A stretch of 24,449 bases of DNA from Candidatus Methylomirabilis sp. (GTDB lineage Bacteria > Methylomirabilota > Methylomirabilia > Methylomirabilales > Methylomirabilaceae), in NCBI GenBank assembly GCA_041498975.1, contig JBGQJI010000029.1, positions 1 to 24,449 of the forward strand. Direction: 5' to 3'. The notes beneath the pieces were generated by a model. That model made no database searches. It was not told where the DNA came from and was given only the letters and a program-made list of their open reading frames with translations. Positions within the stretch are counted from its first letter, which is position 1. Every line of letters begins with the position of its first letter. Shown in pieces: positions 1 to 24,449 of this stretch. Made by a program: the position numbers and the translations under genes.

Positions 1-479
1 AAGCAGTGGGGCCGCACGCAGGCCGCGCGGTTGAACCTGAACAGGACATGGGTGGGGCAGACCAGCCAGTACTCGTGCATCGTGTAGAGCTTGATGCCGG
101 TGCCGTACTCCAGGATCTTGGGGCCGCCGACCAGCGAGATGTTGTGGTAGTGGATGACGTCAAAGCCTCTGTCCAGAATCTGCCGCATGCGCGTCGCCTT
201 GAAGAAGGGGACCCCGGTCTGCTGGGTGGCCAGGGGGGAGAGCAGGCCGACCGGGCTCTTCAGCCCGTGGACGGTCACGTTGGGATGATCGTCATAGGGC
301 GTCACCGGCTGCTGTCGGGCTAGCAGGCGGTACGCATCGATGCAGTGGATCACCTCCACCCGATGCCCCCTTTGCGCCAGCGCATTGGACAGGCGGTGGA
401 CAAAGACCCCATCCCCCCCGAAGTTGTACGGGGGGTAGAAAGTCGTGATCATGCAAAAGCGGAGGGGGCGCACGCTCAT
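1..479 (-). CDS. Glycosyltransferase family 4 (GT-B), N-terminal part; runs off the window start
   Basis: Not in the ORF track because no stop lies in the window. Hand translation from ATG 479 gives MSVRPLRFCMITTFYPPYNFGGDGVFVHRLSNALAQRGHRVEVIHC...FDVIHYHNISLVGG...MHEYWLVCPTH, a close paralog of 2245..3480. Confidence 0.9.
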   Translation of the reverse strand, partial: MSVRPLRFCMITTFYPPYNFGGDGVFVHRLSNALAQRGHRVEVIHCIDAYRLLARQQPVTPYDDHPNVTVHGLKSPVGLLSPLATQQTGVPFFKATRMRQILDRGFDVIHYHNISLVGGPKILEYGTGIKLYTMHEYWLVCPTHVLFRFNRAACVRPHC

Positions 480-489
480 CTGCCGTGTA

Positions 490-1260
490 CTACCGCCGTG
501 CCTCGGCTTTTACCGCCCTGACCGTGATCAACACTTCATAATCGGGGTCACAGTGATCCAACTCCTCCTCGCGCAGGTCCTCCGCCGCCAGTCCATAGAG
601 AAAGGCGGTCGCCGCAAAGACATTCCCATACACCCTGAGCCTCACGTTCTCTGCCGGAAAGGCTTCCCGGAACAGCCGATGCGCCGAATCGCATGTCAAC
701 CGCCAGTACTCGCCCCAGGGGTCCACGCCCTCGCGGCGGCTGATCTTGCTGAGGCCGTGGGTGGTCACCAGCAGCACGCCGCCCGGCTTCAGGATGCGAT
801 GGAGATGACGCAATGCGGCCCGCACATCGTAGATCATCTGAAGCGTCTGGATCAAGATGATGCTGTCGAAGGTCTCCGACGGCACCCGGTCGGCGCAGGT
901 CAAATCCGCCACGATGGTCGCCTTCGGGTTGCCCGCGGCCACATGCAGCACGTCGGTCTTGGTGACGCGGTCGCCTCCGAACCTTCGAGTATAGGAGTCG
1001 TCCCCGATCTCCAGCACATGCCCCCTGATGTCACGGCTGTGGGCGGAGAGGAACTGTCCGATGTAGTAACGGTCGATCGGCAGGCCCCGCTCAAACCCGA
1101 AAATCCGGCTGATCGGCGTCAGCCGCCGCAGGTTGCCAAACTGCACCGTCCCCGCCCGGGGCCACTGGATCCGGTGCCGCCGCTGCTGCGCGCGCACCCA
1201 CCGACGAACCTCGCCGGGCATCAGCGCTTCTGCGAGCGCTCTCATCCAATCGCTTCGCAT
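490..1260 (-). CDS. Class I SAM-dependent methyltransferase-fold protein of the type found in glycosyltransferase clusters
   Basis: Motifs GLPIDRYYI, VLEIGDD (atypical motif I), ADLT, FDSIILIQTLQMIYD and LHRILKPGGVLLVT. An alternative ATG at 1245 overlaps the cmoA stop as ATGA. Confidence 0.85.
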   Translation of the reverse strand: MRSDWMRALAEALMPGEVRRWVRAQQRRHRIQWPRAGTVQFGNLRRLTPISRIFGFERGLPIDRYYIGQFLSAHSRDIRGHVLEIGDDSYTRRFGGDRVTKTDVLHVAAGNPKATIVADLTCADRVPSETFDSIILIQTLQMIYDVRAALRHLHRILKPGGVLLVTTHGLSKISRREGVDPWGEYWRLTCDSAHRLFREAFPAENVRLRVYGNVFAATAFLYGLAAEDLREEELDHCDPDYEVLITVRAVKAEARR

Positions 1261-2039
1261 CGAATGGGCTTTCCCCTTCTCTTGTCGCGCCGAACCGATG
1301 GTAATGGCTTCACGCAGAGGAACCCGGCAAAGTTATACCATTGGAAGAAGGTCTCGACGATCTGAAAGCCATTGCGTCGAAACAGCTCAAGGTTTTCATC
1401 GATGCGGTACGGGATGAGCACGTTCTCGAGGGCTTCCCTCTTGCGCAAAATTTCCTCCTCAGAGTAGCGGTTTCGCCGCTTGAAATCGTAGTAGAAGTCG
1501 TTGAAGAAGCGATTCATGTGCGTGTCGTTGGTCAGAACCTTCTCCGTCACCACCAGCGCGCCGCCTTCGACCAGTCCGTTCGAGATCCACTTGATCAGGT
1601 TGTCCCTGCGCAAGGGGTTGATGAATTGCAGCGTCCAGCACGTCGTCACCACGCTGGCGTTCTCCAGGAATAACTGAGAGAGGTCTCCATTGAGGTCGCC
1701 ATATCGCACCTCGATCCGATCCTCGAACCCGGTCTCCTTGATTTTGCGCTTCGCCCGCTCGAGCATCGGGATGGAGCTATCGTACCCGATCAGGCGTGCC
1801 GGCCCCTCGATCTCTCGACACAGATTGATCAGGGTGGTGGCGGTAGAGCACCCCAGGTCGTAGATATCCGTACCCTCAAGCCAAAATCTTCTCCCGATTT
1901 CCGTGATTATGTATTGCTGCTCAAGGTAGAACGGGATGCTGCGCACCAGCATGTCGTCGAATACCTCGGCGACCTCGGCGTTGAACTCGAACTCACTCGG
2001 CCGCGCTGCGGTTTTCAGAAACACCTCATCCCGCCTCAT
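1242..2039 (-). CDS. cmoA: Carboxy-S-adenosyl-L-methionine synthase (CmoA family)
   Basis: Colinear by eye with E. coli CmoA: VAEVFDDMLVRSIPFY, YDLGCST, ENASVV, TLQF, GGALVVTEK, DFKRRNRYSEEEI, KREALENV, FQWYNF. Strong RBS (GAGGAGG) upstream. Confidence 0.9.
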   Translation of the reverse strand: MRRDEVFLKTAARPSEFEFNAEVAEVFDDMLVRSIPFYLEQQYIITEIGRRFWLEGTDIYDLGCSTATTLINLCREIEGPARLIGYDSSIPMLERAKRKIKETGFEDRIEVRYGDLNGDLSQLFLENASVVTTCWTLQFINPLRRDNLIKWISNGLVEGGALVVTEKVLTNDTHMNRFFNDFYYDFKRRNRYSEEEILRKREALENVLIPYRIDENLELFRRNGFQIVETFFQWYNFAGFLCVKPLPSVRRDKRRGKPIRCEAIG

Positions 2040-2244
2040 TTCAACGCCTCCCTCTCGGCATCCAGACCCCAGCAGTGCAGACCCAGGCGAAGTGCCCTCT
2101 TGGCGGTTCCCCGGTGTTGCATGATGTCATCTTCCCGGCATGACCCGCAGCTCCGATATCAGAAGGTGCTCGATCCCTTTCCTCGATTTCTTGTCGCGAG
2201 TCCTCTGCCATATCGGACCGCAGCAACGTCGGCGCGAAAATGCC

Positions 2245-3480
2245 TCAGCCGAGCGGTTGGCCCTTTTTCGCTGCGATCTCACGAATCAGCGCAAGGTACC
2301 GCTCCATATGAACTTCGGCCGTCCAGTTCCGCCGGTAACCCTTATAGCCACACAACCCCAGTTCACGCCGGGATGACGGGTCCGCCAATAACCGGTCCAT
2401 CGCTGCGACGAGCTCGCCCTCGGTGGCATAGACGAATCCGCCATTGCTCTCTGCGATAATCTCCGGCATTCCACCCAGGTTCCTGACAATCGCCGGCGTT
2501 TGCTGCCTGAAGGCCTCAAGAATTACCAGCGGGAAGACTTCGAAGCAGATGGATGGGACAATCACAGCCACAGCCTGTCGGTACAGGGCCTGCAGTGGCC
2601 GCTCGGACAGGTGGCCCAGGAAGCGGATGTTCACGCTATCCTTGGCTACCTCCCGCAATTCGGGCTCATAGGTGCCCCTCCCAGCGACCAACAACTTTGC
2701 CTTGCGGTAGTGACGGAACACGGGAATGAGCGTCTGCAGACCCTTGACCTTCTCCAGGCGTCCAACGAAGAGGAAAAAAGGCTCCTCCGACGCCTCGCCC
2801 ACAGACTGTTCGGAGGCTGCCGCCGCCGAGGACACGAATAGGGGCAGTTGGACAATGGGAACGTCGAGCCCCGCTTGCTTATGCTTGTCCATGCTGAAAC
2901 GGGTCGGAGCAATAAAGGCATCCACATGCTTGACCGAATCTTCCAGGAGGCCGAGATTCCTCCACCACTGCGGCGGGCGCTTATAAGTGAGGCTGCAGAG
3001 GAAGCAGCGCGGCCGGATGCACGGGGCGCGGTTGTATCGGAAGAGCACATGGGTGGGGCATATCAACCAGTACTCATGCATCGTGTAGAGCTTGATGGCT
3101 TGGCCGTACTCCAGGATCTTAGGCCCGCCAACCAGCGAGATGTTGTGGTAGTGGATCACGTCGAAGCGCATGTCGAGGATCTGGCGGATGCGGCCCGATT
3201 TGAAGAACGGATAGCCAGTCTGCTGAGTGGCCAGCGGCGAGAGAAAGCCGAACGGGCTCCTGAGCCCGTGGACGGTCACATTCGGATGATCGTCGTACCG
3301 TTCCGCCGGCTCCCGGCGGGCTCTCAGGCGGTATGCGTCGATACAGTGGATCACCTCCACCCGATGCCCGCGCCGCGCCAGTTCGTTGGCCAGGCGGTGC
3401 ACGAAGATCCCATCTCCCCCAAAGCTGTAGGGCGGATAAAACGTCGTGACCATGCAGAAGCGCAGCGGTCGCTCCATCAT
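2245..3480 (-). CDS. Glycosyltransferase family 4 (GT-B)
   Basis: N-terminal FYPP..GG, FVGRLEKVKG, and the E-x7-E motif EVFPLVILEA followed by GGMPEII. Start overlaps the deacetylase stop as ATGA. Confidence 0.92.
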   Translation of the reverse strand: MMERPLRFCMVTTFYPPYSFGGDGIFVHRLANELARRGHRVEVIHCIDAYRLRARREPAERYDDHPNVTVHGLRSPFGFLSPLATQQTGYPFFKSGRIRQILDMRFDVIHYHNISLVGGPKILEYGQAIKLYTMHEYWLICPTHVLFRYNRAPCIRPRCFLCSLTYKRPPQWWRNLGLLEDSVKHVDAFIAPTRFSMDKHKQAGLDVPIVQLPLFVSSAAAASEQSVGEASEEPFFLFVGRLEKVKGLQTLIPVFRHYRKAKLLVAGRGTYEPELREVAKDSVNIRFLGHLSERPLQALYRQAVAVIVPSICFEVFPLVILEAFRQQTPAIVRNLGGMPEIIAESNGGFVYATEGELVAAMDRLLADPSSRRELGLCGYKGYRRNWTAEVHMERYLALIREIAAKKGQPLG

Positions 3481-3810
3481 CGCGCGCTGAGGACTCCGAG
3501 GGACACGGCCCGGCGGAGCCGCCGGGGGATGCTGCGCGCCCTGATGTACCAGGGGAACAGACGCGTCGGCACCAGCGCGAAGAGCCGCTCGGTCCGGAGG
3601 TAGTAGGCATCCACGCGCTCGAGGGCGTAGGGGTCGCTCCGTAAGGTGACCAGGCCGAGCCGGTCGGAGCAGGCGCAGGCGAAGTGCTCGCGCACGAGGG
3701 CGCGGGAGCGCGCGTCGGAGCGCCCGTAGGGGTAGGCGAAGGTCGTAACCGGGGTGCCCATGGCCTCCTGGAGGATCGCCTGCGCGTCACAGACCTCCGC
3801 CCGGAGGCGG
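3431..3810. repeat. Direct repeat copy 1 (~380 bp), covering the deacetylase 3' half and the first codons of the GT4
   Basis: Matches 24045..24424 at offset 20614, with about 10 mismatches by hand count. Confidence 0.95.
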
Positions 3811-4247
3811 GCGGGGGGCAGCCGGGTCAGGTCCGGGTGGGTGCACGTGTGGGCGCCCAAGGTGAGCCCCGCCTGCTGCAGCACCCGGATCTCGCCCCAG
3901 CTCAGCATGGGCCGCCCGGTGAGGGCGGGCAGCCGCGCGGTCGGCGTCCGGGGCCCCCGGGGGCCCACCGTGAGGAACACCGTGGCCGTCATGCCGTAGC
4001 GCTGCAAGACTGGGAGCGCCTCCTCGTAGACGCTCCGGTAGCCGTCGTCGAAGGTGAGGACGACGGCCCGGGGCGGCCAGGGTGCCCCCCGGCGCAGGCC
4101 GGCGACGGCCTCCAGGAGGCTGCATGTCCGGTACCCGGCGGCGTGCAGCCGGGCGAGGCCCTGGCGGAAGACGGCCGGGGGGACCGCGAGGACCGCGGGG
4201 GCCTCCTCGAGGGCATGGAAGGTCAGGATGGGGAGGGCGGGGGACAT
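3477..4247 (-). CDS. Polysaccharide deacetylase (NodB/CE4 family)
   Basis: CE4 motifs PILTFH, VLTFDDGY, GAHTCTHPDL and FAYPYG. Confidence 0.93.
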   Translation of the reverse strand: MSPALPILTFHALEEAPAVLAVPPAVFRQGLARLHAAGYRTCSLLEAVAGLRRGAPWPPRAVVLTFDDGYRSVYEEALPVLQRYGMTATVFLTVGPRGPRTPTARLPALTGRPMLSWGEIRVLQQAGLTLGAHTCTHPDLTRLPPARLRAEVCDAQAILQEAMGTPVTTFAYPYGRSDARSRALVREHFACACSDRLGLVTLRSDPYALERVDAYYLRTERLFALVPTRLFPWYIRARSIPRRLRRAVSLGVLSAR

Positions 4248-4852
4248 GAGCCCTTTCTAACCTCGTCCGAATCAGCCTGCTCTACATCCAGGTTGCCCTG
4301 AGCCAGCATCGTAACGGCTTTCTACGTTCTCTCTTCTTCGACAAACTCGACCTGAACCGTCTGAAGGTGGAAGCAGATTCTTTCCACCGCGACGAGGTGG
4401 GGGCGAAGCACAGAAACTGCGGGCGGATCATTGTTCAATGGTGCTTTTCTCGACTGGCATGATTCTTGTTTGTGACCGGTAATGGGAGTTCCCGAATGAT
4501 TCCTCATCTGAACACCTTGGTTTGCTGTAGGCCTAGGGCGTGCCTCCCGTGATCCGCCAGGGGCGCATTTTCGACCGCGAGCGCACACCCTGCCTAAATG
4601 CCTCGATACGAAGTCATCTCCACATCCGCAACCCCCCATTATCAAGCACATTCCTCGCACGTCTCCAAGAAGCTGCGGCGCTGAGTCGGGCAGGCTGACA
4701 CGCAAGCCCAAGGACCCAGGCGGGGCCCGTGGCCGCAACAGGAGATCCTTGCGACATATCTCTTGCCGATAGGGCGGTGTCCTCGCCAGACAACTGACGA
4801 CGACTACGCTCTCACGCCGAAGGCGGGGTAGGACGTCTGCACTCTTCCAACC

Positions 4853-6166
4853 TCATCGGAACCTGCGTTCTTGCCGATTAGGTTCAGCGTGTTGCAACCT
4901 CTTGAGTGGCGGCCGGAGATTGCGGAAGAAAGCCTGTAGGAATCGCCAGAGTCCGACAGCTAGGGGGAGAGGGTCGTCCCATGCTCCGATAGCTCTGGCC
5001 TTCGTTCCGCGGAGCGAGCGAAGCCAACTCCCGAGGGTGAGGGACCCGGACTTGCGAAGGGTGAGATAGGCTTGGACGTCCCATTCTTCGTTGACACCCT
5101 TGACTCCCGGACGGAAGCAGCTAGGGGTTCCGCTGCCAGGATCGAATCCAGCCAGATACTGGTATCCAATCCAGGGGAAATCGACACCCGCACTTATCGC
5201 CAACTGATTCGACGAATGGGTCCTGGCGTTGACTTCCATCAGGCGATAGGTATGGTCTCGGGCGTCGAACTTGAATTCCACGCCGACGAAGCCCCGATAG
5301 TTGATTGTTCGCAGGAGACTACGGCTCAGCGCAGCCACCTCTGGCGCTTCGACGGTGATGTGTAACGAGCTATCTCCGTAAAGGGGAGGATACTGGCGAA
5401 GCTTTCGCTTGGTTAACCAAGCCAGCTCGCGGCCTTCAGCGCCCCAAAATGCCAGATAGTCAAAGATGGCATGATCCCCGCCCGGGATAATCTCCTGCAC
5501 CATGAAGAGTGTGTCGCCACCGCTGACCCGTGCGTACTCCGAAATCAGTTCCGCCGGCGAGTGGACCACAACAACCTTCTTGCCCAACTTCCTGCGGCCT
5601 ATATGCGATTTGTACGGTTTGAGCAGGCAGGGATAGGGGACATCCGCTGATAGGCGTCGCACCTCTTCGACTGACTCGGGGAAATAGGTCCTCGGGATCG
5701 GGGTCCCCGCTGCTTGAGCGATACCGTACTGGAGCCGCTTGTTTACGATCCGCTCCACCGTCTCAGGATCGGGAACAATGAACCGGAAGTGACGCCGGAG
5801 TATTTCCGCATGCTGAGAAACCAGCAGGCAGTACACATCTGATGCCGGGAAGAGGATACCAGGAGCGTTCAGCCGTGAACCCAGGAATTGCAGCAGGTCG
5901 ATCCATTCCTGCGGATGTTCGTCGGCCGGTCGGAGCAGGATCACTTTGCCAAAGCGCGTGTAGGTTCCGATCAAACGGTCGCTGTCCAACATGAGCGTTG
6001 GGACCCGGCGTCTTCCCAGGCTCCGCACGAAGCTGAGGCCGTTGACAGAACCATCCAGGATGATCGCAGGTGGGGCCATCCCATGGCAATTCCTGAGCCA
6101 TTCTTCGATCTTCTTGGCGGCGTAAGGCGCATTTCCAGCCAATTGGTTCCTCAGGAGGATCTCCAA
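4853..6166 (-). CDS. ATP-grasp carboxylate-amine ligase (D-aspartate-ligase-like)
   Basis: GLSFVRSLGR, LFPASD, PCLLKP, MVQEIIPG, KLRQYP, VEFKFD...LMEVNAR. Start is uncertain (TTG 6166 or ATG 6079). Confidence 0.85.
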   Translation of the reverse strand: MEILLRNQLAGNAPYAAKKIEEWLRNCHGMAPPAIILDGSVNGLSFVRSLGRRRVPTLMLDSDRLIGTYTRFGKVILLRPADEHPQEWIDLLQFLGSRLNAPGILFPASDVYCLLVSQHAEILRRHFRFIVPDPETVERIVNKRLQYGIAQAAGTPIPRTYFPESVEEVRRLSADVPYPCLLKPYKSHIGRRKLGKKVVVVHSPAELISEYARVSGGDTLFMVQEIIPGGDHAIFDYLAFWGAEGRELAWLTKRKLRQYPPLYGDSSLHITVEAPEVAALSRSLLRTINYRGFVGVEFKFDARDHTYRLMEVNARTHSSNQLAISAGVDFPWIGYQYLAGFDPGSGTPSCFRPGVKGVNEEWDVQAYLTLRKSGSLTLGSWLRSLRGTKARAIGAWDDPLPLAVGLWRFLQAFFRNLRPPLKRLQHAEPNRQERRFR

Positions 6167-6326
6167 CCCGTCCCGCTCAACCTGAACATCGCGGACCGTC
6201 CGATAATTGTCAGTCTCGGCTCCTCAGAGCTCAAAAATCAGGTCGGGTGAATCGGGTACGACCCCTCCCGGTTATGATCCCATGCAAACCAGGTTCCGCA
6301 GCCAAGTGGACGGAGCCGATCAGCGA

Positions 6327-7580
6327 TCAACTTCCCGAGGAGAGGCCCTCAGCGGGCAGAAAATCCCTCCGTTCACTCTTGCCTTGCGTCCTGCTCCTCC
6401 AGGACCACCATATCCGATTTGCGATATATTTCAATGGCCGATACACGTAGTAGAAGGGCAACAGCCACGCGTGGCGGACGTGGTAGGCCCAACGCAGATG
6501 GCTTGCCGAAGGGAAAAGCATCCAGGCTACGACACGAACTCGAGGGCCCCAACCATTGGTTCTCCTGATCAGCCCCTTTAACTCTCCACGCGTGACCGCC
6601 AGCGCCGCAAATAAAGCGACCTCTCGACCGATGGCGTCCGTGCGTGAAGCAGCCACCCTCAAGCGTCCCAAAACGGCCGCAGGAATCTGAGCATTTAGAC
6701 CCTCCGCTAGATAACCAACCGTCACGGATAGCGGCAGTGCCAGATGGCTGCGGAGGGCACATTCCAGGAAAACGTCCCAGTCCAGATTCGGATGACAAGC
6801 CACGATATGCCAGGCATCGCACACCCACTGCAGCGACTGGTTGCTGCCGGAACAAGATGGCAGGCCACAGACGTGGAGGAGATTGTCGGCCGGTGAGAGG
6901 ACGCGCGTTGAAACGCCCGCAACGACCTGAGTCTGACTGCGTGCCCGCATGTCTGCTAATGGCGGACTGTAGTACGGTATTCGAAACAGACGGGCGTGCA
7001 GCTCAAGGGGAAGGCCGGACTCATGCGTGAGCTTCACGTGATCCTGGCCAGCACCAGACTCTTTCCCTGAGAGCGTAAATCCTAGTGGAGACAACATGCT
7101 GGCAGCACGTAAAAGATCACCCTCTTCTAGGAGAATATCGATATCATGGCTGTGACGAAGCGCCGGATCACCGTACACACTTTCCCCAAGCGCAGCGCCC
7201 TTGACCAGGATCTGCGAAACCCCTGCGCTAGTCAGCGTGGTGAGAACCTCCCGGAGGATGCGGGAATAGATCTTGGTACGCAACTCTTCTTTCAAAGAGG
7301 CAGTTCGTAGATACGTTAACAGCGAGTCGTCAACCACCGCACCGGTTCGTCGCAGTGCGACAAGCAGGAGGGGCGCCACCGTCTTGACCCCCTGTCTATC
7401 ATCTCCCAACAAGGCCCTAGGATCACCGGCTCTCTCCCGCCACACACCCCATGCTTTGCGTCCCGAGTCGCCGGAGTAGAGACAAGCACGCAGCAGCCAT
7501 GTCTGCTCCTCCGTTGGCAGGATAGCCGACAGGGTATCCGAAAGCGGAGGTTGCTCAAAAGCCGCTTCCCTCAGGCGCAT
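6327..7580 (-). CDS. Nucleotidyltransferase family protein (NTP_transf_5-like)
   Basis: LVKGAAL...YGDPALRHSHDIDILL, LELHARLF, WVCDA, LDWD. ATG 7580 with GAGGG upstream is preferred over the 7613 start in the ORF track. Confidence 0.85.
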   Translation of the reverse strand: MRLREAAFEQPPLSDTLSAILPTEEQTWLLRACLYSGDSGRKAWGVWRERAGDPRALLGDDRQGVKTVAPLLLVALRRTGAVVDDSLLTYLRTASLKEELRTKIYSRILREVLTTLTSAGVSQILVKGAALGESVYGDPALRHSHDIDILLEEGDLLRAASMLSPLGFTLSGKESGAGQDHVKLTHESGLPLELHARLFRIPYYSPPLADMRARSQTQVVAGVSTRVLSPADNLLHVCGLPSCSGSNQSLQWVCDAWHIVACHPNLDWDVFLECALRSHLALPLSVTVGYLAEGLNAQIPAAVLGRLRVAASRTDAIGREVALFAALAVTRGELKGLIRRTNGWGPRVRVVAWMLFPSASHLRWAYHVRHAWLLPFYYVYRPLKYIANRIWWSWRSRTQGKSERRDFLPAEGLSSGS

Positions 7581-7801
7581 TGAAATACGCCCTCGAACGT
7601 GTGATCGACACAAGGCCCCATCATTACCGCGATACCCTTACTCACACCAGTGCAGCGCGAGGAACTGACCCAACCAAGCGCCGCCAGCATATCAGTTGCC
7701 TGCCCCAGGCCACAGGGCCGAGCGCGAAAGCCGGCCGTGATCTCCTCGGTTTCATCGGTTTCTCCCGATCCCATTCTCACGGTTACCATCCCCCAGTCAC
7801 A

Positions 7802-8485
7802 TTATGGCGTACGGCAACGTTGACGCCTGACCGAGTCTCTCAAAACGTTCAGAAGGTTGTCGTGGAAGTCTCGGGAACTATACGTGGTGTTGGCGTCGTG
7901 CATGCGTTTCTGAACCAGTACCTGGGGAATAACGCCCATTGGCACGTCCATATCCTTGGCCTTGGCGTACCAGTCAACGTCTTCCGCTGTAGTGTACTCC
8001 GGGTTGAATCTTCCCACGAGGCCGAACACTGATCTGCGCGCCACCAGTGTTTCCATCATGCGGCCGACATGGTCGCCTTCCAGTAACTCCTCCTTGAACC
8101 TGGATGGGACGTGCACCCCTGGTTCGAGAAAGAATTTTACCCTTGTAACAGTGTATTGGATTTCCGGATGACGAGTCATATAGCCGATCTGGAGGGCCAA
8201 TTTGTTGGGCATCCACAGATCGTCGTGCGAGAGAAATGCAAAGAACTCCCCATCAGCAGCGTCAATACCGACGTTCCAAGCGTCACCAACACCCCGATTG
8301 GTTTGTCGGATATATCGAACGACTCCATACGATCTAGCGATCTCGGCAGTCCTGTCAACCGACTGACCATCTACGACGATGAGCTCGATTGGCTTATAGT
8401 TCTGCTGAAGAACGCTGTCAATTGCCGAGGCCAAGAAGCGCTCACCGTTCTTTACCGCGATGATTGCGCTCACCAAAGGCCCCAT
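7802..8485 (-). CDS. Glycosyltransferase family 2 (GT-A), the most divergent paralog
   Basis: LVSAIIAVKNGERFL, VVDGQSVD, AFLSHDDLW, EDVDW. ATG 8485 has GAGGAGG upstream. Confidence 0.9.
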   Translation of the reverse strand: MGPLVSAIIAVKNGERFLASAIDSVLQQNYKPIELIVVDGQSVDRTAEIARSYGVVRYIRQTNRGVGDAWNVGIDAADGEFFAFLSHDDLWMPNKLALQIGYMTRHPEIQYTVTRVKFFLEPGVHVPSRFKEELLEGDHVGRMMETLVARRSVFGLVGRFNPEYTTAEDVDWYAKAKDMDVPMGVIPQVLVQKRMHDANTTYSSRDFHDNLLNVLRDSVRRQRCRTP

Positions 8486-8793
8486 CAATTCCCTGATCCC
8501 TCCTCGTGCACTCCGCACTCCTATCGGCGACCTCTCAGCAATGAATGGCAAGGTGCGGCCGCACGTTCTGTCTCCGACCTTGGCAAACATGTGATCTTGC
8601 CCATACCCTCCAGATCATCATTCATGCTGACCCGAGGATCGCTCGTACGAGGCGGTACCGCAGGATCGTCTTGGCACTCAGTGTCTCTCCTCTGTGCCCC
8701 AGCAGACAAGCTCCAACATGTGAAACCTTCGCGACGCGCGGCAGAAACAGGCTCCGGGGAATGCAGACTCCCCGATGTGCCAGCTCAAGCCGC

Positions 8794-9540
8794 TCAGTCC
8801 GTCTGCTGGCAGTGTGTAGCGTGGAACGGAACGGGTCCGTGGGCCGGACCATCCTGACGGCGCCGCCGATCGAGAGACGCCTTGACGATCCCCAAGAGTG
8901 CATCTTGACTGGCGGAGGCCTCGACACGGCTCATGTTGGTCCGGTGCAAGCGGCGGCATACGAGGACATCCGGCAATAGCTCCATGACCGCCCCCTGCTC
9001 CCCCGCACGCAAAAACCACTCGGTATCATCTCCATGCTGCAGCCTGACGTTGAACTGACCTACCACGTCGAAGAGTCTCCGCCGGGCCAGGAGCGTTTGA
9101 GTGATATAGCCGGGCAACGCCCGCGAAAGGCGATGATCCCGCAACCGCTTCGCTTCTTCGCGCAGTTCCGGAACCCAGAAGTTCTGCACGTGCGTGACAC
9201 AGAGGTCCAGTTCGGGGCGGGCCTCAAACCGGGCCATCTGGCGAGCCAACTTCTCCGGATGCCACAGGTCGTCCGAGTCGAGAAAGGCGACAAACTCACC
9301 TCGTGCGGCGCTCACCCCCAGGTTACGAGTCGATGGCAACCCTGTGTGAGGCTGCCACAGGTGCCGAATTTGCTCGCCGTAGCCGGCCACCAGTTCAGGC
9401 GTGCCATCGGTCGAGCCATCGTCGGCGACGATGATCTCCAGCGGCCGATAGGTCTGCGCCCGGATGCTGTCCAGCGCCTCCCGCAGGTAGCGCTCGCCGT
9501 TGAAGACGGGCACGATACAACTGATCAGGGGGAGCGTCAT
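8794..9540 (-). CDS. Glycosyltransferase family 2 (GT-A)
   Basis: ISCIVPVFNGERYL, ADDGSTD, FLDSDDLW, GDDTEWF. Confidence 0.93.
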   Translation of the reverse strand: MTLPLISCIVPVFNGERYLREALDSIRAQTYRPLEIIVADDGSTDGTPELVAGYGEQIRHLWQPHTGLPSTRNLGVSAARGEFVAFLDSDDLWHPEKLARQMARFEARPELDLCVTHVQNFWVPELREEAKRLRDHRLSRALPGYITQTLLARRRLFDVVGQFNVRLQHGDDTEWFLRAGEQGAVMELLPDVLVCRRLHRTNMSRVEASASQDALLGIVKASLDRRRRQDGPAHGPVPFHATHCQQTD

Positions 9541-9552
9541 GACACAGCCGGC

Positions 9553-10299
9553 CTAGCGCTTTTGCTGCCAGCCTGAACCCGAGAACTCAGTGGACCAGGG
9601 GACCGCCTCATTCCGAAGTCGCCGACGATCGAGTGACCCTTTCACGATGTGCAAGTACTCATCGCGGCTCGCAGATGCCTCGCGCCGGCTGAGGTTGCAG
9701 TGGTGCATACGATGATATGTCAACACACCGGATAATAATTCCATGACCGCGCCATGCTCCGCGGCCCTTAAGAACCACTCCGTGGCGTCCCCATGCCGAA
9801 ATGCCGTATTGAACCGGCCCACCCGATCGAAGAGGGTGCGCCGCGCCAGGAGCGTGCCTGTGTAATAACCGGGCATCGCCTGTGCGCGCGGATGATCACG
9901 ATATTGCAGTTCTTCTTGGATCAGTTCGGGAATCCAGAAGTTCCGAACGTGCGCCACGCACAGGTCGAGTTCGGGGCGCGCCTGAAACCGGGACATCTGG
10001 CGGGCCAACTTCTCCGGATGCCACAGGTCGTCTTGGTCGAGAAAAGCCACGAATGGACCCTGCGCCGCGCTTAGGCCGAGGTTTCGCGTCGCTGCCGGCC
10101 CGGAGGTGGACTGCCGCAAGAGGCGAACCTCCTCGCTATAGGAAACCACCACTGCCCGCGAACCATCGGTCGAGCCATCGTCGGCGACGATGATCTCCAG
10201 CGGCTGGTAGGTCTGCGCTCGGATGCTGTCCAGCGCCTCCCGCAGGTAGCGCTCCCCGTTGAAGACGGGCACGATGCAACTGATCAGAGGAAGCGTCAT
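9553..10299 (-). CDS. Glycosyltransferase family 2 (GT-A)
   Basis: ISCIVPVFNGERYL, ADDGSTD, FLDQDDLW, GDATEWF. Confidence 0.93.
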   Translation of the reverse strand: MTLPLISCIVPVFNGERYLREALDSIRAQTYQPLEIIVADDGSTDGSRAVVVSYSEEVRLLRQSTSGPAATRNLGLSAAQGPFVAFLDQDDLWHPEKLARQMSRFQARPELDLCVAHVRNFWIPELIQEELQYRDHPRAQAMPGYYTGTLLARRTLFDRVGRFNTAFRHGDATEWFLRAAEHGAVMELLSGVLTYHRMHHCNLSRREASASRDEYLHIVKGSLDRRRLRNEAVPWSTEFSGSGWQQKR

Positions 10300-10309
10300 G
10301 ACAGGTGGC

Positions 10310-11071
10310 CTAGCGCTTTTGCTGCCAGCCCGAACCCGGGAACTGATAGGGGGCCGCTACCGACCCATCCCGACGTGGGCGGCGCCGATCAAGTGATGCC
10401 TTTAGCACCTGCAATAGGACGTCTCGTTCCCTTGAGTTAACGCGAGTCAAACCCCAGCTTATGTTGGTCTGGTGTAAACGGCGATACACGAGAACCTCAG
10501 GCAGGATCTCCATGACCGCCCCGTGCTCGGCCGCATGCAAGAACCAGTCTGTATCCTCTCCAGCAGGCAATCCGGTGTTAAACGCGCCCACCATATCGAA
10601 GAGCGTGCGCCGTGTCAGGAGCGCCTGGCAAACATACCCGGGTATCGCCGGCGCGAGGCGGGGATGGCCTCGATACCCCGAGGCCTCCCCCGCGAGCTCC
10701 GCGACCCAGAAGTTTTGCACGTGCGTCACACAGAGGTCGAGGTCGAGCCGCGCCTGAAAGCGGGCCATCTGGCGGGCCAACTTCTCCGGATGCCACAGGT
10801 CGTCCGCGTCGAGGAAGGCCACGAAGTCGCCTTGAGCCGCGCGTAGCCCCAGATTCCGCGCGGCCGCCGGCCCCGCGTTTGGCTGTGTCAGGTAGCGCAC
10901 GTGCTCCCCGAAGCCAGCCACCACGGCCGCCGTCCCATCGGTCGAGCCATCGTCGGCGACGATGATCTCCAGCCGCCGATAGGTCTGCGCCCGGATGCTG
11001 TCCAGCGCCTCCCGCAGGTAGCGCTCGCCGTTGAAGACGGGCACGATACAGCTAATCAAGGGAGGTTTCAT
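10310..11071 (-). CDS. Glycosyltransferase family 2 (GT-A)
   Basis: True start MKPPLISC at ATG 11071, which overlaps the kinase stop as ATGA. Motifs ADDGSTD, FLDADDLW, GEDTDWF. Confidence 0.93.
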   Translation of the reverse strand: MKPPLISCIVPVFNGERYLREALDSIRAQTYRRLEIIVADDGSTDGTAAVVAGFGEHVRYLTQPNAGPAAARNLGLRAAQGDFVAFLDADDLWHPEKLARQMARFQARLDLDLCVTHVQNFWVAELAGEASGYRGHPRLAPAIPGYVCQALLTRRTLFDMVGAFNTGLPAGEDTDWFLHAAEHGAVMEILPEVLVYRRLHQTNISWGLTRVNSRERDVLLQVLKASLDRRRPRRDGSVAAPYQFPGSGWQQKR

Positions 11072-12183
11072 GACCCGTTTGCCATCGCCAGAAGCTCCTC
11101 TACACGCGCCGGAATCTCCGACAGATCGTGGCCCAACTCCAGCCAGTAACTGGAAACCCGCTCGACGAGCTGAACCAGTCTCCCGAAGCCACAATCCTCC
11201 GGGCTGAGTGCCATGAAAAGGGAGCTCGGCCCCACTGCAAGGAGGGCTTCGCCTTTCGAAGCGGGGCGAATCCGTGACTGAGGGGCATCCACGATACGTG
11301 GAAGCGCCAGCGCCTTGATCGGCACGGAACATTCGAGCCGCTTCGGAAAGACCTGCGAAAGCAGAATGAGAGACTTTTCTTCGTAGGGAAATCTGCCCTT
11401 AATGGCATGAGGAATCAAGCCTGGAAACCGCGCCAGGTCATCCGTCTCCAAGAACACTGAATTATAGAGACTGTGGCCCACGAAGGAACCCTCCGGCAGA
11501 CGTTGCAGGCCGACAAAGTCTTCACTGAGATAGTTAAACCCAGCACACAGGCATGCCAAGGTTGAGGTGGACTTTCCAGACCCACTCCTGCCGGCAAAGA
11601 GGACCCCTTGCTGATTTCGGGAAACCAGGCCGGCGTGGATCACCTGTACATTGCGGTCGTTGTGCCACATCACCAACGGCCTGGTTAAGGGTTTTCCGCG
11701 TTCATAGATGAAGACATCATCGCTCCATGCTATGGAGCCGATGATGTGGTCAGCTTTCCGATCCAAGCAGGTGAAGGTATTCGGCAACCGCTGCCCCAAA
11801 TACCGGCCGTCGGGCGATACTGCCGTGACATCTGCCCATCCGGGGTCACGACGCGCCGGACCGAGACGAAGGCGGATGTTCGTTTCATTCTCATCCCAGA
11901 GGTCGATGGTGAGCTGAGGGTCGGGCGAGACGGATCCGTTCATTCGCAAATGGGAGAACGGGCGAACAATCTGCTCCGCCAGGTCCCGCCCCACGATACG
12001 TATCCGCACGATCTGACCCGCGAACGTGTAGTGCGACTCGAGGAGGCGATCTGGATTTGTCGCAACCGCTTGTCCAAAAGCAGTCCGCATCCTGCTGAAC
12101 ATGGCCTCGCCATCCAGGATGGCCCAGCCGCGGGCCACGCCCGCATATCGCACCGGAACCGTCTGCGCAGACGCGTCCTCCAT
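11068..12183 (-). CDS. HPr kinase/phosphorylase-like P-loop kinase
   Basis: IHAGLV, Walker A GRSGSGKST, acidic motif YLSEDFV and C-terminal YWLELG, typical of HprK-related kinases. RBS AGAAGGA upstream. Confidence 0.85.
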   Translation of the reverse strand: MEDASAQTVPVRYAGVARGWAILDGEAMFSRMRTAFGQAVATNPDRLLESHYTFAGQIVRIRIVGRDLAEQIVRPFSHLRMNGSVSPDPQLTIDLWDENETNIRLRLGPARRDPGWADVTAVSPDGRYLGQRLPNTFTCLDRKADHIIGSIAWSDDVFIYERGKPLTRPLVMWHNDRNVQVIHAGLVSRNQQGVLFAGRSGSGKSTSTLACLCAGFNYLSEDFVGLQRLPEGSFVGHSLYNSVFLETDDLARFPGLIPHAIKGRFPYEEKSLILLSQVFPKRLECSVPIKALALPRIVDAPQSRIRPASKGEALLAVGPSSLFMALSPEDCGFGRLVQLVERVSSYWLELGHDLSEIPARVEELLAMANGS

Positions 12184-12203
12184 GTCCTTCTTCTCCGATC
12201 GGT

Positions 12204-12656
12204 TTACCCTGGGGTTCCCTCGGTTGGCTCCTTCCAGGGGATCTCCTGGAGCGTGGGCATGGGCGGATCGAGGGCGAGCAGGTCTCCCATGTCACGATAG
12301 ATATTGAGCATGGGCGATTCGTAAGGTTTTCTATCTTCCGACTGAGTGTTCTCGTTCTGCCGAGGTGGTGGCGCGAGGTGTGACAGAACAACCAGGTTTT
12401 CTTGCATGAGTTCCCCCGCCAGCCGTTCGACGTCGGCTTGTGCCTGTTTGTCCGAGACGTCATAGCGCGAGACGATCGCCCCGATGATCTCCTGCAAACT
12501 GTGCCCCCCTTCGATCATCTCCCAGAGCAGACCCCCGACCTTGTCCATACTATAGTACATCCCGTTGGAGAGGTTGATGATGATCGCCTCGCCATCGAGG
12601 ACCTTGGCGGCGACCTCCGCCTCATTGGGGCGCAGGCGATTCTGCAGCGTCAGCAT
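12204..12656 (-). CDS. PqqD-family/RiPP recognition element (RRE) protein with a C-terminal leader-like extension
   Basis: AKVLDGEAIIINLSNGMYYSMDKVGGLLWEMI...YDVSDKQAQADVERLAGELMQENLV is a PqqD-type pattern. ATG 12656 has GGAGG about 6 nt upstream. A tail of roughly 55 aa follows the domain. Confidence 0.9.
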   Translation of the reverse strand: MLTLQNRLRPNEAEVAAKVLDGEAIIINLSNGMYYSMDKVGGLLWEMIEGGHSLQEIIGAIVSRYDVSDKQAQADVERLAGELMQENLVVLSHLAPPPRQNENTQSEDRKPYESPMLNIYRDMGDLLALDPPMPTLQEIPWKEPTEGTPG

Positions 12657-13770
12657 GAGCAGCCTCCTGGACCAGTTTCCGATAGAGCGCGACATAGGCA
12701 TCCACGCAACGTTCCAGGCTGAATAGCTTCTGTGCCCGGTGACGAGCGGTCTGACCCATCAGTATCGCTGATTCCGGCTGTTCGAGGAGCATGGCGATCG
12801 CCTCGGCGAGGGCCCCGCTGTCCTCCTTCTCGACGAGCAATCCGGTCTGTTGATGGACCACGACTTCCGGAAGCCCCCCGACATCTGTCGCCACGATAGG
12901 GCGGGCCATCAGGGCTGCTTCCAATGCCACTAGGCCGAAAGGCTCCTCCCATCGAGACGGCATGACGACCACTGTGGCAGTGTTGATCAGAGCCGGCACC
13001 TTGTCCGGGGCGACCCAGCCAGCGAAGTGTACAAGCCCGTTGAGGCCCAGCTCGGCCGCCTGCTGTTCCAACGCGGGCCGCGCCGCCCCATCCCCGGCAA
13101 TGACCAGGCGTGCATGAGGAAAGCGGCCACGCAGCGAGGCAAACGCCGTCAAGGCCAGATCAAAACCTTTATCATTGATAAGTCGGCCCAAGCACAGCAG
13201 CCGTGGCGTATCGCTGGGAAGGGGCTCAGGATTGAGGAGCGGCACGTCCAGGCCATTGTGAATGACGGAGGAGCAAGGGATGATCTCCGGCACTAGATGG
13301 CGAGCTTCGGCGAGCAACGCTGCCGAGCAAGCGGTGACCCAATCAGCACGGCGCAGAGTCTGTCCCACGAGGGTGTCATGGCCGAGATCCTTATTCGGCC
13401 CGGGTCCGTGCAATGTGACCAACAACGGCGCTCGATGAACATCTGCCGTCTGGAAATAGAAAAAGGCACTGGCACCGACGATGTGCATATGGACCACATC
13501 CGGTGCGAAGGCGCGCTTCAGCTTGGCGACCCGCTGCCGGACTTCCATCAGTTGGTCGATATTGGCATCGGCCAACGCCATCCAAAAAGGGAAACGGTAT
13601 ACGGGAACACCTTTGTACTGTGTTTCGCTCGGGAGATCTAGCGCAGCCTGCGGTGTCACCACGATGACCGCACAGTTACGCTCCCGCAAGGCCAGCGCTA
13701 CCTGCGCGAGCAGGACCTCGGCGCCCCCTATGATTGGCCAAAATGACTCCGACCATAGCAGGATCCGCAT
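12622..13770 (-). CDS. Glycosyltransferase family 4 (GT-B)
   Basis: MRILLWSESFWPIIGGAE (ATG 13770, GGAGGAGG upstream), LGRLINDKG, EPFGLVALEA, GGLPEVV. Confidence 0.93.
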   Translation of the reverse strand: MRILLWSESFWPIIGGAEVLLAQVALALRERNCAVIVVTPQAALDLPSETQYKGVPVYRFPFWMALADANIDQLMEVRQRVAKLKRAFAPDVVHMHIVGASAFFYFQTADVHRAPLLVTLHGPGPNKDLGHDTLVGQTLRRADWVTACSAALLAEARHLVPEIIPCSSVIHNGLDVPLLNPEPLPSDTPRLLCLGRLINDKGFDLALTAFASLRGRFPHARLVIAGDGAARPALEQQAAELGLNGLVHFAGWVAPDKVPALINTATVVVMPSRWEEPFGLVALEAALMARPIVATDVGGLPEVVVHQQTGLLVEKEDSGALAEAIAMLLEQPESAILMGQTARHRAQKLFSLERCVDAYVALYRKLVQEAAHADAAESPAPQ

Positions 13771-13974
13771 GACTAAGGCGACACCCTCCTCCTGGATGTG
13801 ATCAGCCTTGTAATGACCAGAGCAGTTTCTGTGCTCCCGCGCTCTCCAGCTCCAAGAATCTCGCCAAGCGGGTCTGTTGTTGCATTCATTTGCATGTTGC
13901 CGCATGCAGCCACACGACTGCCACACGGCACATCAACGAGTCTCTGCTCCCCCACTTCGGCCAGAGGCCGGGAA

Positions 13975-14691
13975 CTATTGCGCCGCTGAAGCTGACACAT
14001 CGCGACGCCGACGACGATCAAGGGACGCCTTCACGATTTGTAAGTATTGATCCCGACTGGCTGCCCCCAAGTGGCGCGTGCGGTTACCATGGTGTAAACG
14101 ACGATACAGAAGGACATCGGGCAACAATTCCATGACCGCCCCGTGTTCCACCGCGCGCAGGAACCACTCGGTGCTGTCTCCATGTTGCAATGCCTCGTCA
14201 AATTGCCCCACCGTGTCAACGAGAGCTCGCCGCGTAAGAAGCGCACAGGTGGTATACCCCGGCACCGCGTTCGTGAGGCGGGGATGACCCCTGTACCGTG
14301 CCGCCTCTTCCGTCAGCTCCGGGACCCAGAAGTTCTGCACGTGTGTGACGCAGAGGTCGAGGTCTGGGCGCGCCTCAAACCGGGCCATCTGGCGGGCCAA
14401 CTTCTCCGGATGCCACAGGTCGTCCGCATCGAGGAAGGCCACAAACTCGCCCTGGGCCGCCCCCAACCCCAGGTTGCGCGCCGCCGCCGGCCCCGCATTC
14501 GGCTGGGACAGATAGCACACCTGCTCCCCGAAGCTCGCCACGAGGGCCTGTGTCCCATCGGTCGAGCCGTCGTCGGCCACGATGATCTCCAGCGGCCGGT
14601 AGGTTTGCGCCCTGATGCTCTCCAGCGCCTCCCGCACGAAGCGTTCGCCGTTGAAGACGGGGACGATGCAGCTAATCAATGCGGGAGCCAT
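13975..14691 (-). CDS. Glycosyltransferase family 2 (GT-A)
   Basis: ISCIVPVFNGERFV, ADDGSTD, FLDADDLW, GDSTEWF. Closest to 17012..17761. Confidence 0.93.
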   Translation of the reverse strand: MAPALISCIVPVFNGERFVREALESIRAQTYRPLEIIVADDGSTDGTQALVASFGEQVCYLSQPNAGPAAARNLGLGAAQGEFVAFLDADDLWHPEKLARQMARFEARPDLDLCVTHVQNFWVPELTEEAARYRGHPRLTNAVPGYTTCALLTRRALVDTVGQFDEALQHGDSTEWFLRAVEHGAVMELLPDVLLYRRLHHGNRTRHLGAASRDQYLQIVKASLDRRRRRDVSASAAQ

Positions 14692-14721
14692 TTGTAGCCC
14701 TTGTTGAAAGCCAAGAACGTT

Positions 14722-15603
14722 TCACCCGAGCCTTACTGTCGCTTCCGCTCTGTAGCGTCGAGGGGTGATCTCGATTCTCCTGCCGGGCGGCACCGGGCCC
14801 GTCGGGGGCAGCGGACAGTTCAGGCACAGGTGATACTTCTCCCGCCGCCCCGCGATGAGGTCCTCGACAACCTGGACATGGCGTCCCGAGAGCCACAGGT
14901 CCTCCAGTGAATCTTGGTAGACGTTACCCAGTTTGAAGGCCCCGTATGTGTCCTCACAGCAGTTACACACCTCGCCGTCATGCTGGATGATCATGCGTAT
15001 GAGGGGGCGATGGCAGGGTGCATTGGCGTACGTGAAGTCCGGGATGGCCACGCGCGAGTCGGAAGGCACCAGGGCCTTGGGTACCCCGTTGCTGTGGCCG
15101 GACCGCACCCCCGATAGGCCAATGGGGTTGAAGGCGAGATTGGCGCCGGCGAGCCTGGCTTGCCAGTACCGCTTGGTCTCCTCTAGCTCCTCCTGCATCT
15201 CATAGTCGTACAGACCGACGACGATGAGCTTGTAAACGCTCTTGACCTCCTCGCACAGCACATCGTCGCGCCTGAGCCTGTCACCGTTGGTGTGAAGGTA
15301 AGGCTCCATGCCCCGCTTGTTTGCCTCCTTGGCGAGCATGACGTTGCGATCGTCGAGCAACGGCTCGGAATAGTGGTGAAACGCTACTCGCCCCATGAAT
15401 CCCATGCGTTGGGCTTGGTCGAGGAGGTCGAGGATCTTCTCCGTGGGCATCCGATTGAAGACGGCCTTCCCCGTTTCGTCGAGGTACTTTCCGGAGCGGT
15501 CATAGGTGCGGGGGCAAAACCAGCACGAGCGATTGCAGTTCGACTGCGACTCTATCAAGAGGCGCTCGAACAAGGGAATTCTGCTCTTAGACCGACCAGC
15601 CAT
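14722..15603 (-). CDS. Radical SAM enzyme with a C-terminal SPASM/twitch-like domain
   Basis: CNRSCWFC (CxxxCxxC), YSEPLLD, LHTNG, then PCHRP...DGEVCNCCED...LGNV...LEDLW...CLNC. ATG 15603 with GGAG upstream is preferred over TTG 15654. Confidence 0.9.
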   Translation of the reverse strand: MAGRSKSRIPLFERLLIESQSNCNRSCWFCPRTYDRSGKYLDETGKAVFNRMPTEKILDLLDQAQRMGFMGRVAFHHYSEPLLDDRNVMLAKEANKRGMEPYLHTNGDRLRRDDVLCEEVKSVYKLIVVGLYDYEMQEELEETKRYWQARLAGANLAFNPIGLSGVRSGHSNGVPKALVPSDSRVAIPDFTYANAPCHRPLIRMIIQHDGEVCNCCEDTYGAFKLGNVYQDSLEDLWLSGRHVQVVEDLIAGRREKYHLCLNCPLPPTGPVPPGRRIEITPRRYRAEATVRLG

Positions 15604-15656
15604 AGAGCTCTCCGATTCACCCGCCAGCGTGGAGGCTCCTGGGACCTCGGCCAACC

Positions 15657-15728
15657 CGCCTCGCCGGCGAGGACCTCGCTGGCAGCCTTCGTTTCATCGC
15701 GGCGGAGGTGATCCCGAAGCACCAACAT
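15657..15728 (-). pseudogene. N-terminal relic of a second PqqD/RRE gene
   Basis: MLVLRDHLRRDETKAASEVLAGEA aligns with MLTLQNRLRPNEAEVAAKVLDGEA of 12204..12656, and has the same 35-nt overlap with the upstream GT4 3' end. Confidence 0.8.
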
Positions 15729-16838
15729 AAGCGGCCCCATGGATCAGTCTCCGGTAGAGCGCGTCATAGGAATCGACGTGACGTTCCAAACTGAAGAGCC
15801 TTTGCCCCCGGACACGGCCAGCCCGCCCCATCTTCGTTGCTACTTCAGGATTATCGAGGAGCAATGCGATCGCGTCGGCGAGAGCCTCGCTGTCTTCCTG
15901 TTCGACGAGCAATCCGGTCTGCTGGTGCACGACGACTTCGGAAGTCCCCCGACCCGCGTCGCCACCACCGGGCGAGCCATGACGGCCGCCTGTAATGCCA
16001 CATTGGGGAGCCCCTCCCACCGAGAGGGCATGATGACGACTGTGGCAGTGTTCATCAGCTCCGGCACCTTGTCCGGGGCGACCCACCCAATGAAATCGAC
16101 AGAGTGGGTGAGTCTTAGCCCAGCGGCCTGCCGCTCCAACGGCGGTCGTGCTGGGCGGTCCCCACCGATGACCAGTCGTGCACGAGGGAAACGGTCACGT
16201 AGTGAGGCAAAGGCGCTCAAGGCGAGATCAAACCCTTTCTTGGGAACAATCCGACCCAAGCACAGCAGCCGTGGAGGATTACTCGGCAATGGCGCGGGAA
16301 AGAGACCGGGCTCGTCCAGGCCATTATGAATGACGCATGAACGGGGAGTGATCTCCGGCGCCAGTTGGCGGGCATCGGCCAGCAGTGCCTCCGAGCAGGT
16401 GGTAACCCAATCAGCGGTTCGTAGGGCTTGTCCCAGTAACGTGTCAGACCCTACAGCGTGGATCGGTAAGGCACTGCGGACCGTAAACAGAAACGGTGCT
16501 GGATACGCCGCGGCCGTGCGGAGGTGAAAATAGACAGCGGGGCCCGTATAGTTCATGTGAATCAGGTCGGGTTTGAAATGCTGCTTGAGCCTGACGGCCT
16601 GTTTCTGGATCTCCATCAACTGGCTCGGGTCACGCGTCGCCAGCGCCTTTCGAAAAGGAAAGCGGTGGATGGGAATCCCCCTGTGCTGGCCTGTATCTGG
16701 AAGATCGAGATGATCGTGCGAGGTCACGACGATGACCTCATAGCCTCGCTCCCTCAAGGCCGGGACGAGCTTGGCGGCGAGAACCTCGACGCCCCCAATG
16801 TAAGGCCAGAACAGCTCCGTCCAGTATAAGACTCGCAT
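15694..16838 (-). pseudogene. Glycosyltransferase family 4 with a 1-bp deletion frameshift near 15939 (pseudogene or sequencing error)
   Basis: The frame reads VGGLP|KSS. The continuation EVVVHQQTGLLVEQEDSEALADAI lies in ORF 15694..16086. The paralog has CCG GAA GTC where this copy has CCG AAGTC. Confidence 0.85.
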
Positions 16839-17011
16839 TGCCTGGCCGCTTCCCTCTTAGTCGATTCGATCTATTGTGCAGTGTTGCATCCGAGTCGTTC
16901 CCGCGGCCGCAATTGTTCAGTCACTAGAGCACCAGCAAGCAGGACCTTCGCCCCGTGCAGAGGAATGTGCTCCATCGCACTCGAACGATTAGTTCGCCCA
17001 ACTGCACCAGC

Positions 17012-17761
17012 CTAGGCTGTCCAGCGCCGGTCCGAGGCCGGGAACTCATAGGGTGGAGCGACCACCGCATCAAGACGCCGACGGCGATTGAGCGACGCCT
17101 TCACGATCTGCAGGTATTCATCGCGACTCGCAGAGCCTTGGCGTCTGCTGAGGTTGCCGTGGTGCATCCGATGATATGTCAGAACCTCGGGCAATAGTTC
17201 CATGACCACTCCATGCTCAGCCGCCCGCAAGAACCACTCGGTATCGTCTCCATGCTGCAATGCCTCGTCGAGTTTCCCCACCGTGTCAAAGAGAGCGCGC
17301 CGCGTAAGCAGCGTACAAGTGGTATACCCCGGCACCGCGTTCGTGAAGCGGGGATGGTCCCGGTACCGGGCCGCCTCTTCGATCAGCTCCGGGACCCAGA
17401 AGTTCTGCACGTGCGTGACGCAGAGGTCGAGGTCGGGCCGCGCCTGAAACCGGGCCATCTGGCGGGCCAACTTCTCCGGATGCCACAGGTCGTCCGCATC
17501 GAGGAAGGCCACGAACGCCCCCTGGGCCGCGCGCAGGCCCAGGTTCCGCGCCGCGGCCGGCCCCGCATTGGGCTGGGACAGATGGTGAACTGGTTGATCG
17601 TAGCTGGCCACGATGGCCGCCGTCCCATCGGTCGAGCCGTCGTCGGCAACGATGATCTCCAGCGGCCGGTAGGTCTGCGCCCAAATGCTGTCCAGCGCCT
17701 CCCGCACGAAGCGCTCGCCGTTGAAGACGGGCACGATGCAACTGATCAGGGGGGGTGTCAT
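17012..17761 (-). CDS. Glycosyltransferase family 2 (GT-A)
   Basis: True start MTPPLISC at ATG 17761. Motifs ADDGSTD, FLDADDLW, GDDTEWF. Confidence 0.93.
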   Translation of the reverse strand: MTPPLISCIVPVFNGERFVREALDSIWAQTYRPLEIIVADDGSTDGTAAIVASYDQPVHHLSQPNAGPAAARNLGLRAAQGAFVAFLDADDLWHPEKLARQMARFQARPDLDLCVTHVQNFWVPELIEEAARYRDHPRFTNAVPGYTTCTLLTRRALFDTVGKLDEALQHGDDTEWFLRAAEHGVVMELLPEVLTYHRMHHGNLSRRQGSASRDEYLQIVKASLNRRRRLDAVVAPPYEFPASDRRWTA

Positions 17762-17920
17762 GACCGGGTGACCTCCGCCAAGAGCTCGTCCACGCCCGCC
17801 GGAATCTCCCCCAGGTCGCGGCCCAACTCCAGGCAGCAACTGCGGATGCGCTAGACAAGCTGGGCGAGTTGCTGAAAGCCGCAGGGGCCGGGAACGGGGA
17901 CCATCAACAGATTGGAGCTA
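17758..17920 (-). pseudogene. C-terminal relic of a second HprK-like kinase
   Basis: Translates as ...CGFQQLAQLV*RIRSCCLELGRDLGEIPAGVDELLAEVTRS*, against CGFGRLVQLVERVSSYWLELGHDLSEIPARVEELLAMANGS* in the intact kinase. In-frame TAG at 17851-17853, and the same ATGA overlap with a GT2. Confidence 0.85.
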
Positions 17921-18238
17921 GCGACACATGCAACGATGTCATCCCTTCGGTACGCGACCCCCTACAGCCTCACCGACGTAGCCTATCTGGTCCGAATGAA
18001 CGTATCACAGATGCCAGGTGGCTGCAACCATGCCGTTGCTTCCTCCTGGACCCCTGATCCGGCAGACTGCCCACGGTCGTCGCGTTTGCCCTGGCGGCCC
18101 ATCGTCAGTCAACCCAGGCGCCTCAGCGTGCCGCGCCGTCTCCTTCCCTCCAAGTGCCCCCCTCGGGTCTTTGAGGAGCCAGAGGGGTCGGGAGGATGCT
18201 TGATCTCCACAGATAATCATCAATCGCCTTCCGTATAT

Positions 18239-18267
18239 TTAAGAAGGACGATGGGATTTGCTATAAT
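18239..18267 (+). promoter_or_regulatory. Putative sigma70 promoter with extended -10
   Basis: TGCTATAAT (TGn-TATAAT) at 18259-18267, with TTAAGA 17 nt upstream of the hexamer. It lies in an AT-rich gap about 75 nt before ATG 18344. Confidence 0.6.
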
Positions 18268-18343
18268 GACCCATTGAATAGTATGAGGTCGAGACCTAAC
18301 CGTTTCCATTATCCAATCCCAGTAAAGCGGTCCTCGGTGAGGC

Positions 18344-19564
18344 ATGAAGGCGCTTCTCTTAATTCTGGCAAGTGTTTTCGCAATATTCCTTGGGATCAGG
18401 GTCCTCTCTGGCTTATGGAAGAGCCGTGTTTCCTGGAAGGACATCACAACGTTTTACGCTAACCCTCAACCAATCGGACGGCTCGACGGCGATCCGCTCA
18501 AACGGCTTGGATTGAGGTCACCTGCTCTGCGCGAACCCGTGAATTTCGGAAAGATTCGCTACGTACAAAAGAGCCGATACCTGAACAACGCCCGCGCAGT
18601 GGTCACCCACTCCATTGACGATTCGACACGATACATTCTCGATTCCCTTGATGCGATGGACAAGTACGATATTAAGGCCAGCATTTTCGTCAGCACTGAA
18701 GTGGAGCCCATCTCTCAATTGTGGCCGCGGCTTCGCCAAGCCGTCGCCAATGGCCACGAAATCGGCTCCCACTCGCGTCGGCATCAGTGTCGGAGGCCCT
18801 ATACTTTCCTCTTCTGCTTCCTTGCCTACACCGGCTATGAGATTTCAGGCTCAAGAGATGACATTCTTTCCCATACCAATCAGCCCCATGTGTGGTCCTG
18901 GTGCTATCCTTGCGGTCAGTGCGCTGGCTTCGACTTTGTTCATAGAAAGCTTGCTCGGGGTGGATACCTGGTGGCGCGAAACTATCCTGGGGAGAATCAG
19001 GATCGCCACATTGTTCCCGATCTACAGACCTACGATCCGAACCCTTACAACGCGAGCTATACACAAGTGGTGCAGAAGAAGGGCGGAACAGCAAGATCCG
19101 GAAGAACTGACGTAGCCGAACTGAATGCCAAGTTTGACGAGGTGTATCAACGAGGTGGCATTTACAACTTTCTCTCTCATCCGGCGTGGCTCGACTACGG
19201 CCCGGACAAGTTCTACGAACGCCACCTGGCCTATGTCGGCAGGCGATCAGACGTCTGGTATGTCCCGATGGGACCTCTGTATGCCTATCGGACTGTCGTG
19301 GAAAGAACGGAGATTCGCCAACTAGAACCCACGGATGGTACGGAACGCTTCGCCGTTTACAATGACCTGGATCCAAAGATCTTTAACACCAGCATCACGT
19401 TGGAATTTTTCGTTCCAGAAGATGTCAGCATTCTTACCTATGGGAAGCCACTCCTCGAGTCAAGACGACAGCTCACGATCCGGTGGAATAGCGAATACTT
19501 TCGTCGCCAGGGCGACAGTGTGTTTGTAACGATCAGGCCGAACACGGTCTTAGAGTTTCGATGA
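18344..19564 (+). CDS. Membrane-anchored or exported polysaccharide deacetylase-like protein (CE4/NodB-like domain)
   Basis: N-terminal hydrophobic segment, VTHSIDD, ASIFV, GHEIGSHSRRH, WCYPCG, FLSHP. RBS GTGAGG upstream. Confidence 0.75.
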   Translation: MKALLLILASVFAIFLGIRVLSGLWKSRVSWKDITTFYANPQPIGRLDGDPLKRLGLRSPALREPVNFGKIRYVQKSRYLNNARAVVTHSIDDSTRYILDSLDAMDKYDIKASIFVSTEVEPISQLWPRLRQAVANGHEIGSHSRRHQCRRPYTFLFCFLAYTGYEISGSRDDILSHTNQPHVWSWCYPCGQCAGFDFVHRKLARGGYLVARNYPGENQDRHIVPDLQTYDPNPYNASYTQVVQKKGGTARSGRTDVAELNAKFDEVYQRGGIYNFLSHPAWLDYGPDKFYERHLAYVGRRSDVWYVPMGPLYAYRTVVERTEIRQLEPTDGTERFAVYNDLDPKIFNTSITLEFFVPEDVSILTYGKPLLESRRQLTIRWNSEYFRRQGDSVFVTIRPNTVLEFR

Positions 19565-19621
19565 GGTCCCCCGCGCAGTGTGCAAGGTGCAGAGGCTGTG
19601 TTCCTTGTGCCCGAACAGCCG

Positions 19622-19651
19622 TGTAGGGGCGGTTCGCCAAACACCCCTACA
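19622..19651. repeat. GTAG-type REP-like palindrome
   Basis: TGTAGGGG-CGGTTCGCCAAACA-CCCCTACA: 8-bp inverted arms containing GTAG/CTAC, in an intergenic position. Confidence 0.6.
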
Positions 19652-19716
19652 GCGGGCTCCCACACCTAGGACACACTGGCCGATGGATTAGGATCTTATG
19701 AGGGGTCAGGATTGGG

Positions 19717-20991
19717 GTGGAAGAATCAGCATATGTTGGATACCCTGGTGCCAGGGCAATGTTCAGGGGTAAGCAGAGAGGGCCGACAACTCTAGTCACC
19801 AACTCCTCGTGGGGGAGTTCGATCTCCATCATCCGCTCACTCGGCCGCAAGGGCTGGCGTGTGATCGCGGCTGATCGCGACCCGCGCAGCCCCGGTTTCT
19901 ACTCACGTTATGCAAGGGAGCACCTACTCTATCCTGACCCTAAGGTCTCGCCACACGAGTTTGCCATGACGCTGCTGGGCGCCACACGTGACAAGGGGGT
20001 TGATCTGATCATCCCTGTAAGCGACGAAGCCATCCTCTCGCTGTCGCGAGCGCGCGCTCAGTTCGAGGGAGTCTGCAAGCTGGCGATGCCTGAGGCGGCT
20101 ACGCTGGAAGTAGTGACGAACAAGTTCAAAACCCTCGACCTGGCCGAGCAATTGGGCGTGCCAACACCGCGGACCCATCTGGTCCACACGGCGCAGGAGG
20201 CGGTCGAGACGGTGCAGGCGTTGAGTTGGCCGGTTGTGCTGAAGCCCTGCGCGTCTCGGTTGTACACTGAGCAGCCGGCAATCAAGGGCTTCGCTGTCCG
20301 CTACGCCGAGAACCTGAACCAGTTGACAGAACAGATGCGGCACTTTGAGGGGCATTGCTCGGTGCTCTTGCAGGAATACTGCCTCGGCAGCGCCCAGGGA
20401 GTCGAACTGCTGATGCATCAGGGCAGGCCGCTGGCCGCGTTTCAGCACAGGCGGCTGCGCGAGTTCCCGATCACTGGCGGCCCCAGCGCATTCCGCGAAA
20501 GCGTGCCGCTCGATCCAATGCTGTACCGTTACTCAGTGCAGCTACTGGGAGCGCTGACCTGGACCGGCCTCGCGATGGTGGAGTTCAAGGTCTGCGCTGA
20601 TGGCCCGAAGCTGATGGAGATCAACGGGCGGGTGTGGGGATCATTGCCACTCGCAGTCCACAGCGGGATGGATTTCCCGGCGCGTATGGCCGAACTGTAC
20701 CTCTATGGACCGCCGAACAGGAACGGAGCGCCTGACTTACGGTACGCCATCGGGGTGCGGGCCCGCCACCTGGACTACGATCTGGAGTGGATCGCTTCGG
20801 TGATGCTCGGCCGGCGGTGTTATCCCTTCCTGCCGATGCCAAGCCGGCGCCAAGGGCTAGTAGCGCTGCTGGGGCTGCTCAACCCTTCGTATAAGTTCGA
20901 CATTCTGTCGCTGGAGGACCCACAGCCGGGGCTGGTGGAGATCCTTAACATTGTCCGAAAGTTCAGCAGAAGGCTGAAAGCGGCGTTGTAG
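19717..20991 (+). CDS. ATP-grasp carboxylate-amine ligase
   Basis: IIRSLGRKG, YSRY, IIPVSD, PVVLKP, LLQEYC, HRRLREFP, MVEFK...LMEINGRVWGSL. The start may be ATG 19759. Confidence 0.88.
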   Translation: MEESAYVGYPGARAMFRGKQRGPTTLVTNSSWGSSISIIRSLGRKGWRVIAADRDPRSPGFYSRYAREHLLYPDPKVSPHEFAMTLLGATRDKGVDLIIPVSDEAILSLSRARAQFEGVCKLAMPEAATLEVVTNKFKTLDLAEQLGVPTPRTHLVHTAQEAVETVQALSWPVVLKPCASRLYTEQPAIKGFAVRYAENLNQLTEQMRHFEGHCSVLLQEYCLGSAQGVELLMHQGRPLAAFQHRRLREFPITGGPSAFRESVPLDPMLYRYSVQLLGALTWTGLAMVEFKVCADGPKLMEINGRVWGSLPLAVHSGMDFPARMAELYLYGPPNRNGAPDLRYAIGVRARHLDYDLEWIASVMLGRRCYPFLPMPSRRQGLVALLGLLNPSYKFDILSLEDPQPGLVEILNIVRKFSRRLKAAL

Positions 20992-21337
20992 GCTGGAATA
21001 GCTGAGCGAGTTGTTCGATCTGACGGCGGTGACCTCGGCTGTGGGGACGATGGAAGAGAGGGTCGGACAGCTTCGAGAGTTCCGGCATCGAAGGCGCTTG
21101 AATATGGCGTCAATATTCAACGGACCGCTCGTCTGCGCGCAGCCCGATCTTACGAATCTCCTGCTAGTAGGAGAGTTCTGCAAGAATTCCAGCACAGTCT
21201 CGCGTGCGAGCGGTGCTCGTCTTACGCCCTCAACCGTATCGGCAGGATTCACCAGGCCTCCCGTTCCATGAGATGGGATCCTCCTTGAGAAAGATTTTCA
21301 CCTCCATCGTGTTGACGGGAGCTCCCCCTTCGAGTCG

Positions 21338-22408
21338 ATGTTCTCTAGTCTGAACATCCCCCGAGAGGGAGCCGCGCTCCTTACGCTGGCACGTGCTGCC
21401 CTTTCAGCGGGCCCCAGTCCTACCGAGGACTTCCCGTCCTCGCTCGATTGGACCTTCCTTCTACGGTTGGCGCGCCACCATCGACTCGAGCCACTCCTGT
21501 CCTATGGCCTCCGCCGGTCCCACTTCGGTGGCATCCCGGCCAAGGTGCGCGAAGAGTGGGACGACCGCCGTCTCCATGCGGTTGCCCGCGCCCTCTACCA
21601 TCAGAAGGCTCTGGTGGCGATCGCGGCGGCCTTCGATGGCCGGCGGGTCCCGTTTATCCTCCTGAAGGGTGAGGCTCTCTCGAAGGCGCTGTACCCTCAG
21701 GACGGGCTACGTCCCTATGGCGACATCGACCTCCTCATACGGCCGGAGGCCTACGAGTCGGCAAAGGCGGCTCTGGCAGAGTTAGGATTTCAGCTCCGGC
21801 ATGCAACCAAGGAGTCTGATCAGCGACGGATTTTCGGAGAGGTCGAGTTCGATACGGAGGGGCCCCGAGCCATAACGGTGGACCTCCATTGGGATACGCT
21901 GATGACTTCATGGGAGCCACGCTCTCTTTTCACTGAGTACGAGACATGGGACACCCCTGATCATATTCGCCTCGGGGATTGCGACATACCGGTCCTCAAG
22001 GGGGAGATTCTTCTCCTCTTCCTCAGTGTCCATTTCGCGTTCCACCATATGTTCGACGGGCTGCTGCTCCTTTGCGATCTCTTCCTGGTTCTCAGGCGCG
22101 ACGCAGAACGGATCGACTGGGATCGCCTCATTGCCCTCACCAACCGATGTCGGTGCCAACGTGCGCTCTTCTACTGCCTCCACTTCGTGCACGCGCTCAT
22201 GGATGCTCCCGTGCGTCCGGACATCCTCGACCGGTTGCGACCGCCCGGATCGATCCGGGCCCTCATGCCAACCGGTCGATTGCTCTTTCGGGACACCGTG
22301 GTACCGAAGATGCTCGAACGATACGTTAAATTTCTCTTGATCGATGCGCGTGGAGGACGATGGCGGGCAGTGAAGGCCTGGATCGAGGTCACGTTGAAAG
22401 GTGTATGA
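21338..22408 (+). CDS. Nucleotidyltransferase family protein (NTP_transf_5-like)
   Basis: LDW..LLRLARHHRL, ILLKGEAL...YPQDGLRPYGDIDLLI, VDLHW, LCDL, IDWD. Confidence 0.88.
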   Translation: MFSSLNIPREGAALLTLARAALSAGPSPTEDFPSSLDWTFLLRLARHHRLEPLLSYGLRRSHFGGIPAKVREEWDDRRLHAVARALYHQKALVAIAAAFDGRRVPFILLKGEALSKALYPQDGLRPYGDIDLLIRPEAYESAKAALAELGFQLRHATKESDQRRIFGEVEFDTEGPRAITVDLHWDTLMTSWEPRSLFTEYETWDTPDHIRLGDCDIPVLKGEILLLFLSVHFAFHHMFDGLLLLCDLFLVLRRDAERIDWDRLIALTNRCRCQRALFYCLHFVHALMDAPVRPDILDRLRPPGSIRALMPTGRLLFRDTVVPKMLERYVKFLLIDARGGRWRAVKAWIEVTLKGV

Positions 22409-22465
22409 ACAGACCCATTCGGCAAGCTACCTTCCCCGGGCGAGGGGCCGAGGCCGAGGAACTGT

Positions 22466-23755
22466 TCACCACTGGCTCGACGCAGGCAGGGTGAGCTCGT
22501 CTCTTTCATATCGCTGGGGGGCCGGGGCTTCTGGCTGCGAGAACAGGTGCCGGAGATACCACGTCAGAATTCCCACCCGTATCAGCGCAGACAGGATCCT
22601 TGCGTAGACGGCTCCATAGACCCCCACGAGAGGGATAAGCACGCAATTGGCCAGGACGCTCGTGCCTGTACCGATGGCCAAGGACCGGAGCACTTTCTTC
22701 TCCTGATACAAAGCCTGCAGAGTCACAGAAAGGAAGATGTTGAGGAAGCTGAGAGGGAACAAGAGCGTCAGTGGACGAAGGAGCGGAGTCACTGTGCCCG
22801 AGACGGAGCCGTACAACACCGCTGTCAGAGGCGAAGCGAGAAGGAAAGCCACCCCCATCGCAAGTAAGCCCAGGCCCAGGAGAAACACGGCCCTGCGAAG
22901 GATGGCACGCCGGTTCGCTGGACTCTGGCCGTGGGCAGCCAACTGGGGGAAGAACACCTGACCAACCACCGTGGGAATAAAAGAGGCAGCGAACACGATC
23001 CTGAGGCCCATGTGGTAACGGCCAACGGTTTCGTAGTCGGTCAGGAAGCCAAGGAGCAGCGTATCGATCTTCTCTCCAAGCACGGCAAGAAGGAAGGTGA
23101 GAAGGAACGGAACTCCCTCTCTTATAAAGATGGTATCCCACGACACCTGCAGCGGGCACAGCCAGAAGCGGGTTATGAAAACGCCCGCCCCTAACAGGCA
23201 GATGGAGCGCAGAAGATTTGCCCCCAAAAGCACATTGAGCGAGGGCATCCACCACATGCCCAGGAGAAAGACAGACATGAAGAAAACCTCCACTGCCCCG
23301 CCAATCCAGACGTTGTAGACGACCTTTCCCATCGCAGTCAAGAAGGTGCCGAAGGAAAAGTGGATATTTTCGAGCAGTGCAGTGAGGGCCACAACCAGGA
23401 CCACTCGCCAAATTCCCCCAGTAAACGCGAACGCGGCAGCAGACACACAAAGGAGGTACACAGGACTACCCAACAGTCGGAAGCCCAGCAGCGGAGCCAG
23501 GTGGGATGAGGCATGAGCCGGGTCGGCAGCCACCCGCCGCATCATCACCGAATTAAGTTGAAAGCTGGCCAGGACAAGGAAGGATTCGGCAAAGGAGACG
23601 GCAAAGAAATAGACACCGATCTCTTCGGCCAGTAGGCGGCGGGAGAGAACCATGAGTAGAACAAGGCCGCCCAGCTTATAAAACGTCTGGAGGGCAAGCA
23701 GAAGGAAGGTGTCGCGTTGGAGAGGGTTACGCCGCAGGAAACTGAACGGTCCCAT
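22466..23755 (-). CDS. Wzx-like/MOP-superfamily oligosaccharide flippase
   Basis: Many hydrophobic segments, LSRRL...IGVY, KIDTLLLG...VGRY, FFPQLA, LANCVLIPLVGVYGA. Likely start ATG 23755 (the ORF track extends to 23797). Confidence 0.85.
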   Translation of the reverse strand: MGPFSFLRRNPLQRDTFLLLALQTFYKLGGLVLLMVLSRRLLAEEIGVYFFAVSFAESFLVLASFQLNSVMMRRVAADPAHASSHLAPLLGFRLLGSPVYLLCVSAAAFAFTGGIWRVVLVVALTALLENIHFSFGTFLTAMGKVVYNVWIGGAVEVFFMSVFLLGMWWMPSLNVLLGANLLRSICLLGAGVFITRFWLCPLQVSWDTIFIREGVPFLLTFLLAVLGEKIDTLLLGFLTDYETVGRYHMGLRIVFAASFIPTVVGQVFFPQLAAHGQSPANRRAILRRAVFLLGLGLLAMGVAFLLASPLTAVLYGSVSGTVTPLLRPLTLLFPLSFLNIFLSVTLQALYQEKKVLRSLAIGTGTSVLANCVLIPLVGVYGAVYARILSALIRVGILTWYLRHLFSQPEAPAPQRYERDELTLPASSQW

Positions 23756-24044
23756 CCTAGGCCCGGATCCTGTCGCACATCTGGCGGCTGAACTCAAGGA
23801 GAGTCCGGAGAGCCCTTCTTGTGCTTCGGCCCGAGACTGACCGATGGGCAGCTACGCGGCGGACCAGACACAGGCCATTACACCGTAGCAAGCCAGCCAC
23901 CGCCTCCTCGTCCTTTGCCCCCCATAGATTCCACTCCTTCAGACATTCCAACCCTTGACAGGCTCTTGCGCTCCGATCCTGTGCTTCGGCAGAACCGTGA
24001 GCGCACGCTGGGAGGCCCGCGTGGCACGCTCCGAGACTTCCCGA

Positions 24045-24094
24045 GGCGGAGAGAACGTCGTGACCATACAGAAGCGCAGCGGTCGCTCCATCAT
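24045..24094 (-). pseudogene. Truncated 5' stub of a GT4 gene
   Basis: MMERPLRFCMVTTFSPP is identical to the start of 2245..3480 except Y>S. Unrelated sequence follows, with a stop near 23940. Confidence 0.8.
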
Positions 24095-24424
24095 CGCGCG
24101 CTGAGGACTCCGAGGGACACGGCCCGGCGGAGCCGCCGGGGGATGCTGCGCGCCCTGAGGTACCAGGGGAACAGACGCGTCGGCAGCAGCCCGAAGCGCC
24201 GCTCGGTCCGGAGGTAGTAGGCGTCCACGCGCTCGAGGGCGTAGGGGTCGCTCCGTACGGTGACCAGGCCGAGCCGGTCGGAGCAGGCGCAGGCGAAGTG
24301 CTCGCGCACGAGGGCGCGGGAGCGCGCGTCGGAGCGCCCGTAGGGGTAGGCGAAGGTCGTGACCGGGGTGCCCATGGCCTCCTGGAGGATCGCCTGCGCG
24401 TCACAGACCTCCGCCCGGAGGCGG
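24045..24424. repeat. Direct repeat copy 2 of 3431..3810
   Basis: Near-identical sequence with about 10 mismatches in 380 nt. Similarity degrades after about 24430. Confidence 0.95.
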
Positions 24425-24432
24425 GGGGGCAT
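24091..24432 (-). pseudogene. C-terminal half of a duplicate polysaccharide deacetylase (truncated, or cut by the window edge)
   Basis: Near-identical to the last ~110 aa of 3477..4247 (FAYPYG...LGVLSAR). The TFDD and HxxxH motifs are absent within the window. Confidence 0.7.
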
Positions 24433-24449
24433 GGGGGTGCAGAGTCGCT

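Follow-up and report, generated by a model that had tools for sequence, protein, structure and literature searches.

CmoA of E. coli converts SAM and prephenate into carboxy-SAM, and this chemistry is established. Carboxy-SAM is known to donate its carboxymethyl group to tRNA, to phage DNA and to two antibiotics or metabolites derived from peptides. On sugars, the deacetylase NodB of rhizobia frees an amine, which the class I methyltransferase NodS alkylates with SAM as the donor.

In the E. coli CmoA/CmoB system, which acts on tRNA (cmo5U34), Arg199 of CmoA forms a salt bridge with the cofactor carboxylate (excerpts of PMC3663124), and the CmoB triad Lys91, Tyr200 and Arg315 surrounds the carboxymethyl group (excerpts of PMC10491745 and PMC7496830). 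Two systems are described in the available portions of PMC10491745 in which a clustered CmoA homologue feeds a dedicated non-tRNA transferase, namely TglE/TglF (3-thiaglutamate) and MccS with MccB's C-terminal domain (microcin C, Bacillus amyloliquefaciens). The MccB domain is a non-CmoB methyltransferase fold that is strictly specific for carboxy-SAM (same excerpts). Synechococcus phage S-B43 carries CmoA, CmoX and CmoY and has 5-carboxymethylcytosine DNA; its CmoX is a homologue of C5-cytosine methyltransferases and holds the carboxylate of the cofactor through a key Arg, and the carboxymethyl group then serves as the handle for an ATP-dependent amide ligase (available text of PMC12783734). 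Methyltransferase folds other than CmoB that are fed with carboxy-SAM by a neighboring CmoA are thus known: phage CmoX, TglF and MccB's C-terminal domain (excerpts of PMC10491745 and PMC12783734).

We analyzed a window of 24,449 nucleotides from Candidatus Methylomirabilis sp. that encodes a CmoA-like protein (P0001) coupled to a methyltransferase-fold protein (P0002). The locus resembles the E. coli system in that P0001 belongs to the same family and keeps the Arg199 equivalent, and, as proposed here, in its division of labor between a carboxy-SAM synthase and a methyltransferase-fold enzyme that passes on the carboxymethyl group. It differs in having a partner other than CmoB and a glycan cluster as its setting, and in that the pair is an accessory one with a scattered distribution over phyla. 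No alignment of P0002 to CmoB could be made. The Tgl and Mcc systems act on a peptide thiol and on a peptidyl-nucleotide, and TglF resembles CmoB, whereas P0002 is of another family and its surroundings point to a sugar. As in the phage, CmoA has been recruited beside a methyltransferase of another family, and the setting recalls that of CmoX/CmoY in that ATP-grasp ligases are encoded in the window cluster and AsnB-like amidotransferases in related loci. However, the phage acceptor is cytosine C5 of DNA, and the phage CmoAs are about 34-37% identical to P0001. By analogy only, a deacetylase adjoining a class I methyltransferase resembles NodB/NodS and the cytoplasmic deacetylase HfsH. Unlike for NodS, the proposed donor is carboxy-SAM instead of SAM, and no sequence relationship was seen beyond the common fold; NodS appeared among the fold matches of P0002 at rank 48, which is not distinctive.

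Gene order and the carboxy-SAM synthase

All genes at the pair locus are on the minus strand, a point not given in the earlier note (Table 1). The arrangement in the earlier note, a full-length CmoA ORF flanked by two GT4 genes, was confirmed by a match of P0001 above the cut-off of TIGR00740 and by GT4 Pfam matches on both sides. P0004 matched PF00534 and PF13439 at 99 and 52 bits, and the truncated P0003 matched PF13439 at 39 bits; the two are paralogs, being 81% identical over 159 aa. The plus strand reads tcat at 1242-1245 and the minus strand therefore reads ATGA, so that the cmoA stop TGA (1244..1242) overlaps the ATG at 1245..1243. This ATG is in frame with the longer methyltransferase start at 1260, and the overlap of the cmoA stop with an in-frame ATG at 1245 was thus correctly described before. 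Also present as reported were the atypical motif I VLEIGDD in the methyltransferase ORF and both KREALENV, with its Arg kept, and TTCWTLQF in the CmoA ORF. Promoter and terminator scans of the minus strand were negative in the gap between the GT4 gene and cmoA. Base composition does not set the pair apart, with a GC content of 0.56-0.60 compared to 0.53-0.71 across the window.

Table 1. Features of the pair locus and of the window cluster
Feature	Position	Strand	Remarks
cmoA-family carboxy-SAM synthase (P0001)	1242..2039	-	265 aa; full-length CmoA; TIGR00740, 4GEK
Class I methyltransferase (P0002), type A, putative carboxymethyltransferase	490..1260	-	256 aa; generic Pfam models
cmoA/methyltransferase gene overlap	1242..1260	-	ATGA at 1242..1245; alternative upstream ATG 1258..1260; read from sequence
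GT4 glycosyltransferase (P0004)	2245..3480	-	411 aa; upstream of cmoA, 205-nt gap; PF00534, PF13439
Second GT4 gene (P0003), 5' part	3..479	-	downstream of methyltransferase; contig end cuts gene; PF13439
Polysaccharide deacetylase	3477..4247	-	256 aa; PF01522
PqqD	12204..12701		window cluster
HprK-related kinase	11068..12183		window cluster

P0001 scored 214 bits on TIGR00740 (carboxy-SAM synthase CmoA), above the NCBIfam equivalog cut-off of 193.3; the enterobacterial model NF011995 was not reached (157 vs 285). Its alignment with 4GEK, the E. coli CmoA, spans the whole protein (E 3.5e-42), and 4GEK and 1IM8 were both matched over the full length with E values of 1e-42 to 1e-40. A C-terminal tail of 18-20 aa extends past the usual 247 aa. 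By hand mapping, ten of the 13 cofactor contacts of E. coli CmoA (excerpts of PMC3663124) are identical in P0001, including Arg199, which aligns with R201 in KREALENV. The other 12 contacts compared were Tyr39, Asp62, Gly64, Ser66, Ala70, Asp89, Asn90, Asp117, Ile118, Asn132, Phe137 and Glu164, of which nine are identical. The changes are Asn132 to Cys (Cys134), Asn90 to Ser and Ala70 to Thr, with a conservative Ile118 to Leu, and Arg199, Glu164, Tyr39, Asp62, Asp89 and Asp117 are all kept. Some of the E. coli contacts at the changed sites are main-chain or water-mediated.

Arg occupies the Arg199 site in 51 of 52 members of the CmoA clade, and Cys the Asn132 site in 44 of the 52 rows. P0001 is 58-70% identical to CmoAs from genomes with CmoB; of ten such genomes checked, nine have no second CmoA. 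A reading of TTCWTLQF as the mark of an altered active site was rejected: the Cys-Trp is typical of the whole clade, including sole-copy CmoAs of genomes with CmoB, and the change is therefore not a sign of altered function. From its family membership we infer that P0001 makes carboxy-SAM from SAM and prephenate. Since the genome has a chorismate mutase gene, prephenate can be supplied.

The earlier note had reported no cmoB-like gene in the window, which held: PF08003 matched none of the 24 ORFs submitted to Pfam. It had also left room for a separate cmoA-cmoB pair elsewhere in the genome, and none was found. P0001 is the only CmoA of the source genome (84.9% complete), and the best stretch there for CmoB scored 27.5 bits against a cut-off of 275. 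CmoB did not exceed the cut-off in any of 41 genomes (the source and 40 relatives, 21 of them at least 90% complete). Neither CmoA nor the P0002 methyltransferase was found in the 19 same-genus genomes searched, and each was found in one of 21 same-order genomes. The absence of both genes from the 19 same-genus genomes indicates that the pair is accessory, and it was probably acquired horizontally. Among the 17 genomes carrying the pair, CmoB was not found in the assembled sequence of 15.

The methyltransferase family and its linkage to CmoA

P0002 matched only the generic Pfam models Methyltransf_23, _11 and _12, at residues 115-188 in the C-terminal half, and it did not match the CmoB models PF08003 and TIGR00452. 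Its AF2 model (pLDDT 72) matched many class I methyltransferases with E values of about 1e-6 and TM scores of about 0.4, and P0002 has the Rossmann-like fold, motif I and acidic adenine-binding residue of a class I SAM-dependent methyltransferase. E84, G86 and D119 are invariant. A Foldseek search of the PDB returned generic methyltransferases only, the best being SpnF, sarcosine/dimethylglycine methyltransferase and MitM (TM about 0.4). A profile search of PDB sequences gave four weak matches and nothing significant beyond generic methyltransferases, and the protein atlas gave generic names only. By sequence and model, P0002 belongs to an uncharacterised family of class I methyltransferases and has no close solved relative.

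A CmoA at least 55% identical adjoins 54 of the 98 P0002 relatives examined, which come from many phyla, and the adjacency of cmoA and the methyltransferase gene is therefore not due to chance. Genes in the neighbor loci were picked by a homology-weighted choice, because a greedy longest-ORF choice picked antisense ORFs in the high-GC DNA. On a quick tree the family splits into type A, which includes P0002, and type B, which is one nested clade. CmoA was found beside 54 of 60 informative type A loci, the remaining six having none within the flank examined, and beside none of 17 informative type B loci. Reciprocally, all 54 CmoA-linked copies were type A, and the methyltransferase gene is mostly directly downstream of cmoA on the same strand. 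The recurring neighborhood anticipated in the earlier note was also seen from the CmoA side: a P0002 homologue is present in 17 of 53 genome loci holding a CmoA relative, and some of the closest CmoA homologues also have GT4 and deacetylase genes alongside.

The earlier proposal that CmoA feeds the neighboring transferase is supported, since the genome and neighborhood checks suggested with it turned out in its favor. The linkage of type A agrees with it, but the close sister clade is never accompanied by CmoA, so that the methyltransferase family is not obligately tied to carboxy-SAM, and the fold works without an adjacent source of it. The two types differ at six positions flanking the active-site strands (M142, H168, R176, G178, E184 and Q191). 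At position 191, Gln is present in 53 of 54 CmoA-linked copies and P0002 has Asp (D191). The six positions are subtype-specific and polar or basic just after strands 4 and 5, which makes them candidate carboxylate-recognition residues, although the differences could concern the acceptor or the GT2 fusion rather than the cofactor. The loop 173-186 of P0002 was poorly modelled, with pLDDT below 50. The split gives a short list of positions for the choice between carboxy-SAM and the far more abundant SAM, and if type B is a reversion to SAM, it would show which residues turn a methyltransferase from one donor, methyl or carboxymethyl, to the other. Donor choice is of practical interest for engineered bio-alkylation (excerpts of PMC7496830).

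Six of 24 type B copies are full fusions of a GT2 domain to the methyltransferase; the seventh, L144, is an incomplete ORF that runs off the end of its contig, and one further fusion was found in relative G026. GT2 was confirmed by Pfam in the three fusions submitted. By virtue of these GT2 fusions, as read from the genes, the methyltransferase family is tied to glycans. Some type A genes seemed to have long N-terminal extensions that resembled CmoA-methyltransferase fusions, but these extensions read through cmoA out of frame; the loci examined thus contain no such fusion.

Glycan context and proposed carboxymethyl transfer

The deacetylase gene next to P0004 matched PF01522 at 100 bits (cut-off 23.1), with sub-threshold PgaB-, HfsH- and NodB-like matches, and inspection of its N-terminus by eye showed no evident signal peptide or membrane segment. 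Its homologues occur in type A and type B loci alike. Among loci 5 kb or longer, 11 of the 41 of type A and 12 of the 14 of type B hold a deacetylase, and 12 of 41 and 8 of 14, respectively, hold a GT4. Type A is thus only moderately associated with the deacetylase (11/41). A P0004 homologue (43-60% identity) adjoins CmoA in seven of the 53 genome loci, and elsewhere the pair is surrounded by flippase, glycosyltransferase and AsnB-like genes.

The family identity of P0001, the lack of CmoB, the ATGA coupling, the type A linkage, the glycan context and the precedents favor one reading, which we consider on balance probable: the pair is a portable two-gene cassette that makes carboxy-SAM and transfers its carboxymethyl group to a sugar. 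CmoA would turn SAM and prephenate into carboxy-SAM, and the translationally coupled P0002, the only carboxy-SAM consumer in sight, would bind it instead of SAM. P0002 would then move the carboxymethyl group onto a sugar of the lipid-linked glycan that the neighboring genes would build in the cytoplasm, before Wzx flipping. The acceptor would probably be the residue added by the adjoining GT4. In the most speculative step, drawn from the analogy with NodB/NodS, it may be an amine exposed by the adjoining cytoplasmic deacetylase, which would give an N-carboxymethyl amino sugar; an O-carboxymethyl ether would be an equally possible product.

A fuller reading, tentative and as a whole rather doubtful, would join these points. 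Surface glycans of bacteria and some archaea would carry carboxymethyl groups from carboxy-SAM; at this locus the GT4 would add an N-acetyl amino sugar, the cytoplasmic deacetylase would free the amine, and the type A enzyme would make an N-carboxymethyl (glycine-like) amino sugar. The new carboxylate may then offer amide ligases of the ATP-grasp or AsnB-like kind a handle, much as in CmoX/CmoY, and type B, which has no CmoA, would have returned to SAM in nature.

The gene data predict that bacterial sugars are decorated with carboxymethyl groups. A literature search, which covered main texts and few subscription journals, found no report of glycan carboxymethylation by carboxy-SAM or of natural carboxymethyl sugars in bacterial polysaccharides. 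If true, a glycan acceptor would be a new class of sugar decoration, in which a negative charge comes from an alkylation step instead of from a uronic acid, pyruvate or phosphate, and it would explain the CmoA genes scattered in organisms without CmoB.

Alternative explanations and other CmoA partners

The main competitor to the cassette is that P0002 is an ordinary SAM-dependent sugar methyltransferase, that carboxy-SAM goes to another consumer and that the linkage reflects shared regulation or hitch-hiking. The type B relatives, presumably SAM-dependent, are 59-71% identical to P0002, closer than the median type A; D191 replaces the type A Gln; and the Pfam and fold searches of P0002 pointed to a generic methyltransferase only. 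However, without a shared function it is difficult to account for CmoA beside 54 of 60 type A loci from many phyla, P0001 and P0002 are the only methyltransferase-fold genes among the 24 ORFs of the window submitted to Pfam, and most host genomes (15/17) yielded no CmoB. We regard this explanation as unlikely. It is much less probable still that the pair carboxymethylates a peptide or glycopeptide instead of a polysaccharide. The window does encode PqqD, the HprK-related kinase, two NTP_transf_5, two ATP-grasp and one radical SAM/SPASM gene, and TglF and MccB, which are known to use carboxy-SAM, take substrates derived from peptides (excerpts of PMC10491745). But homologues of the window NTP_transf_5 and ATP-grasp genes were found in none of 53 genome loci and in none of 80 metagenome loci around the pair, and what is conserved in company with the genes is GT4, the deacetylase, flippase and GT2 fusions.

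We see very little chance that P0002 is a non-orthologous replacement of CmoB and that the pair modifies tRNA or another nucleic acid. The classical role of CmoA is in tRNA cmo5U, and the N-terminal region of P0002 is very basic (RRWVRAQQRRHR). Phage CmoX also shows that nucleic acids can be targets (available text of PMC12783734). Yet a translation function does not fit the absence of both genes from all 19 same-genus genomes searched, and family members are fused to GT2 and lie in glycan clusters, with the basic segment kept in the fusions. Loss of carboxy-SAM synthesis by the CmoA-like protein, leaving a plain methyltransferase or another role, is just as improbable: the replacement of Asn132, Asn90 and Ala70 by Cys, Ser and Thr in the hand mapping could be read in this way, but Cys is the rule in the clade, also for the sole-copy CmoAs of CmoB genomes, and Arg199 and the five further contacts named above with it are retained.

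The CmoA clade also adjoins at least four other partner families. The partner families F4 and F18 and the partner in relative G021 were considered as divergent forms of P0002 and rejected, since in the BLASTP comparisons made they resembled neither P0002 nor one another; they are thus separate families and not divergent copies. The range of partner families beside the CmoA clade suggests a portable module for cofactor supply.

The cmoA-methyltransferase pair and its surroundings

The earlier note had described a full-length CmoA between two GT4 glycosyltransferase genes, and the ORFs together with the TIGR00740 and Pfam matches bore this out. The reported overlap between the CmoA stop and an in-frame ATG of a methyltransferase-fold ORF was confirmed by reading the sequence: the minus strand at 1245..1242 is ATGA, and its ATG is in frame with a longer start at 1260 of P0002, the class I methyltransferase-fold protein. 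The observation thus held in every detail. The model matched by P0001, the CmoA-family protein, is an equivalog model named 'carboxy-S-adenosyl-L-methionine synthase CmoA', and no specific NCBIfam model matched P0002. The pair, the GT4s and the deacetylase are all on the minus strand, and the deacetylase at 3477..4247 showed no signal peptide at its N-terminus when judged by eye. The 5' ends of the two GT4 paralogs (3..479 and 3004..3480; 81% protein identity) bracket the pair, an arrangement that may have been left behind by a duplication, or else by insertion of the cassette through recombination at a GT4 gene.

Features of the window with their coordinates and assignments
Feature	Coordinates	Strand	Assignment or position
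Second GT4, 5' part	3..479	-	Gene cut by contig end; downstream of P0002; 81% identity to first GT4
P0002, 256 aa	490..1260	-	Generic class I methyltransferase models (Pfam), residues 115-188 only
CmoA-family P0001, 265 aa	1242..2039	-	NCBIfam TIGR00740, 214 bits (cut-off 193.3)
GT4 glycosyltransferase	2245..3480	-	Pfam; upstream of cmoA, gap 205 nt
Polysaccharide deacetylase	3477..4247	-	PF01522; upstream of GT4 2245..3480
Deacetylase / ATP-grasp / NTP_transf_5 set, copy 1	3477..7613	-	
HprK-related kinase	11068..12183		
PqqD-family protein	12204..12701		
Radical SAM/SPASM enzyme	14722..15654		
Deacetylase / ATP-grasp / NTP_transf_5 set, copy 2	18344..22408	+	

A large glycan cluster fills the remainder of the window; besides numerous GT2 and GT4 genes it encodes a Wzx-type flippase. 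Within it (6327..15654 and 18344..22408) lie RiPP-like recognition and kinase genes, without a lasso cyclase. None of the 53 genome loci, and none of the best 80 out of 510 metagenome loci, contained a homologue of the NTP_transf_5 or ATP-grasp genes seen in the window, and therefore the peptide-type genes of the cluster are not conserved companions of the pair.

Residues 2 to 244 of P0001 aligned with the solved E. coli CmoA (4GEK, E 3.5e-42), and the protein also aligned with H. influenzae YecO (1IM8). The cofactor contacts given in PMC3663124 were mapped by hand onto the P0001-4GEK alignment. By this mapping P0001 keeps Tyr39, Asp62, Gly64, Ser66, Asp89, Asp117, Phe137 and Glu164 of E. coli CmoA, as well as Arg199 (R201 in P0001), which according to that paper forms a salt bridge to the cofactor carboxylate, and has Cys for Asn132, Ser for Asn90 and Thr for Ala70. 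Cys was present at the Asn132 site in 44 of 52 aligned P0001 relatives and Arg199 was kept in 51; judged from this alignment, the Cys-Trp of TTCWTLQF is a feature of the whole CmoA clade. The clade includes Gammaproteobacteria and Verrucomicrobiota CmoAs from genomes with CmoB, the tRNA cmo5U carboxymethyltransferase, and P0001 is 58-70% identical to the CmoAs of CmoB-bearing genomes. In nine of the ten such genomes checked the clade CmoA is the only one, and presumably feeds CmoB. The window's genome also contains a gene for chorismate mutase, the source of prephenate. Because of the cofactor contacts, the clade CmoAs occurring with CmoB and the prephenate source, P0001 is very probably a working carboxy-SAM synthase.

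A search for a separate cmoA-cmoB pair, which the earlier note had proposed, found none in the assembly that contains the window (241 contigs, 84.9% complete); P0001 is its only CmoA, and its best CmoB-like stretch reached 27.5 bits where the cut-off is 275. None of 41 genomes gave a CmoB match over the cut-off; the set comprised the window's own genome, 19 from its genus and 21 from its order, and included 21 genomes with a completeness of 90% or more and one closed genome. Among the 19 same-genus genomes neither a CmoA relative nor a P0002 relative was found, and among the 21 of the same order one genome had a CmoA relative (53% identity) and one a P0002 relative; these tallies include an unpublished genome (G027) that gave no significant match and on which no conclusion rests. 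The closest P0001 homologues (70-83% identity) belong to Ignavibacteriales, Thermodesulfobacteriota, Bathyarchaeia, Pirellulales, Gammaproteobacteria, Chloroflexota and others. Judged by this distribution the pair is accessory in the lineage, and its absence from same-genus genomes, with the closest CmoAs in distant groups, fits horizontal acquisition.

Transferase partners of CmoA relatives

In 53 CmoA loci from species-representative genomes, a P0002 homologue was found in 17, mostly directly downstream of CmoA. Same-clade CmoAs adjoined a protein of about 300 aa with a weak Methyltransf_23 match in 8 loci (L029-L031, L046, L048, L055, L069 and L070); it has no BLASTP relation to P0002 and is a candidate second family of carboxy-SAM users. 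A 358-382-aa protein without Pfam match followed CmoA in 4 loci, which are from Nitrospirota, Elusimicrobiota, Planctomycetota and Omnitrophota MAGs (L045, L049, L050 and L051); an ABC transporter comes next in two of them and a radical SAM/SPASM gene lies upstream in two. A PEMT/ICMT-type membrane methyltransferase (PF04191) came directly after CmoA in 6 loci, and such a pair may carboxymethylate a lipid or another hydrophobic acceptor. These loci (L057-L062) are from five Larkinella genomes and one Vicinamibacterales MAG, with a TetR regulator preceding CmoA. In 3 loci (L033, L034 and L039, from two Gammaproteobacteria and one Opitutaceae MAG) the partner was a 1,509-aa NRPS module (C-A-T) whose A domain contains a methyltransferase domain. 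CmoA is directly upstream of this module, and the three CmoAs form one clade. True CmoB (PF08003) adjoined only distant CmoA relatives (40-44% identity), in 3 loci. The only other CmoA of the window's order, from relative G021 (L007), has 53% identity and keeps Asn at the site of Asn132. Its gene overlaps the one downstream (together 641..2241), which encodes a 295-aa Methyltransf_25/11 protein belonging to a further, different family.

CmoB was searched for in 49 of the 53 host genomes, four near-identical Larkinella being left out and completeness not established, and was over the cut-off in 15. It was present in 2 of 17 hosts with the P0002-type partner, 0 of 8 with the 300-aa partner, 0 of 4 with the no-Pfam partner, 0 of 2 with the PEMT-type partner, 3 of 3 with the NRPS partner and 7 of 12 where no partner was seen. 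Since all three NRPS genomes also have CmoB, that adjacency could be coincidental or reflect dual use. In a quick maximum-likelihood tree all these partners fell within one CmoA clade (41 rows, SH-aLRT 97). Their labels were mixed there, the P0002-type label requiring at least four changes, and hence CmoA seems to have been combined repeatedly with different transferases.

Two subtypes of the P0002 family

For a reciprocal test, 98 P0002-family sequences were used: that of the window, 17 from the genome loci, and 80 from metagenome loci, the best out of 510. They split cleanly by segment 136-196 into type A (...LQMIYD...T[ST]HGIS-KIxRR[EL]GxDxWGEYW[HR]xTxQS), which includes the window's P0002, and type B (...LQFIYD...ATFPGIS-QISRYD-MDRWG[DE]YWRFTTLSA). 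Copies were counted as linked if the locus held a CmoA of at least 55% identity and as unlinked if at least 1 kb upstream had no such CmoA; the flanks of 21 copies were too short to judge. In this set, with its best 80 of 510 metagenome loci, all 54 linked copies were type A and the 23 unlinked copies were 17 type B and 6 type A, which gives linkage in 54 of 60 informative type A loci and 0 of 17 type B loci. Type B formed a single clade nested within type A (24 tips, FastTree support 0.999) and branched next to the window's gene, a placement with weak support (0.76). The median identity of the window's P0002 was 67% to type B and 61% to other type A.

Among the same linked and unlinked copies (best 80 of 510 metagenome loci included), the linked ones had Met at position 142 (50 copies), His at 168 (42), Arg at 176 (48, with Lys in 2 and His in 3), Gly at 178 (53), Glu at 184 (54) and Gln at 191 (53, versus Asp in the window's P0002). 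The unlinked copies had Phe (14), Pro (13), Tyr (10), a deletion (17), Asp (12) and Leu (16), respectively. In the AF2 model of P0002 (mean pLDDT 72, with 33-58 and 173-186 below 50), the six sites fall just after strand 4 (131-136) and strand 5 (157-166), a part of the fold that in class I methyltransferases lines both the transferred group and the acceptor. The Arg, His and Gln gained by the CmoA-linked subtype are, we infer, what recognition of a carboxylate would need, and would parallel Lys91, Tyr200 and Arg315 of CmoB and the key Arg of the phage DNA carboxymethyltransferase CmoX, as described in PMC10491745 and PMC12783734. Alternatively, the differences might bear on the acceptor.

A sugar as the putative acceptor

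From gene context, the acceptor of the carboxymethyl group is most likely a sugar. An N-terminal GT2 domain of 320-340 aa was found in 6 of 24 type B copies (L097, L130, L132, L137, L139 and L152); in a seventh, L144, the ORF is incomplete and runs off the contig end. Relative G026 has a 543-aa protein of the same GT2-methyltransferase build (L154, 1483..3114), with a PF01522 deacetylase after it. Pfam confirmed GT2 in all three fusions submitted. The fusions are 543-551 aa long, with the type B member as C-terminal domain and often a PF01522 deacetylase next, and look like an undescribed bifunctional glycan enzyme. Profiles built from homologues of the window's deacetylase and GT4 were searched against loci of at least 5 kb: the deacetylase was found in 11 of 41 type A and 12 of 14 type B loci, and GT4 in 12 of 41 and 8 of 14. 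The set of CmoA, methyltransferase, deacetylase and GT4 recurs in varying order in an Ignavibacteriales MAG (L020), a Geobacter MAG (L064) and a 'delta proteobacterium' MAG (L043). In L030, where the 300-aa partner is unrelated to P0002, the order is GT4 - deacetylase - partner - CmoA. Flippases, a pyruvyl transferase, AsnB-like amidotransferases and further methyltransferases surround other copies of the pair.

The earlier note had proposed that CmoA supplies carboxy-SAM to its neighbour for carboxymethylation of a sugar or glycopeptide. Comparative genomics supports this inference, and we consider carboxy-SAM-dependent glycan carboxymethylation by the pair somewhat probable. CmoA would make carboxy-SAM from SAM and prephenate, a reaction established for the family. 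The coupled type A enzyme would bind it and transfer -CH2-COO- to a nucleophile of a cytoplasmic, probably lipid-linked glycan intermediate made by the adjoining GT4, before flippase export. More speculatively, the nucleophile could be an amine freed by the adjoining cytoplasmic deacetylase, giving an N-carboxymethyl amino sugar, by analogy with the NodB/NodS logic in which a deacetylase frees an amine that is then modified. This N-carboxymethyl version is rather doubtful, and an O-carboxymethyl ether is equally possible.

According to PMC10491745, PMC12783734 and PMC7496830, carboxy-SAM transfer outside tRNA has as acceptors a peptide thiol (TglE/TglF), peptidyl-cytidylate (MccS with the MccB C-terminal domain) and DNA cytosine (phage CmoA/CmoX). 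A full-text literature search, with most subscription journals outside its coverage, found neither a glycan acceptor reported for carboxy-SAM nor a bacterial polysaccharide described as naturally containing carboxymethyl sugars. If true, the proposal would give a known cofactor system an acceptor class and a transferase family that are both new to it. Amide-forming enzymes might in turn act on the carboxylate, given that ATP-grasp genes are present in the window and AsnB-like genes in three related loci; such a step can be likened to that of the amide ligase CmoY in the phage system (PMC12783734). In the three loci (L024, L036 and L072), AsnB-like amidotransferases (Asn_synthase + GATase) are encoded no more than a few genes away from the pair and could amidate a carboxyl group.

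Follow-up and report, generated by a model that had tools for sequence, protein, structure and literature searches.

A candidate self-leadered RRE cassette, enlarged by glycosyltransferase genes, in a surface-polysaccharide locus of Candidatus Methylomirabilis

Here, we show that the functional unit within a dense run of tailoring genes in Candidatus Methylomirabilis is a conserved cassette encoding a GT4 glycosyltransferase, an RRE protein, an HprK-like kinase, a GT2 glycosyltransferase, and a nucleotidyltransferase. The run occupies the minus strand at 6327-17940 of the window, by which we mean the entire contig of 24,449 bases, and comprises genes for a PF14907 nucleotidyltransferase, six GT2 and two GT4 enzymes, the kinase, the PqqD/RRE protein, and a radical SAM-SPASM (rSAM) enzyme. 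With a probability of roughly 0.5, we propose that an autonomous, self-leadered RRE cassette is present here in an enlarged copy, within a surface-polysaccharide locus, with the RRE protein and its tail (RRE-tail) replacing a separate precursor as carrier or scaffold. The cassette is a widespread enzyme set whose product is probably a peptide or protein decorated with phosphate and sugars.

Scanning the window ORFs with Pfam (n = 26) and NCBIfam (n = 25) confirmed a same-strand run of RRE, kinase, nucleotidyltransferase, radical SAM, and eight GT genes (Table 1), as proposed in a first-pass annotation of this DNA; all eight GT ORFs fall within 6327-17920. The overlapping or abutting arrangement of GT4, PqqD, kinase, and GT2 genes described there was also borne out: the GT4 and PqqD genes overlap by 35 nt, a 20-nt gap separates the PqqD and kinase genes, and the kinase gene ends and the GT2 gene begins within a common ATGA. 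Junctions between cassette genes are either overlaps or gaps of 10-20 nt. The flippase noted nearby is Wzx-like (22466-23797) and the sole membrane protein in the window, in which no ABC transporter domain was found; TM-like segments are absent from all cassette proteins. Beyond 6327-17920, the window carries two ATP-grasp, two deacetylase, and two more GT4 genes besides a second PF14907 gene. Methyltransferases are likewise encoded on the contig. As the annotation had stated for the lasso cyclase and the transglutaminase-like peptidase, neither asparagine-synthetase-like nor transglutaminase-like genes were found among the window ORFs by Pfam, nor were pqqB/C genes or an S24/S26-type peptidase (n = 26).

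Table 1. Features of the RRE cassette and its surroundings in the window
Feature	Position	Strand	Basis
PF14907 nucleotidyltransferase, D157-x-D159 motif	6327-7613	-	NTP_transf_5/PF14907, 121.8 bits
Divergent GT2	7802-8590	-	Pfam; 35-38% identity to GT2 paralog group
Two further GT2 paralogs	8794-9540 and 9553-10299	-	66-73% identity to other cassette GT2 genes
Cassette GT2	10310-11071	-	Glycos_transf_2, 124 bits; ATG overlaps kinase stop
HprK/ScmC-like P-loop kinase, 371 aa	11068-12183	-	Hpr_kinase_C and HprK_rel_A matches below cut-off
RRE-tail protein, 150 aa	12207-12656 (PqqD ORF 12204-12701)	-	PF05402, 58.1 bits
Leader-like tail KPYESPMLNIYRDMGDLLALDPPMPTLQEIPWK, RRE residues 110-142	12231-12329	-	Alignment A1, family conservation
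Cassette GT4	12622-13770 (ORF 12622-13926)	-	Glycos_transf_1, 140 bits
GT2 paralog	13975-14691	-	84% identity to GT2 at 17012-17839
Radical SAM-SPASM enzyme	14722-15654	-	Pfam; CNRSCWFC at residues 40-47
GT4 paralog, frameshifted near 15936-15948	15739-16838 (ORF 15840-16838)	-	tblastn, two frames
GT2 paralog	17012-17839	-	Pfam
Kinase 3'-end relic, in-frame TAG	17770-17940	-	Matches kinase residues 312-368
Second PF14907 nucleotidyltransferase, probable cassette member	21338-22408	+	190.7 bits
Wzx-like flippase	22466-23797		Polysacc_synt, 42.5 bits (cut-off 28.2)

Synteny was counted over 20 distinct related loci, which are kin from one phylum, so that the counts overstate independence: a GT2 gene lies on the same strand within 6 kb in all of them (20/20), an RRE-tail gene within 1.5 kb of the kinase gene on the same strand in 17, and GT4 and PF14907 genes are each present in 11. 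The GT2 linkage upholds the earlier assignment of the GTs to the RRE and kinase. Most related loci have a GT4 gene upstream of the RRE gene, and one protein, P0389, is a GT4-RRE-tail fusion. In a complete genome of the same genus (G053), a GT4-RRE-kinase-GT2-PF14907 cassette with an additional divergent PF14907 gene stands alone among housekeeping genes, with pyrroline-5-carboxylate reductase and GHMP kinase genes on one flank and those for a glpX-type FBPase and His-tRNA and Asp-tRNA synthetases on the other. Neither flippase, exporter, nor peptidase was found at that locus, and its ORFs likewise include no S24/S26-type peptidase. Polysaccharide genes are thus not needed for the cassette; the polysaccharide-gene setting that the first-pass annotation had mentioned exists on this contig but is not required.

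These findings bear on another reading of the contig, according to which it holds an ordinary locus for exopolysaccharide or O-antigen, and RRE, kinase, and nucleotidyltransferase are passengers having no joint function with the GTs. The Wzx-like flippase, the two deacetylases, the methyltransferases, and the further GT4 genes suit such a locus, and according to the available sections of a recent report capsule loci also house paeninodin clusters and those for linear polyphosphorylated peptides (LPP) (PMC13381572). We nevertheless regard this reading as highly improbable, considering the GT2-kinase linkage throughout the related loci, the cassette of G053 devoid of polysaccharide genes, the tight gene junctions, and the existence of a GT4-RRE fusion. 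Moreover, among the window ORFs of this locus, which is cut by the contig ends, neither an initiating phosphoglycosyl transferase nor a polymerase was detected by Pfam.

The eight GT genes in the run compare with two, one GT4 and one GT2, in the G053 cassette. Five of the GT2 genes are paralogs sharing 66-84% identity and the two GT4 genes share 60.5%; hence, the eight GTs do not represent eight independent specificities. Duplication of its own GT2 and GT4 genes would have enlarged this copy. A decayed second cassette, of the rSAM type, may also be present, consisting of the kinase relic (39.4 bits, 51% identity, one TAG), a GT2 gene, the frameshifted GT4 gene, and the rSAM gene. At the DNA level, 17181-17862 and 10491-11172 share 79% identity. 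In the GT4 gene at 15840-16838, the final ~70 residues lie in another frame (15739-15948, tblastn), and contigs of two other runs (X1 and X3) span the frameshift site with zero indels. In 3 of the 20 related loci, the kinase gene is followed by one for an rSAM homologue. Both PF14907 proteins retain the DxD motif; the second has an orthologue (511 bits) in the same-genus genome, the divergent gene adjoining the cassette.

The RRE-tail protein consists of a PqqD/RRE domain (approximately residues 1-92), a variable linker, a conserved tail, and eight variable residues. Its 1094 homologues are mostly 150 aa long, and we therefore set its start at 12656. The near-invariant C-terminal tail, PYxxPxLxxYxDMxxLLALDPPMP, opens with the lasso-type YxxPxL leader motif. 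This leader-like segment, which the first-pass annotation missed, is the key feature of the protein. In an alignment of 56 sequences (A1), P115, L117, D130, and P131 are invariant, and Y112, Y120, D122, M123, L126-L129, P132, P134, and W141 are conserved to at least 90%. Of 267 family proteins, 266 have Asp at tail position 19; Y and F (or H) alternate at positions 1 and 9; and no Ser/Thr is conserved in the family alignment, so that a phospho-acceptor in cis is not evident. Ser or Thr does occur beyond tail position 20 in 190 of 208 full-length proteins, a frequency close to our own estimate of the composition-only expectation for 19 disordered residues. The invariance of the tail looks more like that of a binding interface. 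Structurally, the RRE model comes closest to TbiB1 together with its leader (5v1v_A, E 3e-5, TMt 0.90), and in the AF2 model residues 111-120 form an island of pLDDT 94 after a low-confidence linker. The YxxPxL motif of the tail is predicted to dock on its own RRE in cis.

A profile of the tail matched 2655 representative proteins at E<=0.001. Among the best 150 of these matches, the tail is located at the extreme C-terminus, and about 100 of the 150 are proteins of ~140-200 aa with a tail starting at about residue 105-120. In the related loci searched, each tail match was the C-terminus of a PqqD frame, barring one frameshifted case. A conventional RiPP pathway, with a free precursor and a leader peptidase encoded elsewhere and a tail that is only regulatory or autoinhibitory, appears quite improbable: in six-frame translations of the organism's own genome (84.9% complete) this RRE alone bears the tail, the next match having an E of 0.17; PF13471 (B2 peptidase) gave no match in the same genome; and neither precursor nor peptidase was found within 7 kb on either side of the G053 cassette. 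What speaks for it is that the window is the whole contig, leaving the cassette flanks unseen, that a precursor could be encoded beyond the contig ends or in the 15% of the genome not assembled, and that another related cassette in G053 has a free 47-aa YxxPxL ORF beside B1 and B2 genes. The wider search for lasso B2 and C genes recommended in the first-pass annotation yielded no B2 and no lasso cyclase in the 84.9% complete genome. Its only strong Asn-synthase homologue (PF00733) was rejected as a lasso cyclase: it has a glutamine-amidotransferase domain and is of the XrtA/PEP-CTERM type, scoring 640 bits with the XrtA/PEP-CTERM amidotransferase model versus 254 with that of the lasso cyclase (cut-off 525).

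The kinase scored below the cut-offs of all related models: 21.9 bits for Hpr_kinase_C (PF07475; cut-off 33.3), 22.1 for TIGR00679 (240), and 40.3 and 30.2 for HprK_rel_A and HprK_rel_B (TIGR04352/TIGR04355; 200 each). Its P-loop GRSGSGKST (residues 198-206) is intact, as is an ED pair aligned with the DD of HprK, and G201, G203, K204, and D222 are invariant. The AF2 model (pLDDT 89.6) has a PEPCK-like fold (Foldseek best match PEPCK, E 1.5e-10). We found 468 homologues of 54-92% identity; among the 120 listed, 95 carry PF27840, named ScmC in the Atlas, by precomputed annotation, and the window's own kinase had no PF27840 match with the local Pfam copy. Complex prediction for RRE-tail and kinase reached 0.77, versus 0.32 for the best of three controls. 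Of 157 solved complexes, 116 attain that mark, as do 2 of 215 mismatched pairs; these counts are only roughly valid here because we used our own alignments. Contact agreement between runs was at least 40%, with a partner pLDDT of 75-76. The predicted interface comprises near-invariant columns of both proteins, A313, L314, L315, P319, and L339 in the kinase and D21, E23, I27, L29, G32, Y34, and S36 in the RRE. In this model, the RRE beta-sheet and tail residues 120-123 are predicted to face the C-terminal helices and P-loop of the kinase.

In the reading that we prefer, the RRE-tail protein would substitute for the separate precursor of the lasso and LPP pathways and serve as the carrier, or at least as an obligatory scaffold, on which kinase, nucleotidyltransferase, and GT4/GT2 would assemble, in the cytoplasm, a decoration containing phosphate and sugar. 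How long the glycan is, or what it is composed of, would depend on GT copy number. This is akin to the suggestion in the first-pass annotation that the many GTs might lengthen a glycan borne by a phosphorylated carrier, a suggestion tempered by the lack of a conserved Ser/Thr in the tail and by the recent duplicate origin of most of the GTs here.

Alternatively, the built-in leader might permanently fill the RRE, with the RRE:leader surface activating or assembling the enzymes and RRE-tail itself staying unmodified, a possibility that we entertain tentatively. Engineered leader-in-cis fusions, which activate RiPP enzymes, provide a precedent. The enzymes would act in trans on a leaderless substrate, which might be a different protein, a peptide whose gene lies elsewhere, or a sugar or glycan from the polysaccharide pathway around the cassette; in the window, the cassette shares its locus with Wzx, deacetylase, and ATP-grasp genes. 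A near-invariant tail lacking a conserved hydroxyl residue fits this adaptor role, as does the almost universal Asp at position 19, the site of phospho-Ser in the LPP motif, as expected of a product or phospho-mimic. It is at odds with the six-gene island of G053, which adjoins no polysaccharide or other candidate substrate gene, and with related cassettes of the genus that do encode a peptide, as a fusion to the RRE (contig C55) or free.

It is also tempting to speculate that RRE-tail primes itself as a carrier, much like a bacterial glycogenin assembled from RiPP parts, its leader-like segment docking on its RRE and presenting the next segment to the kinase; we consider this rather doubtful. 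The invariant Asp-Pro follows the motif Tyr at a distance of 18 residues, in register with the Ser3 that is phosphorylated in LppA. On this view, the Asp might be the attachment site, via an acyl-phosphate or ester later extended by PF14907 and GT2/GT4, or a built-in phospho-mimic on which these enzymes would build, and a strain-variable number of GTs would write glycans of differing length, with a protein as primer and no lipid carrier.

RiPP-type recognition domains are assumed to need a separate precursor peptide, and mining tools consequently leave thousands of orphan PqqD proteins of >110 aa unexplained; 21% of PF05402-only proteins belong to this orphan class (PMC12710340). If our preferred reading is true, a natural RRE with its own leader, together with kinase, nucleotidyltransferase, and GTs, would account for a large orphan class and show a route by which a peptide-tailoring module becomes precursor-independent. 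Uncultured bacteria of soils and sediments might then also turn out to make phosphoglycans linked to proteins or peptides. A direct test would require four or five soluble proteins.

Several known systems resemble the cassette. With HprK/P, the kinase shares the P-loop GxSGxGKS, the following acidic pair, and the PEPCK-like fold; however, its N-terminal domain differs, HPr and PTS genes are absent from the context, and PDB HprK chains match it only at E 0.25-0.9. HprK-related kinases A/B with PqqD-family partners (TIGR04352/TIGR04355) and SynChlorMet ScmC/ScmD (PF27840, TIGR04248) are bioinformatic families only. They likewise pair an HprK-like P-loop protein with a PqqD-like one, sometimes with an rSAM-SPASM enzyme, but ScmD scored 26.1 bits here against a cut-off of 100, and the rSAM had no ScmE/F match at E<=0.001 (NCBIfam).

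Closer are paeninodin (PadeK) and pseudomycoidin (PsmK, PsmN), which share the HprK-like kinase, the nucleotidyltransferase, and the B1-type RRE fold. In fold and sequence the RRE is closest to TbiB1, TfuB1, and 9x90_B, and leader binding is predicted. The statements of the first-pass annotation on both lasso peptides agree with the available sections of PMC6993621, in which PsmN is needed for hexoses on the phosphate; as far as those sections extend, the function of PF14907 is known solely through these pseudomycoidin genetics. Unlike both systems, the cassette here lacks a cyclase, a B2 peptidase, and a precursor with C-terminal Ser.

The nearest relative is the LPP system of Bacillota (LppA/K/B/S/D/N), described by Popov et al. 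2026 (Nat Commun, PMC13381572), of which we again refer to the available sections. There, RRE, HprK-like kinase, and NTP transferase are found inside capsule loci. The proposal of tailoring without lasso formation is supported in that the present set lacks lasso machinery, but such tailoring is no longer undescribed. Both systems co-localize, without a cyclase and often in polysaccharide loci, a discrete lasso-type RRE, an HprK-like kinase, and an uncharacterized NTP transferase, the last likened by description; LppN was inactive in a heterologous host (PMC13381572). Both also use a YxxP-type recognition motif, and the tail follows the longer LPP precursor pattern, YxxPxVLxHQxIxFETxxS, at positions 1, 4, 6, 9, and 12 (Y, P, V/L, H/Y, I/M). 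In contrast to LPP, the cassette has neither an SpI-like peptidase (LppS, a signal peptidase I of the archaeal type) nor an MsbA-like ABC exporter. Position 19, the phosphorylated Ser of LPP, is an invariant Asp here, and in place of a free precursor a leader-like sequence is fused to the RRE. Finally, while LPP are called Bacillota-restricted (PMC13381572), the present host lies outside that phylum, and GT4 and GT2 are core members of its cassette.

The 150-aa PqqD/RRE protein encoded in the window closes with a conserved, leader-like segment. The start of its gene was placed at 12656 because almost every one of the 1094 homologs retrieved at E<=0.001 is about 150 aa long. Beyond the RRE domain, and separated from it by a variable linker, the tail reads P-Y-x-x-P-x-L-N-I-Y-R-D-M-x-D-L-L-A-L-D-P-P-M-P-x-L-x-x-I-P-W-K, after which 0 to 10 variable residues end the protein. 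P115, L117, D130, and P131 were invariant in an alignment of 56 sequences, and eleven further tail positions were at least 90% conserved. Judged by sequence, the opening of the tail is the YxxPxL motif, the one bound by lasso B1 proteins. Among solved structures, the RRE domain sequence best matched the lasso PqqD chaperone 9x90_B (2.6e-9) and TbiB1, and the top structural match of the RRE model was leader-bound TbiB1 (5v1v_A, E 3e-5, TMt 0.90). AlphaFold2 placed residues 111-120 at pLDDT 94, with 110-111 and 118-120 forming short strands, flanked by a preceding linker at pLDDT 60-68 and disordered residues 131-150, a predicted pattern as would be expected if the motif docked in cis on its own RRE.

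A profile of the tail retrieved 2655 of 1.84 billion representative proteins at E<=0.001. The best 150 of these carried the tail at the extreme C terminus, and about 100 of the 150 were approximately 140 to 200 aa long with a tail beginning near residue 105-120. Longer forms were rare, comprising the tandem RRE-RRE-tail proteins P0157 and P0363 and one example of a GT4-RRE-tail fusion, P0389 (511 aa). In the tandem proteins, the first unit retains the YxxPxL part only.

Free precursor candidates were sought in several ways. Scanning the six frames of the window for [YWF]xxPx[LVIFA] returned, the tail aside, chance-like matches only, one of them in the N terminus of a PF14907 protein, and searching all six frames of the source genome with the tail profile recovered no further copy (next match, E 0.17). 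Short proteins matching the profile (38 to 110 aa) were not counted as free forms: 18 of the 23 inspected were shorter than 80 aa, and most of these 18 open with V, linker, or RRE-helix residues and finish with the tail, and therefore resemble 5'-cut fragments. An apparent free tail at another locus, L056, was rejected as a frameshifted fusion. A 47-aa open reading frame (ORF) in the complete same-genus genome G053 has YxxPxL in common with the tail, yet the tail profile misses it at E<=1.

A Pfam scan of the window detected no asparagine synthetase-like, transglutaminase-like, or pqqB/C genes, and a PF13471 search of the source genome (84.9% complete) gave zero matches. The sole strong PF00733 match in this genome, on contig C165 (L010:1874-3760, plus strand), has a glutamine amidotransferase domain and is flanked by GT4 and epimerase genes. 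It scored 640 bits with the XrtA/PEP-CTERM amidotransferase model and 254 bits with the lasso cyclase model (cutoff, 525); the former score falls under that model's own cutoff of 817. The neighbors of this asparagine synthase gene point to another exopolysaccharide locus.

The kinase has 468 homologs in a large protein collection. The 120 listed were 52 to 92% identical over nearly full length, 95 of them with PF27840, which is ScmC by its Atlas label, and their named sources were Binatia or Deltaproteobacteria metagenome-assembled genomes; spread across phyla is read here from such source names and Atlas labels. Among 251 genomes searched in the phylum, some kinase match was obtained in 51, and a full-length one (E<1e-30) in 13, including the source genome. 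We compared 20 distinct loci with a full-length kinase, all from this single phylum, against the window proteins; these loci are kin, and the counts are not independent. The RRE-tail gene lay within 1.5 kb of the kinase on the same strand in 17 of 20 loci, and in addition was two genes off in one locus and frameshifted in another. A GT2 gene was present within 6 kb in all 20, GT4 and PF14907 genes were each near the kinase in 11, and a radical SAM-SPASM (rSAM) gene in 3. In G053, assembled as one contig, a six-gene island consists of GT4-RRE-kinase-GT2-PF14907 and a divergent second PF14907 gene, between pyrroline-5-carboxylate reductase and GHMP kinase genes on one flank and genes for a glpX-type FBPase and His-tRNA and Asp-tRNA synthetases on the other. 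The island comes without genes for a flippase, an exporter, or a peptidase and without further sugar genes, and the cassette is therefore independent of a polysaccharide locus. Going by gene order, the functional unit is the conserved cassette. A conventional pathway whose precursor is encoded at a distance appears improbable, and a merely coincidental neighborhood even more so, given the single tail copy and the lack of PF13471 matches in the source genome, together with the stand-alone island and the synteny across the 20 loci.

The kinase retains the P-loop GRSGSGKST and an acidic pair aligned to the catalytic DD of HprK. It was modeled as a PEPCK-like two-domain protein (pLDDT 89.6), for which Foldseek placed PEPCK chains, not HprK, on top. 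Complex prediction with the RRE-tail protein scored 0.77 (runs 0.77, 0.75, and 0.79), the best of three controls reaching 0.32; that mark was attained in 116 of 157 solved complexes versus 2 of 215 mismatched pairs, counts that hold roughly, as own alignments were used. At least 40% of the contacts agreed between runs, with a partner pLDDT of 75-76. The confident predicted interface brings kinase residues 199-200 (P-loop) and 309-341 onto the RRE beta-sheet (16-36) and tail residues 120, 122, and 123, and near-invariant alignment columns coincide with it on the kinase and RRE-tail sides alike. These models support a putative binding of the kinase to the RRE-tail protein.

We propose, at a probability of about one half, that the RRE-tail protein stands in for a separate precursor and carries or scaffolds a phosphate and sugar decoration. 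The leader-like segment would sit in its own RRE, the RRE:leader complex would bring in the kinase, and the kinase, PF14907, and GT4/GT2 enzymes would make a phosphate- and sugar-containing decoration on the RRE-tail protein or on a complex scaffolded by it, with the glycan possibly tuned by GT copy number. The main weakness of a carrier role is that the tail has no conserved Ser/Thr, and its Tyr positions 1 and 9 interchange with Phe; the variable end holds Ser/Thr in 190 of 208 full-length proteins, approximately the chance expectation. The chief rival is therefore an adaptor role, in which the tail, as a permanent leader or phospho-mimicking pseudosubstrate, would only switch on the enzymes, and these would act in trans on a substrate lacking a leader. 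The lack of conserved tail Ser/Thr and the Tyr/Phe exchange favor this alternative, which we consider less likely than the carrier or scaffold role.

The peptide reading gains some support from two candidate sister cassettes. The first is on contig C55 of the source genome (L009:34-3860, plus strand), where a PqqD gene is flanked by the genes for an HprK_rel_A-like kinase (58.7 bits) and a PF14907 protein. The gene for a PorU-like C25 peptidase precedes that of the kinase, and Wza- and Wzc-like export genes are close by on the other strand. Past its RRE, this PqqD protein continues with SRRELVK and a hydrophobic, twin-arginine/Tat signal-like segment, then a 28-residue Cys-rich end. The second, a split-form relative at L062:8401-13076 in G053, encodes a 105-aa PqqD/RRE protein, a 170-aa Transglut_core3 (B2-like) protein, and the 47-aa ORF, containing PYTKPTL (YxxPxL), as well as an HprK-like kinase, a GT2, a divergent ABC-2 transporter, and then a GDP-mannose dehydratase; no asparagine synthase-like cyclase was found in the 20 kb covered.

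The window is one complete contig of 24,449 bases in an assembly of 2.68 Mb and 241 contigs. Pfam and NCBIfam scans bore out the gene list that the first-pass annotation had drawn up for 6327-17920.

Features of the minus-strand gene run at 6327-17940
Feature	Coordinates	Strand	Assigned by	Transcription order
Relic of kinase 3' end	17940-17770	-		first
GT2	17839-17012	-	Pfam/NCBIfam	
GT4	16838-15840	-	Pfam/NCBIfam	
Radical SAM-SPASM	15654-14722	-	Pfam/NCBIfam	
GT2	14691-13975	-	Pfam/NCBIfam	
GT4	13926-12622	-	Pfam/NCBIfam	
PqqD/RRE	12656-12204	-	Pfam/NCBIfam	
HprK-like kinase	12183-11068	-	Pfam/NCBIfam	
Four GT2 genes	11071-7802	-	Pfam/NCBIfam	
PF14907 nucleotidyltransferase	7613-6327	-		last

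The GT4 and RRE genes overlap by 35 nt, 20 nt separate RRE and kinase, and an ATGA is common to the kinase stop and the GT2 start. Beyond this run lie genes for two deacetylases, two ATP-grasp enzymes, a second PF14907 protein, a Wzx-like flippase, which is the only window protein with predicted membrane-spanning segments, a CmoA/methyltransferase pair, and further GT4 enzymes. The CmoA-like carboxy-SAM synthase (214 bits, above cutoff) and the overlapping methyltransferase gene (490-2039, minus strand) are situated within the sugar locus. ORFs at 4322-4738 and 23757-24449 were not taken as genes, lacking family matches and having a wrong-frame-like composition; the stretches 4248-4852 and 23798-24449, each of approximately 600 bases, have longest ORFs of 138 and 230 aa that are rich in Arg, Pro, Ser, and Ala and match no family. 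Scanning for promoters and terminators gave 8 terminator-like sites versus 9.5 expected, none in the minus-strand gaps. The RNA-library match, a single 218-nt contig (13631-13848, depth 2), is not proof of transcription.

Five GT2 genes (8794, 9553, 10310, 13975, and 17012) have a mutual identity of 66 to 84%, and the GT2 at 7802 is only 35 to 38% identical to them; the GT4 pair shares 60.5%. A 79% DNA match over 685 nt (10491-11172 versus 17181-17862) extends beyond the GT2 start into kinase sequence, and 17770-17940, immediately upstream of the GT2 gene at 17012-17839, still encodes the final approximately 57 residues of a kinase, with one TAG in frame; this arrangement mirrors the kinase/GT2 junction at 11068-11071. 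The GT4 paralog (15739-16838, minus strand) has a frameshift near 15936-15948. Contigs of the sediment runs X1 and X3, from separate studies, span this site without an indel, so the frameshift is not an error specific to this assembly, though one of these runs may be the source sample. Contigs of runs X3 and X10 connect 12837 with 15949, leaving out 3111 bases and inserting 40 other letters. A population variant, or a misassembly driven by the paralogs, may explain this join, which recombines the two GT4 genes and lacks the GT2 at 13975 and the rSAM gene. The order relic-GT2-GT4-rSAM agrees with rSAM-type loci, kinase-(GT)-rSAM. From the relic, the frameshifted GT4, and this order, there appears to be a single intact cassette in the window, with amplified GT2 genes behind it, as well as the decayed rest of a second, rSAM-type cassette.

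According to Popov et al. 2026 (PMC13381572), the linear polyphosphorylated peptide (LPP) loci of Bacillota often lie within capsule loci, and the LPP kinase polyphosphorylates core Ser3, the transferase being inactive in a heterologous host. In pseudomycoidin, addition of one or two hexoses to the phosphate requires PsmN, a PF14907-type protein (PMC6993621). The first-pass annotation had proposed that lasso-type tailoring logic is used here without lasso formation; the lasso genes were indeed not found, and the logic of tailoring without a lasso is already published for LPP in PMC13381572. Compared with that account of LPP, our cassette lacks peptidase, exporter, and free precursor, three defining LPP features, occurs outside Bacillota, and has GT4 and GT2 genes as core members. 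When the tail is aligned with the LPP motif, in a register that we chose ourselves from this short motif, the two match at positions 1 (Y), 4 (P), 6 (V/L), 9 (H/Y), and 12 (I/M), whereas position 19, the phosphorylated Ser in the LppA precursor, is Asp in 266 of 267 tail-family proteins, followed by Pro in 261. Asp130 (12267-12269) of the invariant Asp-Pro lies 18 residues past the motif Tyr, which is the spacing of the phosphorylated LPP Ser3. Scores of the window proteins with the HprK/P, HprK_rel_A/B, and ScmD models were all far under the curated cutoffs. Within the literature searched, no description of a tail-bearing RRE or of the cassette was found, although supplements of PMC13381572 may list related clusters; term look-ups in PMC7470986 and PMC12710340 likewise returned no description of the cassette. 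PMC12710340 notes, without explanation, that 21% of PF05402-only proteins exceed discrete-RRE size. What this window adds is the amplification of GT genes inside the cluster, the remains of a second, decayed cassette, and, in a complete genome, an orthologous island that stands alone.

Follow-up and report, generated by a model that had tools for sequence, protein, structure and literature searches.

The gene considered here lies in a 24,449-nt stretch of DNA from Candidatus Methylomirabilis sp. (GCA_041498975.1 JBGQJI010000029.1:1-24449), the whole of which was analysed and is called the window below. An open reading frame (ORF) on the minus strand, at 12204-12701, encodes 165 amino acids and runs from a PqqD domain through a low-complexity stretch, APPPRQNENTQSEDR, to the segment KPYESPMLNIYRDMGDLLALDPPMPTLQEIPWKEPTEGTPG, with the C-terminal end APPPRQNENTQSEDRKPYESPMLNIYRDMGDLLALDPPMPTLQEIPWKEPTEGTPG directly before the stop. 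The earliest in-frame ATG lies at 12701 and another at 12656 (M16). The latter is the probable start, because AGGAGG stands six bases 5' of this codon and the resulting 150-aa product has the length of most among the 120 homologues listed. The PqqD-tail gene would then occupy 12204-12656 of the minus strand (150 amino acids and a stop).

The RRE, a PqqD-like winged helix of the lasso B1 type according to Pfam, AF2, Foldseek and profile comparison, takes up residues 16-107 (12381-12656, minus strand, as for all parts of the gene) and is followed by a variable linker rich in Pro, Ala and Glu (residues 108-125, 12327-12380). Beyond the linker lie module 1, P-Y-E-S-P-M-L-N-I-Y (YxxPxLxxY; residues 126-135, 12297-12326), recognised by conservation, AF2, tandem proteins and covariation, and module 2, R-D-M-G-D-L-L-A-L-D-P-P-M-P-T-L-Q-E-I-P-W-K-E-P (residues 136-159, 12225-12296), recognised by conservation. 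The protein closes with TEGTPG (12207-12224), a short, variable and acidic end with Ser/Thr that is a candidate modification site.

Gene neighbourhood and the recurrent cassette

The PqqD-tail gene belongs to a long minus-strand operon with the order GT2 (13975-14691), GT4, PqqD-tail, kinase, four GT2 genes and a PF14907 nucleotidyltransferase (6327-7613; Pfam NTP_transf_5, 4.8e-35). The GT4 glycosyltransferase (12622-13926, minus strand; Pfam Glycos_transf_1, 6.7e-41) lies upstream and overlaps the PqqD-tail start, while the HprK-like kinase (11068-12183, minus strand; P-loop GRSGSGKST at about 11566-11592) adjoins the gene downstream and is itself followed by a GT2 gene (10310-11332, minus strand; Glycos_transf_2, 7.2e-36) whose start is probably near 11074. 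With the other GT2 genes at 7802-8590, 8794-9540, 9553-10299, 13975-14691 and 17012-17839 the window holds six, five of them close paralogues and that at 7802-8590 divergent (repeat families D1-D4). A second PF14907 copy lies on the plus strand (21338-22408; NTP_transf_5, 4.2e-56), and further GT4 genes or fragments are found at 15840-16838, at 2245-3480 and in a partial ORF at 3-479. The window also contains a radical SAM/SPASM gene, two ATP-grasp genes, two deacetylases and a flippase.

The kinase matches the families TIGR04352, TIGR04355 and Hpr_kinase_C weakly, and the profile of its own family matches HPrK/P (1jb1) in the P-loop region at 1.7e-8. The AF2 model has two domains (pLDDT 90.9) and resembles ATP-dependent PEP carboxykinases, and H183, G198, G203, K204 and D222 are invariant; judged by sequence and model, the protein would fit an active enzyme of the HprK/PEPCK type. 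Membership in the HPr-rel-A system was considered and rejected: the kinase scores 40.3 bits on TIGR04352 against a cut-off of 200, and the corresponding PqqD partner, TIGR04353, matches just 2 of 118 PqqD-tail proteins (best E 1.1e-5).

A genome scan with an alignment closer than the 118-sequence set described below recovered 78 loci, which belong to Deltaproteobacteria, Binatia, Rokubacteria, Gemmatimonadota, Acidobacteriota, Bacteroidota, Nitrospirota, Chloroflexota, Abditibacteriota, Planctomycetota, Verrucomicrobiota, Thermotogota, Bipolaricaulota and others, with no Bacillota among their titles. Across these many phyla the same cassette recurs, consisting of GT4, PqqD-tail, HprK-like kinase, GT2 and PF14907 nucleotidyltransferase. 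Where at least 5 kb is available on each side (48 loci), a GT2 gene lies within 6 kb of the PqqD-tail gene in every case (48/48), the kinase in 42, PF14907 in 40 and GT4 in 38. The next gene downstream is the kinase in 25 of these loci and GT2 in 16, the upstream neighbour is GT4 in 18, and in several loci the PqqD-tail and kinase genes overlap by 4 nt. In a complete Abditibacteriota genome (L034) and in one other locus (L055) a seven-gene cassette, ordered PF14907, GT4, PqqD-tail, kinase, GT4, GT2, PF14907, sits between housekeeping genes. Module 2 is kept in loci with no kinase inside 10 kb, and the kinase therefore need not be its partner.

Among 273 further ORFs from these loci, ABC transporter components (17), NAD-dependent sugar epimerases (13) and sulfotransferases (7) are found, with Asn_synthase and GATase_7 in four each. 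The flippases, ABC-2/Wzt transporters and sugar epimerases near the cassettes mark polysaccharide-type loci.

The RRE domain and its tail

Pfam places PqqD on residues 38-104 (E 1.1e-15), and AF2 predicts a b1-b5/a1-a3 topology for the RRE with pLDDT 94-98, the topology described for such RREs in the linear polyphosphorylated peptide (LPP) system (Popov et al., Nat Commun 2026, PMC13381572). The best Foldseek matches of the model are leader-bound TbiB1 (5v1v; E 2e-5, TM 0.89) and TfuB1 (6jx3), and the family profile reaches TbiB1 at 1e-20, PbaB1 at 3e-15, LppB at 6e-10 and TfuB1 at 1e-8. By sequence and fold the domain is nearest to lasso B1 proteins. All 118 aligned members match the lasso PqqD models of NCBIfam at E<=0.001 (best 2.3e-18), while the window protein stays below the curated cut-offs, with 57.8 bits on lasso_PqqD_Bac (cut-off 80) and 34.4 on lasso_PqqD_Strm (cut-off 70). 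No B2 cysteine protease, lasso cyclase or lasso precursor was found among the 17 window ORFs with Pfam and NCBIfam. The PqqD of PQQ biosynthesis was likewise rejected, with 20.7 bits on TIGR03859 against a cut-off of 46 and no pqq genes among the window ORFs. No Pfam or NCBIfam model spans the tail.

By itself the YxxPxL pattern is within chance expectation. The six-frame translation of the window, 48,894 residues in all, contains Y..P.L 8 times, and YxxPxL is present in 4,703 of 100,000 shuffles of the PqqD-tail protein (4.7%). Despite this chance-level pattern the motif is real, because it is conserved across homologues. A word-indexed search returned 1094 matches at E<=1e-3, and an exhaustive search of 50%-identity representatives 8037 at E<=1e-3 and 970 at E<=1e-10; conservation was counted in an alignment of 118 homologues with 35-92% identity. 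In this alignment the tail is conserved to the same degree as the domain core. Within module 1, Y127 is kept in 114 of 118 sequences, P130 in 117, L132 in 107 and Y135 in 93, with Phe at the last position in 19 more. Within module 2 the counts are 113 for D137, 112 for M138, 115 for A143, 116 for D145, 117 for P146, 118 for P147 and 117 for P149, with L142 and L144 also near-invariant and W156 present in 74 of 108. The linker, by comparison, has no conserved residue from about position 105 to 125.

The earlier note had put YESPML at 12306-12323, and translation places Y127-L132 at 12323-12306 accordingly. It had also described the segment as a deviant lasso leader lacking a core, and this description holds: the Gly(-8) position is occupied by R136 and the Thr(-2) position by L142, and no Gly-initiated or ring-forming core follows in the translation. 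Its suggestion that an unconserved tail would speak against a functional element is answered by the near-invariance just described.

The consensus of module 1 is P-[YF]-x-x-P-x-L-x-x-Y and that of module 2 is D-M-x-D-L-L-A-L-D-P-P-x-P-G-L-x-D-x-P-W-K-E-P, after which comes a variable stretch of 0-14 residues in which Gly, Ser, Glu, Pro and Asp are abundant. The spacing of these elements is strict. Of the 200 proteins with a detected module 2, 199 have its beginning ten residues after the Tyr of the motif. The invariant Asp of the domain and this Tyr stand 35-38 residues apart in 200 of 223 proteins, and 140 have a distance of exactly 37. Ten close matches seemed to have no tail; eight of them do not carry module 2, six of these passing into unrelated sequence in the manner of a frameshift or misassembly and two ending in the linker, and in the remaining two the tail is present behind a longer linker. 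The tail alone gave no match to PDB sequences at E<=10, so that no solved leader chain is detectably similar, and a feature-atlas search with the tail gave a best score of 0.75, under the level reached by shuffled proteins.

Of seven tandem proteins examined, five contain two RREs and two contain three. In all seven, each PqqD repeat has its own linker and its own P[YF]xxPx motif, while the single module 2 stands at the C-terminus. The presence of one module 1 for each RRE repeat is as predicted for an intramolecular ligand.

Predicted docking of the motif in cis

The AF2 model, built from the 118-sequence alignment, has a mean pLDDT of 88.6. The block that contains module 1 reaches 97, compared with 84 and 77 for the preceding linker blocks, and the DSSP assignment gives a strand at positions +1 to +3 after the motif Leu together with two-residue bridges at Y-2/Y-1 and Y65-D66 (150-aa numbering). 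The crystal structures of PbaB1-PbaA and LppB-LppA, as described in the text of PMC13381572, show the three residues past Leu/Val extending beta4 and the leader residues just before the Tyr/Trp anchored to the backbone of the D66 equivalent. The predicted strand and bridges therefore correspond to the same register and the same anchor as in the PbaA/PbaB1 and LppA/LppB complexes. A structure prediction had been proposed as a check of whether the motif fills the RRE cleft as an added strand; the AF2 model does add a strand after the motif Leu, its pairing being deduced from the DSSP string.

The receptor side of the interface appears to be retained as well. D70 of LppB, which hydrogen-bonds the leader Tyr according to the same source (PMC13381572), aligns in the profile alignment with D90, conserved in 113 of 118 sequences, and the LppB pocket residues F74, M78, L83 and Y60 align with conserved L/F, L, L and Y, respectively.

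Covariation lends modest support to docking. It was measured as MI-APC over 298 sequences (Neff 229) with kinship ignored and with gaps in column 109, and the top pair in the entire protein joins D/E66 with K/R109. Of the ten best pairs between RRE and motif, six fall on and four beside the equivalents of LppB leader contacts. Variable positions equivalent to contacts covary with the motif more strongly than the remaining variable positions (one-sided p=0.018, kinship ignored), and they show no such excess in relation to the linker (p 0.99), the distal tail (0.96) or the C-terminus (0.35).

The confidence and added strand of the AF2 model, the pairing of motif and RRE in tandem proteins, the fixed linker length, the conserved Asp and pocket and the covariation together support the view, put forward in the earlier note, that the YxxPxL segment would dock in cis into the RRE of its own chain. 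Module 2, on which AF2 gives pLDDT 64-73 and a short helix, is probably an exposed docking or recognition segment.

Proposed function and known systems

A free precursor for the RRE was sought among 11,314 small ORFs of 20-110 aa from the 78 loci and the window, clustered by BLASTP, which could miss very divergent short precursors. All recurrent clusters inspected read as wrong-frame shadows of GT2, GT4, PqqD or kinase genes. A search with the tail alone gave a single match among proteins of <90 aa, a protein of 62 aa on an 866-nt contig that is probably a fragment, and none among long proteins. Peptidase families, including the SpI/LppS type, are absent from the window ORFs by Pfam. Neither a peptidase nor a transglutaminase-type protease is found among the 25 commonest families per list of the 273 locus ORFs, a scan that left out six ORFs >1000 aa and that a rare single-locus peptidase would escape, and a lasso cyclase does not recur among these ORFs either, Asn_synthase being present in only four of the 273. 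The absence of a visible precursor and peptidase, which had been remarked on from the sequence of the window, thus extends to the related loci, where no precursor was found by clustering and no peptidase recurs.

The reading preferred here, with a probability of about one half, is that the protein combines RRE and leader in a single chain and that the cassette enzymes, by way of module 2, modify its own C-terminal end without removal of the leader. The RRE would bind in cis the YxxPxL segment tethered by a linker of ~20 residues and would do so as RREs bind free leaders, with the Tyr in the first hydrophobic pocket and hydrogen-bonded to the conserved Asp, the Pro and Leu filling the second pocket, and the following three residues adding a strand to beta4. 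Docking in cis would anchor and orient the remainder of the tail, whose exposed DMxDLLALDPPxPGL..PW would be the recognition element for the kinase, the GT2 and GT4 enzymes and the PF14907 nucleotidyltransferases, and these in turn would modify the short acidic Ser/Thr-bearing C-terminal end. If the 150-aa protein is its own precursor, a leader peptidase would be unnecessary. Conservation of the tail, its linkage to the cassette, the type of the RRE and docking in cis rest on the computational results given above; that module 2 recruits the enzymes and that these modify the tail is what we infer.

That the tail is itself a substrate is suggested by the Ser/Thr fraction of 0.46-0.49 at W+7 and W+8 among 275 distinct tails, taken together with the polyphosphorylation of a core Ser in LPP; in the window protein, Thr occupies W+4 and W+7. 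The tail counts also argue against such a role, as there is no invariant acceptor: 37 of the 275 tails are without Ser/Thr after DPPxP, and in the 118-sequence alignment Ser/Thr is missing beyond the Trp in 39 members, with eight ending at the Trp. A universal Ser acceptor is ruled out by these counts. A more elaborate form of the preferred reading, which we regard as rather doubtful, would make the family a one-piece RiPP-like class with RRE, leader and core in one protein. The tail would first be polyphosphorylated, with glycosylation or nucleotidylation to follow, the protein so modified might serve as a primer or anchor on which the neighbouring glycosyltransferases build a glycan in exopolysaccharide loci, and the tandem proteins would be scaffolds for the assembly of several enzymes.

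The same lack of an invariant acceptor, and the tails without Ser/Thr after DPPxP, would favour an alternative in which the protein is an adaptor or activator, its self-loaded RRE and module 2 recruiting or switching on enzymes that act on a glycan, a lipid-linked intermediate or another protein. GT2 genes in all 48 loci and the polysaccharide-type setting, in which the enzymes could act on glycans, are consistent with this, as are the intact module 2 where a kinase is missing nearby and the tandem proteins, whose two or three self-filled RREs resemble scaffolds. In addition, LppB is insoluble when its leader is missing, and mutation of the leader reduces the amount of soluble LppB, as reported in PMC13381572, so that a fused motif could serve stability. 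Yet in the characterised relatives, the LPP and paeninodin-type systems, the enzyme set acts on the RRE-bound peptide, and Ser/Thr is enriched by position near the C-terminus; module 2, conserved like a catalytic motif, suits a substrate or recognition sequence equally with a docking site. We regard an adaptor as the main alternative, less probable than the preferred reading.

An autoinhibitory role, in which the tail fills the cleft as a leader mimic until a free precursor from elsewhere displaces it, is unlikely. The motif is of the same kind as in free leaders, AF2 puts it on the RRE, and a precursor gene might lie elsewhere in the genome, given that the hunt covered the 78 loci and the window. 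Within that range, however, no conserved small ORF was found, the free tail-like peptide is nearly absent from the protein collection (the single match noted above), and there is no peptidase to release a product; a tethered ligand at high local concentration on a linker of fixed length would be hard to displace, and each RRE repeat of the tandem proteins has a motif of its own. That the protein is merely a usual lasso B1 protein whose disordered tail carries the motif by chance is highly improbable. The frequency of YxxPxL in shuffled sequences and the proximity of the domain to lasso B1 proteins would allow it, but a tail near-invariant across phyla contradicts a chance motif, the B2 protease, cyclase and lasso precursor are absent from the window and not recurrent in the loci, and the lasso_PqqD_Bac score of 58 falls short of its cut-off of 80.

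RRE domains are understood as receptors for separate leader peptides, and no account of an RRE with a fused leader-like tail was found in the literature searched (CC-licensed PMC papers and bioRxiv). A natural and ancient family with a built-in ligand would make the RRE-leader complex a functional unit by itself. It would offer a single-gene handle on PF14907 nucleotidyltransferases and on HprK-like kinases outside Bacillota, and it would connect machinery of the RiPP type with the polysaccharide loci of many uncultivated phyla. In genome mining, a cluster with neither a precursor ORF nor a peptidase could then still be regarded as complete. Furthermore, 21% of PF05402 matches are >110 aa with no other Pfam domain and were flagged as unexplored in a recent survey, as stated in its text (mSystems 2025, PMC12710340); a family of RREs with leader tails would explain part of these long PF05402-only proteins.

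The closest known counterpart is LPP, the linear polyphosphorylated peptide clusters of Bacillota with LppA, LppB, LppK, LppN, LppS and LppD (PMC13381572). In the account given there, an HprK-like kinase polyphosphorylates Ser3 of the core, just past the leader; the PF14907-type NTP transferase is a core gene for which the text reports no observed activity; and the leader beyond the RRE-binding motif makes no contact with the RRE and is proposed to address the enzymes. Both systems have a B1-like RRE that binds, or is predicted to bind, YxxPx[V/L], an HprK-like kinase and an NTP transferase beside it (matched by family and not by LppK/LppN sequence), and glycosyltransferase-rich polysaccharide or capsule loci with no macrolactam cyclase. 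They differ in that the LPP RRE is discrete and its precursor separate (35-200 aa) with an N-terminal leader, whereas in the PqqD-tail protein the motif stands on the C-terminal side of the RRE in the same chain. An archaeal-type SpI peptidase (LppS) removes the LPP leader, whereas none was found in the window or recurrently in the related loci, and an MsbA-type pump is a core gene of the LPP clusters as described. The LPP motif xHQxIxFETxxS is unrelated to DMxDLLALDPPxP..W, so that the shared part is just YxxPx[L/V], and LPP belongs to Bacillota whereas the 78 loci come from many other phyla. The system described here would thus belong with the RRE-dependent tailoring known from LPP and paeninodin, set apart by a leader that is fused in cis.

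The split-B lasso systems (TbiB1, 5v1v/5v1u; TfuB1, 6jx3; PbaB1, 9x90) pair a B1 RRE with a leader of the form YxxPxLx3Gx5Tx, and the Tyr, Pro and Leu knobs and the conserved Asp are common to them and to the PqqD-tail family. The family differs from them in having no B2 protease, cyclase, Gly(-8), Thr(-2) or ring-forming core and in a ligand that would be intramolecular. Tailoring of the paeninodin type is comparable in that a kinase and a nucleotidyltransferase are co-encoded and the kinases are HprK-like. Lastly, engineered leader-fused RiPP enzymes are laboratory constructs in which a leader tethered to the enzyme makes it constitutively active, and they share with the PqqD-tail protein a leader joined by a flexible linker to its binding protein. 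The PqqD-tail fusion, in contrast, is natural, ancient and widespread, and the protein that carries the leader is a stand-alone RRE, not a catalytic enzyme.

Repeated segments in the window

The window carries, besides the intact PqqD-tail gene, a truncated second copy of that gene's 5' end on the minus strand at 15657-15950 (chiefly 15660-15740). Approximately 26 codons (MLVLRDHLRRDETKAASEVLAGEAG...) match the start of the real gene, the match also takes in the 3' end of the GT4 gene that lies upstream of the PqqD-tail, and the homology ends at the beginning of a radical SAM/SPASM gene (14722-15654). From the sequence, this interval looks like the leftover of a segmental duplication of GT2-GT4-PqqD with a spacing of 3070 nt. 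A GT4 ORF of 332 aa (15840-16838, minus strand) has a match to Glycos_transf_1 that ends at position 129 of the 172 in the profile, and this gene may be frameshifted or truncated because the sequence of its C-terminus looks unrelated.

The GT2 genes at 8794-11332, 13975-14691 and 17012-17839 are five close paralogues, which have near-identical N-termini and share 64-91% DNA identity (repeat families D1-D4). A sixth, more divergent GT2 occurs at 7802-8590. Local amplification of a single small glycosyltransferase to this extent is unusual. Additionally, the window's left part is linked to both ends by two long direct repeats with identities of 97% and 81% (3431-3730 with 24045-24344, and 1-300 with 3002-3301), and the junction between deacetylase and GT4 seems to be a recent duplication.

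Variation in gene content among related cassettes

A protein assigned to HD_4/DUF6817 recurs near the cassettes of four or more of the related loci, among them L005 (7407-8171) and L035 (4139-5161). DUF6817 accounted for three of the 131 ORFs in one set of locus ORFs and occurred once more, as the first member, in a second set. The cassettes of three loci from Thermotogota and Bipolaricaulota MAGs (L050, L057 and L068) each possess two tandem HprK-like genes, and their PF14907 domain lies within an unusually long putative ORF (~800-900 aa, a length taken from the raw ORF call).

Multiple PqqD-tail genes and tandem PqqD domains

Locus L003, a 13-kb stretch of a deltaproteobacterial MAG within which the kinase and the PF14907 gene are both absent, has three PqqD-tail genes (2802-3248, 8243-8689 and 10829-11275) that are interspersed with GT2 and GT4 genes and are identical over their last 75 residues. 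Multiplicity also occurs within single chains, as eight metagenomic proteins (P0038, P0122, P0123, P0128, P0131, P0204, P0232 and P0224) contain two or three PqqD domains in tandem. Seven of the eight have a separate P[YF]xxPx motif behind every domain, and in P0224 the corresponding motifs are looser (F-D-P-P-M-L and F-T-P-P-L-L). In the forms with three PqqD domains, Phe replaces the motif Tyr and the distal module reads LDPIHDF..YGWP. All eight proteins end in one single DMxD[LV]LxLDP...GW module.
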